A DNA stretch of 64,000 nt, from contig JALVYU010000011.1 of the NCBI GenBank assembly GCA_027022365.1, forward strand, positions 1 through 64,000. The letters run 5' to 3'. A model generated the notes under the pieces. The model was not told the origin of the DNA, did no database searches, and saw only the letters and a program-made list of their open reading frames with translations. The DNA comes from Desulfurococcales archaeon. Its GTDB lineage: Archaea; Thermoproteota; Thermoprotei_A; Sulfolobales; Desulfurococcaceae. Position numbers and translations under genes: made by a program. Below are positions 1-64,000 of the stretch, piece by piece. The stretch's first letter is position 1, and each line of letters opens with the position of its first letter.

Positions 1-810
1 CTGCACATCGATGATCACATTGGAGTTGTCGGGCCAGCCCGGTTCGCCGACATAGTCTTGTCTCCAAGCCTTCAACGACTAGAACCTAAAACAGTTATCA
101 GCATGGGCGAGATAATATACAGGGACGACGAGCTACTCTATGACTTCGAAAGGCCCAGAATACCCGAGTGGGCCAAGAGAACAGTCAACATACCCCGAGA
201 GATCAGACCCGAAGAACTTCTTATAAGAATTGATGGAGTCGACAAAGTCAGGGTCAATGCTATCAAGGTTACTCCGGGCTCAGCATTGACCGAGCTATCG
301 GTTGAAGAGCTCCCAGTTAAAAATGGCTATATATCGTGTGATTCCCACCGCGACATTATACATTTGGCCGTGGTCGAGAGACACAAAGGAACATGCAATA
401 TCGGAAAGGGCTTTATTAAGGGATTAGGCTTCAAAGCAGGTGCAATAGCGCAGACCATTGCCCATGACACTCACAATCTTGTAGTAGCTGGGAAATCACC
501 TGAAGACATGTCGATCGCCATAAGCAGGGTTAGGGAAATACAGGGAGGAATAGTAATAGTTGATTCAGGCAAAATTGTCGCTGAAGTAGAGTTACCGGTT
601 GCGGGGCTCATGAGCGATGAAGACCCATACACCGTATACAGAAAGTTCAAGAACCTGACAAGAAAGGTATCAAGCTATGGTGTTGAGTTCGAAGCCTTCT
701 TTATGACGCTAGCGCTTGTTGCCCTGCCAGTTATACCGGAAGTGAGGCTGACAGATAGGGGGCTCGTTGATGTAAATAGTGCGAGGATAATTGATGTAAT
801 AGTAAAATGA
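1..810 (+). CDS. ade: Adenine deaminase, C-terminal part (5'-truncated by window edge)
   Basis: The frame is open from base 1 (LHIDDHIGVVGPARFADIVL, an amidohydrolase motif). VVERHK, TIAHDTHNL, LPVAGLMS and ALPVIPEVRLTDRGLVDV match the adenine deaminase C-terminal domain. Confidence 0.9.
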   Translation: MHIDDHIGVVGPARFADIVLSPSLQRLEPKTVISMGEIIYRDDELLYDFERPRIPEWAKRTVNIPREIRPEELLIRIDGVDKVRVNAIKVTPGSALTELSVEELPVKNGYISCDSHRDIIHLAVVERHKGTCNIGKGFIKGLGFKAGAIAQTIAHDTHNLVVAGKSPEDMSIAISRVREIQGGIVIVDSGKIVAEVELPVAGLMSDEDPYTVYRKFKNLTRKVSSYGVEFEAFFMTLALVALPVIPEVRLTDRGLVDVNSARIIDVIVK

Positions 811-816
811 CATGGT

Positions 817-1371
817 TTATTTTTCTCCTTCTTCCTCCTTCTTTTCAAGCGGGAGAATCCTAGCCTTATTAGAGACTATAGTTGATGCGCCCTCAGGATC
901 TATTAGAATAAATGTAAAAGGTATCTCGCCATTACGTGCTTTCTCAATCATTTTCTTCTTCTCAGCACATGTTTCGGGCGGTGCCTCGCCTTCTTCACAC
1001 AAGAACTCTATTTTGTCGAGAACATCGAGTAAGACGCCCTCAATAGTCGTTATATACCCGAGCGACGCCGGACCCGGAGTGATCTCAACCCCGAGCTCAG
1101 GTATTACAATAGATGCCGTTGAAGAGCGTACAACGAGCGAGTTAACATCATTAGGGTCTCTGACTTCTACGACGATTTTTCTCGGGCCCTTAATCTCTGC
1201 TAACCGTACATCGTTCCACCGGTATCCACAATTCCCGCATTTTCCCGACGATATTATTATTTTCCCGATGAGAGGCATATCATATAAGAACTCCTCAACC
1301 TTAAAGTTACGCCCACATATCGGGCACTCAACAGTATACTCGAGTATCTTCCTAGGTTTCTTTTCAGACAT
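817..1371 (-). CDS. ZPR1-family C4 zinc-finger protein
   Basis: CPICG...CGNCGY zinc finger; IPELGVEITPGP, ITTIEGVL and FILIDPEG are ZPR1 motifs. Confidence 0.9.
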   Translation of the reverse strand: MSEKKPRKILEYTVECPICGRNFKVEEFLYDMPLIGKIIISSGKCGNCGYRWNDVRLAEIKGPRKIVVEVRDPNDVNSLVVRSSTASIVIPELGVEITPGPASLGYITTIEGVLLDVLDKIEFLCEEGEAPPETCAEKKKMIEKARNGEIPFTFILIDPEGASTIVSNKARILPLEKKEEEGEK

Positions 1372-1382
1372 TCCTCCAACAC

Positions 1383-2282
1383 CTACATTGACTTTTTAGC
1401 TGGATGATACCTTATTAGGTGTGTACCATCACAGCTCGGCGCCCTGAAGAATTGCGGCCCTAGCCCCTCCCTGCACGTTGCCACAGTTAGTCCCAGGGAG
1501 ACCGATGCATCAATAATTGGTCTAAGAAGATGTTCACGTTGTTTTTTCCTAAGATACCTGTACCCATGGAGCCGTACACCTTCCTCTATGTAGAGTCGCC
1601 GCCAGTACTTGGAATACTCTGGAAATGAGTTCATCATCCTGGAAAGGTTATCGGGTCTTGCCTTATAGGTGGAGGCGACAATATGTTTTCCGCCGTTCTC
1701 CTTGATCCTGTGCACGAGCTCTTCAAGCATTCTAGGATCGTCATTAATGCCGGGTATCACAGGATCTATTCTCGCCCCGACAGGAATCCCGGCTTTACTG
1801 AGGGTTTTGATAGCCCGTAGTCTGCTTTGAGGGGGAGGGGCTCCGGGTTCGAGTTTTTTCGCCAATGAGGGATCCAGCGTGGTAATAGTGATCATTACGG
1901 CCGACGGGGTCTTTAGTAATAGATCGGCATCCCTTATGACGATGTCCGACTTAGTTGTGATCAATATTTTCAGAGCCCTACTCGATAGTAGTTCAAGAGC
2001 CTTCCTGGTTATCAACATCCATTTCTCGATGGGTGGATACGGGTCACTGCTCGTGCTCAGCTCGATGAAAAGCCTAGGATCGATGTGTCCAAGATCTCTC
2101 GATAATCTTCTGAGGAACCGCCTTTTCGGCTGGCTCGGCCTTCGCCCAATATAGGAGGTTGCATAGCAGTATAGGCAGAAATGACTACATCCTGTATATG
2201 GGTGTAGGCTGTATTTTCTAGGACAAGTACATAGCGGGCTTCGCCACGGATCGAAAACACGTACTACCTGCAGACGCACCAA
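1383..2282 (-). CDS. Radical SAM protein, SPL-like family
   Basis: PYTGCSHFCLYCYA (CxxxCxxC), STSSDPYPPIE, ITTKS, LEPGAPPP, RIDPVIPGIND. Confidence 0.85.
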   Translation of the reverse strand: MVRLQVVRVFDPWRSPLCTCPRKYSLHPYTGCSHFCLYCYATSYIGRRPSQPKRRFLRRLSRDLGHIDPRLFIELSTSSDPYPPIEKWMLITRKALELLSSRALKILITTKSDIVIRDADLLLKTPSAVMITITTLDPSLAKKLEPGAPPPQSRLRAIKTLSKAGIPVGARIDPVIPGINDDPRMLEELVHRIKENGGKHIVASTYKARPDNLSRMMNSFPEYSKYWRRLYIEEGVRLHGYRYLRKKQREHLLRPIIDASVSLGLTVATCREGLGPQFFRAPSCDGTHLIRYHPAKKSM

Positions 2283-2304
2283 TATATCGCACCAGAGGAT
2301 AAGC

Positions 2305-2381
2305 GGGTGTACCCCGCCCGACCGACCCCCCTCATATCCATACCCCGTAACGGGGTCTCAGGGAGTGTGAGGAGGCGGGGC
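2305..2381 (-). ncRNA. H/ACA pseudouridylation guide sRNA (single hairpin with K-turn)
   Basis: Minus strand: lower stem GCCCCGCC/GGCGGGGU, pocket strands UCCUCAC and CGGUCG, upper stem ACUCCC/GGGGGU, UGA/UGA K-turn and apical stem ACCCCG/CGGGGU. The ACA lies 14 nt from the top of the pocket. It forms a GC-rich island in an AT-rich intergenic region. Confidence 0.75.
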
Positions 2382-2471
2382 ATTGTTAGAATATATTATT
2401 TATGTAGGGGTTAAAGTTTACCGCTCAGCCATACTCTATAAGGTTTTTATTTTGATCTCTAATGAGAATTC

Positions 2472-3092
2472 ATGGTGATACAGGGGTTGGTTACCGGGAT
2501 TGTAGGAATCGCTATGACCGAGATAGCCGAGTTCGTTACCCGTGCAATTGATTCTATAAAAGACCACGAAGTAGAAAAGATGATTAATACACTTATAGAT
2601 GCCTATAGTGGCCACAAGATCCTCGTCATGGGCGCTGGCCGTAGCGGCTTAGTTGGTAAAGCATTTGCAATGAGATTACTGCATCTCGGTTTCCAAGTCT
2701 ATGTGCTGGGTGAAACAATTGTTCCAAGGATCAGTAAGGGCGACGTTGTCATAGCGATCTCAGGCTCCGGGCGCACCAAACTCATAGTAACAGCGGCCGA
2801 GGCAGCCAAACAGGTTGGAGCAAAAATCATAGCTATCACGAGCTACCCTAACAGTCCTCTTGGAAGACTTGCCGATGTGGTGGTCGTCGTTCCGGGTAGG
2901 ACAAAGATTGCGGCTGAAGAAGACTACTTTACAAGACAGATACTAGGCATACACGAGCCCCTAGCTCCGCTCGGAACCTTGTTCGAGGACACCGCAATGA
3001 TCTTTCTCGACGGAGTAGTGGTTGGGCTCATGAAGAAACTCGGCAAGACAGAAGAAGATCTAAGGAATGCTCATGCAAATATAGAGTTCTAA
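2472..3092 (+). CDS. hxlB: 6-phospho-3-hexuloisomerase (SIS domain)
   Basis: [35 protein letters not shown] and the C-terminal HANIE. Confidence 0.93.
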
Positions 3093-3158
3093 TTTAGCAG
3101 CTTATAGGCGTGACGAAGTCATCTTAATAAGCGGTTTAGATAGTTTCTTTTCTACAAG

Positions 3159-3902
3159 GTGATACCATTGATAGAGAATAAGAGATCAATTGATGCTGGC
3201 TATGCGTTGTTGTTAGGGATATTTATTGCCAGCCTTGTATCGGCTAACTACTTAGCAGCCAAAATAGCGGTGCTCGGCACCATAGCTCCCAATATCACGC
3301 TCCTCGTTCCCGCGGGAGTAGTCGCTTACGCTGTCACGTTCACTGCAACTGACATCATCGGCGAAGTCTATGGGAAGAAGGCTGCATCGATGGCTGTAAT
3401 GATAGGATTATTCATACAGTTTCTCATAATGTTCTATTCATTAATAGCTCTACTAATGCCGATAGCTCCTTTCCAGGAAAACTATAACGTGTTCTTTAAC
3501 AAGGTTTATGGTGTAACTCCAAACATAGCGTTAGCAAGCGTACTCGCATATCTAGTAAGCCAAAACCATGATGTCTGGGCATTTCATTTCTGGAAAAGAC
3601 TGACCCGCGGTAAATGGTTGTGGCTGAGAAATAATGCTAGCACTATAGTGAGCCAGTTGATCGACACGACAATATTCATAACGCTAGCCTTTGGTGTCTT
3701 CCCCATATTTCTTGGAGGAGTCTCCATTCCGTGGAGCCTACTACCATTCACGATCTTAGGTCAATACATCGTCAAAGTGATGATAGCATTATTCGATACA
3801 CCATTCGTATATGCTGGCGTCTACCTGCTTAAACGCCTAGGCCTACACAATATAAGCATGAGCGAAGTGGTTCCAAGTGCAAGGACTGTTCAGACTAAAT
3901 GA
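3159..3902 (+). CDS. preQ0/preQ1 (7-deazaguanine) precursor transporter, YhhQ/VUT family
   Basis: Multi-pass membrane protein with TDIIGEVYG, ASVLAYLVSQNHDV, WLRNNASTIVSQLIDT and DTPFVY motifs. Confidence 0.88.
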   Translation: MIPLIENKRSIDAGYALLLGIFIASLVSANYLAAKIAVLGTIAPNITLLVPAGVVAYAVTFTATDIIGEVYGKKAASMAVMIGLFIQFLIMFYSLIALLMPIAPFQENYNVFFNKVYGVTPNIALASVLAYLVSQNHDVWAFHFWKRLTRGKWLWLRNNASTIVSQLIDTTIFITLAFGVFPIFLGGVSIPWSLLPFTILGQYIVKVMIALFDTPFVYAGVYLLKRLGLHNISMSEVVPSARTVQTK

Positions 3903-4611
3903 CAAGTTGGGTAGAAGACTTGTACTCATACTGAAAAACTATCCATGCTCGTGGGGAAAATGTAATTTTTGCCCGTTCCACCTCGAACAATCAACCAATA
4001 CTTGGGAGATAATAGTCTTCAATAGAAGAATAGTGAGAGAGGCTATCCGGGTGGCTAGTAGGGAGAACTATGAACGCGTCGCTGTTTTTAATGGTGGAAG
4101 CTTCAGCGAACTACCATACGATACCGTGAACGAGCTGGTGCCACTAGCCAAGAACAGAATATTCGAGATAGAATCACGCAGTAATTTCATCACCTATGAT
4201 TTTGTCAATAATTTGCTCAGACTATTGGCTCCGAGAAAACTAGTTATAAGAATAGGGTTCGAGGTCGCCGATGAAGAAATACGTGAGAAGCTCCTCAGAA
4301 AAGGCATGCCGGATTCGGAGATCAAGAGGATTCTATGGATAAGACAGCGTCTAAGAGGAGAAGGACTACCAGTCGAGTTCTGGGTCTATGTCTTGTTTGG
4401 AATAGAATATATACCCGAAGAAAAAGTTGTTGAGTCAGTGAAGTTCTTCAAGAAACGCTTTGACGGAGTAATAGCTATCAAGTATAAGAAGTATTTACCA
4501 GAACACCCAGAAGAAAAACCAGTATCGGAAAAACTAGCTCGTTTCTTAGAGAAAGAAGCGGACCTGGTTGATTGGGGTGGTGAGGAATGGGAGATCGGAG
4601 GAAAGAACTAA
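3877..4611 (+). CDS. Short radical SAM protein resembling RaSEA (archaeosine biosynthesis)
   Basis: CSWGKCNFC (Cx4Cx2C), FNGGSF, EIESR and IGFEVADEEIREKLLRKG; overlaps both neighbouring genes. Confidence 0.7.
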   Translation: MQGLFRLNDKLGRRLVLILKNYPCSWGKCNFCPFHLEQSTNTWEIIVFNRRIVREAIRVASRENYERVAVFNGGSFSELPYDTVNELVPLAKNRIFEIESRSNFITYDFVNNLLRLLAPRKLVIRIGFEVADEEIREKLLRKGMPDSEIKRILWIRQRLRGEGLPVEFWVYVLFGIEYIPEEKVVESVKFFKKRFDGVIAIKYKKYLPEHPEEKPVSEKLARFLEKEADLVDWGGEEWEIGGKN

Positions 4612-5285
4612 AAGATCTCGAGGTTATATGGGACGGCAATAACCTGGACTGGGTCAAGCCCAGAGAATGTAGGGAGTATCTCAGAGGAGTGGGGCTCAAA
4701 TACCTTCTAAACGAGTACTTCGAGGAAGGCTTCAAGAAATTACTCAGAGAATACAGGCCGCGGAAACACTATCCTGTAGGTCTCATAATGCCGTGTAGCT
4801 ATGGGAAACCATACAGTAACAGCTACATACACTACATTATTAGGAAGAGCATAGCGGATCTCATAAGACAGGGCAAAATACACGAGATAATCGTTACAAA
4901 TGCTGGCGTTATCCCTAGAGAACTCGATGAGTACTGGCCCTACGTGGCCTACGACTGGAACCCCGTCTATGAGACTCCCGAGATAAAAGAATGGTACACG
5001 AGGGTATTAGAGAAAAGGCTCAAGAAGTATATAAGTACATTCCGTAGCTACTACGATAGATTCGCAGCGTATCTACGCTGGAACAGTGATAGCTGGAAAG
5101 CAGTGGAGAAAGTATCGCAGGAGCTGGGAATAGATATCCCTAATCTCGTGCCTAAAACAGTGTCACGCGAGGAAATAATCGAGGCATCCCTGAACGGCTT
5201 GTATGAGGATGAAGACATAGTATTGATTACAGAAGTGTCTCTGAAGAGTTTAAGGGAAAAACTCGTTAAGCTCCTTGGCGAGTAA
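4587..5285 (+). CDS. Stand-alone ArcS-like (DUF5591-type) domain protein
   Basis: PCSYGKPYSNSYIH matches the ArcS PCx3KPYx2Sx2H signature; also GVIPRELD and AYDW. Confidence 0.75.
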   Translation: MGDRRKELKDLEVIWDGNNLDWVKPRECREYLRGVGLKYLLNEYFEEGFKKLLREYRPRKHYPVGLIMPCSYGKPYSNSYIHYIIRKSIADLIRQGKIHEIIVTNAGVIPRELDEYWPYVAYDWNPVYETPEIKEWYTRVLEKRLKKYISTFRSYYDRFAAYLRWNSDSWKAVEKVSQELGIDIPNLVPKTVSREEIIEASLNGLYEDEDIVLITEVSLKSLREKLVKLLGE

Positions 5286-5298
5286 TAGCCCTTTTTGT

Positions 5299-6426
5299 CT
5301 AGGAGAGCACTTCTTCTATGAATCTTCCATTCTCATAGATTAGGTCTCCATCTGCGTAGACCCTGTGTTTCTTCATGTCCTTAATCATATCCCAGTGTAT
5401 AGCGCTAACATTCTTGCCTCCGCACTCGGGATAAGCTGCACCAAGTGCCATGTGGATAGTGCCGCCTATCTTCTCGTCAAACAATATTTCTTTCGTGAAC
5501 CTTGTTATGTTATAGTTGAGTCCAAAAGCTATTTCCCCGAGTCTTTTTGCGCCGTCATCGGTCTCAAGCATCTTCTTAAGGAACTCCTCGCCTCTTCTTG
5601 CCTTTGCTTCGACAACAACTCCTCTTTTGAATACTAGCTTTACACCTTCTACCTCCACACCTCTCCATATGGCTGGATAATCGAACTCCACCCATCCGTC
5701 GACGCTGTCCTCTATGGGTGCTGAGAACACTTCTCCTCCAGGCATGTTGTAGTGTCCATCGTCATTGATCCATTTGCGTCCATCAACTCGTAGGGTTAGC
5801 TCGATTCCGGGGCCAACATATTTTAGCTCGCTAACCTTGTTTAGGAAATTGGCGATTTTCTCCTGCTTCTTACCTATCTCGATCCATGCCTTAACAGGGT
5901 CGGGTGAATCACTATAGGTTGCGTGGAACACGAAGTCCTGGTAGTCCAGTATACTCATGCCTGCTTCCTGCGCTAATGCTCTTGTCGGGAAGGGTGCTAC
6001 AACCCATTTTAGCTCCCCCTTCGCGCTCCTCTGCATAAAGATCATGTTTAGCTCTCTCCTCGCCTGGCTCCTCTTCTTGAGTTTCTCAGGATTAATTCCC
6101 ATCAGGGGCTTCGTGTGGCTCGGGCTCAAGATGTTTATGAAGGCGTTGACTTTCTCTACAATCTCCTTTTCGATTAGACTCACATGGGACAGTACATCAT
6201 CGGTTGCGTACTTGTAGAAAACCTCACTGATTGATTCATCTCCTAGATTTATCATGAGCGGGTAGGCGCCTTTCTGGACGGTATATTTCACTATTTCTCT
6301 AACTAGTGGTAGCGCCTCTACGCCTCCGGAAATAACGACTTCTTCTCCTTTCCCAAGATAGACACAATACTCTGTTATTAGTCTGGCTAAATTACTGATC
6401 CTTGGATCAACCATGTTGTTCACCAT
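5299..6426 (-). CDS. Aminopeptidase, M29 (thermophilic metalloprotease/AmpS family)
   Basis: NMPGGEVF, RLGEIAFG, LFDEKIGGTIHMALG and SAIHWDM. Confidence 0.93.
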   Translation of the reverse strand: MVNNMVDPRISNLARLITEYCVYLGKGEEVVISGGVEALPLVREIVKYTVQKGAYPLMINLGDESISEVFYKYATDDVLSHVSLIEKEIVEKVNAFINILSPSHTKPLMGINPEKLKKRSQARRELNMIFMQRSAKGELKWVVAPFPTRALAQEAGMSILDYQDFVFHATYSDSPDPVKAWIEIGKKQEKIANFLNKVSELKYVGPGIELTLRVDGRKWINDDGHYNMPGGEVFSAPIEDSVDGWVEFDYPAIWRGVEVEGVKLVFKRGVVVEAKARRGEEFLKKMLETDDGAKRLGEIAFGLNYNITRFTKEILFDEKIGGTIHMALGAAYPECGGKNVSAIHWDMIKDMKKHRVYADGDLIYENGRFIEEVLS

Positions 6427-6551
6427 ATAAATTGAATATGGGGATAAGGGTATATTATTTTCCCAGAGTAATTGGTTTGAACAAATCCGTTAAGAAGTTG
6501 ATATCACTATATCGGGATAACTGATTAGGCCTTGCTCATGGTGATAAGATT

Positions 6552-8624
6552 TTGAGTCTACAGGGCAGACGTGTAAATTGGTTGGCATATTTTTCGCTTT
6601 ACAACATAGAGTTAGAGATCCTAATCAATGCTTTTGCCACTATCTATAATGAGATGAGGGCCTGTACGATCAAAGATTTAACAACCCCTCATGTATTTGA
6701 AAAGCTCAATCCAAGCCTAGTCGATAAACTGGTGGGAAAGGGTGTTCTGAAAAAGTTTAGAAAAAGCGGGAACACATACTATACCCTAACTAGCAGGGGT
6801 CTAAAGGCATTCTTTATCACCGTATCACCGATCGTTAGAGTGATAAATAATAATGAGGGTAAAACGCTCCAAGAGATCGCTGGGGAAGTGTCTAAGCACG
6901 TGTTATTCGGCGGTATACATAGAGTCTACAAAACCCATCAGGGACTAGTGAAACGTATCCTAAACATATTGGTCACAGTAAATTTGCTCCATTTCCGAGA
7001 CGGCCTATACTACCCTGTGTCGGAAGAAGAAAGAGCCAAAGCCGTTGCAGAGATGCTGAGTAGGATAAGCGGTGTTGCAACTCTGAGGAGAATAGAGGAT
7101 ATTGTACGCACAATAGTGCAGTCTATAGGAATAGATCAGTCAAGGATAGACGAGATTATCGCAAACATTGTTAGTCACGGTATAGTGATAGGAGACCGTG
7201 ATCCCAGGAGAGCATTGCTGGAACTCCTCCTAAAAGTCAGGAATCTAGCGGCTGATAAGCTGAGGAATGGTAGAGTATTAGAGGCAGCGGCGTATGAGGC
7301 TGCAGGCCTCGAAATAATAAGGAGTCTTGAGAGGCTTGGTGTCGAGAATAAGGAATTAAGAGAAAATAAGTCCAAGTTCTTATTCCACTTCTACGAGGCG
7401 CTCGGCGATTACTTCTACCAGAACCTAGCATTTGATGCCGCTAGGACAATATATCACTGGGCAGTATTGGCAGCACAAGATACACCGGCACTTGCTAGGG
7501 ATGCGCATCGTGCCAACGCTAAGTATCTCCTTAGCCACGCACGGAGCTTGGCCTCCAAGGGAAGATATGAAGAAGCTCTTGCGAGGCTGGATGAGCTGAT
7601 AGGATATTATAAGTCGACGGGAGCACTTAGGGAGGCACATATAGCTGAGGCGTTAAGAAAGGAGTACATGGCGGAAATAGAGATCAAGCGTAACAAGCCC
7701 TGTCATGCTAGTAGGTCTTGGCTTGAAGCAGCCTCGATATTCGATAATCTGGGAGGCGAATATAAGAGTAAAGCCCAGGCACTAAGGGTTAAGTCCCTGA
7801 TAAGCAGGGCCGAATGCATAATGTTCAATGAGAGAAAGATAGAGGAAGCCGTAAAACTCCTCGAGCAAGCAAGTAGGGATGCCGATGAAATACTTAGCCC
7901 GCACCTAAAGAATGTCGCAAAAAGCATGCTCCATGAGGCAAAGGCCTCGTTGGCCGTGTCAAAAGGGGACCTGTTGCTGGCCAGTAAGGAGTATGCAGAA
8001 GCTGCTAGGTACTATGATCTACGAGAATACACTCCGCGCGCCCTCCTTAATTATGCGAGGAGCTACAAGTTCAGAGCCTATCACAAGATTACGAATGGAA
8101 TGATCGATGAACCCTTATCTGATCTAGGTAAATCTGTTGAGAAATATCTTGAACTCATAAGGTTGCTAAACGAGAGACTAAGATCTGGTAGATCAGTTGA
8201 TTATTACCTGCTCAAGGAAGGGATAAAAGGATATCTGGACTCGGTAGCCCTGATAAGCATCATCCAGGCTCTAAAACTAATGGCCAGCTCACCCATACCT
8301 AATAAGTATATACTATCGATGATCAGCGAGAAACTCTACACGACTCTATCATCTCTTGTTGATGCGGGGAGGTGGACAGAGTATGGATTCGTCCTTGAAG
8401 CATATAGGCTGGTCAAGGAATTCCATAGATCAAATAATGTGGATGAGCTGGTCAATATTCTCGGAGAACTTGCACTCATACTCGACACTCTCAGTATAAA
8501 AGCACGTGAGCTAGAATCGCCTAGAGCCCGTGTCATAATGTACTCTCTCCTGAGGCTATTAGCTAATATGAAGTCTAGTCTGGAAGTGATAACAAGATAT
8601 GTTGAGGAATTAGGGAGCAAATAA
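6552..8624 (+). CDS. Hypothetical protein: N-terminal winged-helix-like region plus TPR/SNAP-like helical repeats
   Basis: 690-aa ORF; LVGKGVLKK...YYTLTSRG resembles a wHTH wing; Ala/Tyr-rich helical repeats (EAASIFDNLG, EYAEAARYY). Confidence 0.6.
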   Translation: MSLQGRRVNWLAYFSLYNIELEILINAFATIYNEMRACTIKDLTTPHVFEKLNPSLVDKLVGKGVLKKFRKSGNTYYTLTSRGLKAFFITVSPIVRVINNNEGKTLQEIAGEVSKHVLFGGIHRVYKTHQGLVKRILNILVTVNLLHFRDGLYYPVSEEERAKAVAEMLSRISGVATLRRIEDIVRTIVQSIGIDQSRIDEIIANIVSHGIVIGDRDPRRALLELLLKVRNLAADKLRNGRVLEAAAYEAAGLEIIRSLERLGVENKELRENKSKFLFHFYEALGDYFYQNLAFDAARTIYHWAVLAAQDTPALARDAHRANAKYLLSHARSLASKGRYEEALARLDELIGYYKSTGALREAHIAEALRKEYMAEIEIKRNKPCHASRSWLEAASIFDNLGGEYKSKAQALRVKSLISRAECIMFNERKIEEAVKLLEQASRDADEILSPHLKNVAKSMLHEAKASLAVSKGDLLLASKEYAEAARYYDLREYTPRALLNYARSYKFRAYHKITNGMIDEPLSDLGKSVEKYLELIRLLNERLRSGRSVDYYLLKEGIKGYLDSVALISIIQALKLMASSPIPNKYILSMISEKLYTTLSSLVDAGRWTEYGFVLEAYRLVKEFHRSNNVDELVNILGELALILDTLSIKARELESPRARVIMYSLLRLLANMKSSLEVITRYVEELGSK

Positions 8625-8628
8625 GCGG

Positions 8629-8710
8629 GGGTGTCCGCCCCGGAGCGCTAGCTCCTTCATCCACTCCCCGGGGACACGGGGTTGTCGGAGCCCGATCCTA
8701 CGGGGCGGCG
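8629..8710 (-). ncRNA. H/ACA guide sRNA (K-turn hairpin)
   Basis: Minus strand: perfect stem CCGCCCCG/CGGGGCGG directly followed by ACA, pocket UAGGAUCG / AGCGCUC, upper stem GGCUCC/GGAGCU, GA...GAUGA K-turn and apical stem CCCCG/CGGGG. Pocket-to-ACA distance is 15 nt. Confidence 0.72.
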
Positions 8711-8770
8711 GAGGTAAAGCAATAATATCACTAAAATGTTATTGTGTCTACATGATATTTATTTAGCTGT

Positions 8771-10369
8771 GTGGGTAGGAGCAGGGCTTGTGGTGAAAAG
8801 ATTTTGACTGAAGAGCAGGCCAGTAGAGTAATTTACGTGTCTCCTAGACAGTACAGGGTTCTGAAAGTACTTGCTGATTCTGGTAGGACTTTAGAAGTAA
8901 ATGAGATCAGTGTCGCTCTGGGTCTTAGAAGAGAGGACTTAATGAGAGATATTGCTGAGCTTGAAAACAAAGGCTTATTAATAGTTCAGCGCACCGCCTT
9001 TAAGAAGCCTGTACTAACCGATGAAGGTAAAGAAGTGATCGAAAAAGGTCTCCCCGAGGAACGAGTACATAAGTTCATGTACAGATGCATCGATAAACCT
9101 GTTCCGAAGTTCCTTGAATGCATTGCCGAGCAGTCCGGGCTAGATCATAGGATGGCTAGGATAGGTTTACAGCATCTTGTGAGACATGGTTGTCTGAGGA
9201 TTATTGATGGCGTTGTAAGAATAGGCGATGAGAAGAAGTGTTTTGAAGCATTGGAGGAAGCGGCCTGGATCAGATCAGCTCTTCTCGAAGTCTCGCGGGG
9301 CGGCGAGATAACTGATAAGATGATCAGTCTTCTTCGGAGAAGAAAGCTTATTCAAATAGAGCGTATGATTAGGATAGCTGTTGAACCTATTCCTGATCTA
9401 AAGAACCTCATGGAAAGAGGGCTTATCAAGCCCTTCGAGGTTACAACGGTCATAACACCGGGTATGGCAGAAAAACTAGACAAGCTATACATAAAGGAGT
9501 TTGATCTATCTATAGAGCCCCCGAAACCGAAACCAGCTAGACTGAACGCCTATATGGAGTTTCTCGACATGGTGAGAGAAATACTCGTGTCCATGGGTTT
9601 CGAGGAAGTAAAGGGGCCTCATGTCGAGCTAGAGTTCTGGAACTTTGACGCACTATTCCAACCCCAGGACCACCCCGCAAGGGAGATACACGATACTTTC
9701 TTCGTAGACACGGATTTCCGGGGCCGCCTGCCTGAGGAACTGCTTGAGCGTGCAAGGAGTGTACATGAGAGAAGCTGGAAATACAAGTGGAATCCTCTGA
9801 GAGCATTACGTCCAGTCCTAAGAAGCCAAACAACAGCAGTATCAGTACGCACGATCTACGAGAGAAGAGAGGGAGAATACAGGGCCTTCAGCCTAGATAG
9901 AGTGTTCAGGCCTGAGACCCTCGATGCCAAGCACGCTATGGAGTTCTATCAGCTCGACGGAATAATAGTGGGTAAAAATGTTAATCTAAAACATCTACTG
10001 GCTTTCTTCAAAGAGTTCGTCGCGGCCCTCGGCATAAAGAAAGTATGGTTTAAGCCCGGGTACTTCCCATTCACCGAACCAAGCGTGGAGGGCTTTATCA
10101 AGCATCCGACACTGGGATGGATAGAGGCTCTTCCAGGCGGTGTGTTTAGGCCCGAGGTAATGGAAATACTTGGCGCGCCAGGCGTTAAGGCGATAGCCTG
10201 GGGCATAGGCATCGATAGACTGGCTATGGCTGTTCTGGGAATAGACGATATACGTGATCTATTCACAAGCGATTTACAGCTCCTTAGAAACCTTCCAGAA
10301 CCCATAATACCGTTCTTCGTTAAGAAGACGAGTGCAAGAGATGTTGAAGTCGTAAGTATTCCTAAATAG
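8771..10369 (+). CDS. pheS: Phenylalanine--tRNA ligase alpha subunit (start probably at TTG 8804)
   Basis: FWNFDALFQPQDHPAREIHDTFF, LRSQTT, FRPETLDAKH, YFPFTEPS and AWGIGIDRL, plus archaeal N-terminal wHTH domains. Confidence 0.97.
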   Translation: MGRSRACGEKILTEEQASRVIYVSPRQYRVLKVLADSGRTLEVNEISVALGLRREDLMRDIAELENKGLLIVQRTAFKKPVLTDEGKEVIEKGLPEERVHKFMYRCIDKPVPKFLECIAEQSGLDHRMARIGLQHLVRHGCLRIIDGVVRIGDEKKCFEALEEAAWIRSALLEVSRGGEITDKMISLLRRRKLIQIERMIRIAVEPIPDLKNLMERGLIKPFEVTTVITPGMAEKLDKLYIKEFDLSIEPPKPKPARLNAYMEFLDMVREILVSMGFEEVKGPHVELEFWNFDALFQPQDHPAREIHDTFFVDTDFRGRLPEELLERARSVHERSWKYKWNPLRALRPVLRSQTTAVSVRTIYERREGEYRAFSLDRVFRPETLDAKHAMEFYQLDGIIVGKNVNLKHLLAFFKEFVAALGIKKVWFKPGYFPFTEPSVEGFIKHPTLGWIEALPGGVFRPEVMEILGAPGVKAIAWGIGIDRLAMAVLGIDDIRDLFTSDLQLLRNLPEPIIPFFVKKTSARDVEVVSIPK

Positions 10370-10378
10370 GGAGCGATA

Positions 10379-11020
10379 ATGACGGAAGCGTATGTTGTAG
10401 ATACAAGCGCTTTTACGGATCCCCGTCTTCGTGAAAAGCTGGGAACGAGTACCTTGGGCGAGACAATAGAGGCCATCGCAGAGTTATTAGCAAGAGCTCG
10501 AGCAAGATTAGGTCTAGAACTCTATATTCCCCCGACCACAGCAAAAGAACTCCGTAGGTTTCTTCTAAGAAACGATGTGAGCAGGGATATTGTCGATAAG
10601 GTAATATCTGTCCTCACAATAAGGAGTCCTAACCTATATGGGATAAGGTTGCCAGCCATTATACTCAGCAACTGGATCAAAGAGCTTAGAACTAGAATCA
10701 CTAAGGGGTTACGTGTTGCTGAGGACATGATCAGGAAAAGCATAAGGCGCGGCTATGAAGCGAGAGCCGAAAACGAATTGGATGAGATCATGGCGAAATC
10801 AATACATGATCTTCGTGAGAAATACCGTGAAGCAACTAGAAAAGGAATCGTAGACACAGACGTAGATCTAGACGTTATTGTTCTCGCCCTAGAACTAGGG
10901 GCTGAAGTAGTTACAAACGATGAAGGCATAATGAAGATGTGTAGAGAGCTTGGTGTGAGATATATTGACCCAATTAGTTTCATTAACCGCTTAGAGATGA
11001 TGCTAGAGAATATTATCTAA
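10379..11020 (+). CDS. HARP, RNA-free RNase P (PIN domain, UPF0278)
   Basis: VVDTSAFTDP, RITKGLRVAE and LREKYREATRKGIVDTDVDLDVIVLALEL...TNDEGI. Confidence 0.88.
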   Translation: MTEAYVVDTSAFTDPRLREKLGTSTLGETIEAIAELLARARARLGLELYIPPTTAKELRRFLLRNDVSRDIVDKVISVLTIRSPNLYGIRLPAIILSNWIKELRTRITKGLRVAEDMIRKSIRRGYEARAENELDEIMAKSIHDLREKYREATRKGIVDTDVDLDVIVLALELGAEVVTNDEGIMKMCRELGVRYIDPISFINRLEMMLENII

Positions 11021-11030
11021 GTGATAAATA

Positions 11031-12278
11031 TTGGAGACAACCCCGCCCTCCCACGAGCTACAGTTTTTCCTGGCACTCTTACTGAAACATATACTAGCTA
11101 CCCATGTGAGCTACGATAAGGCTTTCAGGACTATTTCAACAAGGTATGCCGTGCCGAAATGGTTGTTAAAAACATTTTATAAGGTGGGATGGTACTTTAT
11201 CTCGTACTACTATGGCATAAGATGGTTATCTGCAAAGAACGGGTATGGTGTACACCCGGCCGGGCTAGCAGCTTATTTTGCATCGTTAGGTTTCAGCGTG
11301 AAACAGCTTCGGAGAAAACTGAGAGAGGAAGCATTAAAGCTCTCTCGCTCTAAAAAACTTAGTATCCTTTATGGCTTTCCCGAATACTTGGTAAAGGATC
11401 TATTAGAGATTATGGATAGGCGTGAACTTGAGAAAATGTTGAGAAAAATGAATGAGAAAAGACGTTGGCTCAGAATAAATACGCTTAAGACCTCCATAAA
11501 GGAAGCCATTAATCTTTTGGAAAAGAACAACCTCATAATATCACGCTCTACGCTCGTTAAATACATGGTGTTTGTTGAGTACCCGAAGTGGGGTTCTCTG
11601 AAAAACCTAGATGCCATTAGAAAAGGAATTGTTGTCCCTCAAGACCTTGCGAGTGCTCTAGCTATCGATATTCTACCTTTAGAAGAACATATGAAGATAT
11701 TGGATGCCTGTAGTGCACCCGGTAATAAGCTCAGTCAGATCTTTATGCTCACAAATAATAGAGTAACCGCCGCCGCTATCGATAAGTCTTTGAAAAGACT
11801 AAGAGTCGAAGACGAATTGCTTGGAAGGCTTGGGGTGAGAAAGCATCTTGCGACCCTTATATATGGAGATTCAGCCATTATCAGCATAAATGGAAAAGAA
11901 TTCGATCTAGCCTTGGTTGACGCTCCTTGTAGTGGAAGTGGTGCTGTATCTTCCGATCCCGCCATCAAGCTAAGTATTATGAGGAGAGATAAGCTAAGAC
12001 ATTATCATGAGATACAATATTCTATCCTTAAGAACCTTTTACTGAGCGGTATCGGCACAATAGAATATATTACATGTAGTATTCATCCCCTCGAAGGAGA
12101 AATGGTTGTGGAGAGATTAATGAACGAGGGCTTGGCCGAGCCGATCAAAATTAATGATAAAAGACTAGCTAAGTCTTATCCCGGCTTTAAGTCATCAGAT
12201 AGAACTGCAAGGATTATGCCCCACATACATAATTCGCAGGGATTCTTTGTGGCAATATTAAAAAATACGCGTGGGTAG
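11031..12278 (+). CDS. RsmB/NOP2/Sun-family RNA m5C methyltransferase
   Basis: LRINTLK, QDLAS, DACSAPGNK, DAPCSGSG (motif IV), YITCS (motif VI) and QGFFVA. Confidence 0.9.
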   Translation: METTPPSHELQFFLALLLKHILATHVSYDKAFRTISTRYAVPKWLLKTFYKVGWYFISYYYGIRWLSAKNGYGVHPAGLAAYFASLGFSVKQLRRKLREEALKLSRSKKLSILYGFPEYLVKDLLEIMDRRELEKMLRKMNEKRRWLRINTLKTSIKEAINLLEKNNLIISRSTLVKYMVFVEYPKWGSLKNLDAIRKGIVVPQDLASALAIDILPLEEHMKILDACSAPGNKLSQIFMLTNNRVTAAAIDKSLKRLRVEDELLGRLGVRKHLATLIYGDSAIISINGKEFDLALVDAPCSGSGAVSSDPAIKLSIMRRDKLRHYHEIQYSILKNLLLSGIGTIEYITCSIHPLEGEMVVERLMNEGLAEPIKINDKRLAKSYPGFKSSDRTARIMPHIHNSQGFFVAILKNTRG

Positions 12279-13266
12279 GTTAGCAGTGAATATAAAATGT
12301 ATTTATGGCCCACACCCTAGCAGGTGTTGGGGCTATTCCCTGGGAATAGATCCTCTTATGCCACCGAGAAAATGTCCATATAATTGCATCTATTGCCCGA
12401 TTATGCCATGGTTTTATAAGAAAACACTTCAGCCCCAACTATATGTCTACCCGGACAGGATCGCTGGAGAAATAGAGGAATTCATAAAGCTAAATGGATG
12501 CGTCTTTAACACTATCATGATCTGGGGAATGGGCGACCCTCTGCTTAATTTTCACACACCACTAATTATCGAGAAGATCAGGGAGATCCTCCCTGATTAT
12601 GGATGCTCTAACCAGATCGTATTGAGGACTACCGGGTACTTGTTGCGCGAAAAATGGGTTCAGCCTATATTCAGCAAAGTAGATTGTGTATTAATACCCC
12701 TCGACGTTATAGGAAAGCATCGTGAAACTCTAGTCGAGCCTATCGAGAAAGCAAGAATAAGCTTCTTGAAAACAGTGATTCGCTCTTTTCCTAGGTATGC
12801 TAGACGTAAAATACTCGCCGAAATCAATCTTTTCAGAAATGAATGGTTTAACCCCGGTGAAACACAATATTTGCTCGAGCTCGCCGCGACACTTAAGAAC
12901 ATAGGCATAGCCAAGGTTTTACTCAAAAGCATCAATAGACCCGGTAGAACAACGGGTATAAAGCCTCTCAGAGGAAAACAGATCGATAAGGCTAGGAAGA
13001 TCCTCGAGGAAGAAGACCTAGAAGTGAAGATATGCTCGTCGAAGCCTGACCAGAATATTTTATTAGCAGGAGACATCGAGGAGCAGGTCTATAACCATGT
13101 TCTAAGAAAACCTCTGAGCGTTAAAGAAATCATCAAGGTCTATGGAAACAATGGCATAGTCGGTGCGGAGAGACTTGTTGAGCAAGGAAGACTGGAGAAG
13201 ATTAATTGGTCCTCAGAAATCTATTTTATAGCGAAGAAAAGCCTCGATTTATTCACGGGTGGATAG
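12271..13266 (+). CDS. Radical SAM protein of unknown function (COG0731-like)
   Basis: YGPHPSRCWGYSLGID, CPYNCIYC and GMGDPLL. Confidence 0.8.
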   Translation: MGRLAVNIKCIYGPHPSRCWGYSLGIDPLMPPRKCPYNCIYCPIMPWFYKKTLQPQLYVYPDRIAGEIEEFIKLNGCVFNTIMIWGMGDPLLNFHTPLIIEKIREILPDYGCSNQIVLRTTGYLLREKWVQPIFSKVDCVLIPLDVIGKHRETLVEPIEKARISFLKTVIRSFPRYARRKILAEINLFRNEWFNPGETQYLLELAATLKNIGIAKVLLKSINRPGRTTGIKPLRGKQIDKARKILEEEDLEVKICSSKPDQNILLAGDIEEQVYNHVLRKPLSVKEIIKVYGNNGIVGAERLVEQGRLEKINWSSEIYFIAKKSLDLFTGG

Positions 13267-13268
13267 TA

Positions 13269-13415
13269 TTGGAAGAACACGCGGATGAGAGAACTCTCAG
13301 CTTAGAGGAGCGAGTAGTTCTTCTTGAGAAAGAAATAGAGGAGATTAAGAAAAGAATTAACCGGCTGGAAAAACTGGTTGACGAGTTATTCGTCTTTATC
13401 CGTTCGCATGTTTGA
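13269..13415 (+). CDS. Small coiled-coil protein
   Basis: Heptad pattern LEERVVLLEKEIEEIKKRINRLEKLV; TTG start just after the upstream stop. Confidence 0.5.
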   Translation: MEEHADERTLSLEERVVLLEKEIEEIKKRINRLEKLVDELFVFIRSHV

Positions 13416-13480
13416 TCTACGATCATATAGTACAGATACTATCTCAAATAGTAGGGCCAAGAATCCCGTTATCCCTATGA

Positions 13481-15439
13481 TTATTTTGATCTCCTCAGCT
13501 GGATCCAGCTAAGACCCCTCCATACAATATACTCAATACCACTCTTTAGCTTGATCCTAACTCTGTCCGGGATCATGCCATGAGTGTCGATCTCATTCCA
13601 TCCCTTCCTTAGATCCTGGATAATAGTGTATTCTGCTTCTCTGCTCTCAAATATAATCTTGGCGGCATCTATATCGAATGGTGACCATATGTACGCAGTT
13701 GTGCCTGATACTCTTAGATGGAATGGCGGTATGTCAAAATCAGCTAGGATCTTTGCTCTGATCTCCTCATACACTGGTCTACGGCGACTTCTAGCAATTA
13801 TTGATATCTTTGCTTGGTAAATACCGGTTTTCGCCCATAGAATATAGAGCGGTAGAACTTTTCTACCCACATGCAGATCGTGATATAATGTTGTTGTTCC
13901 AAAGAGGTTTCCATCATCACTTGTAGCCACAATATAGAGATCATCAAGCTCTACCAGCGGATCAATAGTTACAGGGACGAAAGGACCAAGTACGCCGGGC
14001 ACTATCTTTGGCTGTATCCTTATCTCTCTGAACGCACTCTCAAGCTTCTTAATAACAATCTTTATATCCTCGATTATAGGTAGGAAACCTGGTATTTTAA
14101 CAAGAACCGTTGCAGTGTATGTTCCAGGGGGGCTCCCCCTATCAATGATTATTATTTTATTACCCTCAGAGAGCACTCTTAATTGTGCCCGGGGTTTTCT
14201 GATAAGCTCTACAGTCGGTGTAACCTCCATTATTTCATATTCCGCTGTGCCTCCTGAGGCTATCTCGAAGTCTTTGATCCTAAAACCGATCGACTCCGCA
14301 AAATTGGCCTGTATTACATGAGGTACTTCATCTGGAGATATGTAGCCAATTAGAGCTGTTTGTTCATCCTCGCCCTTCTCATAAATGCTTACTCCATTTA
14401 TTAATCCTGGGATCTTATATCTACCTATAAGTCTGAACCTGTTCATTATTCTTTCATATATGTAGAGTATATCATTCGTTGCAACTCCCAGGTATCGATG
14501 CCCGAGCCCTGCTGCTGTTATCTGTTTATCAAACTCCTGCTTCCACAGTGGAGAACCCGTTTCTACATTTATCACGTAGAGCTCTTTAGCCTTGAAGGCA
14601 ATGATTTCTTTGTTTTCTACTGCAATAAGAGGTGTATGCACATTTTCTCCCATGGTTTTTCTCCATATGCTCGTAGCGTCCTCCAGATTCACCCCTATTA
14701 GCTCGTAGCCGTTGTTGAGAACAGCGTGTTCGCCGTCATAATATGTCATTGCACCCGGAACACGATATCTTTCAGATATAACTGATTTAGGTAGAACGTG
14801 TTTTTTCCATTCACCCATAACGAAAGCATTAACAACTATGTCGTCCTTCCTGATTTCTAAATAAGTGAACCATTTCCCATTCCAGCCCAGCGGTATTCCA
14901 TTACCTACTTTCTTCATAGCGAATTTACCAGGTGATTTCTCATATACTACGATATCTTCGCATCTCTCGTTGTTGGGTGTGACCGATCTAATATAAGCCA
15001 CGAGCCTATCTCCTGATAAACCTACATCTATTCTTTTTGGAATACATGTTTTCTTTGAGATAAAGCCTGTTTTGTACTCTGTTAGCTCATAAATAGGGTT
15101 GGCTCCCTCTAACACGACAAAGCTATGAGTATAGTCTGGGAGTTGGATTGCAATGCCTATCCTCTGTATAGTCCCTGCAATATTGTATATCAGGCCATAA
15201 ACAGATGCAAGACTCCGTTCATTATGGAATAAGTGATAAACTCCTGATACCTGCTTTAAATAGAATCTCTCTAGTCCACCTGTTCTGGCATAAACAAATG
15301 CACGACTATATGCTAGCCCCGGATATACTTCTTCTTTTTCCTTAAAAACATATACTTGTCTCGGCCTGCTGGGCTCCGGCTCTTCTCCAAGTATGTTCTC
15401 CTCAATTATCATTGGGGAAATAAATACTCTTTCACTCAA
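13481..15439 (-). CDS. Hypothetical beta-propeller (PQQ/WD-like) protein with C-terminal beta-sandwich-like domains
   Basis: 652 aa, beta-rich, with PQQ-like blades (GVNLEDATSIWRK, VINVETGSPLWKQ); no obvious signal peptide. Confidence 0.6.
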   Translation of the reverse strand: MSERVFISPMIIEENILGEEPEPSRPRQVYVFKEKEEVYPGLAYSRAFVYARTGGLERFYLKQVSGVYHLFHNERSLASVYGLIYNIAGTIQRIGIAIQLPDYTHSFVVLEGANPIYELTEYKTGFISKKTCIPKRIDVGLSGDRLVAYIRSVTPNNERCEDIVVYEKSPGKFAMKKVGNGIPLGWNGKWFTYLEIRKDDIVVNAFVMGEWKKHVLPKSVISERYRVPGAMTYYDGEHAVLNNGYELIGVNLEDATSIWRKTMGENVHTPLIAVENKEIIAFKAKELYVINVETGSPLWKQEFDKQITAAGLGHRYLGVATNDILYIYERIMNRFRLIGRYKIPGLINGVSIYEKGEDEQTALIGYISPDEVPHVIQANFAESIGFRIKDFEIASGGTAEYEIMEVTPTVELIRKPRAQLRVLSEGNKIIIIDRGSPPGTYTATVLVKIPGFLPIIEDIKIVIKKLESAFREIRIQPKIVPGVLGPFVPVTIDPLVELDDLYIVATSDDGNLFGTTTLYHDLHVGRKVLPLYILWAKTGIYQAKISIIARSRRRPVYEEIRAKILADFDIPPFHLRVSGTTAYIWSPFDIDAAKIIFESREAEYTIIQDLRKGWNEIDTHGMIPDRVRIKLKSGIEYIVWRGLSWIQLRRSK

Positions 15440-15577
15440 TTATCACACCTGCTGGACTAATATACTAATAAGCCAGCACGTTAATGTTACTACTGTGAAC
15501 GTAACAGTTTTACATAGTTCATAGTATTTTAGGATAAATATAAAGGTATTAACACCATGTAGTCGGGGGCGCATGTA

Positions 15578-16708
15578 TTGCCTGTTACACATGTATGGAC
15601 AAGGAAATTTCCCGATTACTGTAGCCTCGACGGATTTAGCATTGATGGCGAATGGCTCATAATAAAGCTGTATTGCGTCGATAAAATGATTGAGTATAGG
15701 ATCAACTCGATTAGCGGGAAGACAAGTATCAATACACTAGATGAAGTGGAACTAAGAGGGGCGGTTGAGCGAAGACGTGAATTCATCACGTTCCAGTGTT
15801 TTAAGGGATATAAAAAGAAGGTTTGGGGTAAGATCGTAAGAGGCCTTGACGCTAAGATGGAGTGCCGTAAAGATATATGTGTAGCAGCAATACTATCTCC
15901 AAACTATACTTTGGAAATCCAGGTTTACAGCGTTCATGGGGACATACTCGAGACGATAGGTTTGGGTAAAGTATTTTCTTTCGATATCGCCGCGACTGAA
16001 AATATCATAACGGTGACCACTCATGGATTCACGGAGGACAATACTGCGTCTGTGATATTTGATGCATCAACAGGCGCCATTATCGATGAGTTATCGAGGT
16101 TTGGAGGGTATCTTGTCTCTTCTCCAGACATAATATTTATTATCAGTGAGCAGGAGGGGAAGCTCTATTGTCGCGGTTATAACAATGATGGTGAGGAGGT
16201 TATAAGCGATGAGGGAGTGCCGTTATTCATACCTTTCAATCCTATACCTCATAGGATACCGGGAATGGATAGATTTAGCTCTAAGCAAGTTGCTGTAATG
16301 GACAGAAATGAGATCCGCGTCTATAATCTCATAGATTACTCTATAGATTATACCGTTACTAGGCCTCCGTTCACAAGGGGGGTATACAACATCAACCCGG
16401 ACGATTTAAGCGTTACAGCATTATCGGTTATAATGGGAATGCCCGTTATCGCGAACTATGATTTTAGAGGAGGCATAAGGTGGTCGAGCCACATCATAGG
16501 CAATATTTACTATGCATTGGTAGCCTCGGACATCGTTGCTGTACATGAACAGATGAAGAGAAACACCGTTACTAGACTATATAAGATAAAAGACGGGTAC
16601 CTCCTACAGGAAGAAGTATTCGGTCCAAATGTAATGCCCATAATAGCGAGAAAAAGCTACATCCTACTAACTGATGGAAGACTAGTTGCTTCCTATATGC
16701 TGGAGTGA
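15578..16708 (+). CDS. Hypothetical beta-rich protein, probable beta-propeller
   Basis: 376 aa with blade-like repeats (IFDASTGAII, NYDFRGGIRWS); divergent from the 652-aa propeller gene. Confidence 0.55.
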   Translation: MPVTHVWTRKFPDYCSLDGFSIDGEWLIIKLYCVDKMIEYRINSISGKTSINTLDEVELRGAVERRREFITFQCFKGYKKKVWGKIVRGLDAKMECRKDICVAAILSPNYTLEIQVYSVHGDILETIGLGKVFSFDIAATENIITVTTHGFTEDNTASVIFDASTGAIIDELSRFGGYLVSSPDIIFIISEQEGKLYCRGYNNDGEEVISDEGVPLFIPFNPIPHRIPGMDRFSSKQVAVMDRNEIRVYNLIDYSIDYTVTRPPFTRGVYNINPDDLSVTALSVIMGMPVIANYDFRGGIRWSSHIIGNIYYALVASDIVAVHEQMKRNTVTRLYKIKDGYLLQEEVFGPNVMPIIARKSYILLTDGRLVASYMLE

Positions 16709-17891
16709 GGAAAGATTGTATCAAGAAGAAACATTTATACTTGGACTAGTATCCCTCCTAGTACTCGCTAAGATCCTCGAGATACCATTTAGAAAATATA
16801 GGCTTCATCCAGTCGCAGCCCATGTCATCGCCGGGATAATACTCGGTCCATACGTCCTAGGAATAGTATATCCGTCCCCGGAGCTTATGGGCATAGCCTC
16901 CTTCGGCCTACTCCTACTAATGTTCTATACAGGCCTAACAACTGATTTTAGAGAACTCAGACGCCACGGGAGCGCCGTAGTGCTTATGGGTGCCATGGGT
17001 GTCACAACCACCTTCCTCCTAGTTCTTACTGTGTCTCTATCTCTCGGTGTCGGCTTATTAGCAGCGATCTTCCTTGCAGCAGTACTATCTAACACTGCGA
17101 CCGAGACGGTGGCTGCTATTGTGGCTCATAGAGGCGATGTTAAAAGTAGGAGTTTGCTCGTTGGAGCGAGCTTTGTTGATGATATCATGGCTGTGTTCAT
17201 TATAGGCATTATCGCCGGGCTAAATCATGGAGTCATAGATCTAAAATCCCTCGTTATACTATCAATAAAAACAACTGTTTTTCTCGCAGTAATATTCTAT
17301 ATTAGCGGGCTTCTATCGAGGAGATTCACGGGATTCTATAAGACGATCAGCCACGACTACTTATGGTTTGCTACGTCCTGTATAATACTAGCTCTCGGCC
17401 TCGCCTTCCTCGCGAGAATGGCTGGTTTAAGTGAGCTCATCGGTGCGTACCTGGCCGGGATACTGATCGGTAGGGGGAGAGAATTCCATGATCCATTCCT
17501 TAGGACGAGGATAGCTATCTCTGAGTTCATAAGCGATTTCACAATAGTGTTAGATGTAATATTCATACCATTATTCTTCACATACATAGGAGTAGTATAT
17601 GTCCCCAGAGCAGTGGAGCCATTATTATATGCTATACTCCTAGCAGTAGCCGTATTCGGCAAATTCGTTGGAGCAACGCCAATAGCATACAAAATACTCG
17701 GGGATAAAAGAAAAAGCTTAGCAGTAGGTCTCGCAATGTCAGGAAGAGGCGCGCTCGAAACAGCACTGCTTAACCTTGGCTTATCAATAGGAGTAATCAA
17801 TCAGACATACTATAGCACAGCCATAACAGTAGCTATAACGACAACAATTCTAGCCCCCATTCTCTATATGATAGCTTACCCGAAAGAATAG
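16686..17891 (+). CDS. Cation:proton antiporter (CPA2/NapA-like)
   Basis: Many TM helices; IAGIILGP, FVDDI, IGAYLAG, IPLFF and SGRGAL. Confidence 0.9.
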   Translation: MLPICWSEERLYQEETFILGLVSLLVLAKILEIPFRKYRLHPVAAHVIAGIILGPYVLGIVYPSPELMGIASFGLLLLMFYTGLTTDFRELRRHGSAVVLMGAMGVTTTFLLVLTVSLSLGVGLLAAIFLAAVLSNTATETVAAIVAHRGDVKSRSLLVGASFVDDIMAVFIIGIIAGLNHGVIDLKSLVILSIKTTVFLAVIFYISGLLSRRFTGFYKTISHDYLWFATSCIILALGLAFLARMAGLSELIGAYLAGILIGRGREFHDPFLRTRIAISEFISDFTIVLDVIFIPLFFTYIGVVYVPRAVEPLLYAILLAVAVFGKFVGATPIAYKILGDKRKSLAVGLAMSGRGALETALLNLGLSIGVINQTYYSTAITVAITTTILAPILYMIAYPKE

Positions 17892-17899
17892 AGAAAAGA

Positions 17900-17962
17900 G
17901 TTCAGCCAGGCCCGTTAATTCATCCCCGGAGGACGGGTCATCCCTTCTAAGCCTCATCCTCA
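17900..17962 (-). ncRNA. Box C/D methylation guide sRNA
   Basis: Minus strand: C AGGAUGA (17960-17954), guide GGCUUAGAAGGG, D' AUGA, short spacer, C' GGGAUGA, guide AUUAACGGGCCUGG, D CUGA (17905-17902). Lies directly downstream of pheT. Confidence 0.8.
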
Positions 17963-17971
17963 GCAACTATC

Positions 17972-19639
17972 TTATCTAAGAATATCTAATAAATCATTAA
18001 GATAAACCTCCGCTACTACGACGGGTCTATCGATCCCTAATTCTCTAAGAGTCCTAGGATGTACTTCGCCGACGAATCCTATGCGTTTATCATTATGGAC
18101 TATGAATGCTGTCCTCTGCTTCAGCAATCCATTAACATATCCTTTTTCAAATTTATGAGCCACACCTAGCCTATCAAGTATGGCGTGAACATATGCTAGA
18201 CCATCAGTCAGCGTAGCTTTTTCATGGCTTATCGCTATACCGAGCCTCCTCTCGATCCTAGCACCTGTCGGGCTCTCAGGATCGGGAAGCACAACGTCGC
18301 CTACCTCAAAGATCTTTATCACTGGTTCGCGCTCCTGGTTCTCTCTCACAATATTTACTAGGCCAGGAGTCAACCATCTTCTCAGTCCGGTATATTTCTC
18401 CATTTTGGGATTAAGCACCTTAATGATGGGTTTCTCCGAGCCGAACACTTTGCTTTGCATGTAATAGTTGCTCATCATGTAGTTGGCGACCTCGACGAAG
18501 CCGTAGCTAGCTGTTATGAGCCTTATCCTTCTAGATAAGAACTCGATTGGATGAATCCTCCCCGGGCCTTTCGAGGGAGGTATATCATACGATGTCTTAC
18601 CGATATTGTCAAGCCCATACATTATTGCGAGCTCCTCGATAATATCTATCTCGGTTTTAAGATCAATACGATATGGAGGAACTAGTGCTTCCAAGACATT
18701 GCCGGGCTTAATCCTTGTCTCTATACCTGACTTTAACAGTAGTTCAATACTTGTTTCTAGGGATAGCTCAACTCCTAGTACATCTCTAGTTTTTTCTAGG
18801 CTAATGTTTATTATAGGGCCTCTATCCCTTGGGGCTATAACGATCTTGCCTTTGTCCGTGATCGTGGAGACGTAGGCAATAGTTTTAGTTTTGCTTCTCT
18901 CTGCAATACTGGTTGCCATAATTGTTACCATATCAATGACAGTATCCAGATCAGTCCCCGTAGAATCTATCAGTATATTTTTGGTTTCAACCGTCACCTT
19001 GGTATCTTCACCATTAATTATCGGTGGCAGTGATAATATCTTGCCATTAGCATCTCTGATCACCGGATACTTCTCCCAAGAAGCTATCAAATATCCATAT
19101 TCTTGCCCCTTCTCAGTCCTGGATAGGATCTCCTTTAATGTTAGTTCTTTCTCTCCTTCGAGCGGGACTAGCTTGGTCTTCTCAGGATCAACCAGCTCAT
19201 AATAGACGGGCATTTCAAACTTATCCAGATCATAGACGCCTATACTAGCTTTTCTCCTTCTCCTGCCATATGTTATAGCAAGTTTTTCTTGGAGCTGCAT
19301 CATTTGTTTAACCGCTTCCTCGTCTAGCTCGAGATCCCTCACTACTGCGAAGGCAACATGTGGTCTCCGAGGAACTCCTTTGTTATAGGCCTTATAGCCA
19401 AGATCAACATAGTTGTATTTAGGTATCTCCATATACAAGAATGAACGAACAGCTCTAGCAACACCTTCGGCGCTATAAAGGTCGGGTCGGTCATGGGTAG
19501 TCTCGAACTCTATGGTATCATCCTCAATGACTTCGATCTCACACTTAATCCTTGGAAGAATATCCATTATTTCTTCATCAGATAGCTCTTTACCGACAAG
19601 TCTTTCTAGGTCCTTTCTCGATACCCTAATAACGGGCAA
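17972..19639 (-). CDS. pheT: Phenylalanine--tRNA ligase beta subunit
   Basis: DRPDLYSAEG, LQEKLAITYGRRRRKASIGVYD, SLPPIING, VPPYRIDL...DIIEELAIMYG and GEVHP. Confidence 0.96.
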   Translation of the reverse strand: MPVIRVSRKDLERLVGKELSDEEIMDILPRIKCEIEVIEDDTIEFETTHDRPDLYSAEGVARAVRSFLYMEIPKYNYVDLGYKAYNKGVPRRPHVAFAVVRDLELDEEAVKQMMQLQEKLAITYGRRRRKASIGVYDLDKFEMPVYYELVDPEKTKLVPLEGEKELTLKEILSRTEKGQEYGYLIASWEKYPVIRDANGKILSLPPIINGEDTKVTVETKNILIDSTGTDLDTVIDMVTIMATSIAERSKTKTIAYVSTITDKGKIVIAPRDRGPIINISLEKTRDVLGVELSLETSIELLLKSGIETRIKPGNVLEALVPPYRIDLKTEIDIIEELAIMYGLDNIGKTSYDIPPSKGPGRIHPIEFLSRRIRLITASYGFVEVANYMMSNYYMQSKVFGSEKPIIKVLNPKMEKYTGLRRWLTPGLVNIVRENQEREPVIKIFEVGDVVLPDPESPTGARIERRLGIAISHEKATLTDGLAYVHAILDRLGVAHKFEKGYVNGLLKQRTAFIVHNDKRIGFVGEVHPRTLRELGIDRPVVVAEVYLNDLLDILR

Positions 19640-19748
19640 CTGATACCCCTCAAGAACAAATCTATCTGAAACAAAAATCTACGGCTAACCCTATACTAAA
19701 ATCTATCACTACTCTGTATCAAAATAATATAACTGTTAGGGGAGCCTA

Positions 19749-20801
19749 TTGGACAATCATTCGCGGTTACATATCGTTTGGTGTGATAGCCTTGGTGCTA
19801 AATCGTTTTCTTTCGCTATAGAAACTCGTAAAGGATACATCCTAATTGATCCCGGTGCAGCTGCTCTTCAGCCTTCTTATCCTCTCGACCCAGACACTAA
19901 GAGAGAGCTGAGGAGAAGAGCGGTCCGTGAGATCGAGAAATATGCGCGTCGCTCGAAAATAGTCATTATAACTCATTACCATTATGATCACCATATTCTG
20001 CCTAGCGATAAAGATCTGGGCCATAATATTTATATGGGGAAGAAACTCTTTGTCAAGAACCCGAACATATATATTAATAAAAGTCAGTGGAAAAGAGCGA
20101 GGCTATTCTTATCAGAACTATTAGCCATGATCGGTGAAAACATCGGGAAATACCAGGAATCACCACCTGACATCGAATTACCTAACCCTACAGAAACATT
20201 AGATCATGCTCTATCTAAGGACTTCGGCGATTATAATATAAGGAGAAAAGAGTTACTGGAAAAAGGAAAAGAATGGTTCAGACGACTAATGAGACTATGG
20301 CTTGGTAACAAATGGCTTCGCGAAATACAGGCTGATCATTTCGAAATATATTGGGCTGAAGGCAGAATTATCAAGCACAGCGATGCAGTGATAAGATTTC
20401 TGGAGCCCTGGTATCACGGCATAGAATACGATAGGACTGGCTGGATTGTCCCCGTCATAATTGATATTGGAAATAAGAGAATATTTTATACGAGCGATGT
20501 AATGGGGCCAATAATAGAGGATTATGCCTACTATATAGCTGATTCTAAACCAGATATACTATTGCTTGATGGCCCACCTACATACCTATACCCGTTCATG
20601 TTTAACAAAATAAATTTGAATAGGGCGATAGAAAATATCCTATACATTATCGATCAGAGGCCCGGATTGATAATTTATGATCATCATCTATTGAGAGACC
20701 CGAACTGGAAGAAATATGTAGAAAAAGTGGTCGAATATGCAGATAAAAAGAAGGTTTTACTGAGGACTTGCCATGACATAAAGACTTGTTCTCCTCGCTA
20801 A
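19749..20801 (+). CDS. Metallo-beta-lactamase-fold hydrolase (UPF0282-like)
   Basis: DSLGAKS, IDPG, THYHYDHH, SDVMGP, DGPPTY and DHHLLRD. Confidence 0.85.
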   Translation: MDNHSRLHIVWCDSLGAKSFSFAIETRKGYILIDPGAAALQPSYPLDPDTKRELRRRAVREIEKYARRSKIVIITHYHYDHHILPSDKDLGHNIYMGKKLFVKNPNIYINKSQWKRARLFLSELLAMIGENIGKYQESPPDIELPNPTETLDHALSKDFGDYNIRRKELLEKGKEWFRRLMRLWLGNKWLREIQADHFEIYWAEGRIIKHSDAVIRFLEPWYHGIEYDRTGWIVPVIIDIGNKRIFYTSDVMGPIIEDYAYYIADSKPDILLLDGPPTYLYPFMFNKINLNRAIENILYIIDQRPGLIIYDHHLLRDPNWKKYVEKVVEYADKKKVLLRTCHDIKTCSPR

Positions 20802-22426
20802 TGAAGTAGTTCTTCCTTGATCCTGTTAAAGGCATCGGTTATTTTCTTCTCTTCATTATCACGCCATCTTAGCAGTTTCTCTGACTGATAGTACTTCCCT
20901 ATCATCTTTGGATCTGTTACTCCTAAACTGTAGAGTAGAGGCGCGTAGAGGCCAAGATACTCGATCGAGCCCTTTATCTTCCTCAGCTCTTCATACTCTT
21001 CAATGCCGAGTACGTTCATTATTTTTCTCGATGTTATAGGTGATGGTAGCAACGGCTTATCGGCCGCGCTGTCCAGGAGTTTTTCGGAGATAAGCTTGGT
21101 TGGACTGATTATGGGTTGTACTCCGCGTTTAGTGCTCTCTAGATAATACCATCCAAGCCTGTAGTTGTTGAAGGCTTTGACAGCTTTCGTTGCTTCTTCA
21201 TTGTTTTTGAGTATATGGTAGGCTAAAAGGGAAGCTGCTATGGCGCGGTTAAGGCTATCCCTGCTAATAGTGTCGAAGGTATCCATGTCGGTGTGATAGT
21301 ATTTGCTTGGCCACTCATTGAACATGGTTGCGGGTACACCGGTTGCAAGCGCCACATCGTGATCGCTTCCCATGGTGTATGGGTTGATCTCCCACTTATA
21401 CCTCGGTAGACTATTGCCCCCGAAGCTTGAAGCCGAGTTAAACACTGTGTATGCTGCTACCCATGCGGTAGCCGCTGGTCTTTCGTCGACGAATAGTGGG
21501 GGCGCGACAATTGATAGGCTCGAGCCTGTTATCCACTGCTTTGAGCCGATCATGTCGAGGTTTATAACGTATTCAGGCCTAATCTTGTTGAGAATAGGGA
21601 TCGAGCCCGTATATTCCGGTACCCATACAACTGCCCAGTCTTCTTCGTTTTGCTCCGATAAGTACTTTGCGATCGATATGAGAGCGGTGCTTCCACTGCC
21701 ATTATCATGGGCTCCTGGCTTAGGATGACATATATGAGCTATGAAGAGTATTCTCGGGTTCTTGCTGCCAACGTAAAGTATGGGGAGGCCCTTGTCGTGC
21801 CATTTAACTTTAACACTCCAGGAGACGGTTACTTCATGGCCTTTAACCAGTTTCTCAAGTATTTTTAGAGCGGCCGATGCCGGTATACCCACTACAGCCG
21901 GTCCTTTCGTGTTTCCAGGCTTTAGGAAGAGGCCTGTGTAGGGTACAGCTTCGGCGTATCTAGACCTCGTATAGTACACTATGAGCCTGGAATCTCTGTG
22001 TTTCTCGAATAAGGATGTTAATAGTCCTGTGCCAAGTATTGCTTCTTCGCCTTCTCTCTCGATACTTAGCTTGGCCTCTCCTTCACCTGCAGGGCTATGG
22101 GCTGAAACAAGGGTCGGGTGTTCATGCATGTCTAATTTGAGTAGTACTTCGTCTTCTTCTCTAATTTCGATCCAGCCATCAATGGGATCCCAAGAAGCAG
22201 GTGCTTCGAGGAATCCTAGCTTCTCGCCCTGCTTTACTTTGATCACCTTGGAGCTGATTCCATGGTCTGACAGAATCTCCCTGATGCTGTTCACTGCGTC
22301 CCATAATCCGGTCGAGCCCTGTAATCTATGGTACCATGTAATCTTTTTCAGAGAATCATAGGCTAGCCATGGATCGATCTTTTTCCTGATATTTGAGAGC
22401 GTGTCGTTTATGGACAAACACAACAC
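20798..22426 (-). CDS. M28-family Zn peptidase-like protein (DUF4910-type)
   Basis: AHICHPKPGAHDNGSG, VPEYTGS, NLDMIG, GSDHD and YYHTDMD. Confidence 0.8.
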   Translation of the reverse strand: MLCLSINDTLSNIRKKIDPWLAYDSLKKITWYHRLQGSTGLWDAVNSIREILSDHGISSKVIKVKQGEKLGFLEAPASWDPIDGWIEIREEDEVLLKLDMHEHPTLVSAHSPAGEGEAKLSIEREGEEAILGTGLLTSLFEKHRDSRLIVYYTRSRYAEAVPYTGLFLKPGNTKGPAVVGIPASAALKILEKLVKGHEVTVSWSVKVKWHDKGLPILYVGSKNPRILFIAHICHPKPGAHDNGSGSTALISIAKYLSEQNEEDWAVVWVPEYTGSIPILNKIRPEYVINLDMIGSKQWITGSSLSIVAPPLFVDERPAATAWVAAYTVFNSASSFGGNSLPRYKWEINPYTMGSDHDVALATGVPATMFNEWPSKYYHTDMDTFDTISRDSLNRAIAASLLAYHILKNNEEATKAVKAFNNYRLGWYYLESTKRGVQPIISPTKLISEKLLDSAADKPLLPSPITSRKIMNVLGIEEYEELRKIKGSIEYLGLYAPLLYSLGVTDPKMIGKYYQSEKLLRWRDNEEKKITDAFNRIKEELLH

Positions 22427-22471
22427 CCCGGTAAGAAGTATTATTTAAATTTAAATAAATATAACGTTGTT

Positions 22472-23059
22472 CTAGTCCCGCCGTCTCCTAGCCTTTACCA
22501 TTTCCAAGATCCTCTTGAAACCGCTATACTCACTGGTTTTCATAGCCATGTATACTAGCGATTCGGATGGTAGAATAATGGCGCCTAGTCTAGCCATATG
22601 GGATAATGTATAATGGTAATCAGAATCTATTTGTGAAGCCGTAGCATCGGGTGGCACATAGACCCTGTAGCCTTCATCTAGGGCATCCATAACTGATTGG
22701 AGTATACAAATATGCGTCTCGATACCAGTTATGATGAGCTGTTGTTTTTGGAGACCCTCAATGTAAGCAGCTATTTTCTCGTCGCCGAAAATACTGAAGC
22801 TCTTCTTCTCAAAGAACGCGGTCTTCTCGGGGATATGATCCTTTATTTCTCGAGCTATATCGCCCAGCTTTACTTGTTTAGTTATGATCACAGGCATTTT
22901 CTCCTGCTCTGCAAGACCTAGCAGCAATACAATGTTTTTAATGACTTCTTTACGTCTATCTATTATTTTCAATAGCTTGTCCTGCATATCAACGATTACT
23001 AGTGCAGCCTTCCTAGGATTAAACCTCACGTTATCACCCAGATAATACCTGGGTAACAA
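22472..23059 (-). CDS. Isochorismatase-family hydrolase
   Basis: IVDMQ, EKKSFS, GIETHICILQS and DATAS. Confidence 0.88.
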   Translation of the reverse strand: MLPRYYLGDNVRFNPRKAALVIVDMQDKLLKIIDRRKEVIKNIVLLLGLAEQEKMPVIITKQVKLGDIAREIKDHIPEKTAFFEKKSFSIFGDEKIAAYIEGLQKQQLIITGIETHICILQSVMDALDEGYRVYVPPDATASQIDSDYHYTLSHMARLGAIILPSESLVYMAMKTSEYSGFKRILEMVKARRRRD

Positions 23060-23114
23060 CGTTATTATAGGTGTTATAACCTATTCATGCCCCATTATTT
23101 TTTCGGTGTAGCAA

Positions 23115-23357
23115 ATGTCGGCGGCAACAATTGATCTTGGCGGCATTGTTGTAGGCGTTGATGATATGCTCGAGTATATTGATGAGGAGAGACGTAAATT
23201 AGCACAGAAGTATGGTGCACGGGATCTCGCCGAGCTGATATTCCTCATCAACTCAGGCCTCATACCGTTAAGTGATGTCATCTATATTAGGAATAGACTC
23301 CATATTCTCGACGAGATGGAGAAATCAGTTCTTGAGGAAAAAATAATGAGAAGATGA
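23115..23357 (+). CDS. Small hypothetical protein
   Basis: 80-aa ATG-started ORF with protein-like composition filling the gap between genes. Confidence 0.55.
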   Translation: MSAATIDLGGIVVGVDDMLEYIDEERRKLAQKYGARDLAELIFLINSGLIPLSDVIYIRNRLHILDEMEKSVLEEKIMRR

Positions 23358-23417
23358 TCAGTCTCAGTAATGATTACTTCAGTGTTAGGTCAAAGACACC
23401 ATATTTTATTCTGATAC

Positions 23418-23843
23418 ATGGATAGTATCATACTGGTGTTACCTATGATTATCGGAAAAGGTCCTTGCGGAGAAAAGATCGGATATTATGAACTCGTCGA
23501 AGAACAAAAAGTACCTGATGATATGGGTACACAAACTTTTGTTAGGTGGCTAATCAAAGAAGATGATGGTGCAAAAGCATTCGCGATGCGTTTGTTCACG
23601 ATAAAGCCTGGTGGACACATCAACCTACATCATCATCCCTGGGAACACGAAATATTTGTTCTGGAAGGTGTAGGCGAGATCAGGATAGGTTCGAGAGTAT
23701 ACAGGGTTTCCCAGGGATTCTTCATATATGTGCCGCCGAACGTCGAGCACGAGTACTGGAACAAAGGAGATAAAGATCTGAAGTTCCTCTGTATGATACC
23801 CCTCAAGCCCACGGTTAATTCTGATGAAAAAATTGAGTGTTAG
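23418..23843 (+). CDS. Cupin-domain protein
   Basis: PGGHINLHHHPWEHEIFVLEG...VPPNVEHEY cupin metal motifs; start may be ATG 23445. Confidence 0.88.
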   Translation: MDSIILVLPMIIGKGPCGEKIGYYELVEEQKVPDDMGTQTFVRWLIKEDDGAKAFAMRLFTIKPGGHINLHHHPWEHEIFVLEGVGEIRIGSRVYRVSQGFFIYVPPNVEHEYWNKGDKDLKFLCMIPLKPTVNSDEKIEC

Positions 23844-24712
23844 GTGTATTTGTTTTGAGGATAGGAATAATAGGAACAGGAAGAATGGGCTCGGCTCTCG
23901 CAGAGTACTTGGCAGAGAAGAACATTGAGCTCGTAGTATATAATCGTACTAGGGCTAAGGCGGAAGAGCTGTGCGGGAGGATAGAATGTAGTGTAGTTGA
24001 GGCGCCCAGTAACATGGAGGATGTTGATGCGATAATAATCTTTGTTTTTGACGATAATTCCTTGCTGGAAATCGTGGGTGGGGAGCATGGCTTACTCCAG
24101 CTTAGGAACAAGGATATCCTAATAATGAACTCGACCACGATCACACCTACAACTAGCCTATATGTGTACAATATCCTGAAGAACGCGGGGTTGCATTACG
24201 TCGAATCGCCCGTATATGGAAGCAGGGATCAAGCTAGAACAGGCAAACTAATAACAATACTTGCTGGCGATGAGGATGACTTAGATACAGCTGAAAAAAT
24301 AGCTTCGCTGTATAGTCAAGAAGTGTTTAGGGTAGGCTTAGTCCCTACGGCTTCAGCGATAAAGTTGGCGCTCAACAATATAGGATTAGTTATGCCGGCT
24401 CTGATCGGGGAGAGCCTAGCTATTCTTGAAGCCTATGGGATTGAACACGAGAAATTCCTACGCATATCGTCTAAGCTATGGTTTGGCGAAGCAGTCAAAA
24501 AGTATTACTTGAGAGCTATGAATGAGAGACAAGAATCGAAATTCAGTGTAGCTGGAGCGGCTAAGGATTACTCGCTCATCGCTAGGGCTCTTCATGATGC
24601 GGGATATGTTGCTGTAGTATCGTCCGGTCTTGCAAACTACTATAAGGCTGCGGCCGAGGAGATGCCGGAGGAAGATTATCCTAAGGCTATGAGGCTCTTA
24701 ATAAAGGAGTAA
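23837..24712 (+). CDS. NAD(P)-dependent beta-hydroxyacid dehydrogenase (3-hydroxyisobutyrate/GlxR family)
   Basis: GIIGTGRMG, YNRT, ESPVYGS, IKLALN and KDY. Confidence 0.85.
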   Translation: MLGVFVLRIGIIGTGRMGSALAEYLAEKNIELVVYNRTRAKAEELCGRIECSVVEAPSNMEDVDAIIIFVFDDNSLLEIVGGEHGLLQLRNKDILIMNSTTITPTTSLYVYNILKNAGLHYVESPVYGSRDQARTGKLITILAGDEDDLDTAEKIASLYSQEVFRVGLVPTASAIKLALNNIGLVMPALIGESLAILEAYGIEHEKFLRISSKLWFGEAVKKYYLRAMNERQESKFSVAGAAKDYSLIARALHDAGYVAVVSSGLANYYKAAAEEMPEEDYPKAMRLLIKE

Positions 24713-24719
24713 AAACTTT

Positions 24720-25160
24720 TTACCTAACAATTATCACCGTTACGGGCGCATTAATAGCTATCGATAATGCCTTGCTTCCTAGGTATATTTCTCCGCTCAG
24801 CGTTCTCCCCCTTGCACCGAGTACTACGAGGTCATAGTTTCCATCAACTATTTCCTCGAGTATTGCCTGTGATGTACTTGACTCGGCGGGATTGAACTCT
24901 TTGGTCTTATAAGCTATTTCTACTCCTCTACCCTTGACACGGTTCTTGGCTTTCTCTATTGGGTCTACCTCGGGATTAAAACCTGTTGGCTTCACATGGA
25001 TTACGGTTACTTTTGAACCATAGTGTTTGGCTAGGTCTATTGCTAGGTCTAGTGCTTTGAGACTGTTTTCGCTCCCGTCGACGGGGACGAGTATTTTGCG
25101 GAACATGAAGCTTATCTCGTATGTGGGTGCTTCTCTATAGCTCATAATTTTCACCTCCAT
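24720..25160 (-). CDS. Universal stress protein
   Basis: KILVPVDGSENS and DLVVLGARG...LGSKA. Confidence 0.9.
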   Translation of the reverse strand: MEVKIMSYREAPTYEISFMFRKILVPVDGSENSLKALDLAIDLAKHYGSKVTVIHVKPTGFNPEVDPIEKAKNRVKGRGVEIAYKTKEFNPAESSTSQAILEEIVDGNYDLVVLGARGRTLSGEIYLGSKALSIAINAPVTVIIVR

Positions 25161-25185
25161 CTATATTCTAGGTAATTGTGGGGTA

Positions 25186-26238
25186 TTACGATTTGGGTAT
25201 GGAGAACATTTCGCGAAAAATACCTATTTTGAGAGTTTGATCAGTTATCCTTATCGACTCCTCCGGATTCTTGGCTAAGCCCATAACAGCTCTTATAGCA
25301 TCGATGTTCTCGGGGACAACTATAGATTCTTGGTGTACTGCCTGCATCAGTATTACTTCGTTACCAGAGACATGGATGCTGTCCTCCCATACTATTAGCT
25401 CTGGGACGTCGCTTCTCTTCCTGCCAAGATCTCGTGCGGCCTCAATTATCTTGGCAGTAGAATCTATGCCTGTCAGCTCTGCATTCACTAATGCTATTCT
25501 TCTCCTAGCAGAGAGAGCGTTGATTATGTCGCCTCTAGTCATCGGGTTCTCGAACTCTATGTTGACTATGTGGAGGTGCATCAACGTGGTTGGAACGATT
25601 ACAGCTGTCGTGACTATATTGAGATCCCTAAGCACAGTCTTAACATCAACGCCATGGTGACTTGGCACTGTTACTGGATTCGGCTTGATAGAGTTTATGG
25701 GGCCTTTCTTGTCTTCCTTAGGATCAGCTGCTCTTCTGACTATTGTTGCTCTAACTCTTCTTATCTTGTTGTAGGTATTAAGGCTACATAATAGCCTTAG
25801 TAACCCGGTTGTGTTGCAGCTCACTACTCTTATGTATTTCTTGTCTAGGCATTCATCGTAGTTGCAGTAGCTATTGAAGCTCGCATCGGCAATATCCGGC
25901 TTCTCTCCTCCTTGAAACAATGCTTTAACACCGTACTTCTCGTATAGGGGCTTATACTTTGCACCGATACCTGCAGGTGTAGCATCAACCACTATATCGG
26001 CTTCCCTAAGCATGTCCTCGATGGTTCCGGCGACACTGATCCCATTATTCTCGAAGAGCTTGACGTGTTCTCTGGATGTGTATATGGGTATCTTCATCCT
26101 ATATGCTAGTAGGGCGGCATAGTCAGGCCTCGTTTTAGCGATCCCTATGAGCTCCATGTCTGGCTGTAGCATTATTGCTTCTGCAACCCTCTTGCCTATC
26201 GTTCCATAGCCGTTAACTGCAACTTTGATCTTCCTCAT
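25186..26238 (-). CDS. gap: Glyceraldehyde-3-phosphate dehydrogenase, archaeal phosphorylating type
   Basis: NGYGTIGKRVA, VVSCNTTGL, PSHHG and HQESIVVPENIDAIRA; GGAGGTGA RBS before ATG 26238. Confidence 0.96.
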   Translation of the reverse strand: MRKIKVAVNGYGTIGKRVAEAIMLQPDMELIGIAKTRPDYAALLAYRMKIPIYTSREHVKLFENNGISVAGTIEDMLREADIVVDATPAGIGAKYKPLYEKYGVKALFQGGEKPDIADASFNSYCNYDECLDKKYIRVVSCNTTGLLRLLCSLNTYNKIRRVRATIVRRAADPKEDKKGPINSIKPNPVTVPSHHGVDVKTVLRDLNIVTTAVIVPTTLMHLHIVNIEFENPMTRGDIINALSARRRIALVNAELTGIDSTAKIIEAARDLGRKRSDVPELIVWEDSIHVSGNEVILMQAVHQESIVVPENIDAIRAVMGLAKNPEESIRITDQTLKIGIFREMFSIPKS

Positions 26239-26308
26239 AAGCGCTATCACCTCCAAGTATTCTAGTCTTAATTATAAAATCAATGAAGAGGGACCGACTA
26301 GGTGTGTT

Positions 26309-27559
26309 TTACCATCCAAGAAACATTGTTGCTGATAACTCTAGCGCTTTTAGAGCAGGCAGGGTCTCGCCAGACAGGAATAGCAATAATGCATTTCCAC
26401 CTGTCGAGACATGCACATGGTCATTGAGATGCTTTGGATCAACCATTGATGCCAAGTGCCCGCCACCTATCAGTACGAAGGCGTTGCTATTCACAGCGGC
26501 ATTGAGTAGTTCCTTTGTGCCTTTCCTGAACTTCTCGTCCTCGATGACTCCTGCTGGTCCGCGCATAACAATTACTTTTGCTTCCTTAATGAAGCCCTTG
26601 TACATATTGATAGTTGCTTCACCAATGTCCTTTATCTTACCCTTGATCCCGGCGACGCTTGCATTCTCTATGGTGCCATCATCTTTTACTATCTTGAAGT
26701 CTATGGGTGTCTCTATAGGTGCTCCCATTAGCAGTATGTGTCTTGCCCTAGGTATTAGCGATAGTATTCCCTTCTCCTCCAGGAACCTCATGTTCTCCTT
26801 ACCTATATTCACTCCCTTAGCGACGAGGAACAGCTGTGCTACGAGTCCTGTGGTTAGGATTCTATCGGCTGCCTTGTTTATTACCAGGTTCTCAATGACA
26901 CGCAGTAAGTCTCTGACCTTGGTTCCTCCCAGTATAAATATCCTCGGGCTCTCCATTGTCTCGAACACGCGTTTCAAAGCCTTGACTTCCTTCTCGAATA
27001 CTGGCCCTGCAACGGATGGCAGTACAAGTGGGAACCCCACTATGCTTGGTTGGCTCCTATGCGCCGTGGCGAACGCATCGTTTACGTATGCCTCGAATAG
27101 CGGTGCTAGTCTCTTTACCATAATTGTCATGCTCTGTTTCTCGGGTGTCGCTTCGAGTATTTCTTCCGAAACCAGTCTCAGATTATCGAGTAGCAGTACT
27201 TCTCCCTGCTTAAGCTTCTTGATTTCCTCCCTCGCAGTGGGACCTATTACGTCTGGTACGAACTTGACATCTAATCCTGTATACTTTGATAATAGCTCGG
27301 CGTGTTTCTCCAGCGTTACGAAGTCTTGTTCCCCCGGTCTCCCCTGGTGGGACGCAGCCACCACGGCTGCATTGTATTGCTCTACGAGCGTTCTGATTGT
27401 CTCGGCATGAACCCTTATCCTGCGGTCATCTAGTATCTTTCCAGTGTCCGGATCAATGGGCACGTTAATGTCTATTCTTAGAAATATCTTCCTCCCTGTT
27501 ATATCAAAATCCTTTAAGGTCGGGATCCTGGGTAATTTTAGGCCGTTCATCCGCATCAC
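26309..27559 (-). CDS. pgk: Phosphoglycerate kinase
   Basis: RIDINVP, SHQGRPG, NDAFATAHRSQPS, GGGHL and STGG. Confidence 0.96.
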   Translation of the reverse strand: MMRMNGLKLPRIPTLKDFDITGRKIFLRIDINVPIDPDTGKILDDRRIRVHAETIRTLVEQYNAAVVAASHQGRPGEQDFVTLEKHAELLSKYTGLDVKFVPDVIGPTAREEIKKLKQGEVLLLDNLRLVSEEILEATPEKQSMTIMVKRLAPLFEAYVNDAFATAHRSQPSIVGFPLVLPSVAGPVFEKEVKALKRVFETMESPRIFILGGTKVRDLLRVIENLVINKAADRILTTGLVAQLFLVAKGVNIGKENMRFLEEKGILSLIPRARHILLMGAPIETPIDFKIVKDDGTIENASVAGIKGKIKDIGEATINMYKGFIKEAKVIVMRGPAGVIEDEKFRKGTKELLNAAVNSNAFVLIGGGHLASMVDPKHLNDHVHVSTGGNALLLFLSGETLPALKALELSATMFLGW

Positions 27560-27836
27560 CTCCTTCTTTTGAAAATGATTTTGAGAAAATTATCTCAATA
27601 CCACTTATTCTAGAATTGAGTACTGAACTTATTAATTTACTTCTTAAAAAATTAAAATAGTTATTTAAAGTTCTATGATGAGACACTTTTTCCGGTCCAG
27701 ATCTGTCTTCATAGTGGGAGAAACCTCCCACAAAAGATTACTATTTAACTCTGTATAGGCTCTCATTAAATTCTGTTGGCATACTGAAACTTTTTCTCTG
27801 AGAAAAGAATAAAAATAAATAAAAATGTTGAGACAA

Positions 27837-29054
27837 TTATGGCTCGTTCTCGAAGTGGATCGCTCTAGTTGGACATACACTGGTACAGAGTCCACAGCCG
27901 TAGCACTTATCTACATTTACGGTTGCTATACGCTTACCTTCCTCGGTAACGATAACTTTGGCCGCACCATAATCACATACCTGTTCACAGAATCCGCACC
28001 CGATACATTTCTTGGCATCGACGACTGGTGGTTTGGCCCATGTTCTCCTAGGCTCTGGGCCGAGATACTTCAGTGCTAGGCCTTTGACATCTAGGATGCT
28101 GTCATAACCATGTCTTCTGAGCCACTGGTCTATCTCCTTGGCTATTCTCTTGAAGATTCCTGGGCCCTCAATAAGGACGGCTGTACATATCTGGACGGCT
28201 GATGCGCCTGCCATGAAGTACTCTATAACATCTGTACCCTTTGTTATTCCGCCTACACCGATTATTGGTAGATTAGTGTTCTTAGCGGCTTCTGCAACCA
28301 CAGCGAGAGCTAGGGGTTTTAGTGCTGGGCCGCTCATCCACCCGTATCCCTTGGGGCCTCCTACAATGGGGAGCCCCGTCTCGATATCAATGTGTAGTGC
28401 TGGGCCAATGGTGTTTGTCGCGACTATTCCGTCAACACCTACTTTCTCGAGCTCTTTAACGAGCTCCGGTATGTTTGGTGTGAATGGGCTGAGCTTGGCT
28501 AAGATCGGTATGTCAACGGCTTCTCTTAGAGCTTTTGCAGCCTCTACTACGGGCCTGTAGTCTTTGCCTATGTAGTGTGTTGAGAACTCTATGGCTTCGG
28601 CGCCCGCTTTCTGTACCTTGGGCCCTAGGAGAGCTAGTTCTTCCGGCTTATAGCCTATACTGACTATGAATGGCACACCCTTCTGCTTAGCGTACTCTCT
28701 GACTATCGGGTATTCTCTCTCAAGATAATGCTCTGCCGGGATATCGCTCCACAGCTCGGCATTGAGTAGTGCATATATGAATCTATAGTTGCCACTGTCC
28801 GCGTTAACAATCCTTATGTCGCCGGGACCATAGGTTTTCAGTATTTGAGCTCTTACCAGTCCCCTATCTACAACACCCATGCTTGGACGCGGTACTATTG
28901 CTGGTTTAACGCTTATGGTCTTGGCGACAACCGCGCCAACACCGTTGTCGATCAGTATCTTCATGGTTTCCGCGTCTCTAGATATAGGACAAGCGGCATT
29001 CATTAATGGGTTCTTTAGCTTTAGACCTGCTATCTCGACTTCAAGGCTGGGCAT
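27837..29054 (-). CDS. DHODH/PreA-like FMN oxidoreductase with C-terminal 2x[4Fe-4S] domain
   Basis: AGLKLKNP, VAKT, KLSP, ATNT, SGPALKP, GVGGI, GASAVQICT; CIGCGFCEQVC and CYGCGLCTSVCP. The usual SCP active-site loop is replaced by STHY. Confidence 0.82.
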   Translation of the reverse strand: MPSLEVEIAGLKLKNPLMNAACPISRDAETMKILIDNGVGAVVAKTISVKPAIVPRPSMGVVDRGLVRAQILKTYGPGDIRIVNADSGNYRFIYALLNAELWSDIPAEHYLEREYPIVREYAKQKGVPFIVSIGYKPEELALLGPKVQKAGAEAIEFSTHYIGKDYRPVVEAAKALREAVDIPILAKLSPFTPNIPELVKELEKVGVDGIVATNTIGPALHIDIETGLPIVGGPKGYGWMSGPALKPLALAVVAEAAKNTNLPIIGVGGITKGTDVIEYFMAGASAVQICTAVLIEGPGIFKRIAKEIDQWLRRHGYDSILDVKGLALKYLGPEPRRTWAKPPVVDAKKCIGCGFCEQVCDYGAAKVIVTEEGKRIATVNVDKCYGCGLCTSVCPTRAIHFENEP

Positions 29055-29303
29055 ACAATATACCCCCATGAGAACGAGTTGCACTATTAAATCATATTCG
29101 TGGTTTCTATATAAGCATCCCTATCAAATGACTACATGTGTGGTAGAAACCATTGGTTCATCTAATGTAAATGTTCAGAATCATGTTTTTAAACCGATTA
29201 GAAGAATATCCCCGGAAATAATATTGGATCCATGAGAATTTCTTATTAATGCACGAGAAAATGGTTTTCAAGATATGTGTTTTTTATAAAAAAGGTTCCT
29301 TAT

Positions 29304-29492
29304 TTAGCCACAGATCGGGTAGTCGTCCGGCACTTTAGCCCTGAAGTACTTACCGGTCTCAGGGTCCTGGAATAGTCCTACCTTAACGCCCTTCCTGCCC
29401 TTTGGGCTAAGCTGCCATACCTTCTTGGGTACTAGCTCTACCTCCTTTCCGCTGGGGGTCTTGACCTTGACTGCCTCGGTGCACGCGACCAT
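29304..29492 (-). CDS. creN7: Crenarchaeal chromatin protein Cren7
   Basis: [53 protein letters not shown] closely matches Cren7; GGTGA RBS before ATG 29492. Confidence 0.95.
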
Positions 29493-29713
29493 TGCTATCA
29501 CCGTACTATACATTAGAGTGTTATGGGTTATTTAACTTTTTCCTATCAGTATATAAAGGTTTAATACTGGACTATTACACTCTGTAAATTTTATGTAAAC
29601 TTTTTAGATTTGTATATTCATTAACATAGAATACCTATATGGATCATTGCATAGATCAGTATAAATATAGTGACATAAAAGAGTTATAAAAAATATAAAA
29701 ATGTATTGTCTAT

Positions 29714-31102
29714 TTATTTTTTGTCAAGAACATCCAGCTGGTACTTGCCCTCATTAAGTAGCCTGTCCCAGAGTCTCTCGACAACTTTGTGGACGTATTC
29801 GAGTGCTTTGGCCTCGTCTATTGTGAGGACTTTCCTGTCCTCCATAATTATTCTGCCATTAACAATTACTGTTTTAACGTCTTTGCCCGTAAACGTGTTG
29901 ACAATGTGACCATATACAGTCTTCTCATTAACAGGTGTTGGCGGTAGTTCTGGCCTAATTATTATGACATCGGCTTTCTTACCCGCTTCCAAGCTTCCGA
30001 GTTCTTTCTCTACACCGAACATTTTAGCGACGTTTATTGTCGCCATCTCAACGATCTCCTGTGGCGTCATGAGCCGTGGGTCGAGATTCCATACTTTGTG
30101 TATAAGGTAAGTTGTCCTCATGTTCTCGAACACATCGAAGATGTATCCATCATTGCCTATGCCGACGTTAATCCCCATCTTCATCATTAACGGTATTCTC
30201 GGTACACCTACTGCATTGAGCATGTTGCTCATGGCATTGTGTGCGACATGTGCTCCGCTTTCCTTTATAAGTTTCAGCTCGTCATCATTGGCGTGGACGA
30301 CATGTACTAGTATAACGTCCGGGCCTAGGAATCCGAGTTTGTGCATCCTCTCTATAGGTCTTATACCGTATCTTTCCATGTTATGATATACGTCTACAAG
30401 TCCTTCCTCCACATGTATTGAGAGCAGTGCACCGTATTTGTTGGCGATCTCACGGGCCATCCTGAAGAGGTCATCAGTCACGGTGAAGCTTGCATGTAAG
30501 TATATTGCGCCTTTCACAAGTTTTGACGGATCATTATTGTTTTTCTTAATGAAGCGCTCATTCTCCTTTACCCCTCTGATCCCCTCCTCAATGCTACGCC
30601 TCTGTGTGGCTTCAAATGTGAGTATTCCTCGTATACCGACCTCATTTACAGCTTTCTCCATGTGGTCGAGGACGCCCTCGATCGCATTAGGACTACTTAT
30701 GTTATCGAAGAACATTGTTGTCCCTGATTTGACGAAGTCGAGAGAACCTATGAGTGCGGCAGCATATGCGTCCTCATAGGTCAGCAGTACGTCCAGTGCC
30801 CACCATATTCTCTGCAGGTTCTGAATGAAGTCGGTGGGCGGCTCTATTTTGGCGAACCAGGGGCTTGCGCGTAGTAGTTCTCCGTAGAAATGAGTATGCG
30901 CACATAGGAATCCAGGCATTACTACTCCTTTCTTTGCATCGATCACTTTCTCAGCATCGTACTTGTCCTTGCCGTCTCCCTTACCTATGCCCACGATCTT
31001 GTCTTCGTCTATGGCGACGTAGCCATCGGGTATTATTCTGCGTTTATCGTCCATTGTTACTATTAGTCCATTGTTTATAAGAATCGAGACCTTCTCCTTC
31101 AT
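29714..31102 (-). CDS. ssnA: SsnA-like metal-dependent amidohydrolase
   Basis: HTHFY, LQRIWWALD, LHASFTV, HVEEG, LVHVVH and SNMLNAVG are SsnA-type features. Confidence 0.78.
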   Translation of the reverse strand: MKEKVSILINNGLIVTMDDKRRIIPDGYVAIDEDKIVGIGKGDGKDKYDAEKVIDAKKGVVMPGFLCAHTHFYGELLRASPWFAKIEPPTDFIQNLQRIWWALDVLLTYEDAYAAALIGSLDFVKSGTTMFFDNISSPNAIEGVLDHMEKAVNEVGIRGILTFEATQRRSIEEGIRGVKENERFIKKNNNDPSKLVKGAIYLHASFTVTDDLFRMAREIANKYGALLSIHVEEGLVDVYHNMERYGIRPIERMHKLGFLGPDVILVHVVHANDDELKLIKESGAHVAHNAMSNMLNAVGVPRIPLMMKMGINVGIGNDGYIFDVFENMRTTYLIHKVWNLDPRLMTPQEIVEMATINVAKMFGVEKELGSLEAGKKADVIIIRPELPPTPVNEKTVYGHIVNTFTGKDVKTVIVNGRIIMEDRKVLTIDEAKALEYVHKVVERLWDRLLNEGKYQLDVLDKK

Positions 31103-31255
31103 GATATCACCTTGCCTAAATGAAATCTTAGCGTGACGAAATTATAATCTTATCATGAAGAATGGCGAGAATGATCGATATTACGATTGACATTATTCCA
31201 TAAATAGTGAGGACTGTAAGGAGAAAGAGAAAAAGAATTGTGGGTTAAGACAATA

Positions 31256-32242
31256 TTACTGGTCGGGTATTATCCTTGTTCCTGCCTTGCCCTTGAGTGC
31301 CTCGTATGCCTGCGATAGATGAGCTATGATTGCCTGTTTACCGCCGTTCTTGATGAATCTTATTGCCGCTAGTACTTTGGGCCCCATGCTTCCAGGCTTG
31401 AAGTGGCCTTCCTTATAGTATTTCTCTGCTTCGCTAACAGTCATTACATCGATCGGCTTCTGCTGTGGTGTTCCATAGTTTAGGTATACTTTCTCAACGT
31501 CAGTAAGTATCATGAAGGTCCCGGCACCGATTGCTGTCGCCAGCCTCTCGCCGGCAAGGTCTTTGTCGATCACGGCTTCTACGCCGTGGAGCCATCCTTT
31601 ATCGTCAAAGTATACTGGGATTCCTCCTCCACCGCTGGCTATAACGATGAATCCTTCGTCGAGAAGCCTCTTTATAGCTTCTATCTCCACGTGTCCCTTG
31701 GGGTCTGGTGAGGGCACTACTCTTCTCCAGCCGCCGCGCGGGTCAGGCTTTACTGTCCAGCCGAATTCTTCTGCGAGCTTCTTAGCTTCTTCCTCATCGT
31801 ACCATGGCCCGATATACTTTGTCGGGTTCTGGAATGCTGGATCGTCTTTCTCAACTATGGTCTGCGTCACAATTGTGACAACTCCCTTGATCTTCCCGTT
31901 GTTGAGTAGTCCTTTCTCTTTGAGCTTGTTGTATAGGCTCTGCTGGATCAGGTATCCAAGCCATCCCTGGCTCATAGCGCCTGCGATGTCAAGAGTCATT
32001 ACATCCAGGTTCTTGAGCTTCTTGCCAGCAAGCATCCACTCTGCGATAATACCTACCTGTGGGCCGTTACCATGTGTGATTGCGACCTTGTAGCCCTCCT
32101 CGAGTATCTTTACGAGAAACTCGGCACTCTTGTAGGCGTTCTTCCAGTAGTTCTCGGGGGTGCCGCGTTCTCCCTTGGTCTGGAACGCGTTGCCACCAAA
32201 TGCGACGACTATGTACTTCTCCTTACGATCCATCTGGTACAC
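31256..32242 (-). CDS. arcC: Carbamate kinase
   Basis: [42 protein letters not shown] and GSMGPK. Confidence 0.96.
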
Positions 32243-32318
32243 CTTCTCGGCGTTTTTGCTAGTATATCTTTTCTTTTCAAGATAATATGGTTAAAAAATC
32301 CTAATGTGGCAGTATAGC

Positions 32319-33098
32319 CTAGATCATAAATCCCGGTAATCCGTCCGGTCTAAATGCTTTCCTAGGCTTTAATCCGTATCTCTTCATAAGATCTACGACG
32401 TGCGGGTAAAGGATAACGTATTCAGGATCTATTGACTCTGGAAGGCTAGGATCTATCGATTTAAGTTTCTCGACAAACCATTTAATGTTCTCAGGCTCTG
32501 AGAAGCTAAGCATTATTGCCGGGTATACCCTCTCGCCGGGCTCGAGACCCGCGTCGACTAGATTTTCGAGGGCTTTGAACTGATAATCGTAAAATTTCTT
32601 CGAAGCACCTGTCAGCCTCTCGAACTCATCGGGTGAAGCGCCTTTAAACGATACTCTTACGATAACCGATTTGTGGATCGCCAGTTTTTCCGCGAACTTC
32701 TTGTCACGGCCTATGAGGAGACCGTTTGTCTCTAGAACAAATAGGTAATCAGTCTCATCGACTATATCAAGTAGTTGTAATAGATGATTTTGTGAAAGCG
32801 TTGGCTCACCACCGCTTAGACGTAGATACTTGTACCCTCTTCTCGATGCAATATTAGTCAATCTATGGAAAACCTGATATGCATTATAGAATCTGCCATC
32901 CTTGTATCCATGGCTGTACCTCCATGACCAGCAGAACTTGCACCTAAGATTACATCCTACAACATCGCCTGTTGCTATACCTCCATACCACTTGCCCCCA
33001 CGAAACCTATAGTACATCCTATACTCCATGCCGTTCCTTACCCGCACAATTTTTCCTCTAACTTTCTCAGCAAGCATGAATGGATCGAATCCTGTCAT
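32319..33098 (-). CDS. Radical SAM protein of unknown function
   Basis: WYGGIATGDVVGCNLRCKFCWS, RLSGGEPT, LETNG and VSFKG. Confidence 0.85.
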   Translation of the reverse strand: MTGFDPFMLAEKVRGKIVRVRNGMEYRMYYRFRGGKWYGGIATGDVVGCNLRCKFCWSWRYSHGYKDGRFYNAYQVFHRLTNIASRRGYKYLRLSGGEPTLSQNHLLQLLDIVDETDYLFVLETNGLLIGRDKKFAEKLAIHKSVIVRVSFKGASPDEFERLTGASKKFYDYQFKALENLVDAGLEPGERVYPAIMLSFSEPENIKWFVEKLKSIDPSLPESIDPEYVILYPHVVDLMKRYGLKPRKAFRPDGLPGFMI

Positions 33099-34042
33099 AA
33101 CTCATTCCTCAGACAAGAACCAGGTTGTTCTAGAATGTGTGAGAATCGTATCAATATTGTCTCTACTGCACTGCTTCTACTCCTGCTTCTTGTCCTGAAC
33201 AGACAATATATGAGCGATTGTATAATACCTGTCAGGCTTCCAAGTTTCCTCTTTGCCGAGGCATAGATACAGCTAGTGCTGTATAGACAAGACCTGCAAT
33301 CCAATCCTGACCTTAAACATTTCTTCTTGTTCGGCACTCTACCGCTAACGCCTATAGTACTAAGGAATTCCATAAAATACCTGTCTACAGGAGCATAACT
33401 GGTTAATCCATATGTATGTAATAGGTATGCATGGACAGTCTTGACCCCGATTCCATCTAGCGAGAGTAGTTCGACGGCTTCTTCTATAGGATCATTTGCT
33501 TTGTCGAGGATCTTATCAAGATGAGCTATAAGTCTATTAAGTAGTTTCACCTGATACGATCCGGAGTCGACACTCCTGTGTTTAATGAATTCTTTCATCC
33601 ATCTCAGTGTATTAATATAGTAATCTGTATTCATACTAAGAACTATTGATGCGATTATGAATTTTTTATCGCCTGGCGACGAAGGAATACTTATTCTCCC
33701 AATACAATCTGGTGTAATATACCCGGATACTTTGTTCATAATACGAGGGTTAAGCCAAGCTCTTTCATAGGATTTCACGCCTAATAATGAAAATATATCC
33801 TCTAAATCACATTCCTTCGGCATTCTGCACATTAGTTCAAGTTTTTCTTTGATGTAATTACACATGAGGCCTTTACAAACACCAGTTGTTTTTGTAAATA
33901 CAAGTCTTCCGTCCTTATAATCCAGTTTGAAAAGCGGGAGCAAATATGAGTGGTAAAAGCTTAAGGCATAATCAATGCCTCTAACAATAATTTTATCGTC
34001 CTCAACTAAAACGGTCATGGCATAATATTTATTTCCTAGCAC
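33095..34042 (-). CDS. HhH-GPD DNA glycosylase-like protein with EndoIII-type Fe-S motif
   Basis: LLSLDGIGVKTV (HhH with Lys), APVD (catalytic Asp) and CLRSGLDCRSCLYSTSC (Cx6Cx2Cx5C). Confidence 0.7.
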   Translation of the reverse strand: MLGNKYYAMTVLVEDDKIIVRGIDYALSFYHSYLLPLFKLDYKDGRLVFTKTTGVCKGLMCNYIKEKLELMCRMPKECDLEDIFSLLGVKSYERAWLNPRIMNKVSGYITPDCIGRISIPSSPGDKKFIIASIVLSMNTDYYINTLRWMKEFIKHRSVDSGSYQVKLLNRLIAHLDKILDKANDPIEEAVELLSLDGIGVKTVHAYLLHTYGLTSYAPVDRYFMEFLSTIGVSGRVPNKKKCLRSGLDCRSCLYSTSCIYASAKRKLGSLTGIIQSLIYCLFRTRSRSRSSAVETILIRFSHILEQPGSCLRNEL

Positions 34043-34059
34043 ATGTTCTCCCCAATGAT

Positions 34060-34090
34060 AAAGAAGAGAAGAAAGTAAAGAAAAAAGAGT
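34060..34090 (-). terminator. Pyrimidine/U-rich archaeal terminator after the carbamoyltransferase gene
   Basis: Minus-strand CTCTTTTTTCTTTACTTTCTTCTCTTCTTT tract about 25 nt after the stop codon. Confidence 0.45.
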
Positions 34091-34115
34091 GTTGGAGTAT
34101 TGGTGGATAAAAGTT

Positions 34116-35186
34116 TTAGGCTTTGCTCCCCATCACCATGGCCATTACGGCCTTCTGGACGTGTAGACGGTTCTCGGCTTCCTCGAAGTAGAGGCTCTTC
34201 TCGTAACTGTCTAGTACTTCGTCTGTTACCTCCTGTCCACGATCTGCTGGTCCACAATGCATGTAGTACGGCTTGCCGGCCTTCTCTAGTCTCTCCATGG
34301 TCACTATCCAGTCCTTGAACTTGGCCTGATACTGCTTTGCGCCCTCCTTGTCTACAGTGCTGTTGAACGGTGGGAAGAAGCCCTTCGGGCTCCATGCCTT
34401 CGGGTATACGAAGGTGGCGCCCTCGAATGCCTCGTCCATATCGTGCGTTATCTTGAACTCTGCGCCCCAGTGCTCGGTGTACTTCTTCACCTTCTCGATC
34501 ACGTCGTCGAGTAGCTCGAAGCCTGGTGGGTGTGCAATGTATACGTCAGCACCTAGCATCGCGGCGATGAGCGCTACGCTCTGGGGTACTGCTAGAGGCT
34601 TTAGTCCTCCGCTATAGGCATAGCTGACAACGAACTTCTTTCCTCTCAGGTCCTTAGGCCAGCCCAGGGCCTCGAGAGCTGCCTGAGCGTCTGCTAGGGC
34701 CTGGAATGGATGGTAGATGTCGTCCTCCATGTTTAGGACTGGCACGCTTGCCCACTTGGCGAACTCCTGTATGATCCTGTGTCCACGGCCGATGATCCAC
34801 TTGGCCGGGTCACCATAGATTCTGATGGCGATTCCATCACCATATCTGCTTAGGACACGGGAGACATCACGGATAGCCTCGGTCTGATAAGGCACCATGT
34901 CTTCGGGTAGTGTGGGCGTGTATACGTCGTGTGGCGATATGAAGATACCCATACCGCCTAGCTGGTAGATTCCTGTTTGGAAGCTGTTCCTTGTTCTAAG
35001 GCTCTTATTGTAGAATATCAGGTATAGAACCTTGCCCGGCAGGTATTTTGTCTCGACTTTTTGATGGAACTTCTCCTTCAAGTCCTTGGCTGCTTCTAGT
35101 ACTTTGAGTATCGTATCGATATCATAGTCTGCATTGGAGAGCCAGTGCTTGCCTTCAAGATAACCTACATACCATGGTTTGCTCAT
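34116..35186 (-). CDS. Knotted carbamoyltransferase, YgeW/AOTCase-like
   Basis: SLRTR, HPFQALAD, YAYS..LKPLAVPQS, VYPKAW, HCGPADRG and EAENRLH; lacks the OTCase SMG motif. Confidence 0.8.
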   Translation of the reverse strand: MSKPWYVGYLEGKHWLSNADYDIDTILKVLEAAKDLKEKFHQKVETKYLPGKVLYLIFYNKSLRTRNSFQTGIYQLGGMGIFISPHDVYTPTLPEDMVPYQTEAIRDVSRVLSRYGDGIAIRIYGDPAKWIIGRGHRIIQEFAKWASVPVLNMEDDIYHPFQALADAQAALEALGWPKDLRGKKFVVSYAYSGGLKPLAVPQSVALIAAMLGADVYIAHPPGFELLDDVIEKVKKYTEHWGAEFKITHDMDEAFEGATFVYPKAWSPKGFFPPFNSTVDKEGAKQYQAKFKDWIVTMERLEKAGKPYYMHCGPADRGQEVTDEVLDSYEKSLYFEEAENRLHVQKAVMAMVMGSKA

Positions 35187-35341
35187 TTTGACTTCCCCAA
35201 CCAGATTTACTGTTCTTGTCTATTGTCTAGTCTTTGCTTAGATATAAATTGTATTTCTCTCCGTACTAGTCTTTGATAATAGGTGTTATTGAAGAATCTA
35301 TATAGCGTATAGAGATAATTTAGGCCCAAGTACCGGAGCCA

Positions 35342-36841
35342 GTGATCGCTATGAGGATTTCACGTCCCGCTAGAAGTATTGTAGGATTATGCCTACATAG
35401 CCCTGGAAACCCGTGCGAGAGAATTGGTCATCCAGAGCACTTGCTCATTCAATTATTCATCGATTACTTGAAGAAAAAAAGAATACCTAAGCAAATAGTC
35501 CTAGCATATTATCCTATAGCCTTTCTAGAAGTATTTGACGAGAAAGGAATATTGGTCGACGCATATACGCTTAAGAAGACAAAGATGCCTCTATGGTCTC
35601 CACCAATAACACTTCTGCTCAAATCTGTCGAGGAGATAGATACCTCATCCACGCATGATTTTATGAGAGGATTGAAGATAGTTAAGAGGCTTGCGACGGA
35701 GATCTATGCAGGAAAATACAGTGATATTGAGTACCAAGAAGTACCCGGCCTCATAACGGGAGGCATTAAAAATACCTTGGAGAATTTGTTCCCCATTGCC
35801 ACGACGACCGGCCTTACAGGCCTAATGCTCGAACATGACGAAGGATATAGGAGCACAAAATACGTTTATATAAGAACTATCACTTCGCTCGAAAACCTAA
35901 TGTCTTTGACTCAGCAGGCTCACTCACTACTATTCAGGAAGTATAAGGAATGGATAACAAATATAACGAGACATTATAACGAACGTTTCGGCGAATTAGA
36001 ACTAAGTCTTGAAGAGACGAGAAAGATTGTTGACTCGAATATCCAGAATTTTAGTATGAAGATGAATAATGAGATGAAACATATCGAAGAAAACTATCAT
36101 TACAAGATAGAAAAATTATTGTTCAGAAGCACTCAGATCCAACGTGAACTAACTGAGATCAAAAAGAAGATCTCTGACCCAACATATGTCGATAAAGAAG
36201 AACTCCTGAGAGAAGAACTGAAAAGGCTGGAGAGAGAAAGAAAGCTCATCCTCAATGAGATAGAGGAGCTAAGACGAGAGGCCGAATCAGAGATCGATCT
36301 TGTTAAGAGGAAGTACTACAAACTCATAACAAAGGAGAGGAACAAGTTACAAGTTCTTGTAAAAGAAAAAAGAAACATAGAGCGTGAGATGAAGGGCAAA
36401 GTCAACCGTATATACATGATGTTCAAGGATGTTGAGAAATGTATAGATTACATATCGTCCAAACTTGCTGGCTTCCGTCGGATCTACGAGGACGCAATGA
36501 TTCATAGCCCTGCTTTAGGCGAATCACTCTATTATCTAAATATTATCATCGCTTCCAACGAAAAGAATACTTGGATTGTCCCCTCCTATGATGTTGTCAT
36601 TGCTAACGGTAGTATCGGTATTTACAGGATCAAGGAGGTTGATAAAATTATCGAAACTGTTAAAAAGGATCTTACGAAAATAGTTCGTGCCGAGAAAGAT
36701 AGGGTACTCATTTATAGGATGAATGACCTTATCGAGCAGAAGAAGGCTAAACAAATTCTTCATCATTTGTTGAAAAAATATGGTCTTAACAAGGATGTCG
36801 AGACAAAAATAGATAGGTTCATAGGGAGGCTCTATGAGTAG
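35342..36841 (+). CDS. Hypothetical protein with a long central coiled coil
   Basis: 499 aa; the central region is E/K/R-rich with heptad periodicity. Confidence 0.6.
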   Translation: MIAMRISRPARSIVGLCLHSPGNPCERIGHPEHLLIQLFIDYLKKKRIPKQIVLAYYPIAFLEVFDEKGILVDAYTLKKTKMPLWSPPITLLLKSVEEIDTSSTHDFMRGLKIVKRLATEIYAGKYSDIEYQEVPGLITGGIKNTLENLFPIATTTGLTGLMLEHDEGYRSTKYVYIRTITSLENLMSLTQQAHSLLFRKYKEWITNITRHYNERFGELELSLEETRKIVDSNIQNFSMKMNNEMKHIEENYHYKIEKLLFRSTQIQRELTEIKKKISDPTYVDKEELLREELKRLERERKLILNEIEELRREAESEIDLVKRKYYKLITKERNKLQVLVKEKRNIEREMKGKVNRIYMMFKDVEKCIDYISSKLAGFRRIYEDAMIHSPALGESLYYLNIIIASNEKNTWIVPSYDVVIANGSIGIYRIKEVDKIIETVKKDLTKIVRAEKDRVLIYRMNDLIEQKKAKQILHHLLKKYGLNKDVETKIDRFIGRLYE

Positions 36842-38027
36842 TGAAGAGGAATGTTTCAACCGTAGAAATGTCTATGCTCTTAGCGCTACAAGCTTATTAA
36901 CCGATATCAGTAGCGAGTCCGTCTATGCAGTTCTTCCTTTCTATATCTTATCGCTTGGATACGGTAGGGATATAATAGGTTTTGTAGAAGGTCTTGGAGG
37001 ATTTCTTGATAGCTTAATGCGGCTTATAAGTGGAAAACTAGCTGATCGTGTTGGGAAGTATAAGTTGCTCGCGACAACAGGTTATTTAATATCATCGGTT
37101 TCTAAGCCTTTCTTCGCTTTTACGAGTTCCTGGCCGATCATAGCACTCATCAGAGCTATTGATCGCATCGGGAAAGGGATCAGGACATCCCCACGCGACG
37201 CACTATTATCTTTTAGCACGTCTCCAAAATACAGAGGTAAAGCCTTTGGACTACATCGGAGCCTAGATACACTGGGTGCCATAATAGGTCCTCTGTTTGC
37301 ATTCTTTATACTGCCGTTCCTAGGATTCGGTGGAGTCTTCATATTAAGCCTCGCCCCTGGGCTATTAGCGGTTCTCCTCATAGCAGCGATTGTCTCAGAG
37401 AAGGAACTATGTCTACGGAGTGAAGAGAGGAAGAAGTCGAGGACGGTGATTGCTGGCAAACTCCCAAGAGAATATTGGTTCTTCCTCTTGTCCGTGGGGA
37501 TGTCTGGATTGTCGGGTTTTGGCCAAGCATTTCTTCTGATCAGATCAGTTGAGCTCGGCTGGAGCAAGGAATACAGTTTATTCTTCCTGATGATCTCTAA
37601 TACTGTGTATGCCTTAACTGCTTATCCGGTAGGGCTTATCAGTGATAAGATGGGGGCTAGAAGAAAGTATCTTTATCCAATAGTTTTCATCCTTACATTC
37701 GTGACGGGAGTATTCCTAGCGATAATACAGTCTCCCTCCATGGCAATAATATCATTCATCATGCTCGGACTATACATGGCATTCAACGACACACTTAGAC
37801 GTATAATCACTGGCCTTCTTCTACCAGTTAGGACACGTGGAACTGGTTATGGATACATGCATGGAATACATGGTTTAGCATATCTGGTCGGGAATACTAT
37901 TCTCGGAAAACTGTATCAGATGTATGGAGCCACCATAGCGTTCACTTACATGTCATTAACGGCACTGATCGGCTTTGTCACGGCGACATTGTTCTTAGTG
38001 GGGTTCTGGCGCTCAATTCTTAACTAG
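36834..38027 (+). CDS. MFS transporter
   Basis: TDISSE, GKLADRVG, DRIGKGIRTSPRDAL and FGLHRSLDTLGA; about 12 TM segments. Confidence 0.9.
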   Translation: MSSEEECFNRRNVYALSATSLLTDISSESVYAVLPFYILSLGYGRDIIGFVEGLGGFLDSLMRLISGKLADRVGKYKLLATTGYLISSVSKPFFAFTSSWPIIALIRAIDRIGKGIRTSPRDALLSFSTSPKYRGKAFGLHRSLDTLGAIIGPLFAFFILPFLGFGGVFILSLAPGLLAVLLIAAIVSEKELCLRSEERKKSRTVIAGKLPREYWFFLLSVGMSGLSGFGQAFLLIRSVELGWSKEYSLFFLMISNTVYALTAYPVGLISDKMGARRKYLYPIVFILTFVTGVFLAIIQSPSMAIISFIMLGLYMAFNDTLRRIITGLLLPVRTRGTGYGYMHGIHGLAYLVGNTILGKLYQMYGATIAFTYMSLTALIGFVTATLFLVGFWRSILN

Positions 38028-38061
38028 ACAGGAGCCATTATTAATTGAATAGGTGGTGCGA

Positions 38062-39006
38062 ATGGTCACGAGCATGAAAGGCAAGCACTTCTTGACGTTA
38101 GCCGATTTCACACGTGAAGAACTAGAATTCATGCTAGACACTGCGAAAATGCTTAAAGAAAGATACTTGGCCGGAGAAAGGATCATACCGATACTAAGGG
38201 GGAGGCACCTAGCCCTCCTCTTTGAAAAACCTAGCACCCGTACAAGAATAAGCTTCGAAACAGCGATGCTTGAACTAGGTGGTGACGCCTTATATCTGAA
38301 CTGGAGAGACCTACAGTTAGGGAGAGGAGAAACGATCGAGGACACTGCGAGAGTCTTGTCGCGATACGTAGACGGCATAATGGCTCGCGTATACGAGCAC
38401 GAAAAACTCGTCAAACTAGCACAGTATAGCCGTGTCCCTGTGATCAACGGTCTTAGCGATCTGCTCCACCCGGCACAGGCATTGACTGATATCTACACTA
38501 TAATGGAGAAGAAAGGCACAGATCTCAGGAAGCTCAAAATAGTGTTCGTTGGTGATGGGAGAGACAACGTGTTACATAGCCTCATGCTGGGAATAGGTAT
38601 CCTGGGCGGGAAGATAATAATAGCTAGTCCCGAGGGATACGAACCCGATCCGAAAGTCGTGAAGATGTTCGAGGAAACAGCAGCACCTAACGGCGGTGAA
38701 TACGAGATCATAAGGGATCCCGTCGAAGCCGTCAAGGGAGCCGATGTCGTATATACTGATGTCTGGGTGAGCATGGGCCAAGAATCGATCAAGGAGAAGA
38801 AAATACGTGATCTGAGCCCATACCAGGTTAACAAGGAGCTCATGAGCTATGCAAAGCCGGATGCCATATTCATGCACTGTCTGCCAGCGCATAGAGGACA
38901 AGAAGTGACCGATGAAGTAATTGATGGCAAATGGAGCGTGGTATGGGATCAGGCAGAGAACAGGAAACATGTACAGAAAGCCATACTCGCGCTCCTAATA
39001 CCTTGA
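38062..39006 (+). CDS. argF: Ornithine carbamoyltransferase
   Basis: STRTRISFE, HPAQALTD, TDVWVSMG, HCLPAHRG and QAENR. Confidence 0.96.
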   Translation: MVTSMKGKHFLTLADFTREELEFMLDTAKMLKERYLAGERIIPILRGRHLALLFEKPSTRTRISFETAMLELGGDALYLNWRDLQLGRGETIEDTARVLSRYVDGIMARVYEHEKLVKLAQYSRVPVINGLSDLLHPAQALTDIYTIMEKKGTDLRKLKIVFVGDGRDNVLHSLMLGIGILGGKIIIASPEGYEPDPKVVKMFEETAAPNGGEYEIIRDPVEAVKGADVVYTDVWVSMGQESIKEKKIRDLSPYQVNKELMSYAKPDAIFMHCLPAHRGQEVTDEVIDGKWSVVWDQAENRKHVQKAILALLIP

Positions 39007-39153
39007 AACACCCGGTCCAAACACATTGATAGGACGCGATCAGGATAATACCATACAATATTTTTATATTCTATCAGACATACCCTTGAAACCCAGAGAT
39101 AAACCTAGCATTAACCACAGGTTTGTTTATTACTTTGCTTATGGGGGAAAAGA

Positions 39154-41541
39154 ATGTCGCAAGAATTCGAAAAACTCATTACCAAGATCTATGAAGCCCT
39201 GGATAAAAGGCCCGGTCTTTCAAAAATCCTGACCGCAGTGCTCCTCACGGTTTTCGCCGGAATAGGAATATATCTGCGCGCACTACCGGCGATCAAATGG
39301 GGTTTAGAGCTCCACGCCAACGACCCATGGATCGAGTACTGGCAGACAAACTACACCTATTATCATGGTCTGCTCAGCTGGTACACGCTGACCCCGTCCA
39401 ACCCCGCCACTCATCTATTCTGGTATCCATGGGGAAGGAATTTCCTACTATCTGCTTATCCGGGCATACCGATATGGACAGCGCTGACATACTATGTTGT
39501 GGGCGCCCTGGGGATCACGGTCAAGGCATGGGTTGCGCTACAACCACTAGTATTTGCCGGATTCACGTTCGTAACGTTGTTCTTCGCTGTGAGAGAGATC
39601 ATGGATGGGAGTAACGTAGCTGGGCTCATGGCAGCCCTTCTCTATGCTTTGGTTCCAGCGGCAAGTGATAGAACGATCGTGGGGTTCGTGGAGAAGGAAG
39701 GCGTTGCGATGGCTATGGTCTTCCTGTTCATATACTTCTACTCGAGACTGATGAAGACATATAAGCGTAAAGACGTCGATGTAAAGAAAAAGATGATTTA
39801 CCTCATACTAGCTGCTCTAAGTATGGCGTCGGTTGGCTGGTTCTGGGGTGGATTCCTCTACGTGTGGATGGGGCTGATAGTATTCATGATCCTATACCCC
39901 TTGTTCGCGCCGAAGGAGATAACACCGAGATTCCTTAAATACAATATAGCGCTCATATTATTGTCTCTCATTCTATCCTTTGCGGCGCCAACCGTGCCAG
40001 AAGCACTGGGTTTCTTCCCTAGATTCAATCCCAAGGGTATAGGCGTACTGGCTCTAGCATCCCTGGTTCTCCCCATCATATACTATGTGCTCGGTAATAG
40101 CAAATACTTCAAGAAGAAAATACTGACTCCAGCACGTTACTTCCTAATATTATTCTTCGGAGTAATAGCCGGCGTAGTATTAGCGGTTAAAGGCATAATA
40201 CCCGTCAGCGGCAGACTCGCATGGGCGCTGGGTCTGCGATTCGTACACGTGTCTCCGCTCGTAGAGAGTGTTGCAGAGCAACAGCCAGCACTAGTTGCGA
40301 AGGGATTGACCGGTCTCTTTACTGCTTGGGGTACCGGTATCTATGCCTTATTCTTCGTGTCACCACTGATCCTCGCAATAATCGGTGCTTTCTATCTCCT
40401 GTATAAGGGCCGCGCCGACAGAGTCTATCTGGCGCTGGCTTTCTTGATAGCGTTTTACGCATATATGAACGCGACATATTTTGAGGCCACAGCCGCTACC
40501 TATGGCCTAGCGGTTGCGGGCTGTTTCCTCGGCTGGCTCTTCCAGAAGTTCCTGCCGAGCAGGAAAGAAATAATGGAGCGTAAGAGGGGAAGAGTTAGCT
40601 TCAGACATAAGTCCTCGGCAAGGATCATAGCATTCGTATTCGTCGTCCTAGCACTAATAAACTTGGCAGCAGCTGGCGCGGTCACATACAATAGCCATAT
40701 TAGGATGGTACCATCAATTATGGCGGGTGGTGCTCCAGTTAATGCTCGTACCAATGCATGGTATGATACCCTGAAATTCCTAGAGAAAAACACGGCAAGA
40801 GATGCACTCATAGTGGCGTGGTGGGACTACGGATACTGGATAAGTGTTGGAGCGCATAGAGCAACCCTTGCAGACGGCGCGACACTGAATGGTACACAGA
40901 TATCCCTACTAGCAAAAATATTGACGGCATATAATGAGACCGAAGCTGTCAAGATATTAAAAGAGCTCAAAGCACCTGAGAACCAGACCTATATACTTGT
41001 CTTCGATGTCTTCCGCTTCATACCGGGCAAGAACAACACTATTACAGTGGTGCCAATTGTTGGCGGGGGAACATTTGTGGGCCTTGTTGATCTACCGAAG
41101 AGCTACTGGATGGTGAGGATAGCGCGTGAGGATGTATCTAAGTACTTCTACCTCTACATTGTGCAGAGCCAGCGCCTAGCGTTTCTATCGCCCAGATTCG
41201 ATGAGCCAAACAAGCTACCACTTATCTATAAGATAATGGTGGACGGTATACTTTATCTCAACTACGAGGACAAGAACCATACTTACTATTTCGTATGGTA
41301 TACAGGTAATGTCCAGCCAGTATCGCCAGAGTACCAGTTGTTCGCCGAAAGGGTCGGGATAAAGTACCAGGTAACAGTTACTTCGACAAGGACGCTATCA
41401 TTCATTGACAGGCCGCAGTTCAAGTATTTCGAGCCATATAAGGTTATTGCAGAGCCTTATCAAGGTCTCCCAGGATATTATGAGGTAATATTCATATACA
41501 AGGCGGTCTTCTCGGGAGTAAACCGGTCAACAACTGGTTAA
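39154..41541 (+). CDS. aglB: Oligosaccharyltransferase AglB (STT3 family)
   Basis: NDPW, EKE, SVAEQQP, WWDYGYW and a DxxK (DLPKSYWM) motif; multi-TM N-terminal domain. Confidence 0.93.
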   Translation: MSQEFEKLITKIYEALDKRPGLSKILTAVLLTVFAGIGIYLRALPAIKWGLELHANDPWIEYWQTNYTYYHGLLSWYTLTPSNPATHLFWYPWGRNFLLSAYPGIPIWTALTYYVVGALGITVKAWVALQPLVFAGFTFVTLFFAVREIMDGSNVAGLMAALLYALVPAASDRTIVGFVEKEGVAMAMVFLFIYFYSRLMKTYKRKDVDVKKKMIYLILAALSMASVGWFWGGFLYVWMGLIVFMILYPLFAPKEITPRFLKYNIALILLSLILSFAAPTVPEALGFFPRFNPKGIGVLALASLVLPIIYYVLGNSKYFKKKILTPARYFLILFFGVIAGVVLAVKGIIPVSGRLAWALGLRFVHVSPLVESVAEQQPALVAKGLTGLFTAWGTGIYALFFVSPLILAIIGAFYLLYKGRADRVYLALAFLIAFYAYMNATYFEATAATYGLAVAGCFLGWLFQKFLPSRKEIMERKRGRVSFRHKSSARIIAFVFVVLALINLAAAGAVTYNSHIRMVPSIMAGGAPVNARTNAWYDTLKFLEKNTARDALIVAWWDYGYWISVGAHRATLADGATLNGTQISLLAKILTAYNETEAVKILKELKAPENQTYILVFDVFRFIPGKNNTITVVPIVGGGTFVGLVDLPKSYWMVRIAREDVSKYFYLYIVQSQRLAFLSPRFDEPNKLPLIYKIMVDGILYLNYEDKNHTYYFVWYTGNVQPVSPEYQLFAERVGIKYQVTVTSTRTLSFIDRPQFKYFEPYKVIAEPYQGLPGYYEVIFIYKAVFSGVNRSTTG

Positions 41542-41595
41542 TAGCCCCTATATTTTTAACCATTCCATTGCCGATTTCATTACTGGTGTATTTAC

Positions 41596-42138
41596 ATGAT
41601 TTTCCGAAGAAGAAAAATAGATCCTTATAGAGAAGGCATTCAAGCCCTTTACTCCGTCAAATTAGGGATGAGCAAGATCGAGGCTTTACTCGATAGGATT
41701 AAGAATCGCCGTCACCGCATGATGGAGGTTGCGGCAGAGCTTCAGATGCGTGGAGAAACATTTCTAGCAAAGAAATATGCGGAAGAAATAGCTAAGCTTG
41801 ATAAGATATCTGCTCGTCTACAAATGATCCACCTTGTCCTAGAAAAAGTGGCTTTAAGCCTAGAGTACGCGATGACCGTTCATAATTTCCAAGGGATAGC
41901 AAAAGAGGTGCTCGAGATAACAAGGGATCTCAAGAAATTGCCTGAATCAACTATTCCGGATATGGGTCTTATGCTTTATAATCTCGAGGAATCATTGAAA
42001 GCTATAGCTAACTCAGGGGCTAATGTCCCGGATTATAGCTTGATAGATATGTCGCCATCAACGGACGAGAATACTGAGAAGATACTCAAGGAAGCCAGGG
42101 AGATATTGAAGTCAAGACTGACAGTTGATGCAGCCTAG
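41596..42138 (+). CDS. ESCRT-III/CdvB-like (Snf7-fold) protein
   Basis: Helical protein with AKKYAEEIAKL, LEKVALSLE, IPDMGLML and EKILKEAREI patterns typical of crenarchaeal CdvB paralogues. Confidence 0.75.
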   Translation: MIFRRRKIDPYREGIQALYSVKLGMSKIEALLDRIKNRRHRMMEVAAELQMRGETFLAKKYAEEIAKLDKISARLQMIHLVLEKVALSLEYAMTVHNFQGIAKEVLEITRDLKKLPESTIPDMGLMLYNLEESLKAIANSGANVPDYSLIDMSPSTDENTEKILKEAREILKSRLTVDAA

Positions 42139-42842
42139 ACAAGGCCTTTTCTCCTTCGATTCCTCCTTATGTGCTCATGTAACACTTCCTCGCTTAAATA
42201 GTACCTGTGCCTAGGTATACCAACCGATACCATGTATACTGGCTGAACTCCCTCTCTGATACCAGCGGCTTCTCCTAGTTCATCGTCATAGAAAGCACCT
42301 ATGGCGACCGCGCCGAGGCCGAGTGCTGTTGCCTCCAAATAGATGTTCTGGGCACAATGACCTGCCTCTAGTATAACATATCTGATCCCGCGTTCGCCAT
42401 AGTATCGTGTTGTCCGCTCATAATCTGCGGCTATGACGATGTTAGCCTTGGCCTGGAGGACCCATTTCTGCGAGAGACAAGCCCTATAGATCTCCTCCTT
42501 GATATGGCCCGGCTTAACATATGCAAGGACATGGTACTGTGGCAGATATCTATATGACCCAGGCTCCAAGAACTCGCCATTACCTAGCTCGACATCTTCT
42601 GTCCCAACAACGAGATATAGTTCTAACGGATAAGTAGCGCCGGCACTCGGGCATGTCAAGAATCCTTTGGTAGGCATCGACAAGCCGTAGGCGGCCCACA
42701 GTAGTTGGGAAACATCACTAATGCTGAGCGGTTCATCCCTGAAGCTTCTATGACTCCTCCTATAAGCGAGCGCTTGTTCGACGCTGAGAACACCCGATCT
42801 TATCCTTGGCAGGGGAAGTGTGATCATAGACACTGCCATCAA
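42135..42842 (-). CDS. SagB-type nitroreductase-family protein
   Basis: RRSHRSF, PSAGATYPLELY and EAGHCAQNIYL...GAFYDD. Confidence 0.9.
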   Translation of the reverse strand: MMAVSMITLPLPRIRSGVLSVEQALAYRRSHRSFRDEPLSISDVSQLLWAAYGLSMPTKGFLTCPSAGATYPLELYLVVGTEDVELGNGEFLEPGSYRYLPQYHVLAYVKPGHIKEEIYRACLSQKWVLQAKANIVIAADYERTTRYYGERGIRYVILEAGHCAQNIYLEATALGLGAVAIGAFYDDELGEAAGIREGVQPVYMVSVGIPRHRYYLSEEVLHEHIRRNRRRKGLV

Positions 42843-42917
42843 TCCTCTTAGAATAACCGATTATGATTTCTTCATACAATTTTTGTCTCGAAGCACAGGT
42901 ATTTATACAGATATGGA

Positions 42918-43586
42918 TCAGAACACGAGCGTGTAGCGTCTCTCTTCTCTGAGAATAGCGAGTTTGATCCCTAGACTCCTAAGCATTTGTTTCACTTTTT
43001 CCGGTATCTTGTTTATTATGAAGGAAGGCCCCGTAATGATTATCTCATCATAGATTCCATTACTGGATAGCAGAGCAGATCCTATGGCGTAAGCCAGGTT
43101 CTTTAGCTGTGTTGCCTGGTCAGTCCCTGGATCGATCACCCATACAGCCGTCTTTTTTCCGTTATCGGCGACTATATCCGGAGTTAGTGGTTTTCTGTGT
43201 TGGAGTATGATCTGGACTTTATAGCCCTTGTTCTCCAGTATCTCGGATATCTGGGATAATACTAGTTTTCTCGTGGGGAGATAATGGTGGGGTTCAAGGT
43301 ATTTCTCCAGGGGGCCATGAATATCTGGGTCGTAAAGAGTATATCTCCCCCTACTGATTCTGAAAAGGAATAGTTTCTCTGGATCCTTATACCTATCTTT
43401 ACTATTGCTGTTCACTGTAACTAGATCTACTTCGAAATCTAGGCTTGTCTCAGGTCTCGATGGGTCAATGTTTTTCTTGGCGAACATGGTTAGTTCTTTC
43501 CTCGTGAAGGAGGTCTTACCCTTCTTCGTCAGTTCCTCCGCTGCTTTTTTCAGCACCATCCATGTCGGTAGCTTACTTGTTTCCAT
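42918..43586 (-). CDS. Hypothetical protein: winged-helix-like N-domain plus restriction-endonuclease-like C-domain
   Basis: FTRKEL...VTVNS...LFRISRGRYTLYDP N-domain; LENKGYKV...PDIVAD C-domain; GGGG RBS before ATG 43586. Confidence 0.55.
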   Translation of the reverse strand: METSKLPTWMVLKKAAEELTKKGKTSFTRKELTMFAKKNIDPSRPETSLDFEVDLVTVNSNSKDRYKDPEKLFLFRISRGRYTLYDPDIHGPLEKYLEPHHYLPTRKLVLSQISEILENKGYKVQIILQHRKPLTPDIVADNGKKTAVWVIDPGTDQATQLKNLAYAIGSALLSSNGIYDEIIITGPSFIINKIPEKVKQMLRSLGIKLAILREERRYTLVF

Positions 43587-43721
43587 GACTATTCCCCAGT
43601 AAAGTATAGGGGGTATTAGGCCAAATATATAAGTTACGATATAAGGCAGAGAAGTAAGGAGTGATGAAAAAATGGTAAGAGGAAACACTACTGTTTTTCT
43701 TTGGGGGGTTATCTATAAGAG

Positions 43722-44579
43722 TTAATTACTGTTTTTATCCGAGGCAAGTAGCTCGACTATTCTATCAGCAAGTCCCCGGAGGGCTTTTGCAGCTTCTCCC
43801 TCAGGATATTCTACTAGGTATGGTTTCTTCTTATCGAGTGCTTCTCCGATGTACGGGTCTAGGGGTATCTTGGCCAGTAATCTAGTACCATATTTCTTCG
43901 CCAGATCTTCGCCTGTGCTCTTACCTAGGAGCTGGTATATGGAACCACACTTTGGGCACTTGAAATAGCTCATGTTCTCGACTATTCCTAGAAGCGGTAT
44001 ATTGTTCTTTATGATGAAGTTTATGGCCTTTGCGACTATTACCTCGGACAATATGCTTGGGGCAGTAACAACTATTGCGCCGTCGAGATCGCTTATTGTC
44101 TGTACTATCGTTATAGCCTCGTCACCGGTCCCCGGAGGTAGATCTATTACTAAGAAGTCGTTCTCTCCCCAATTCACCTTGGCTAGTAGCTCGGTAATAG
44201 CCCGGGATTTAAGAGGGCCTCTCCACACGATCGGAGTATCTGGGGTATCGAGCATCATGTTTATCGCAACAACCTTGACTCCCAGCGGTCCTGGCACGGG
44301 CTCTATTCCGTAGGGGCCAGCGTAGTGTCGCGCATCCTCGAGGCCCAGAACCGTGGGTATTGATGAACCATGGATGTCCGCGTCGAATATGGCTACTCTA
44401 TATCCTTTCTCTGCGAGTGCAAGGCTGAGCATTGATGAGATAAAAGTTTTTCCGACACCGCCTTTGCCGCTGAGAACCATTATTTTGTACTTGGTCTTAC
44501 CTAGCCTTTCACGTGCCTCGTTTATTGTCTTAAAGATAGGAGTAGGTGCTCGAGGCTTCATAGTGTAGTTTTGCGACAT
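43722..44579 (-). CDS. apbC: Mrp/NBP35/ApbC Fe-S cluster carrier ATPase
   Basis: SGKGGVGKT, DADIHG, WRGP, DLPPGTGD and ENMSYFKCPKC. Confidence 0.93.
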   Translation of the reverse strand: MSQNYTMKPRAPTPIFKTINEARERLGKTKYKIMVLSGKGGVGKTFISSMLSLALAEKGYRVAIFDADIHGSSIPTVLGLEDARHYAGPYGIEPVPGPLGVKVVAINMMLDTPDTPIVWRGPLKSRAITELLAKVNWGENDFLVIDLPPGTGDEAITIVQTISDLDGAIVVTAPSILSEVIVAKAINFIIKNNIPLLGIVENMSYFKCPKCGSIYQLLGKSTGEDLAKKYGTRLLAKIPLDPYIGEALDKKKPYLVEYPEGEAAKALRGLADRIVELLASDKNSN

Positions 44580-44707
44580 ATTTGGCTCACCCAGATAAGC
44601 AGTAATGATCATAGCTTGAGACAACTTTATTGTAAGAGGCAATTATTAATCTAACTAGCATCAAGATATAGTCAAGTATATGGTGCCTTATCCAGGTGAG
44701 CGTATTC

Positions 44708-45670
44708 ATGAAAGTGTGCTGTAGAGCTCCTGGAAAGACGATATGGTTCGGAGAACATTTTGTGGTGAAAGGCATCCCAGCTATAGCGAGTAGTGTCGAC
44801 CTATATGTTAGGACTTATGTCGAGCCATGTAAAGACGACAAGATAAAGTTTTGGTCAAAGTCGCTCGAGAAGGGATTCATATATGGAGAGAAAGAACCCG
44901 ACGAAAAACTTCTCCCGTTTAAGCGTATCCTTGATCTTATCAGTAATAGGTATGGAGAACTCCCTAGTATGAAGATTACCATCGACTCGGACATACCAAT
45001 ATCATATGGGCTTGGCTCATCAGCTGCTTCGAGCATAAGCTTTGCCGCCGCAGTACTCAAGTACATTGGGGAAGAACCTACAACAGCCCTTATTAAGGAG
45101 CTGTCAATGGAGGCCGAAAAAATAGTGCATGGGAAACCAAGCGGTATAGACACAGCGATCTCTCTGCACGGCGGCTTCATATATTATCTGGGCCCACACG
45201 ACATAAGGCCACTAAACGCCAAGTGGATCGACGAATATACTCTCCTCGTCATCGGTACTGGAATAACACGTAATACCGGATTAGTTGTCAGGAAAGTACT
45301 CGAGAGATACGAGCGTTTCCCAACCATTATGAAAAGAATATATGATGCAGCAAAAGAGATATCCTTGATCGCTAAATCCCTCACGACTATTGGTGAATGG
45401 GATAAAATAGGAGAGCTAATGAACATAAACCACGGTCTCTTAGTCTCTATAGGTGTAGCAATACCTGAAACTGAGAGAATAATACACAATAGCCTCAGAC
45501 TAGGGGCGCTTGGAGCGAAGATAAGTGGTGCAGGTTTGGGAGGAATAGTGATCGTGCTGTCGAGGAAGAAGGACAAAGACATAATAGTCAATGGATTAAT
45601 GAGCTTCTCAAACGAGATAATCGAGGTAAAACCAGGAGTACCCGGATTGGAGTGCTCAGTCAAAAATTGA
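44708..45670 (+). CDS. mvk: Mevalonate kinase (GHMP family)
   Basis: APGKTIWFGEHFVV, PISYGLGSSAA, HGKPSGID, MNINHGLL and KISGAGLGG. Confidence 0.92.
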   Translation: MKVCCRAPGKTIWFGEHFVVKGIPAIASSVDLYVRTYVEPCKDDKIKFWSKSLEKGFIYGEKEPDEKLLPFKRILDLISNRYGELPSMKITIDSDIPISYGLGSSAASSISFAAAVLKYIGEEPTTALIKELSMEAEKIVHGKPSGIDTAISLHGGFIYYLGPHDIRPLNAKWIDEYTLLVIGTGITRNTGLVVRKVLERYERFPTIMKRIYDAAKEISLIAKSLTTIGEWDKIGELMNINHGLLVSIGVAIPETERIIHNSLRLGALGAKISGAGLGGIVIVLSRKKDKDIIVNGLMSFSNEIIEVKPGVPGLECSVKN

Positions 45671-45729
45671 TTGAAGCACTGATTAGGAAAAAGTATTGTT
45701 CAAACATAAATATTCCCCCTACCTATATT

Positions 45730-45792
45730 AGGTGCGGGGATGAAGAATAGTTACTCGGCGGAAAAGATGAAGAGACTCCCATGGGCTGACCT
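45730..45792 (+). ncRNA. Box C/D guide sRNA
   Basis: C GGGAUGA (45737-45743), 15-nt guide, D' CGGA, C' AAGAUGA, 15-nt guide, D CUGA (45786-45789); terminal AGGU/ACCU pairing. Confidence 0.75.
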
Positions 45793-45795
45793 GGT

Positions 45796-46203
45796 TTGAA
45801 TAAGAAGAAACAAGAACTCGCAAACAAAACGGTGCTCCGTACAATAAATGATATTATCTCTAGCTATACACAGAAGATCTATGAGTATAACAACATCGTC
45901 CGAAAGAAAGGTTACTATCTGAAACCTGTGCACATAGTGGTGAAGAAACGAAAAGATGGGACAAGAGTCAAATACTACTATTATGGACGCTACTGGTACA
46001 GGATCGAGATACGTAAGAACGGCTCTTCTCAAATTAAATGGATATATCTAGGCAAAGAAAAACCCGATAAAGACCTCCCCGATCCGCCTGAGAACCCGCT
46101 GGAGGGACTAGTTGTGAGAGTAGATAATGAAGGAGTAAGCCTAAACAAGTCCTTGCACGAGATACGAAGACTCGTAAAGGAACTTGCGGAAAAAGAAGAA
46201 TAA
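45796..46203 (+). CDS. Basic, aromatic-rich hypothetical protein, possibly nucleic-acid binding
   Basis: YYLKPVHIV, KYYYYGRYWY, KWIYLGKEKP and PPENPLEG. Confidence 0.65.
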   Translation: MNKKKQELANKTVLRTINDIISSYTQKIYEYNNIVRKKGYYLKPVHIVVKKRKDGTRVKYYYYGRYWYRIEIRKNGSSQIKWIYLGKEKPDKDLPDPPENPLEGLVVRVDNEGVSLNKSLHEIRRLVKELAEKEE

Positions 46204-46283
46204 CCGTGTTTTAACGGTCATCCATAAAATACGTCACCGTGAAGATAATAATAATAATTTAGTGGGAAGACTAGTGATTAGCC

Positions 46284-47594
46284 TTGGACAACACTATCCT
46301 GATAAAGAATGCAAAATACATAATTACTCCCGACGAAGGAGGCGATAGAACATATATTCTTCGTGATAAAGATATTCTTATAGAGAACGGTGTAATCATA
46401 TGTATTTCTAGTTCATGTAGTGAATTCTCTCCTCGCGGAACCATCAGAATAAATGCAGATAAACACGTGGTAATGCCGGCTATGATTAACTGCCACACGC
46501 ATGCAGCCATGAAAATATTCAAGGGCAGTCTTCCAGACAAGGAGTTTTGGGAATGGCTGGACAAGATCGTCAAAATAGAAGAAAAGGTCATTACTAAGGA
46601 ACTAGTGTATCAGGGATCTAAACTAGCTTCTATTGAAATGTTATTGAATGGAATCATAGGCTTTATTGACATGTACTATTATCCAGACGAGACCGTCAAG
46701 GCCGCATCAGAGTATGGGTTGCTTGTTAGGACAGGGCCATACAGGCCGGATAATGCATATGCGGTACTGTCGATCATAAAAAATTATCCTAACGGATATC
46801 CGCTCATAAACATTCATAGCCTGTACAAGAACGATCCAGAAATTATTGATAAAATGTACGCATTAGCCGAAGAACATGGTTTACCCATCCACATACATGT
46901 CTCCGAGACACGTAGAGAAGTGTATCTTATACGTCGGGAGACGGGGAAATGGCCTATACAGTACATGTATAGTAATGGGTGGTTAAACGAGAATGTTATA
47001 CTTGTGCATCTTAACTGGGTTCTAAGCTCGGAGATTCCTTTGATCAAAGAAAAGAACACTAAGGTCGTGAATTGTCCGCACTCAGCAATGAGGCTCGCAG
47101 AGGCCGGTTTCTGTCCGGTGTACGAAATACTTCGTGAAGGCATTATTCTCGGCGCGGGTACGGATGGATCTAGCGGTGACAGATACAATTTGTTGGACGA
47201 GATCAGAATGATGCTTCTCTTATACCGTCATAATTACTGGGATACAAGGCTTAAACTCCCATATCTCTTCTCTAAGATCACGACCAACTCCTACAAGATC
47301 TTTGGTATCAAGGGTGGCGTGATAAAACCGGGTTGGCCAGCGCATTTGTCCCTGTTCAAAATAGACAATATCCGGCATAGACCCTTAGGTACTAGTAACT
47401 TGTTGGCAAGCCTTATATTGGGTGGCGGTGCTGAAGCCGACTATGTAATGATAAATGGAGGTTTAGTCCTCACTCCTGAGATGAAGACCAAACTTTACAC
47501 TGATGCGGAGATAGTGTCGGATGAGATTGAGGAAAAACTGATGAGGATCATAGATTACTATGAAGGTGTGCCAATTGAACGAAAAACAATATAG
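46284..47594 (+). CDS. Amidohydrolase, MTA/SAH deaminase-like (AtzA/TrzA family)
   Basis: INCHTHAAM, DMYY, HIHVSET, LVH, CPHS and GTDG. Confidence 0.85.
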   Translation: MDNTILIKNAKYIITPDEGGDRTYILRDKDILIENGVIICISSSCSEFSPRGTIRINADKHVVMPAMINCHTHAAMKIFKGSLPDKEFWEWLDKIVKIEEKVITKELVYQGSKLASIEMLLNGIIGFIDMYYYPDETVKAASEYGLLVRTGPYRPDNAYAVLSIIKNYPNGYPLINIHSLYKNDPEIIDKMYALAEEHGLPIHIHVSETRREVYLIRRETGKWPIQYMYSNGWLNENVILVHLNWVLSSEIPLIKEKNTKVVNCPHSAMRLAEAGFCPVYEILREGIILGAGTDGSSGDRYNLLDEIRMMLLLYRHNYWDTRLKLPYLFSKITTNSYKIFGIKGGVIKPGWPAHLSLFKIDNIRHRPLGTSNLLASLILGGGAEADYVMINGGLVLTPEMKTKLYTDAEIVSDEIEEKLMRIIDYYEGVPIERKTI

Positions 47595-48009
47595 AAAACT
47601 AGCTATAGCCGCTGTTATAGCGACTTTCACGGCATTTATATCATCTATTATAGCATATGTTCGTGGTTACGGTAGAATTTATGCTGGCTACGCGTTTTTC
47701 TGGCTATTAATGTTCCTGCTAGACTTGTACTTGCTGAAACACCCGCCAGAACTGAGATCAGAAGGAATTGATTGCAAATATCTTGAGGAGCTAGCCCGTA
47801 TAATAGCTGGTCTGGAAGACAAGTATAGTATGGCTAAGAAAGCATCAAGGATGCTTAGCGAAGGCCTCACAGACAAGATCAGGGCTATCTGTGGAGATAA
47901 TACACTATCACTACTGAACCGACTATTGGAGGGCGATGAAAGTATTAGGGAAAAACTTATTGAAGCACTGGATAACTGTTATGCTACTCGTTGTCGTGAA
48001 GCGAGATAA
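47560..48009 (+). CDS. Hypothetical membrane protein (2 TM)
   Basis: Two N-terminal hydrophobic helices followed by a soluble helical tail. Confidence 0.55.
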   Translation: MKVCQLNEKQYRKLAIAAVIATFTAFISSIIAYVRGYGRIYAGYAFFWLLMFLLDLYLLKHPPELRSEGIDCKYLEELARIIAGLEDKYSMAKKASRMLSEGLTDKIRAICGDNTLSLLNRLLEGDESIREKLIEALDNCYATRCREAR

Positions 48010-48793
48010 TCCATCGCATCCTTGCGTGTTTGAGAACAGGGATTAGCTTCCTTGCATCATAAACGCTCTCCTTATCAATGCTGATCTCCACGTATCCAGG
48101 CCTTGGACCTAGATCAATTATCCTATAGCCGTAAGGGCTAAATACACCGCTTCGACCAACATATTTTTCACCGCTATGGCTCGACAATATGATATAAATA
48201 GTGTTTTCATGGGCTCTTGTCACCAAAATATGTTCTAGGATTTCTTCTTTTAGCGGTCCTCTAACCCATCCCGCCTGTACGATCACGGATTCAGCTCCTT
48301 TCAAAGCATATGTTCTGAAGAGCTCGGGGAACCTGATATCATAACATATTGCAAACCCTGCCTTCACTCCCGCTAACTCGACTATCTGCGACGGCGACTC
48401 GCCGGGTATAAAATAATCCGATTCCCTATACCCATAAGCGTCGAATAGATGTATCTTCCTATAAACAGGCTCAATCCTTCCCGATGGGTGGATTAGAACT
48501 GTTGTGCTTCGAGATAATGGCGGTGTATCGGTTTTCTCGATAAGGTGTGCAACTATGATTGCAGAGTATTTCAGTGCCATATCAGATAGACTAGATAGAT
48601 ACGCACTATCTTCGAGGGGCTCAGCGATATCGTATACTCGTTCTGGTTTAAGTGATAATACATCCGCCATAGAGTACTCGGGGAGAACAACTATATCTGC
48701 CATATTGTAGCTACGATCAAGTATTTCTCCCGTGATCTTCAAGTTCTCTATGGGATTTATACCGTATCCTGCCTGCAGAACACCAACTATCAT
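47984..48793 (-). CDS. Carbon-nitrogen hydrolase (nitrilase superfamily, Nit1-like)
   Basis: Catalytic triad motifs VLPEY, YRKIHLFD and ICYDIRFPE; RAHEN. Confidence 0.9.
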   Translation of the reverse strand: MIVGVLQAGYGINPIENLKITGEILDRSYNMADIVVLPEYSMADVLSLKPERVYDIAEPLEDSAYLSSLSDMALKYSAIIVAHLIEKTDTPPLSRSTTVLIHPSGRIEPVYRKIHLFDAYGYRESDYFIPGESPSQIVELAGVKAGFAICYDIRFPELFRTYALKGAESVIVQAGWVRGPLKEEILEHILVTRAHENTIYIILSSHSGEKYVGRSGVFSPYGYRIIDLGPRPGYVEISIDKESVYDARKLIPVLKHARMRWIISLHDNE

Positions 48794-48836
48794 TACATGT
48801 TCATCTCCATACTCTAAGAACGGCTTCTGGGTTATT

Positions 48837-49199
48837 TTACCCGTTCGCTATTCCTTTCTTCTTAAGCAGTAGTTTCTTGACTTCACTAGTGGTATTCTTG
48901 GTAAGGATCTCGTTTAGATCATAGACTTCTATTTTGATATCCTTAACTCTGAATTCTCCACCCCCCGTATTATATTCAAGGATAATATTGACTATAGCTT
49001 CTTTTGGTACCTCAAACTTATTAATAAGAACTTCATAGATAGCCGTATTTATCTCGCTAATCTTCGTGTTTACTTCTCTAGAACTAATCTTCTTCTCTCT
49101 ATAGAGAGGCCTTAAGGAGGCATTAACTACCCTCCTAAGCTTTATGGCATAACCGCTGACCCTAACAGGCCCTGTCCTGACCACAGGCAATTTTACCAT
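48837..49199 (-). CDS. ThermoDBP-related (DUF2258-like) single-stranded nucleic-acid-binding protein
   Basis: RTGPVRVSGYAIKLRRV N-terminus, EINTAIYEVL helix and IKIEVY strand. Confidence 0.65.
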   Translation of the reverse strand: MVKLPVVRTGPVRVSGYAIKLRRVVNASLRPLYREKKISSREVNTKISEINTAIYEVLINKFEVPKEAIVNIILEYNTGGGEFRVKDIKIEVYDLNEILTKNTTSEVKKLLLKKKGIANG

Positions 49200-49256
49200 C
49201 CAAGTAAATGATTTTGTCTATGGATCATAATATTCCTTATCATGTGAGGTGAGCTT

Positions 49257-49691
49257 ATGCCATACAAAGTGCCGAGATTAGCAGATATCAATGCCCGCTC
49301 CAAGCTTTTCAAGCATAAGAAAAAACTCTTGATTATAGGTCGTTGCGTCGAATTAGAACACCCCGATATACTTGCTCGATTCCCAAGAGAAGAATATGGA
49401 GTGCTCAGCGTATGCCTCGAGGCCGAGCATGTAAACATGGTGGGATTCAAGCTTGCCGGTATACTTGCGAGAGGTAGTTATGAAGAGGTAGCTGTCCTCA
49501 CAGTTGACGGGAGTCTTCACTGCACCCAGCTACACTGGATGGTTGAGGAAACATGTAGGATCCTCGGCGATAGAGCTCCCAGTAGAAGCCATTACGTTAT
49601 TTACAAAGGTAAGCTATATAGAATAGGAGAAGACGTGGTCAAGACAAGCAGGTATCTCTACAAGGTCAATAAACTCGTGTCAGGACAATAA
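49257..49691 (+). CDS. Small Cys/His-containing protein, putative Fe-S-related
   Basis: IIGRCV, SVCLEAEH and TVDGSLHC; GAGGTGA RBS. Confidence 0.6.
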   Translation: MPYKVPRLADINARSKLFKHKKKLLIIGRCVELEHPDILARFPREEYGVLSVCLEAEHVNMVGFKLAGILARGSYEEVAVLTVDGSLHCTQLHWMVEETCRILGDRAPSRSHYVIYKGKLYRIGEDVVKTSRYLYKVNKLVSGQ

Positions 49692-49702
49692 TCGCCTTAC
49701 GG

Positions 49703-50491
49703 GTGTATATGGATTTGATGAATTCATCTGTGGAGAGGATACTGAAAGCCTTCGACCTCTCAGTAAAACGTATGCTTTCAATGAAAGGTCTTGACAGCAG
49801 GTTCATAATCCTAGGCACTGTAATGACGTATGTCTGGCTCGCCGTTATGGTGTTTATGAATATCTATGATCCCAACAACATATTCCTACAGCTAATAGGA
49901 ATGATAACAGGTTTCGTGGGTCTTACCGTTATTTTTGCTTTTCAAGTAATCCTCTCCTACAGGATATGCGAACATGTAAAACTCGCGGGATATTATATCT
50001 CCTACGCCAGGGACATCATATCATTGGCCAGTAAGGAAGTCCTACAAGAATATGACGAGTTCCTAGAGGAGGCTTACCTATATAAGTGTCCACATACAGA
50101 GTACAGCCCCTTAGCACTGATCCTTGGTTATCTAGCCATACTATCCATGTACATCTATATCGCGCCTCTCTTCTATGCTGGATACTTGGCCATACTCGGT
50201 ATTTTCGCATACACATTATATGATGCGGTCATAGAGCATCAAGAGATCGAGAGAAAAGTCAATAGGCTTCTCCTCAAGCTTATCGGCATGGATGATGAGA
50301 CAATGTCTTTCCATGAACCGCCAGATTTTAAACCAACATATGTATTGACCACCGTGTTTACTCTAGGGCTACATTTATTCGTCTGGTTATCGTGGATTAA
50401 TTCCTACCTTGATGCCCACATAGTCGACCATAGGAGAATGTATGAATTATTCAAAAAACGGTATGTCAGCATGTACTTGAGCCGGTCATGA
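49703..50491 (+). CDS. Hypothetical integral membrane protein
   Basis: Several TM helices with spaced His residues (EHV, EHQ, AHIVDH). Confidence 0.6.
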   Translation: MYMDLMNSSVERILKAFDLSVKRMLSMKGLDSRFIILGTVMTYVWLAVMVFMNIYDPNNIFLQLIGMITGFVGLTVIFAFQVILSYRICEHVKLAGYYISYARDIISLASKEVLQEYDEFLEEAYLYKCPHTEYSPLALILGYLAILSMYIYIAPLFYAGYLAILGIFAYTLYDAVIEHQEIERKVNRLLLKLIGMDDETMSFHEPPDFKPTYVLTTVFTLGLHLFVWLSWINSYLDAHIVDHRRMYELFKKRYVSMYLSRS

Positions 50492-52468
50492 AGCCTTAAT
50501 TGTCCCAATATCATCAGGGATCTTATAGCCGGGGAGCAGCGAAGCGATCTTCTTAATACGTTCTTTGTCACGAATATATTCTATGAAGGCCTTCACATAC
50601 TCCTTGTCTAACCTATTCTTGTGTATTAGGAAGTCGTATTCCTCCCACGCCAATGGTATGAAATCTAATCCGTAGAGGTAGGCTGCAGCCTCTATCGCTA
50701 TGCCTGCATCTGCTCTTCCATGCTTTACTGCGGCGGCGACAGCCGTGTGTGTTTTCACCTCATAGGTGTAGCCGTTGATCATCTTTTTAACATCGTCAAA
50801 ACTCAACCCTTTCTTCTCAGCTACTCTGTGGAGAAGGATATCCAGGAGAACTCTGGCGCCTGCCCCCCTTGTCCTGTTGACTATTCTGATATCATTTCTT
50901 AGGAAATCCTCTATGCTGTGTATGTTTTTCGGATTGCCTTCCTGGACGACTATACCTATCTTTCTATCATATCCTCTAATGATGACTGCTTTACCCTTCA
51001 AACCATATTTGTCTAGGAACGGTGTATTGTATTTCCCTGTTTCCTTATCGAGAAGATGTGTGGGCGCTATATCGGCCTCACCTCTGATAACGGCTTTCCA
51101 ACCTCCCGTGCTCCCCGTCACGATCACTCTAGAAATACTTCTTAATCCTGATTCGGCGAGAATACGGTGGATCAACATGTCGTTGCTACCTATAATGTTT
51201 AGTTTACTGAATCCTCTCGTCTCATCGAATAACTCCACAGTAACTTCTTCATCTTCTATCAGTAGATCTCTATCTTCAGGTAAGACCACGTATCCATCAC
51301 TATTGTATAGAGGCGATATCGCACCGCTCCTCATAGAGACGGGGTAGGCCGTTAATCCTTTCTCTGACTCGACGAGTGCAACGGGCAGTAGCCATGTCTT
51401 GCCTAGGGGTTTCTTGACCCTATAGGGAAGCCTAGCCTTTAGCCTGTATGTTCTTGTCCTCTTTAAGCCAAGCATAGACGCCACTATGGGCCTGACTATC
51501 ACGTTGAATATCATAAAGCATGACAAAGGAAACCCGGGAAGACCGAACAATAATTTATTCTTGGCGACAGCAACAACTGTTGGTTTTCCGGGCTTTACCT
51601 TGAGGCCATGTATAATTATTCCAGGCTCACCCATGTTCTCGAACACCCTATAAACCAGGTCTCCCACCCCAGCGCTTGTTCCCCCACTGGTTATGACTAT
51701 ATCTGCCCATCTCAGCGCGTCATCAATCGCATCGTATACTTCATCGTAGTCGTCGGGGAGATGGCCCATGAACCTTGCGTCCGCCCCTATTTGTTTGAGT
51801 CCTGATGTGATGAGCTGGCCGTTAACATCATAGACTTTTCCCGGGCTTAGCTTCTTCCAGGGCTCTATGACCTCGTCACCGGTCGAGAAAACCGCTATCT
51901 TTGGGGGGATGTAGGTCTTTATCCTGGTTATTCCCAGACCTGCGAGTAAACCTATCTCTCTGAATCCTAGTCTTGTGCCCGCCTCGAGGACGAGGTCTCC
52001 GAACGATATATCGTTTCCTGTTGAAGAGATGTTTTCTCCAGGTACGACGCTCCTATATATCTCGACCTCATCGTTAAGCCTACGCGTGTACTCGACCATG
52101 ACAACAGCGTCTGCCCCTCGCGGGATCATCGCGCCCGTCGCTATCTCAGCCGTTTCTCTTGGACCTATGCTTATATCGGGGTGTTGGCCAGGCTTAACTA
52201 CACCTACTATTTTCAAGCGCATTGGATGAAGATCGTCCGCCCCTGCAAGATCCTCGGATCGCACCGCGTACCCGTCGACTAGACTTCTGTCAAAAGGAGG
52301 GTGATCGATGGGTGAATATATGTCTTCGGCCAATACTCTTCCTAGAGCCTCCGTTATATTTACCTCCTCTATACCGAGCGGTTTGAGCGGATAGTATCGC
52401 TCTATAATCTTCATGGCATCATTGAGAGACACTAGTTTATGGAAAATCCTTCTCTCCGGCACTTCCAA
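50486..52468 (-). CDS. moeA: Molybdopterin molybdotransferase MoeA fused to a LysR/PBP-type substrate-binding domain
   Basis: PPFDRSLVDGYA, TGDE, SGGTS, KPGKP and LPGFP; C-terminal GSND, NRTRGAG and THTAVA. Confidence 0.93.
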   Translation of the reverse strand: MEVPERRIFHKLVSLNDAMKIIERYYPLKPLGIEEVNITEALGRVLAEDIYSPIDHPPFDRSLVDGYAVRSEDLAGADDLHPMRLKIVGVVKPGQHPDISIGPRETAEIATGAMIPRGADAVVMVEYTRRLNDEVEIYRSVVPGENISSTGNDISFGDLVLEAGTRLGFREIGLLAGLGITRIKTYIPPKIAVFSTGDEVIEPWKKLSPGKVYDVNGQLITSGLKQIGADARFMGHLPDDYDEVYDAIDDALRWADIVITSGGTSAGVGDLVYRVFENMGEPGIIIHGLKVKPGKPTVVAVAKNKLLFGLPGFPLSCFMIFNVIVRPIVASMLGLKRTRTYRLKARLPYRVKKPLGKTWLLPVALVESEKGLTAYPVSMRSGAISPLYNSDGYVVLPEDRDLLIEDEEVTVELFDETRGFSKLNIIGSNDMLIHRILAESGLRSISRVIVTGSTGGWKAVIRGEADIAPTHLLDKETGKYNTPFLDKYGLKGKAVIIRGYDRKIGIVVQEGNPKNIHSIEDFLRNDIRIVNRTRGAGARVLLDILLHRVAEKKGLSFDDVKKMINGYTYEVKTHTAVAAAVKHGRADAGIAIEAAAYLYGLDFIPLAWEEYDFLIHKNRLDKEYVKAFIEYIRDKERIKKIASLLPGYKIPDDIGTIKAS

Positions 52469-52562
52469 AGCACCTTGACAAGCCTTGATATAAAGTCCAT
52501 GTTACCTGTAGATAAAATATCCAGTTTATACCGTTTTTATTATACTGTGGCAGAATGGTGGC

Positions 52563-54710
52563 TTGTTAATGGAAGTGGATAAGCTCGTTGATTATGGTCT
52601 TCCAAACACTGTTGTCGAGGTATTGAAGAAACGAGGAATCAAGAGCTTGAATCCCGTGCAGGCAGAGGCTGTTAAGAAAGGATTATTGTCCGGCGAGAAC
52701 TTGGTCGTAGCATCGCCTACCGCCAGCGGTAAAACCCTTATCGGCGAACTAGCTCTTGTCAAGGCCGCTCTCGAGGATGGTATGGGTCTTTATCTTGTCC
52801 CATTAAGGGCTCTTGCATCGGAGAAGTATGATGAGTTCAAGAACTGGCAAGAACTAGGCCTCAAAATAGGGATCTCTACTGGCGACTATGAATCCCCGGG
52901 CGAGTATCTAGCCAGATACAATATCGTTGTAGCTACTTATGAGAGATTCGATAGCTTGCTACGGCTTAGGCCGCGTTGGCTCAACAGGATTAGAACCATT
53001 GTTGTTGACGAGCTACACATGATCGGCGATCCCGAAAGAGGCCCCGTCCTGGAAATGATTATCGCGAGACTAAGGAATACAGGTGTCCAAATAGTCGGGC
53101 TATCCGCAACGATCAGTAATGCGGATGTACTGGCCGAATGGCTGGAAGGAGAATTGGTAAGAAGTGATTGGAGACCGGTAAAGCTGGTTGAGGGAGCCTT
53201 TGACAGAAGGCGTCACACAATAGTATTCGTTGATGGTAGGAAAGAGAAGGTGGTACATCGCCTGGGCTCCTCTGCTCTCTCGATAGCACTACATAGTGTT
53301 GAGCATGGAATACAGGTACTGGTATTTGTAAATAATAGAAGGAAAGCAGAAGAATGGGCTTTCAGGCTTTCCGAGCACATGAAGATATTAGTGCACCTAA
53401 TCGATAAGAACAAGCTCGAAGAACTGCTTTTAAGGCTCAGCGAGTCTCCAAGCAGGAAAGAACGGGAAATGCTCGAGAAACTACTTAGGAAAGGCGTTGC
53501 TTATCACCATGCGGGATTGACGAGTATTGCGAGGAAAGTAGTCGAGGAAGCATTTAGAGAAAAAATAGTCAAGGCGGTCTTCGCCACACCTACGCTCGCA
53601 GCAGGTGTTAACCTGCCTGCACGCAGGGTGCTTGTCTCGATCAAAAGATATGATCCGTATAGGAGGAGAATGGTTGGAATACCTGTTTTCGAGTACAAGC
53701 AAATGGCTGGTAGAGCTGGTAGGCCTATGTATGATGATATAGGTGAGGCGATTATCTATGATGCAACCAGTATCTCAGAAGCAGCCAAATATATCAGGGG
53801 AGAACCCGAGCCCGTAGTTAGTAGGCTAAATAATGAAAGGAGCCTAAGAATACACACGCTCTCACTGATCGCTACAGGCCAAGCACAGAGCATAAAGGAG
53901 CTCATCAAAGTATACAGGGAGACACTATTCTTCAAACAATACGGTAGTACAAGATATCTCGAAAACCTACTGGATAATATAGTCGATGAGCTCATCGACT
54001 GGGACATGGTAAGATATAGGTCGGGAATACTGGAGCCTACGAGGATCGGTACATTAACAGCCATAACATACCTCGACCCATTATCAGTACATAGGTATCT
54101 CTCGCTCGTGAAAGATGGGGCAGGCGCATTCTATCTATTACACCTCATAGCATACACACCGGACTATTTACGGAGCAAACCATATATCAACTATAAGGTG
54201 GTAGATTACCTAGAGCCTGAAGCCTGGGATCTCGCTGAAGAAGGAGTGATACCAGAGCCTCCTCAAGACGAGTTCGACTACCAGCTATGGCTACAAGCCT
54301 TTGTACAGGCAAAGATGCTTCACGACTGGATAAACGAGGTGTCAGAAGACAATATAGTCTCAAAATATGGTGTAGGGCCAGGCGACATATACTCGGCTAG
54401 AGACACGGCTGCATGGATCGCTTCGGGGCTTTCAAGGATTGAGCGCCAAAGAAATCCCGACATCGCGGATAAGCTCGAGAAACTAAGTATGAGGCTAGAA
54501 TACGGAGTTAAAGAGGATGCGCTAGAACTCGTAAAGATAGAAGGTATAGGCAGAGTAAGAGCACGCATACTTCTCAGCCACGGTATAAGGAGTATAAGAG
54601 ATCTAGCGAAGATGACCGTAGAGGAACTATCCAAGCTCCCTACCTTCGGCCCCAAGATCTCTGAAACCGTTATACGAGAGGCTAAAGCCAGAGTAGAGGT
54701 ACATGACTAG
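52563..54710 (+). CDS. hel308: Ski2-like ATP-dependent DNA helicase Hel308/Hjm
   Basis: PTASGKT, DELH, SAT, HHAGL, TPTLAAGVNLP and QMAGRAGRP; C-terminal HhH with GIGRVRAR. Confidence 0.95.
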   Translation: MLMEVDKLVDYGLPNTVVEVLKKRGIKSLNPVQAEAVKKGLLSGENLVVASPTASGKTLIGELALVKAALEDGMGLYLVPLRALASEKYDEFKNWQELGLKIGISTGDYESPGEYLARYNIVVATYERFDSLLRLRPRWLNRIRTIVVDELHMIGDPERGPVLEMIIARLRNTGVQIVGLSATISNADVLAEWLEGELVRSDWRPVKLVEGAFDRRRHTIVFVDGRKEKVVHRLGSSALSIALHSVEHGIQVLVFVNNRRKAEEWAFRLSEHMKILVHLIDKNKLEELLLRLSESPSRKEREMLEKLLRKGVAYHHAGLTSIARKVVEEAFREKIVKAVFATPTLAAGVNLPARRVLVSIKRYDPYRRRMVGIPVFEYKQMAGRAGRPMYDDIGEAIIYDATSISEAAKYIRGEPEPVVSRLNNERSLRIHTLSLIATGQAQSIKELIKVYRETLFFKQYGSTRYLENLLDNIVDELIDWDMVRYRSGILEPTRIGTLTAITYLDPLSVHRYLSLVKDGAGAFYLLHLIAYTPDYLRSKPYINYKVVDYLEPEAWDLAEEGVIPEPPQDEFDYQLWLQAFVQAKMLHDWINEVSEDNIVSKYGVGPGDIYSARDTAAWIASGLSRIERQRNPDIADKLEKLSMRLEYGVKEDALELVKIEGIGRVRARILLSHGIRSIRDLAKMTVEELSKLPTFGPKISETVIREAKARVEVHD

Positions 54711-54770
54711 TATGATTAGTTTTTATATACTCATCACGATGAATAAGATGTTAATGCAAGGTGAACATTT

Positions 54771-56156
54771 ATGTCATCTACATGGAATATGCTGGTGAAT
54801 GCCTTCACTAACATGGTCATAGAAATAATCAACTATTTGCCGAAGATAATAGCTGCCATAATAATCATACTCATAGGATACATGATCGGCTACCTCGTCA
54901 AAAAAGGAACTAAGGCCCTCATAGATAAACTGCTATCTGGCGTCATCAAGAAGACAAGGATTGGGCAGAGCATGATCGAGTCAGGCGTAGATCTAGGCAG
55001 TCTTGTAGGCAATGTCCTCCTTGCACTGATCATTGCGTTGTCAGTTCTCGTATCCGTGACAATACTGGGTTTCACGGGCTATGTTGGATCAATAATTGTG
55101 TTGGCTGCCCAGATAATATTCAAAATAGTTGCCGGTCTATCGATAATTGTGATCGGTATACCTGTTATCCTAGTTCTTTCAGAATATATTGCAATGTTCT
55201 TCAGTAAAATGTTCCGCGAAAAACATGATCTAATGACTGAGCTTATATACGATGTATCAGTTCTTGTTCTATCGATATTCATATTATCGGTAGCTATTGA
55301 CGTTATGTTCAACTACTCACTACTTCTCAACTATTTGATCACCTCTGCACCCGCCTTCATAGGGGCCGCCATAATCCTCATCATAGGCTATGTTATTGGA
55401 GATACTATTGGTAAGATAGTAAACCGTATAGTGAGCCAGATCCTAGATAGGCCTCTCGAAGCAACCGATATAGGACGTACGATCAAGAATATGAACATTA
55501 ATATATCTGATCTAATAGGGGGCCTTACAAAGGCATTCATAATAGTGGTAGCGATCGTTGCAGCAGTCGAGATAATGAATATAGGCGGCCTAACAGGACA
55601 GCTGGTATACCAGGTGGCCGTCTACCTGCCCAAGCTAATCGGAGGCATAACCGTTCTAACGCTAGGACTAATACTCAGTATTGGGTTAGCAAGGTACATT
55701 GGTAAATTCCTCCAAAAAGCCTTCAGTAACGGGTTCGAGGATGTAGCGAAACTCGTGGAGAACCTGATCCTGCTAGGTCTAACAGCAGTAGTTATAACTA
55801 TCGCTCTAAACATACTCATGCTTCAAGGATCACTCATATACCCGCTAATACTAGGCATACTAGTCATAGCCTCCGGCATCTATATTGCTGGGGTCGCCGG
55901 CAAGATACTGGCAAAGATCCATCCCACCTATAAGTACACGGTGCCACTTATCGAAACCATGATAATACTTTCGTTTTCAATAATCGGTATCGCCGGGATA
56001 TTTGCAGAATACACTGGAGCCGTTGATGTTATAAAGAACATATCGTGGGGAATAGCCATAGCATTTGCCGCATTACTAGTACCAATAATATTCCACTACA
56101 CGAGGCTGGCTTGGAGAACAGTACCCGAAGAGGAAGAAAAGCGAAATAATCAATGA
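54771..56156 (+). CDS. Conserved TM-helix-repeat membrane protein (CmpX/MscS-associated type)
   Basis: YLPKIIAAIIIILIG repeated as YLPKLIGGI; internal duplication; no soluble MscS cage domain visible. Confidence 0.7.
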   Translation: MSSTWNMLVNAFTNMVIEIINYLPKIIAAIIIILIGYMIGYLVKKGTKALIDKLLSGVIKKTRIGQSMIESGVDLGSLVGNVLLALIIALSVLVSVTILGFTGYVGSIIVLAAQIIFKIVAGLSIIVIGIPVILVLSEYIAMFFSKMFREKHDLMTELIYDVSVLVLSIFILSVAIDVMFNYSLLLNYLITSAPAFIGAAIILIIGYVIGDTIGKIVNRIVSQILDRPLEATDIGRTIKNMNINISDLIGGLTKAFIIVVAIVAAVEIMNIGGLTGQLVYQVAVYLPKLIGGITVLTLGLILSIGLARYIGKFLQKAFSNGFEDVAKLVENLILLGLTAVVITIALNILMLQGSLIYPLILGILVIASGIYIAGVAGKILAKIHPTYKYTVPLIETMIILSFSIIGIAGIFAEYTGAVDVIKNISWGIAIAFAALLVPIIFHYTRLAWRTVPEEEEKRNNQ

Positions 56157-56171
56157 GGATGCACGTGTATC

Positions 56172-57740
56172 ATGATAAGAAAAACGGTCATCCTCGACCT
56201 CTATACGGATGAGCCGGCTGGCCTGGGTGTTCCCCCATATATTAATACATGGCCCAGGCTAGTTGCTGGAGCTATATGGTTGGAGAACAAAGACGTAGAC
56301 ATAAGATATTACACTATTGACGAAGTTCGGCATAACATGGATTCATTCATTAGGCAGGCCGACGCATCTGATATGCTAGTAGTTATAGGAGGCGTAGAGG
56401 TTCCCGGTAAATATATTGGGGGGAGGCCAGGCACCATCGATGAAGTTGAAAGAATACTAACATTAATAACCAAACCCTTGAAGATACTGGTAGGCCCGGC
56501 GGCACGTCATGGCTTCGGCTCTGGCGGAGGCACAATAGCCTCCTCAAGAAATACACTTACGAAAATATTCGATGAAATAATTGCCGGAGACCCGGAAATA
56601 TTCTTCAGCGAGCTCATAAGATACGGTTTTGAAAAAGCGGACTCGAGAAAAACACGGACAAACTACGAATTAGCGGATAAGGCGTTCATTAAGGGTGCGA
56701 AGATAATAGTGATGCATCCAAACCATGGTAGGAACCTTGTTGTCGAGATAGAGACCTACAGAGGATGCCCAAGATATATTTCTGGGGGATGTAGTTTCTG
56801 CATAGAGCCTCGATGGGGTAAACCGATTCAGCGAAGCCCTAGATCAATTATTGAGGAAGTAGAAGCACTATACAGACATGGTGCAAGACATATCAGGCTC
56901 GGAAGACAACCAGACATACTCGTATATGGGAGCAAAGAGATGGGAGAGAGGGAGTTCCCCAAGCCCAACCCAGAAATACTTAGGAAACTCTTCTATGGGA
57001 TAAGAAACACTGCACCGGGCATAAGGATATTACACATAGACAACGTCAACCCCGGAACAATAGTGCATCACCCAAGGGAAAGTATTGAAGCACTAAAAAC
57101 AATAATAAACTACCACAGCCCGGGCGACGTTGCCGCCCTAGGAATAGAGTCATTTGACGAGAAAGTCGTTAAGGCAAACAATCTCAAGGTTTACCCCGAC
57201 GAAGCAGTAAAGGCTGTCAAGATAATAAATAGAGTTGGAAAGATAAGAGGCTGGAATGGTCTCCCCCATCTTCTTCCAGGAATAAATCTTCTCTATGGAT
57301 TGCCGGGTGAGACCAGGGAGACGTACAGGATAAATTATGAGTACTTAAAGAGAATATATGACAAAAATCTTCTTGTGAGAAGAATAAATATCAGACAAGT
57401 AACTGTCTTGGAGAACACGCCTCTATGGCTAAAGAGGGATACGGTTAGGAGTATACTTAGACGACACAAGGGCTTATTCAAAACTTATAGGCTCCGGATA
57501 ATGAGTGAGCTTGATAAGAAGTTCCTCGAGAAAATAGTCCCATCTGGAACCATTCTTGACTATCTGTACGTTGAAAAACACGTGGGGAACCTAAGTATTG
57601 CGAGGATGCCGGGAAGCTACCCGATAACAGTTAAGATCCCGTACAGAATAGGCTTGTGGAAAATAATTTCTGCAAGAATAAGTAGTGTAGCGGCAAAAAG
57701 CGTTACAGGTAGACCCATAGGACTTAGTTACCGTGGATAA
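56172..57740 (+). CDS. Radical SAM protein (COG1031-like) with C-terminal TRAM-like region
   Basis: YTDEPAGLGVPPY, ETYRGC..GGCSFCIEP, HIDNVNP and RRINIRQV. Confidence 0.85.
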   Translation: MIRKTVILDLYTDEPAGLGVPPYINTWPRLVAGAIWLENKDVDIRYYTIDEVRHNMDSFIRQADASDMLVVIGGVEVPGKYIGGRPGTIDEVERILTLITKPLKILVGPAARHGFGSGGGTIASSRNTLTKIFDEIIAGDPEIFFSELIRYGFEKADSRKTRTNYELADKAFIKGAKIIVMHPNHGRNLVVEIETYRGCPRYISGGCSFCIEPRWGKPIQRSPRSIIEEVEALYRHGARHIRLGRQPDILVYGSKEMGEREFPKPNPEILRKLFYGIRNTAPGIRILHIDNVNPGTIVHHPRESIEALKTIINYHSPGDVAALGIESFDEKVVKANNLKVYPDEAVKAVKIINRVGKIRGWNGLPHLLPGINLLYGLPGETRETYRINYEYLKRIYDKNLLVRRINIRQVTVLENTPLWLKRDTVRSILRRHKGLFKTYRLRIMSELDKKFLEKIVPSGTILDYLYVEKHVGNLSIARMPGSYPITVKIPYRIGLWKIISARISSVAAKSVTGRPIGLSYRG

Positions 57741-59518
57741 TAATCTTTAACATTGTCCTCATACCTTATGATCAGTTCACCATCATTGTTTTCATCAATT
57801 ATGATCTCCGGGTATTCTTCGAGCATGTTATGACCCATTGCAAGAGGATCCTGATACGCGCCTGTGTGGAGGAAGGCTACGTAGTAATCCTCGTTTTTTC
57901 CGGGAAGATGAAGAGGTATACCACGTAGAATTATCCTTTTTCCAGGGATCCCGAGTAATCTATTGTCTTCTTCGGTGAATATGTCGTCAAACCCCTCTGG
58001 AAGCTTGCTGATAAACTCGGATATCTCTCCCATCGAGTCACATGTTATATCGCTTATCGTGGCGAGTACATCTGGTCTTTTATCGAGCATGCTGCAAGGA
58101 ACGATCTGGAAATATTGGTTCAGAATAACATAGTCGGGAAGTACATTGAACAACGAGAATGATAGGACATACCTTTTACTAGGGGAGGTAAGGAATCTAT
58201 ACAGTGGTCTACCCGTTCTAGCATTTTCTGCCAGGTCTTTTAGCGCATTGTCTTTGTCCATCAGGTAGATTTCTTTGGCCTTCCCGGCTATTTCCTCGTA
58301 TATGGTTTTGATCATTCCTTCTAGGAGCTCCCTACGCTTCAGGTCTATGTTCTCCGTGAACGATAAGAGCCTATTGATGATGTTCTCGGATTCACGGGCT
58401 ATTTCTGATAATTCTTTAATTGTTTTTGAAGATTGTATCTTCTCAATCAACTCTATTTCTGTTCCCAATTCTGAGATATACGGTCGTATGTCTATGACCT
58501 TGGCCACGCTGATCCTGTGGGGTGCAACTATTGCCCTGCCAGACTCAAACACTATATCGGGTGGCAGGATGCCTTGTTCCTCCGCGTGTTCCTTGAAGGT
58601 TTTAACCATTATCTCCACGTATTCGCGGAAAGTATAGTCAGGACTGTATGATGAGCCGGACAATGTAGATTCATAGTCGAAAGCAAGTCCTCCACCTGTA
58701 TCGATATATCTAAGATTGGGGAGATACTTCTCCTTGAGAACAGTGTAAGTGTTTATCATTTCTGTAAACATTTTCTTCAAGGCGTCCTTGGTAACGATCT
58801 GCGAACCATAGTGGAAGTGGAGCATTATAATCTTGTCTTTGATCCATGGCTGTTTCTCTATTATCTTATAAATACTTGATAATGGTAGGCCGAACTTCGA
58901 TGACAAGCCTGAACTGGACGACCATATGCTTTCTCCTCTGAACATAGGCCTAATCCTAAATCCGACCCAGATCTTGTCCCCGAGTTGTTCACGTATTTCC
59001 TCAAGTAGCTCTGCCTCTCTTATACTCTCAATATCTATGATCGCTTCACCATATGCTTCTTTGTTTTCAATAACACGTTTTAGACCCCTGAAGTCTTTCA
59101 CTCCGTCAATAACTAGTAGGCCTTTAGTCTTAATGGATAATGCCTCATAGAGTTCGGGAAGCGTGCCTGCCTCCCAGCCCCACGAGTATTTCCCGCCGTA
59201 TCTCTTTATACTCCTAAGGACTAGTTCGTGGTGGTTGACTTTTAATGGGTATACTGGCCTGAATTCGCCGCGGTAATTATTCTCTCTAATGTTTTTGAGG
59301 AATAAGCCTGCGATATAGTCTATCATCTCTCCTATCCATGGCAGTATCCTGATATTAGCACCCGGTAGCCCACGTTTTTTCAATAGTTCGGCTATGGACA
59401 GGGTTTTCCCCTTGATCTTAACTACTAGCTCGCCTTTTTCATTGATATCGAATAGCTGGTTGTTCAGTACCCCTTTAAGTCCGTAGAGCTCTCTGGAATT
59501 CTCTATACCCCAAACCAT
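57728..59518 (-). CDS. speA: PLP-dependent (alanine-racemase-fold) biosynthetic arginine decarboxylase
   Basis: VYPLKVN (PLP Lys), EAG, SKFGL, HFHYGSQI, GGGL, ESGRAIVAPH, DITCDSMG and GAYQD...HN; 596 aa. Confidence 0.85.
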   Translation of the reverse strand: MVWGIENSRELYGLKGVLNNQLFDINEKGELVVKIKGKTLSIAELLKKRGLPGANIRILPWIGEMIDYIAGLFLKNIRENNYRGEFRPVYPLKVNHHELVLRSIKRYGGKYSWGWEAGTLPELYEALSIKTKGLLVIDGVKDFRGLKRVIENKEAYGEAIIDIESIREAELLEEIREQLGDKIWVGFRIRPMFRGESIWSSSSGLSSKFGLPLSSIYKIIEKQPWIKDKIIMLHFHYGSQIVTKDALKKMFTEMINTYTVLKEKYLPNLRYIDTGGGLAFDYESTLSGSSYSPDYTFREYVEIMVKTFKEHAEEQGILPPDIVFESGRAIVAPHRISVAKVIDIRPYISELGTEIELIEKIQSSKTIKELSEIARESENIINRLLSFTENIDLKRRELLEGMIKTIYEEIAGKAKEIYLMDKDNALKDLAENARTGRPLYRFLTSPSKRYVLSFSLFNVLPDYVILNQYFQIVPCSMLDKRPDVLATISDITCDSMGEISEFISKLPEGFDDIFTEEDNRLLGIPGKRIILRGIPLHLPGKNEDYYVAFLHTGAYQDPLAMGHNMLEEYPEIIIDENNDGELIIRYEDNVKDYYPR

Positions 59519-59646
59519 ACCCCTTTTCCCCTGGACATCCCCTACCCTAGACTTGAAGGGTCTTGGGGGATATAGAGGTTTCCCAGAATTTTAAAGAACT
59601 GACCCATATCCAATAAATAGATGCTCGCCCGGTATTCAAAAATGGA

Positions 59647-60357
59647 GTGATCTCCATGGAGGACCGTGAGAGGATCGAGGCATACATAGTGAATCTGGAG
59701 AGGGCAATAAAGATACTGAAACACAAAGAGATACCAGCCAAATATAAGCCTTTACTCGAGAACGCTAAGGCCTATCTAAGTGACGCAAAATACTATCTTT
59801 CAAAAAATGATTACTTTACAGCCTTAGCATGCGTAGCTTATGGTGAAGGCCTGATCGATTCCCTCAGACACATCGGCGAAATAGATATGGATTGGAAACC
59901 ATTATCCAGCCTCCTATCTAGGCCAAAAGTACTAGTTGCGGGTAGTTTCGAGATACTCCATCCAGGCCATATATACTTGTTCGAGAAGGCATGGGAATTG
60001 GGAAGAGTCTATGTGATAGTCTCTAGGGACTCTAATTTCGAGAAGTTCAAGGGGAGAAAACCAGCTATACCGGATAAATACAGGGCTGAAGTTGTTCGTT
60101 CGGTACGCTATGTCCATGAAGCTGTCTTGGGTGATGAAAAAGATTATCTGAAGCCGGTTCTCGATATATCTCCTGATATAGTATTATTAGGCCCTGATCA
60201 GTGGCCTGATAAGGCGAAGCTCGAGGACGAATTGAGGAAACGAGGCCTCGAAAAGACTAGGGTATTAAGGCTTAAGGAGCCATTCAAGGACGATGTGTGT
60301 AGGTCTTCAAAAATAATCAGACGTATCCTGGAGATACACGGGTGTGTTGATGAATAG
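59647..60357 (+). CDS. DUF357 domain fused to FAD synthetase (RibL-like nucleotidyltransferase)
   Basis: N-terminal AYLSDAKYY...YGEGLID (DUF357-like); GSFEILHPGH, VSRD, KGRKP and LGPDQ. Confidence 0.8.
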   Translation: MISMEDRERIEAYIVNLERAIKILKHKEIPAKYKPLLENAKAYLSDAKYYLSKNDYFTALACVAYGEGLIDSLRHIGEIDMDWKPLSSLLSRPKVLVAGSFEILHPGHIYLFEKAWELGRVYVIVSRDSNFEKFKGRKPAIPDKYRAEVVRSVRYVHEAVLGDEKDYLKPVLDISPDIVLLGPDQWPDKAKLEDELRKRGLEKTRVLRLKEPFKDDVCRSSKIIRRILEIHGCVDE

Positions 60358-60362
60358 AACTC

Positions 60363-61082
60363 TTAGTTCTTCTCTGCACCAAGCAGTTTCTCGAAGAGCT
60401 TCCTTCTTTCTTCCAGCTGTGCTTTATTTTTCTCAGCCTCATTGTTGGCTAGACTCGCCAGGCTCTTAAGGTCGACGTCCGGCTTATACCATGTACCAGA
60501 ATTCTTTACTATGTCTGCAAGCCTCGCAACATTGTAGCCGACATTATATGAGTCGAGAACTGCTTGGTCATCCTCTGTGACATCGTCCATTGAGTGATGA
60601 TATGCAATAGCCCATCCGGGGATATGTACGCCCATACTGTTTAGAACGATCATCATGTGGGCGAGCGCCAGTATTGTCCCGCTATCATTTCCCGTAGCGA
60701 TTAGTCCCGCCACTTTCCCTTCGAGGAGGCTCCTGCCAGTTATGAATATCATGTTCTCCATGCTTGTGAGCCTGTCAATAAAGTTCTTCATGATACCGCT
60801 CATGCTGTACCAGTAGACAGGGGTGACCATTATGAATCCGTCGCTCTCAAGGATCTTTTTCCCTATCGTGTTGAAGTCGTCATCATTGATGATGCACGGG
60901 AATCGACAGTATTTTGTATCGTCACTAACGCATCCTAGGCACCCTTTTATCTTGTAGTCATAGAGATATATGATCTCAGGGGTTCCGCCTGCGTCCTCAA
61001 CGCCCTTAGCAGCTATAGATGTGAGCTTGGTTACAGCTCCGTATTTTCGGGGAGAGCCGTGAAGTATTGTTATTCTGGCCAT
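60363..61082 (-). CDS. Iron-sulfur flavoprotein / NADPH-dependent FMN reductase family protein
   Basis: GSPRKYG, GCLGC...C...C, TPVYW and KNFIDR. Confidence 0.88.
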   Translation of the reverse strand: MARITILHGSPRKYGAVTKLTSIAAKGVEDAGGTPEIIYLYDYKIKGCLGCVSDDTKYCRFPCIINDDDFNTIGKKILESDGFIMVTPVYWYSMSGIMKNFIDRLTSMENMIFITGRSLLEGKVAGLIATGNDSGTILALAHMMIVLNSMGVHIPGWAIAYHHSMDDVTEDDQAVLDSYNVGYNVARLADIVKNSGTWYKPDVDLKSLASLANNEAEKNKAQLEERRKLFEKLLGAEKN

Positions 61083-61153
61083 TTCTATCTCCCTCTTGCT
61101 TCCTTCTCAGTCCTATGGTTGATTGCGGAAATATTATTTAAATGAATTGAAAA

Positions 61154-61237
61154 GCCTCAGTAACGCCGACCCACTTCATAACCTATACATTTGAGGAATA
61201 ATGTATAGGCTCCGACACGGGTTCGCTCATCATCGGC
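61154..61237 (-). ncRNA. Box C/D guide sRNA with an inserted hairpin
   Basis: Minus strand: C AUGAUGA (61233-61227), guide GCGAACCCGUGU, D' CGGA, 10-bp hairpin CCUAUACAUU/AAUGUAUAGG, C'-like UUAUGA, guide AGUGGGUCGGCGUUA, D CUGA (61160-61157); terminal GCC/GGC. Confidence 0.75.
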
Positions 61238-61265
61238 CACAAACTAACACTAAGATAAGTCGTGT

Positions 61266-61988
61266 TTAAAGTATTTTAAGGAGTTCAGTGAGCGATGTTA
61301 TGCATGGCTGGGGATCCGCTGGACGGCACAAGGTTTTCCATCCATAATATATTGTTTTTAGCCCCGCTTTTCTCGCGGGCAATACATCGTTCTCGATTGA
61401 GTCGCCGATATGGACTATTCTGGCTGGATCCGCCCCGAGGAGATCGGCTAGTTCCGCGTAGAATAATGGGTTACGTTTAGGGATGCCTACGAGCTGCGTA
61501 CTATAAATGATCTTAAAGTATTTCATTAACTCATTGTCTTGGAGAACCTGATATGGTAGATCATGGGCGCCAGTAGCTGTTGTGAGGATGAGTCTATAGC
61601 CCTTACCAACTAGTCTCTCGATAACTATTCTTGTATGATCCACGGGGACGAACCATTTCGCTCTCTCGGCTATGAAGTAATGATAGATCTCCTCTAGTTC
61701 GCTCTCGGAAATATCAACTCCTGATTTCTTGAGGAACTTCAATAATACATATCTGTGCCAGTGCTGGTAGCCGGGGTGCTTAGCCTCTATTTCACGCCAT
61801 ATATCATCGTAGAGCCTAAGAGGATCAACAATATGTTTTGGAGCATACCCTTTCTTTTTTAGATAGCATAGTATGTCTTTGAGAACATCGCGTGCTGGTC
61901 GCACAGGGTTTCTAGGCTCGCACCCGATATCCCAGAATAGGGTGCAGGCGGAATCTAGGCTAACATACTCGATCTCTCCCTTCAGCAT
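61266..61988 (-). CDS. HAD-family hydrolase
   Basis: LDSACTL (degenerate motif I), PKRNP and HIGDSIENDVLPARKAGL. Confidence 0.8.
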   Translation of the reverse strand: MLKGEIEYVSLDSACTLFWDIGCEPRNPVRPARDVLKDILCYLKKKGYAPKHIVDPLRLYDDIWREIEAKHPGYQHWHRYVLLKFLKKSGVDISESELEEIYHYFIAERAKWFVPVDHTRIVIERLVGKGYRLILTTATGAHDLPYQVLQDNELMKYFKIIYSTQLVGIPKRNPLFYAELADLLGADPARIVHIGDSIENDVLPARKAGLKTIYYGWKTLCRPADPQPCITSLTELLKIL

Positions 61989-62069
61989 ATTGCAACACCA
62001 ATCACAATATTTTGGTGGGAAAGCAAGGTTATATTACTGGTTCACTAATTCCGTGGCTGGTGCTAGGTC

Positions 62070-63164
62070 TTGCCTAGTATAGATTGGGATGAAGTAAGAA
62101 GGCGTAGGGAGGAATTCTGGAGCTCCAGCCCTGTCTATAGGGCAATATACGAGAAGATGAAGAAGCAGGGATATCATTTTATCGCCACACTTGGTGTTGT
62201 TAAGAGGTGCCACTGGACACGTGAAGCCCTCGTGAACAAGAGGTTCTGCTACAAATGCCTCTGGTACGGGATCGAGAGCCATAGATGCATACAGATGAGT
62301 CCACTAGCTGCTTGGTGCTGGCTTAGATGTATGCATTGCTGGAGGCTACAGCCTGAAGATATTGGAATGCACTGGGATGAAACAAGGCCCCCGGTTGTTG
62401 ATGAGCCAGAAGTTATCGCTGAAGAAAGTATTAGGGTACAGAAACAGATCGTGTCGGGCTATAAAGGTAATCCACGAGTCGATCCAAAGATGTATGAGGA
62501 GGCAATGAACCCGAAGCACGTAGCGATAAGTTTGACAGGTGAGCCAACGCTATATCCGCGCCTAGGAGAGCTGATCAAAGAATACCATAGAAGAGGCATG
62601 ACGACGTTCCTCGTAACGCATGGTGTACGGCCAGATATTTTAGCTAGCCTCGAAGAGGAGCCCTCCCAGCTCTATATAAGCCTAGAAGCATGGAATAAAG
62701 AGAAATTCATGGAGTTTAACAGACCCATAGTCCCGAGAGCATGGGAACTAGTAATGGAGACTCTAAAGCTTCTCCCAAGCTTTTCCTGCCCGACAGTTTA
62801 CAGGTTAACAATTATAAAGGGATTCAATGACTCCGAAGAGGCTTTAAAGGGCTTCGCAAAACTGATCGAGATCGGTAATCCGACATATGTAGAGGTAAAA
62901 GCATACATGTATGTCGGCTCAAGCAGGACGAGACTACAGCCGACCAATATGCCGAAGCACGAAGAAATAAGAATGATAGGCAAGAGACTCGCCGAGCTAA
63001 CAGGATACATGTTGCTCAGCGAAAGCGTGCCGAGCAGAATAGTATTGCTAAGCAGGATCAAACATCCGAAGAGGCACGGCAAAGGCTGTCCAGATGGTGT
63101 TGAGTACCCGGAGAAGTATGCCCCTGTAATAACGCATGATTATGAGGAGATGGCTGGTCAATAA
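62070..63164 (+). CDS. taw1: 4-demethylwyosine synthase (radical SAM)
   Basis: [41 protein letters not shown] and EVKAYM. Confidence 0.95.
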
Positions 63165-63266
63165 GGTTGAAGTCGGGTATTAGTTGATAAGTTCAAATCT
63201 CTAGATTTTTATATATAATCATTGATCATTTTTCATAGCAGGTATAGGATATTTTGGTGACAAAAT

Positions 63267-63770
63267 TTGGATATTAGTATACGCAAAATAATAGATTTGA
63301 TTACAAAAGGTGATGACACAGTTCTGAAACGATTCATCGAAATGTACTCAAGGAATAGGATCGAAAGATCTTTTTACACCCTAGAAGAGATAACGATATC
63401 GCTCCTCCACTACATCAAGAGATACACTCCCCAACGCATTGCAGAGATCCTAGGTATGAGCAGGAGCAATGTGTATGCAGTTCTAAAAAGATTCTCGCAG
63501 AAATACGAGAAAGCAGTGAATACGATCAACCTATACGAAGCTATAACAAACGTTATCTACATAACGGTTAGGAAAGGAGAACCTCTGGACGAAGTAGCAA
63601 GAAGAATATACTCGATAGCAGATAAGAAAAAGATAAAGATCCCGTTTAGAGGCTTAGAGCTAATAAATATACTCGAGCGTCGGGACATTGTTGATGAAAG
63701 GCTTAGATTCAAGGATAATTATCGCCTAATATTGTTACCAAATATCGACATAATAGTTGAGAAGATATAG
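63267..63770 (+). CDS. Tfx-like HTH DNA-binding protein
   Basis: TPQRIAEILGMSRSNV HTH; KAVNTI and IYSIADKKKIKI. Confidence 0.7.
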   Translation: MDISIRKIIDLITKGDDTVLKRFIEMYSRNRIERSFYTLEEITISLLHYIKRYTPQRIAEILGMSRSNVYAVLKRFSQKYEKAVNTINLYEAITNVIYITVRKGEPLDEVARRIYSIADKKKIKIPFRGLELINILERRDIVDERLRFKDNYRLILLPNIDIIVEKI

Positions 63771-63815
63771 TGTTCCTTTTAATAGAACGCCCCTATGGCT
63801 TGCAACAATAGATCA

Positions 63816-63998
63816 TTATATCTTTACTGGCTTTACAGTATTTTCATCAAATGAATTATAACCTACATGCTCACCTACCCTGATCAGACCATTACAGTTA
63901 TGCAGAGCGAAGGTTATTGCTTTGACCCCATCGATTCCTCGAAGAAGCGCCTTACAAGTTCTCTTATGCTCGTCTACAACGTATTTTGAGCCCGGATA
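63816..63998 (-). CDS. Probable 3' end of a CDS running off the window edge
   Basis: Open frame YPGSKYVVDEHKRTCKALLRGIDG...KPVKI* from the window edge to TAA at 63818-63816. Confidence 0.4.
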   Translation of the reverse strand, partial: YPGSKYVVDEHKRTCKALLRGIDGVKAITFALHNCNGLIRVGEHVGYNSFDENTVKPVKI

Positions 63999-64000
63999 AT

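Follow-up and report, generated by a model that had tools for sequence, protein, structure and literature searches.

The described route to archaeosine (G+) that most resembles the locus reported here is the two-subunit ArcS-RaSEA system of Euryarchaeota, in which, in Thermococcus kodakarensis, the alpha subunit is a lysine transferase and the beta subunit a radical SAM lyase. The T. kodakarensis ArcS is reported to require RaSEA for activity and to act even on preQ0 nucleoside (PMC11298593). Most Crenarchaea are described in the literature as lacking ArcS and as relying on QueF-like or GAT-QueC. The catalytic core of ArcS, C1 (DUF5591), is not confined to full-length proteins: stand-alone C1 domains are stated to occur in 'some archaea', and a phage stand-alone ArcS2 is reported to yield dG+ without a radical SAM partner (Hutinet 2023, PMC10516641), so that the C1 core may not always need such a partner. 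Likely archaeal preQ0 salvage via COG1738 has also been put forward (Zallot 2017, PMC5372724), and substrate specificity is reported to differ among members of the YhhQ/QPTR family (PMC11130926). We describe here an operon in which these elements come together, found in a 64,000-nucleotide stretch of DNA from a Desulfurococcales archaeon (contig JALVYU010000011.1), referred to below as the window (Table 1).

Table 1. Features of the operon, in coordinates of the window.
Feature	Coordinates	Strand	Start codon	Length (aa)	Remarks
Putative TATA-like element, TTAATAA	3124..3130	+			~30 nt 5' of the yhhQ start; candidate element read directly from the letters
yhhQ/QPTR-family (COG1738) 7-deazaguanine precursor transporter, ORF1	3159..3902	+	GTG	247	
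Small radical SAM enzyme, RaSEA/QueL superfamily, own clade, ORF2	3877..4611	+	GTG	244	Proposed beta subunit (C-N lyase)
Stand-alone ArcS C1 (DUF5591) protein, ORF3	4587..5285	+	ATG	232	Motif PCSYGKPYSNSYIH; proposed alpha subunit, transferring an amine to the preQ0 nitrile

The coordinates bear out the three overlapping same-strand genes of the preliminary description, with overlaps of 26 nt (ORF1/ORF2) and 25 nt (ORF2/ORF3), and the identities it gave to them hold at the domain level in Pfam and NCBIfam profile searches. A 66-nt gap precedes yhhQ, with hxlB on its far side, and an Rfam search of positions 2300-5500 at a permissive threshold gave no match inside the operon. A mobile or defence island was considered and rejected, as the GC content of the operon (0.43-0.45) is close to that of the flanks and the neighbours are housekeeping genes. 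Metagenome runs of hydrothermal vents, belonging to 6 studies, contain DNA of the window, with no RNA run among those listed. The transporter is a clear member of its family, matching Pfam Vut_1 (PF02592) with 171.3 bits (cut-off 27.2) and TIGR00697, 'queuosine precursor transporter', with 168.5 bits (cut-off 50.95); the E. coli-type model NF008406 is matched with only 37 bits against a cut-off of 252.

The third protein scores 57.4 bits against DUF5591 (cut-off 26) and 56.2 bits against the ArcS model NF040592 (cut-off 440). The latter match is restricted to model positions 286-424 of 575, so that ORF3 lacks the TGT-like N-terminal domain, C2 and PUA; the absence of the first and last of these had been noticed earlier and agrees with the extent of both the Pfam and the NCBIfam matches. 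The motif PCX3KPYX2SX2H, in the form published in PMC10516641 and PMC5699537, is nevertheless complete (P69, C70, K74, P75, Y76, S79, H82) and invariant in 19 of 19 homologues. The AF2 model of ORF3 (pLDDT 84.8) has 2q07/AF0587 as its sole significant fold match. By sequence, the best matches of ORF3 are the C1 halves, at the C terminus, of radical SAM-C1 fusions (31-32% identity across ~200 aa, 96-100 bits), and a canonical ArcS fragment reaches 27 bits.

The radical SAM protein is more distant from its characterised relatives. ORF2 has no Pfam match at E<=0.01, and its sole NCBIfam match is TIGR01210 (RaSEA), at 46.8 bits against a cut-off of 212.15 and covering model positions 7-190 of 313; the region corresponding to positions 190-313, the C-terminal third, is missing. 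Two relatives (P0121 and P0123) reach 60-64 bits with the same model. The protein contains exactly three cysteines, C24, C29 and C32, which are spaced as Cx4Cx2C and invariant. This spacing had been regarded as atypical, a view that has to be withdrawn, since it is also found in QueL-like proteins and in some canonical RaSEAs. The RaSEA-like motifs pointed out in the preliminary description (FNGGSF, E..SR and IGFE..DEEIR....KG) are present and largely invariant among 19 homologues, and G74, S75, E78, E99, G127, E129, R136 and K142 are common to all groups compared. The AF2 model (pLDDT 90.7) forms a partial TIM barrel, as in other radical SAM enzymes. The closest solved structure is that of a queuine lyase with bound SAM and queuine (PDB 6P78), both in a profile search of the PDB (E 3e-19, 72.6 bits) and as the top Foldseek match of the model (E 2.8e-12, TM 0.75/0.79, whole length). 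In the queuine lyase comparison, however, a QueL-like representative (P0163) reaches 162.5 bits against the 72.6 of ORF2, which makes ORF2 a distant relative of QueL.

In the trees, the small radical SAM proteins form a clade of their own (support 99/97), apart from the canonical RaSEAs, and a further split (99/99) unites them with the QueL-like proteins, whose own clade (100/99) excludes them. Rooting on the Elp3 of the same genome introduced a very long outgroup branch (3.47), and an AU test did not reject the placement of QueL and the outgroup on one side of a branch (p 0.545), so that we describe QueL and the mini clade as adjacent in the unrooted tree only and make no claim that they are sisters. 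At three positions (R101, Y171, E181) the mini clade carries the residues of the RaSEA groups, and QueL differs at all three. The earlier placement of ORF2 in the RaSEA clade is thus not upheld, as it scores below the TIGR01210 cut-off and groups with QueL. The term 'mini-RaSEA' fits only in part, as the protein lies below the model cut-off and belongs to its own clade beside QueL. The low TIGR01210 score, the missing region and the grouping with QueL make any transfer of function from RaSEA indirect.

We surveyed 60 archaeal loci with the radical SAM gene, 54 of them assessable. A C1 gene is present in 50 of the 60, and in 6 of the 10 without one a contig edge truncates the locus; the two genes lie at most 138 nt apart on one strand in 44 of the 54 assessable loci and are unlinked in 4, as likewise in genomes G034 and G164. 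The radical SAM gene comes first in 34 loci and the C1 gene in 16. Upstream on the same strand, YhhQ is found in 27 of the 60 loci, within 300 nt in 24 of those 27. Moreover, a 451-aa ORF from another genus (L068) fuses a radical SAM domain to DUF5591, and a second such fusion is 423 aa long (P0211). The arrangement is not due to chance, since most related loci have C1 next to the radical SAM gene, in either order, and the two domains are also fused elsewhere.

Among 201 genomes of the class, the radical SAM gene, called at a score of at least 301 bits, is present in 28, from 17 genera. These 28 carriers include 25 with DUF5591, 23 with YhhQ and all 28 with arcTGT, so that the co-conservation of the genes expected in the preliminary description is found in genomes as well as in loci. 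Plain QueC replaces YhhQ in three of the remaining five carriers (G034, G164 and G111), and neither was seen in the other two (G196 and G008). As the pair accompanies either source of preQ0, we place it after preQ0 in the pathway. GAT-QueC-sized ORFs occur in all 38 genomes of one family (f4) and well-scoring QueF-like matches (at least 36 bits) in 8 genomes of the class, none of them with the pair. The 28 carriers contain no QueC of GAT-QueC size and no QueF-like gene that scores well, which makes the pair a candidate for a further archaeosine route in Thermoproteota. Weak matches to PF14489 (QueF) of 21-29 bits, three of them at or just over the cut-off, occur in five of the 28, and these five may possess an alternative synthase.

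The host genome is 99.97% complete. As anticipated, it contains an arcTGT, a single gene on another contig (C26) and unlinked to the operon, which matches TIGR00432 (TgtA) with 536.8 bits (cut-off 350); the bacterial Tgt model gives 103.7 bits against 306.75, and the archaeal TgtA is the only TGT in the genome. In further agreement with the preliminary description, this nearly complete genome yielded no QueC over the cut-off, no PTPS/QueD, no QueF or QueF-like gene and no full-length ArcS anywhere. The QueE model TIGR03365 passed its cut-off in the B. subtilis control alone. Its other matches were weak (20-29 bits, in ORFs of 370-588 aa) and of the generic radical SAM kind, which weakly suggests that QueE is absent as well. 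Judged by its gene content, the genome appears unable to make preQ0.

We propose that the operon is probably a salvage-and-finish module for archaeosine, a minimal two-subunit synthase fed by salvaged preQ0. YhhQ would import a substrate that is presumably preQ0, and the unlinked arcTGT would exchange G15 of tRNA for it. The stand-alone C1 protein would then add an amine to the preQ0 nitrile through its PCX3KPYX2SX2H site, and if Thermococcus ArcS is taken as the model, the donor would be the lysine epsilon-amino group. The radical SAM protein, with one predicted [4Fe-4S] site at C24/C29/C32 and SAM as cosubstrate, would finally cleave the N-alkyl bond of the adduct to give the formamidine of G+, a C-N lyase step that would be of the same chemical type as those of RaSEA and bacterial queuine lyase. 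We infer that tRNA, and not the free base, is the substrate, and that the two proteins are physically associated. A consideration against this model is that ORF3 has no RNA-binding domain through which the predicted C1 protein would recognise tRNA.

Another hypothesis is that the pair converts imported preQ0, as the free base, nucleoside or nucleotide, into G+ base, which the crenarchaeal arcTGT would insert directly. The missing PUA, C2 and TGT-like N-terminal domains of C1 fit such a route, as do the translational coupling of the pair to an importer, the reported acceptance of preQ0 nucleoside and 5'-monophosphate by T. kodakarensis ArcS (PMC11298593) and homology models of arcTGT from ArcS-less Crenarchaeota, which perhaps accommodate G+ base (PMC5485725). 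However, free G+ base reportedly deamidates spontaneously to preQ0 (PMC5699537), a wasteful outcome for a hyperthermophile, it is said not to be used by canonical arcTGT (PMC5485725), and the pair is also found in QueC-positive genomes with no transporter linked to it. We therefore regard a free-base route as unlikely. A bolder version of it, to which we give an equally small chance, would make the small radical SAM clade the archaeal counterpart of queuine lyase, acting together with C1 on free imported 7-deazaguanines, not on tRNA, and producing G+ base or another amidine for insertion by the PUA-less arcTGT of this genome. If true, archaeosine would be made at the level of the base, and archaeal G+ synthesis would be linked directly in evolution to the bacterial salvage of queuine.

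It can also be asked whether the enzymology is as proposed and the chemistry differs in detail, the product being another amidine or 7-deazaguanine derivative, or the donor amine not being lysine. Neither characterised relative falls within the radical SAM clade, whose last 50 C-terminal residues are unique to it and strongly conserved, and in the L068 fusion the motif His is replaced by Trp, evidence that the chemistry of the group is variable. Against this, the C1 catalytic motif is intact and invariant, most carrier genomes show no other G+ synthase, and archaeal tRNA is reported to contain G+ almost universally (PMC5485725), with Stetteria reported to lack it (PMC6313347). A different product or donor seems to us improbable, to about the degree of the free-base routes.

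We see still less reason to adopt a reading in which the radical SAM protein resembles QueL in function and dealkylates imported N-alkylated 7-deazaguanines, such as the queuine of bacterial neighbours, with C1 helping to turn the product back into a precursor that can be used. It would account for queuine lyase being the nearest solved protein in both sequence and fold, for the Atlas clusters nearest to ORF2, which are short bacterial radical SAM proteins, and for an importer of the QPTR family in the operon. Queuine lyase, however, yields preQ1, from which we infer no plausible C1 chemistry leading to preQ0 or G+; the pair is also present in genomes with QueC and without YhhQ; and the mini clade stands apart from the QueL clade and has RaSEA-type residues at 101, 171 and 181. 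That the pair makes dG+ in DNA, as reported for phage ArcS2 with DpdA2 (PMC10516641), is hardly credible: another stand-alone C1 family of the class does adjoin a TGT-like (DpdA-like) gene and NurA (L076), but the TGT-like protein of L076, used as a query against the genome, matches arcTGT alone (25 bits), ORF3 shares no more than 26% identity (52 bits) with the DpdA-linked C1, and the flanking genes are housekeeping ones.

Returning to archaeosine synthesis on tRNA from salvaged preQ0, the pair is most likely a stripped-down, unannotated variant of the known two-enzyme route. The arrangement had been thought undescribed; this holds for the pairing of C1 with a small radical SAM protein, of which no description was found in the searchable literature, but not for stand-alone C1 or archaeal preQ0 salvage, both already published in the reports cited at the outset. 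The pair would define a minimal ArcS/RaSEA catalytic core of ~480 residues in two small proteins devoid of RNA-binding domains, features that recommend it for studies of structure and mechanism. The position of queuine lyase beside an archaeal clade linked to archaeosine leads to a testable idea on the origin of that salvage enzyme. Annotation could also be improved for about 170 radical SAM homologues (168 counted, ~245 aa), now named 'hypothetical' or 'MiaB family', and for ~130 C1 homologues carrying only the name 'DUF5591'. Among the named sources, Pyrolobus fumarii has a C1 member, and Desulfurococcaceae archaeon MEX13E-LK6-19 has both proteins.

Compared with the crenarchaeal G+ synthases QueF-like and GAT-QueC, the pair has the same presumed role, from preQ0 to G+, with unrelated folds. 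The viral ArcS2-DpdA systems (Vibrio phage nt-1, STSV2) are reported to possess a likewise stand-alone DUF5591 core with the motif (Hutinet 2023, PMC10516641), but there the partner is DpdA, the target is DNA and no radical SAM partner is described, whereas the present genome lacks a DpdA-like gene. The radical SAM-ArcS core fusions L068 and P0211 contain the same two catalytic modules and no tRNA-binding domains; here the modules are two separate genes, and the radical SAM domain of the fusions belongs to a different clade (100/97). QueL of Clostridium spiroforme is similar to ORF2 in size (~250 aa), shares its Cx4Cx2C spacing, and both would cleave a C-N bond in a 7-deazaguanine side chain. 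ORF2 is, however, only ~20-26% identical to it and belongs to a separate clade; this clade is archaeal, and its partners are ArcS C1 and arcTGT in place of bacterial queuosine salvage. A close parallel is ArcS-RaSEA of T. kodakarensis and other Euryarchaeota, which likewise has two parts, a DUF5591/C1 core bearing PCX3KPYX2SX2H and a radical SAM protein from the TIGR01210 superfamily, and, like the present pair, stands downstream of arcTGT in the pathway. The alpha subunit proposed here differs in being reduced to 232 aa, with neither the TGT-like N-terminal domain nor C2 nor PUA, and the beta subunit to 244 aa. The latter has no counterpart of the model's C-terminal third and stands apart from the canonical RaSEAs, and the genes of the pair are often found in an operon with a transporter.

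A transporter gene (ORF1), a gene for a small radical SAM protein (ORF2) and a gene for a stand-alone C1 domain of ArcS (ORF3) form a compact operon, and the overlapping same-strand arrangement given in the preliminary description is confirmed, with overlaps of 26 and 25 nt. The GTG start of ORF2 is backed by homologue alignment, relatives beginning M-[LQ]-G-[VL]-F. As first assigned, ORF1 encodes a YhhQ/QPTR transporter, with scores above both curated cut-offs (Pfam and NCBIfam). ORF3 scores 57.4 bits against DUF5591 (cut-off 26); its match to the ArcS model (NCBIfam) is restricted to the C1 part and its PCX3KPYX2SX2H motif is invariant in 19/19 homologues, so that both the ArcS signature and the lack of the remaining ArcS domains hold. 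The sole significant fold match of its predicted structure (pLDDT 84.8) is 2Q07 (AF0587; E 4e-5). The closest sequences are the C1 halves of radical SAM-C1 fusions (31-32% identity over ~200-216 residues, 96-100 bits), compared with 52 bits for a DpdA-linked stand-alone C1 and 27 bits for a canonical ArcS fragment. Further upstream lie a guide RNA match and two adjoining genes (see table).

Features of the window and of related loci; positions refer to the window unless a fetched locus (L) or contig (C) is named
Feature	Position	Strand	Context	Basis
ZPR1 zinc-finger homologue adjoining PA0069/Rv2578c-like radical SAM protein	817-2282	-		TIGR00340, 146.8 bits (ZPR1); 120 bits, under cut-off of 360 (radical SAM)
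Archaeal H/ACA guide RNA family Pab91 match	2308-2381	-	gap between PA0069-like gene and hxlB	RF02795, 39.7 bits, E 2.5e-5; gathering score 71 not reached
hxlB	2472-3092		upstream of operon	TIGR03127, 190.6 bits
ORF1, yhhQ/QPTR transporter, 247 aa	3159-3902	+	operon	ORF listing
ORF2, radical SAM protein, 244 aa	3877-4611	+	operon	ORF listing
ORF3, DUF5591 protein, 232 aa	4587-5285	+	operon	ORF listing
M29 aminopeptidase gene	5299-6426		convergent, downstream of operon	
yhhQ locus with insertion	L016:2768-4933		Acidilobaceae	
Radical SAM-DUF5591 fusion, 451 aa	L068:3452-4807	+		
DUF5591/TGT-like/NurA cluster	L076:923-3853	-	family f4	
PUA-only ORF, 161 aa	L084:1207-1692	+	own genome, contig C26	
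Second YhhQ copy and QueF-family match	C52:56823-58476		genome G194	

ORF2 had been presented as a mini-RaSEA, a name that stands only in part. RaSEA (TIGR01210) is its single NCBIfam match, but at 46.8 bits against a cut-off of 212 and over model positions 7-190 of 313 only; the Pfam search returned no match. Among solved structures, the family profile matched the bacterial queuine lyase QueL alone (6P78; E 3e-19, 72.6 bits), and ORF2 by itself scores 47.6 bits against it, about equal to its RaSEA score. A fold search with the AF2 model of ORF2 (pLDDT 90.7, pTM 0.88) gave a full-length match to 6P78 (E 2.8e-12, TM 0.75/0.79) and then, at TM ~0.5, Elp3 and further radical SAM enzymes; no RaSEA structure was among the matches of the PDB searches, and the fold comparison is thus limited to other enzymes. 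A protein atlas search likewise gave short bacterial radical SAM clusters. In a first tree, obtained by a quick search on 75 rows aligned to the family HMM, the clade of ORF2 and its relatives (the mini clade) joined QueL-like proteins with a support of 94, and an independent MAFFT alignment with an Elp3 outgroup gave 97. A careful unrooted tree without outgroup recovered the mini clade (99/97), the QueL-like proteins (100/99) and a split of the two from the rest (99/99), with canonical RaSEAs and radical SAM-C1 fusions on the opposite side. The AU test did not reject a branch with QueL and the outgroup together on the same side (p 0.545), so that, depending on the root, the mini clade could be sister to QueL or else branch off deepest among the sequences on the side of RaSEA. 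Judged by sequence, ORF2 and its clade are no canonical RaSEA under either placement. The mini clade has the RaSEA residue at R101, Y171 and E181, where QueL deviates, and agrees with QueL at G175 and N49. The cysteines of ORF2 are C24, C29 and C32, with no others; this Cx4Cx2C spacing, at first considered atypical, is common to QueL-like proteins and some RaSEAs, the first spacer being longer in most canonical RaSEAs. Two bacterial relatives of 344 aa found in the locus scan (L066 and L067, from Ferrimonas and Marinomonas; 28% identity) are probably members of a wider TIGR01210-like group.

The 168 homologues of ORF2 (~245 aa, named 'hypothetical' or 'MiaB family') all come from Desulfurococcales-like archaea, and when 1.84 billion representatives were searched exhaustively with the profile, only 7 clusters fell below 1e-30 before a drop to ~85 bits. 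Conservation of the operon is corroborated by 60 archaeal loci fetched around radical SAM homologues. C1 is present in 50 of them; among the other 10, 6 end at a contig edge and 4 (L047-L050) have room yet no gene. The two genes lie at most 138 nt apart on one strand in 44 of 54 assessable loci, the radical SAM gene preceding C1 in 34 loci and following it in 16. Upstream on the same strand, yhhQ occurs in 27/60 loci (within 300 nt in 24 of those), and in three Acidilobaceae loci (L016, L020 and L026) a 2.4-kb insertion with two ORFs, one ATPase-like (520 aa) and one of 198 aa, separates it from the radical SAM gene. In the class sample of 201 genomes, which are related and not independent (co-occurrence is given as raw counts), the radical SAM gene (profile, at least 301 bits) was found in 28 genomes of 17 genera, accompanied by arcTGT in 28/28, DUF5591 in 25/28 and YhhQ in 23/28. 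Three of the five carriers without YhhQ have QueC (G034, G164 and G111), in ORFs of plain QueC size (297-316 aa), and neither gene was seen in G196 (fragmented) and G008. The 173 non-carriers include 32 with YhhQ and 92 with QueC. The gene is rare in the phylum sample (6/301 genomes, 2 outside the class). GAT-QueC-sized ORFs (463-511 aa) occur in 38/38 genomes of family f4 and QueF-like matches of at least 36 bits in 8 genomes of the class sample, none of which has the pair of radical SAM and C1 genes. Weak PF14489 matches (21-29 bits, ORFs of 190-213 aa) are found in 5 pair genomes, 3 of them at or barely above the cut-off. In G194, which has the pair, ~1 kb separates a second copy of YhhQ from a weak QueF-family match (29.3 bits, 190-aa ORF).

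The host assembly (1.74 Mb, 44 contigs, 99.97% complete) contains a single TGT gene, an archaeal TgtA on contig C26 (TIGR00432, 536.8 bits, cut-off 350), in which Pfam found the TGT domain alone. No QueC above cut-off (best 20.2 bits), PTPS/QueD, QueF-family match, full-length ArcS, further DUF5591 or RaSEA-like gene, or DpdA-like transglycosylase was found in this genome, and the QueE model gave weak generic radical SAM matches only. Both the arcTGT and the absence of QueC, QueD and QueF-like genes are in line with the initial interpretation. Given these presences and absences, the organism appears from its gene content to be able to put 7-deazaguanine into tRNA but to be without preQ0-making genes. 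The PUA-only ORF on C26 follows a proteasome-activating ATPase gene, ~0.7 kb away from the 3' end of arcTGT, which itself has no PUA domain; as a speculation, the ORF might provide an RNA-binding module in trans. The 41 other genomes of the host's family in the class sample have arcTGT (41), YhhQ (11), QueC (3), DUF5591 (4) and QueF matches (0); many relatives therefore have the transglycosylase without a visible preQ0 source or archaeosine (G+) synthase. According to a review, G+ was not found in Stetteria hydrogenophila tRNA (PMC6313347).

ArcS of T. kodakarensis is reported to transfer lysine to preQ0 in tRNA, to accept also preQ0 nucleoside and its 5'-phosphate, and to be active only when complexed with RaSEA, which then makes G+ (PMC11298593). 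QueL binds SAM and queuine, according to the title of entry 6P78, and is reported to regenerate preQ1 from queuine (PMC11130926). Both relatives thus take an N-alkyl substituent off the side chain of a 7-deazaguanine. On the basis of the close linkage and of the fusion with the ArcS core, we propose with moderate confidence that C1 would attach an amine to the nitrile of preQ0 and that the small radical SAM enzyme would cut the amine adduct to yield G+. Since the pair is found with YhhQ or with QueC, it would act after preQ0 and not in import. The substrate is more likely tRNA, because arcTGT is the only transglycosylase of the genome and free G+ base is said to revert to preQ0 (PMC5699537); both points make action of the pair on the free base the less likely route. 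The initial interpretation, salvage of preQ0 followed by its conversion to G+, is supported in part: the gene identities, arcTGT and co-conservation favour it, but its radical SAM protein lies outside canonical RaSEA.

Fused forms exist in genus g28, where 448-497-aa ORFs combine a radical SAM domain with DUF5591 in 4/4 genomes, with QueC in all four and YhhQ in none. The fusion at L068 has CSWGKCVFC and PCSYRKPYYKSKTW, in which Trp replaces the motif His, and a database protein of 423 aa (P0211) shares its architecture. In family f4, the stand-alone C1 proteins belong to a class distinct from ORF3. At L076, a 181-aa DUF5591 protein with an intact motif is encoded beside a NurA-domain protein and a 300-aa TGT-like protein (27 bits against the TgtA model), and small DUF5591 ORFs of this kind occur in 24/38 genomes of f4. 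Although cellular, this locus has the look of a DNA-modification cluster of the DpdA-ArcS2 type and resembles the viral pairs of Hutinet 2023 (PMC10516641), a paper that also mentions stand-alone C1 domains in some archaea. Archaeal COG1738 homologues have been reported, with preQ0 salvage considered likely there (Zallot 2017; PMC5372724). Our literature search, of incomplete coverage, returned no description of a C1 and small radical SAM pair or of its relationship to QueL. Joint occurrence of arcS and RaSEA is reported for 196 Euryarchaea, and absence of arcS for most Crenarchaea (PMC11298593). Compared with these systems, the module may be regarded as a minimal, unfused pair of an ArcS core and a QueL/RaSEA-superfamily protein with a proposed lyase role, often coupled to a transporter.

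Follow-up and report, generated by a model that had tools for sequence, protein, structure and literature searches.

The anaerobic purine breakdown route of gut bacteria was solved in 2025. In this route, YgfK or UacX together with SsnA converts 2,8-dioxopurine to ureidomethylhydantoin, YgeW cleaves off a ureido group with phosphate (PMC12507026, in excerpt), and YgeW and YqeA produce ATP (bioRxiv 2025.04.24.650524, in excerpt). Four genes from a heat-vent Desulfurococcales archaeon raise the question of whether an archaeal counterpart exists, as was originally predicted from the DNA letters; we found nothing in print on such a pathway in archaea.

The genes lie in positions 27837 to 35186 of the window, the 64,000-nucleotide stretch of DNA that was analyzed. 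The original prediction placed all four correctly and on one strand, which is the minus strand, but the interval actually contains seven same-strand genes, as follows.

27837–29084, minus: RED, a stand-alone FMN and 2×[4Fe-4S] reductase of the UacX/PreA/PydA type (PF01180 plus Fer4 domains)
29304–29513, minus: Cren7 (PF11520, 119 bits)
29714–31102, minus: SsnA-like ring-opening amidohydrolase (Amidohydro_1; NF005540, 404 bits)
31256–32242, minus: carbamate kinase, CK (TIGR00746, 403 bits, over the cut-off of 358)
32319–33098, minus: radical-SAM protein (family match)
33095–34042, minus: 315-aa ORF (no family match)
34116–35186, minus: CT1, a carbamoyltransferase of the knotted (AOTCase/YgeW-like) group (OTCace_N plus OTCace)

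Cren7, the radical-SAM gene, and the 315-aa ORF are unrelated genes interspersed among the four. T-rich tracts follow the four genes as described, with T fractions of 0.60, 0.53, 0.50, and 0.42 in the 40 nt past the stop (baseline for 40-nt windows on the same strand, mean 0.275, standard deviation 0.085). The CT1 and CK genes are indeed GC-richer, at 0.525 and 0.510, than the window at 0.443. A 77.6-kb contig, from a run of a different study, covers positions 27600 to 35400 with 40 differing letters and 1 gap; the gene order is therefore not an assembly artefact.

RED is the sole DHO_dh gene in the genome. It contains a DHO_dh domain (PF01180, 127 bits) and a C-terminal 2×[4Fe-4S] domain, and translation probably begins about 10 codons into the ORF. 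Its top NCBIfam model is PreA (NF006183; 197.6 bits, under the cut-off of 335), and among solved chains, pig DPD comes nearest with its FMN domain. PreA and DPD are pyrimidine enzymes, which counts against a purine reading. Among SsnA loci, 23 of 67 archaeal and 4 of 13 bacterial ones have a RED homologue at most 10 kb away. The predicted replacement of YgfK by a stand-alone reductase is supported but is not a novelty, the arrangement being already known in bacteria from C. difficile UacX (PMC12507026, in excerpt).

The SsnA-like protein matches SsnA (NF005540) best among NCBIfam models, with the runner-up family at 285 bits, and scores under both curated cut-offs (404 versus 444 and 387 versus 455 bits). 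Its identity to E. coli SsnA is 33%. With the E. coli protein as query, this gene is the top match in the genome (201 bits, versus 97 for the paralogue), and alignment A1 shows no variation in the HxH, His, Glu, and Asp columns. Given the low scores and 33% identity, its substrate could be another N-heterocycle.

CT1 belongs to the knotted group as predicted, but it is not a YgeW orthologue by NCBIfam; AOTCase is closest in both sequence and predicted fold (AlphaFold model, pLDDT 94.9). Among NCBIfam models, N-acetylornithine carbamoyltransferase (NF003384) scores highest, at 246.5 bits (cut-off 288), and the YgeW models reach only about 140 bits (cut-offs 453 and 500). CT1 displays the motifs SxRTR, HPxQ, and HxxP, a KPLAVPQ proline-rich loop, and extended 80's and 120's loops. 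Its E154 and K263 are equivalent to AOTCase E144 and K252, which anchor the carboxylate in knotted transferases (PMC4581275, in excerpt). The archaeal CT1 clade has an SH-aLRT support of 96. A paralogue, CT2, is located about 30 kb off in the genome, beyond a contig join, and neither CT1 nor CT2 passed a curated carbamoyltransferase model.

CK is 43% identical to E. coli YqeA. It is not specific to the purine module, because CK and a canonical ornithine carbamoyltransferase (OTC) are retained, CK accompanying OTC alone, in both members of the host's family that lack the module. The OTC of this genome probably shares CK and lies outside the module. It is listed here with the other genes relevant to the prediction, which had also placed an adenine deaminase, a second deaminase-like enzyme, and MoeA in the window; all are present, except that the adenine deaminase is merely a C-terminal half.

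1–810, plus: adenine deaminase, C-terminal half, cut by the contig end (Adenine_deam_C, 212 bits)
38053–39006, plus: OTC (NF001986, 434 bits, over the cut-off of 306)
46284–47594: TRZ/ATZ-type amidohydrolase
50486–52468: MoeA
C38:2299–3651, on another contig: cyclic (hydantoinase-like) amidohydrolase

The N-terminal half of the adenine deaminase is found at the start of contig C26. A Caldarchaeales adenine deaminase aligns through residues 7–365 to C26:1114–11 and through residues 329–595 to window positions 7–804, and the window start and the reverse-complemented C26 start share an exact 127-nt overlap. A deaminase and the adenine deaminase are about 30 kb from the four-gene set, across the contig join.

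Of the further pathway enzymes named in the original prediction, a xanthine-dehydrogenase-family enzyme (XDH), the hydantoinase-like amidohydrolase, and a YgeY-family hydrolase are present elsewhere in the genome. Diaminopropionate ammonia-lyase (YgeX) was not found in the genome; in related clusters, a ThrC-family enzyme stands in its place, and this genome also encodes a ThrC-like PLP enzyme. XDH has three subunits, with a separate FAD subunit, and passed no curated model (531 bits, versus 784 for PucD). The XDH family also includes aldehyde oxidoreductases. The ThrC-like protein may be no more than a threonine synthase: it scores 342 bits with a curated model of that enzyme, over the cut-off of 303, and its nearest solved relatives are true threonine synthases. 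A search of the genome with the E. coli permeases XanQ, GhxQ, and UacT brought up no nucleobase permease. PyrB, PyrD, PyrF, CarB, ArgG, arginine deiminase, and agmatine deiminase were likewise not found in this 99.97% complete genome, and thus no biosynthetic carbamoyl-phosphate sink was found. The contrary outcome named with the prediction, in which the remaining pathway genes would be absent and the enzymes would serve arginine, agmatine, or pyrimidine metabolism, is at odds with the presence of XDH, the cyclic amidohydrolase, and the YgeY-family hydrolase and with the failure to find either deiminase.

In other Desulfurococcales, the genes form a compact module in the order CT2, CT1, CK, SsnA, reductase, and ThrC-like, contiguous in locus L010 and repeated, whole or broken by a contig end, in eight more loci. 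A cultured relative, a Thermogladius strain (L031), carries the module too. The four-gene set is a dispersed copy of this module. Here, the module genes are spread over five contigs, two of them joining, with unrelated genes intervening, and no common upstream motif was found for them in this genome. In Caldarchaeales, the module is joined to adenine deaminase and the three-subunit XDH, in the order adenine deaminase, F420-type LLM reductase, SsnA, XDH (FAD, FeS, Mo), CT2, CK, ThrC-like, V4R, CysK-like, and CT1 (L009, L035, L037, and L090). SsnA is paired with an F420-type LLM reductase in Caldarchaeales and with a DHO_dh/Fe-S reductase in this genome and other Desulfurococcales. The Asgard order (L071) is RED, SsnA, deaminase, CT1, CT2, and ThrC-like. 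The C38-type amidohydrolase adjoins SsnA in Bathyarchaeia and Hadarchaeales loci, and 14 of 67 archaeal loci have it at most 10 kb from SsnA. Two family members have the YgeY-like, ThrC-like, CysK-like, RED, and SsnA genes, in this order, contiguous or almost so.

Co-occurrence was scored in 401 genomes of the host's phylum, with identity cut-offs picked post hoc at a gap in the values. CT1 orthologues (at least 63% identity) are present in 40 genomes and SsnA orthologues (at least 46%) in 37, all of which fall within the 40. In the host's family, CT1, SsnA, and XDH orthologues occur together in the same 14 of 16 genomes, and the other 2, both 99% complete, lack all three. A second family sample of 21 genomes, one per genus, contains orthologues of CT1 in 18, RED in 18, SsnA in 17, ThrC-like in 19, and the C38-type amidohydrolase in 19; none of the five occurs in 2 genomes, which are 99% and 94% complete.

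Judged from sequence, the reductive (2,8-dioxopurine) route of purine degradation likely has an archaeal variant with the four genes at its core. This variant would use a ferredoxin-type UacX-like reductase and two carbamoyltransferases, and a ThrC-family enzyme would take the place of bacterial YgeX. The steps below are proposed from homology, gene neighborhood, and co-occurrence. Adenine deaminase and the second deaminase would supply oxopurines to the three-subunit XDH. RED would then reduce the dioxopurine ring, probably driven by ferredoxin like clostridial UacX, and SsnA would hydrolyze the pyrimidine ring, pulling the reduction forward. The cyclic amidohydrolase would open the leftover hydantoin ring to give 2,3-diureidopropionate, the ureido groups of which would be cleaved with phosphate by CT1 and CT2, the YgeY-family hydrolase possibly handling one of the two. 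CK would use every carbamoyl phosphate to make ATP, with a maximum of two ATP from one purine. The ThrC-family PLP enzyme, with a CysK-like PLP enzyme also involved in some lineages, would convert the diaminopropionate-type product to pyruvate and ammonia. The gene set is apparently arranged to make ATP from both urea-like groups of the purine ring, and the predicted ATP-yielding catabolism of a purine-type ring is supported by synteny, phyletic co-occurrence, and the absent carbamoyl-phosphate sinks.

The same chemistry might instead act on another N-heterocycle or ureide, such as damaged or modified purines, pterins, hydantoins, or allantoin-derived ureides. All specific family scores are under curated cut-offs, the archaeal proteins are 27 to 33% identical to their E. 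coli counterparts (CK, at 43%, excepted), and Rubrobacter ureidoglycine carbamoyltransferase and CK provide a precedent in allantoate breakdown (PMC4016543, in excerpt). We nevertheless consider this unlikely, as several lineages have the module physically linked to adenine deaminase, a guanine-deaminase-like amidohydrolase, and XDH, and a ring reductase next to SsnA is the hallmark of the dioxopurine route (PMC12507026, in excerpt).

Reductive uracil or thymine degradation is quite improbable. RED would be a PydA-type dihydropyrimidine dehydrogenase, as its best family and solved relatives suggest, an amidohydrolase would open the ring, and the carbamoyltransferase would phosphorolyze beta-ureidopropionate, giving ATP. 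In another archaeal family, a sister clade of carbamoyltransferases does belong to a clear PreT-PreA-dihydropyrimidinase-aminotransferase cluster that has CK close by (L021), and a cytidine deaminase is 3 kb from the XDH operon. However, the amidohydrolase is of the SsnA type and not a dihydropyrimidinase, a PreT partner and beta-alanine aminotransferase are absent beside the module, and related clusters contain adenine deaminase and XDH subunits. Two carbamoyltransferases and a beta-eliminating-type PLP enzyme also suit a diureido C3 acid better than beta-alanine.

In Pyrococcus, carbamate kinase was proposed to act as a carbamoyl-phosphate synthetase. A similar anabolic CK, feeding OTC and CT1/CT2 for biosynthesis, would fit the failure to find CarB and the OTC 3 kb off, but it is very doubtful, since it leaves SsnA, RED, XDH, and adenine deaminase without a role and neither ArgG nor the Pyr enzymes listed above were found. 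That the four are chance neighbors is hardly credible: three genes separate them, and every one of the four comes with a T-rich terminator-like tract and a TATA-like upstream sequence, but in other orders and phyla these genes adjoin one another, and they are gained and lost together.

Read as a purine degradation pathway, the archaeal set can be compared with the C. difficile variant (XdhD, UacX, SsnA, HyuA, UacY, YgeY, and YgeX; PMC12507026, in excerpt). Both have an XDH-family enzyme and amidohydrolases for ring opening, and in both, SsnA is accompanied by a small FMN/Fe-S PydA-like reductase that lacks an FAD domain and likely draws on a low-potential electron donor. C. difficile hydrolyzes the ureido groups (UacY and YgeY) without CK, whereas the archaeon has two carbamoyltransferases and CK, an XDH with a separate FAD subunit, and no YgeX. 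The E. coli cluster contains xdhD-ygfM, ygfK, ssnA, hyuA, ygeW, yqeA, ygeY, and ygeX (PMC12507026 and bioRxiv 2025.04.24.650524, both in excerpt). Common to both are SsnA, CK, a carbamoyltransferase of the knotted group, a hydrolase of the YgeY family, and the production of ATP from carbamoyl phosphate (predicted in the archaeon). In the archaeon, RED replaces YgfK, CT1 and CT2, without YgeW-specific insertions, replace YgeW, YgeX is lacking, no NCS2 permease was found, and the genes are dispersed.

Xanthomonas AOTCase (PDB 3kzk) is the nearest solved sequence and fold to CT1 (34% identity; TM 0.87/0.93). The extended loops and carboxylate anchors are shared, but AOTCase E92 and K302, mutated in listed PDB entries, are T102 and E319 in CT1, and the archaeon has no arginine pathway, the context of CT1 being catabolic. 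The arginine deiminase pathway (catabolic OTC and carbamate kinase) and the Rubrobacter system (PMC4016543, in excerpt) differ from the archaeal one in substrates and transferase clades, and arginine deiminase was not found in the archaeon, but both follow the same logic of ureido phosphorolysis and then substrate-level ATP formation.

The interval from 27837 to 35186 contains seven minus-strand ORFs. The original prediction described four same-strand genes within 7.4 kb, and all four are there, but three unrelated genes (Cren7, a radical-SAM gene, and an ORF of 315 aa) are interspersed among them. The seven ORFs are as follows.

27837-29084, minus: RED, a stand-alone FMN/2x[4Fe-4S] reductase, 415 aa; DHO_dh domain and C-terminal 2x[4Fe-4S]; top NCBIfam model PreA, 197.6 bits (cut-off, 335)
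29304-29513, minus: Cren7 chromatin protein, between SsnA and RED; PF11520, 119 bits
29714-31102, minus: SsnA, a 462-aa amidohydrolase; top model NF005540, 404 bits (cut-off, 444)
31256-32242, minus: CK, carbamate kinase; TIGR00746, 403.2 bits (cut-off, 358.25)
32319-33098, minus: radical-SAM gene, 259 aa
33095-34042, minus: ORF without a family match, 315 aa
34116-35186, minus: CT1, a carbamoyltransferase of 356 aa; top model N-acetylornithine carbamoyltransferase (AOTCase) NF003384, 246.5 bits (cut-off, 288)

A run from another study yielded a 77.6-kb contig that spans this entire interval, differing at 40 letters and by 1 gap, and the gene order is therefore genuine. The 17 sequencing runs listed as containing this DNA included none of RNA. 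No Rfam family reached its gathering score over 27000-36000. The radical-SAM gene and the 315-aa ORF, which carries a helix-hairpin-helix-like GIGxKT stretch, share a 4-nt overlap (32319-34042, minus), and the pair also lies between CK and CT1 in two other genomes of the family (L013 and L015).

The genome (1.74 Mb, 99.97% complete) carries further candidate pathway genes. The window opens with the C-terminal half of an adenine deaminase (ORF 1-810); the start of the window and that of contig C26 (reverse complement) share a perfect 127-nt overlap, and the deaminase frame continues across the join. Beyond this join lies CT2, a paralogue of CT1, at a predicted distance of 30.5 kb from RED; in a congeneric genome, where one contig carries both genes, it is 30.6 kb. 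The genes on other contigs are as follows.

C26:1267-2670: TRZ/ATZ-type deaminase, 467 aa, beyond the join
C26:2826-3899: CT2, 36% identical to CT1, beyond the join
C26:448346-449542: YgeY-family M20 hydrolase; NF009555, 343.8 bits (cut-off, 321)
C30:47471-51234: xanthine dehydrogenase family (XDH) operon with FAD, 2Fe-2S, and Mo subunits
C30: YqeB-like gene
C31:258038-259321: ThrC-family PLP enzyme; NF006050, 342 bits (cut-off, 303)
C38:2299-3651: cyclic amidohydrolase; TIGR02033, 266 bits (cut-off, 393); 27% identical to HyuA

Among the remaining genes of the bacterial route, the YgeY-family gene passes its curated cut-off, and an XDH operon was recovered as a candidate (PucD, 531 bits, and XdhA, 509 bits, each under its cut-off). 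HyuA has a candidate in the C38 amidohydrolase, but its score is under the TIGR02033 cut-off; orthologues of this gene adjoin XDH or SsnA in other genomes. The expected diaminopropionate ammonia-lyase (YgeX) was not found, the top TIGR01747 match scoring 56 bits against a cut-off of 274, and E. coli YgeX matched the genome only as a 25%-identity fragment. NCS2 permeases were not found in the genome with E. coli protein queries. In the region C26:448027-449672 (L110:2028-3673), the YgeY-family gene has the SRP RNA (Rfam RF01857, 125 bits) on one side and, on the other, a 107-nt tRNA match with a probable intron. The start of the long ORF overlaps this SRP RNA, which places the true start of the gene farther downstream. 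A CysK-like gene and a type III RuBisCO gene adjoin the XDH operon, one at each end (C30:46098-53000, L025). Upstream in the same region are genes for a cytidine deaminase, a PfkB kinase, and a DeoC-like aldolase, and the whole looks like a nucleoside-catabolism neighborhood. The source genome has a single XDH and a single cyclic amidohydrolase, whereas in several genomes of the family (G373 C10, G184 C20, and G283 C66) a second XDH paralogue (45-48% identity) adjoins a second cyclic amidohydrolase paralogue.

The base composition described in the original prediction was recovered. A T-rich tract follows each of its four genes (T fraction, 0.42-0.60; strand mean, 0.275; sd, 0.085), and CT1 and CK are GC-richer (0.525 and 0.510) than the window (0.443). 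This richness could not be separated from codon bias as a sign of recent transfer, and the top GC3 value within the interval is that of Cren7 (0.686). Ranked after the fact against 434 ORFs of five contigs, GC3 lies at the 96th percentile for CT1, 94th for the ThrC-like gene, 92nd for the CysK-like gene, 90th for the C38-type amidohydrolase, 85th for the XDH Mo subunit, 84th for CK, 79th for CT2, 60th for SsnA, 45th for RED, 8th for the YgeY-like gene, and 1st for the 315-aa ORF. The ranking of the pathway genes may reflect expression level or common origin. Exact k-mer counts (k of 7-10) upstream of ten pathway genes, with 396 upstream regions as background, gave no common motif but one weak 7-mer.

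SsnA is below both curated cut-offs, that of NF005540 and that of TIGR03314 (387.2 versus 455.5 bits), and the SsnA model leads the next family (285 bits) by about 120 bits. E. coli SsnA has its best match in the genome at 29759-31018 (33% identity, 201 bits), with a paralogue at 97 bits. Residues H69, H71, H230, E233, H267, and D318 are invariant in the SsnA alignment, and the metal-binding ligands are presumably among them. RED combines the DHO_dh FMN domain and the C-terminal 2x[4Fe-4S] without a FAD/NAD(P)H domain, a layout that fits the UacX/PydAc type. Beside the module in archaeal clusters, no PreT-like gene was found, save at one locus with a 25%-identity match. Homologues of RED with 40-43% identity adjoin SsnA in four Chloroflexota loci.

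CT1 is neither YgeW nor AOTCase by those families' own criteria. It fails both YgeW models (NF005538, 139.9 versus 453 bits; TIGR03316, 139.2 versus 500 bits), it has 356 aa versus 396 aa in YgeW, and neither CT1 nor CT2 aligns to any of the YgeW-specific insertions or to the C-terminal tail. Its score is likewise under the AOTCase cut-off, AOTCase residues E92 and K302 are replaced by T102 and E319, and ArgG was not found in the genome. Knotted enzymes (AOTCase, SOTCase, and YTCase) are recognized by a proline-rich loop and an extended 120's loop, as set out in PMC4581275. CT1 has the motifs SxRTR, HPxQ, and HxxP, a proline-rich loop GGLKPLAVPQS (compare YgeW GKPLSVPQG), an ungapped 120's loop, and 80's and 120's loops extended as in AOTCase; CT2 has a long 120's loop without the prolines of the proline-rich loop. 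The predicted CT1 model (pLDDT, 94.9) is nearest to AOTCase (TM, 0.87/0.93; rmsd, 2.3 Å), the best ornithine carbamoyltransferase (OTC) giving a TM of 0.81 and an rmsd of 3.2 Å, and the AOTCase carboxylate anchors E144 and K252 are kept as E154 and K263. A tree of 63 transferase ORFs from the loci compared, with two genomes duplicated and without AOTCase, SOTCase, and PTCase references, gave a CT1 clade of 28 archaeal rows (support, 96) and a CT2 clade of 21 archaeal rows (support, 99). Archaeal OTCs stand apart from both, and E. coli YgeW, on a long branch, groups with three bacterial CT1-like rows on the CT1 side. Together, the motifs, loops, predicted fold, and kept E154 and K263 point to a knotted-group enzyme, assigned by its loops and predicted fold, whose predicted substrate is likely an N-carbamoyl amino acid.

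Other uses for these enzymes were weighed against the gene content of the genome. Classic arginine or agmatine fermentation as a role for CT1 was rejected, as neither arginine deiminase nor agmatine deiminase was found in the genome; ArgG was not found either. CK, which passes its curated cut-off, stays with the canonical OTC (38053-39006, plus) in family members without the purine module, so CK is common to the module and OTC. Noncanonical pyrimidine biosynthesis by CK, a carbamoyltransferase, the C38 amidohydrolase, and RED was rejected, as the sole OMPdecase-family gene of the genome is a hexulose-phosphate synthase. PyrB, CarB, a second DHO_dh gene, and PyrF were not found in the genome; because PyrB, PyrD, and PyrF are missing, the C38 amidohydrolase cannot serve pyrimidine synthesis. 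With arginine and pyrimidine synthesis absent, the three carbamoyltransferases and CK have no findable biosynthetic use, and most simply they run towards carbamoyl phosphate and ATP. OTC itself, in this genome where ArgG, arginine deiminase, and CarB were not found, adjoins an MFS transporter gene (36834-38027) and may be a citrulline-type catabolic enzyme supplying the same CK. A homologue of SpeA-type (bacterial-like) arginine decarboxylase, unusual for a crenarchaeon, lies at 57728-59518 (minus; 318 bits versus a cut-off of 369).

Gene linkage was examined at the best 80 of at least 595 SsnA relatives found in an alignment scan, 67 of them archaeal and 13 bacterial by record title. The archaeal loci come from Desulfurococcales (including Thermogladius, Thermosphaera, and Zestosphaera), Caldarchaeales, Bathyarchaeia, Hadarchaeales, and Thor-, Heimdall-, Hermod-, and Hodarchaeota. 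A ring reductase lies within 10 kb of SsnA at 11/13 bacterial and 32/67 archaeal loci, many loci being short contigs; the archaeal reductases are RED (23 loci), F420-type LLM (9), and YgfK-like (1). Within the same distance at the 67 archaeal loci are CT1 or CT2 (20), the ThrC-like gene (16), CK (15), the C38-type amidohydrolase (14), the XDH Mo subunit (9), and adenine deaminase (7); 19 loci have no reference family, 9 of these being shorter than 8 kb. In another Desulfurococcales genome (L010), ThrC-like, RED, SsnA, CK, CT1, and CT2 are contiguous in one direction. The order in Caldarchaeales is adenine deaminase, LLM, SsnA, XDH, CT2, CK, ThrC-like, V4R, CysK-like, and CT1, and in Asgard it is RED, SsnA, deaminase, CT1, CT2, and ThrC-like. 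Three Actinomycetota-like bacterial loci have SsnA, LLM, XDH, two transferases (one CT1-like, one OTC-like), and a CysK-like gene, and two of these loci also have CK and a ThrC-like gene. In two family members, YgeY-like, ThrC-like, CysK-like, RED, and SsnA genes are adjacent or nearly so, and the ThrC-like gene thus occupies the place of bacterial ygeX, next to ygeY. A different cluster, at L021:6540-16505 (G136, another archaeal family) and also at L020, contains CK, a sister-clade carbamoyltransferase, dihydropyrimidinase (TIGR02033, 540 bits in L021), PreA, PreT, a HAD hydrolase, and a class III aminotransferase. The cluster resembles a reductive route for pyrimidines, with the carbamoyltransferase taking the place of beta-ureidopropionase in a step that could yield ATP.

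Co-occurrence was scored in 401 genomes of the phylum, with identity cut-offs set after a gap was seen in the values. CT1 orthologues (at least 63% identity) occur in 40 genomes and SsnA orthologues (at least 46%) in 37, all inside those 40; the three genomes with CT1 only are 83-93% complete. Within the family, CT1, SsnA, and XDH occur together in the same 14/16 genomes, and the other two, both 99% complete, have none of them. The genomes are related and hence not independent; the counts amount to about five gains or losses, not 40. In a second sample of 21 family genomes, one per genus, orthologues were counted for CK (20), ThrC-like (19), C38-type amidohydrolase (19), CT1 (18), RED (18), SsnA (17), CysK-like (16), and YgeY-like (9). 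Two sampled genomes (99% and 94% complete) have nothing of the set except CK and OTC; the other missing orthologues fall in genomes 77% and 83% complete.

Linkage and co-occurrence support the original prediction of purine fermentation, in the form of a probable archaeal variant of the bacterial pathway. In the proposed route, the deaminases and XDH would provide a dioxopurine, which RED (probably ferredoxin-linked) and SsnA would dearomatize and open at the first ring. The C38-type amidohydrolase would open the second ring, the ureido groups would be released by phosphorolysis through CT1 and CT2 (the YgeY-like hydrolase being another option), CK would make ATP, and the ThrC-like enzyme would strip the amino groups to leave pyruvate. 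Homology and strong linkage argue for the reductase and SsnA, carbamoyltransferase, and CK steps, and linkage and co-loss for dioxopurine supply and opening of the second ring. The final step is the weakest because the ThrC-like protein resembles true threonine synthase by sequence. As a tentative extension, to which we give somewhat less than an even chance, Desulfurococcales, Caldarchaeales, Bathyarchaeia, Hadarchaeales, and Asgard would ferment purines with a yield of two ATP per purine from phosphorolysis by CT1 and CT2, a recruited threonine-synthase-family enzyme would act as the terminal diaminopropionate or ureidoalanine lyase, and in hyperthermophiles the route would do for bases what the RuBisCO-linked pathway does for nucleoside ribose. 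An archaeal version of the pathway would provide peptide- and sugar-fermenting hyperthermophiles with additional sources of nitrogen and of substrate-level ATP, assign roles to a reductase, an amidohydrolase, and two widespread "ornithine carbamoyltransferase-like" clades, and imply a new activity for one threonine-synthase paralogue. It also raises the question of how heat-labile carbamoyl phosphate is handled at vent temperatures.

It was not until 2025 that the anaerobic purine pathway was worked out, and then in gut bacteria alone. No archaeal description was found in the literature searched: the word "archaea" does not occur in the main text of either 2025 paper (PMC12507026; bioRxiv 2025.04.24.650524), and the matches listed for "dioxopurine" since 2025 mostly concern gut or uric acid, with none on archaea by title or abstract. 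As described in PMC12507026, XdhD of E. coli forms 2,8-dioxopurine by reducing urate, YgfK and SsnA convert this to ureidomethylhydantoin, HyuA opens it to diureidopropionate, and YgeW with phosphate, YgeY, and YgeX complete the route; in the same paper, Clostridioides difficile uses UacX, a PydA-like FMN enzyme without a FAD domain, in place of YgfK, and Chloroflexota a putative F420 enzyme. YgeW and YqeA produce ATP, according to bioRxiv 2025.04.24.650524. A DHODase/DPD-like "X1" dehydrogenase clade beside hyuA, ygeW, ygeY, ssnA, xdh, and yqeA was noted in 2013, in PMC4016543. Co-location of SsnA with a ring reductase (YgfK, UacX, or F420 LLM) is known in bacteria, and gene content and order support the view that the archaeal module is a new variant of this known reductive 2,8-dioxopurine pathway.
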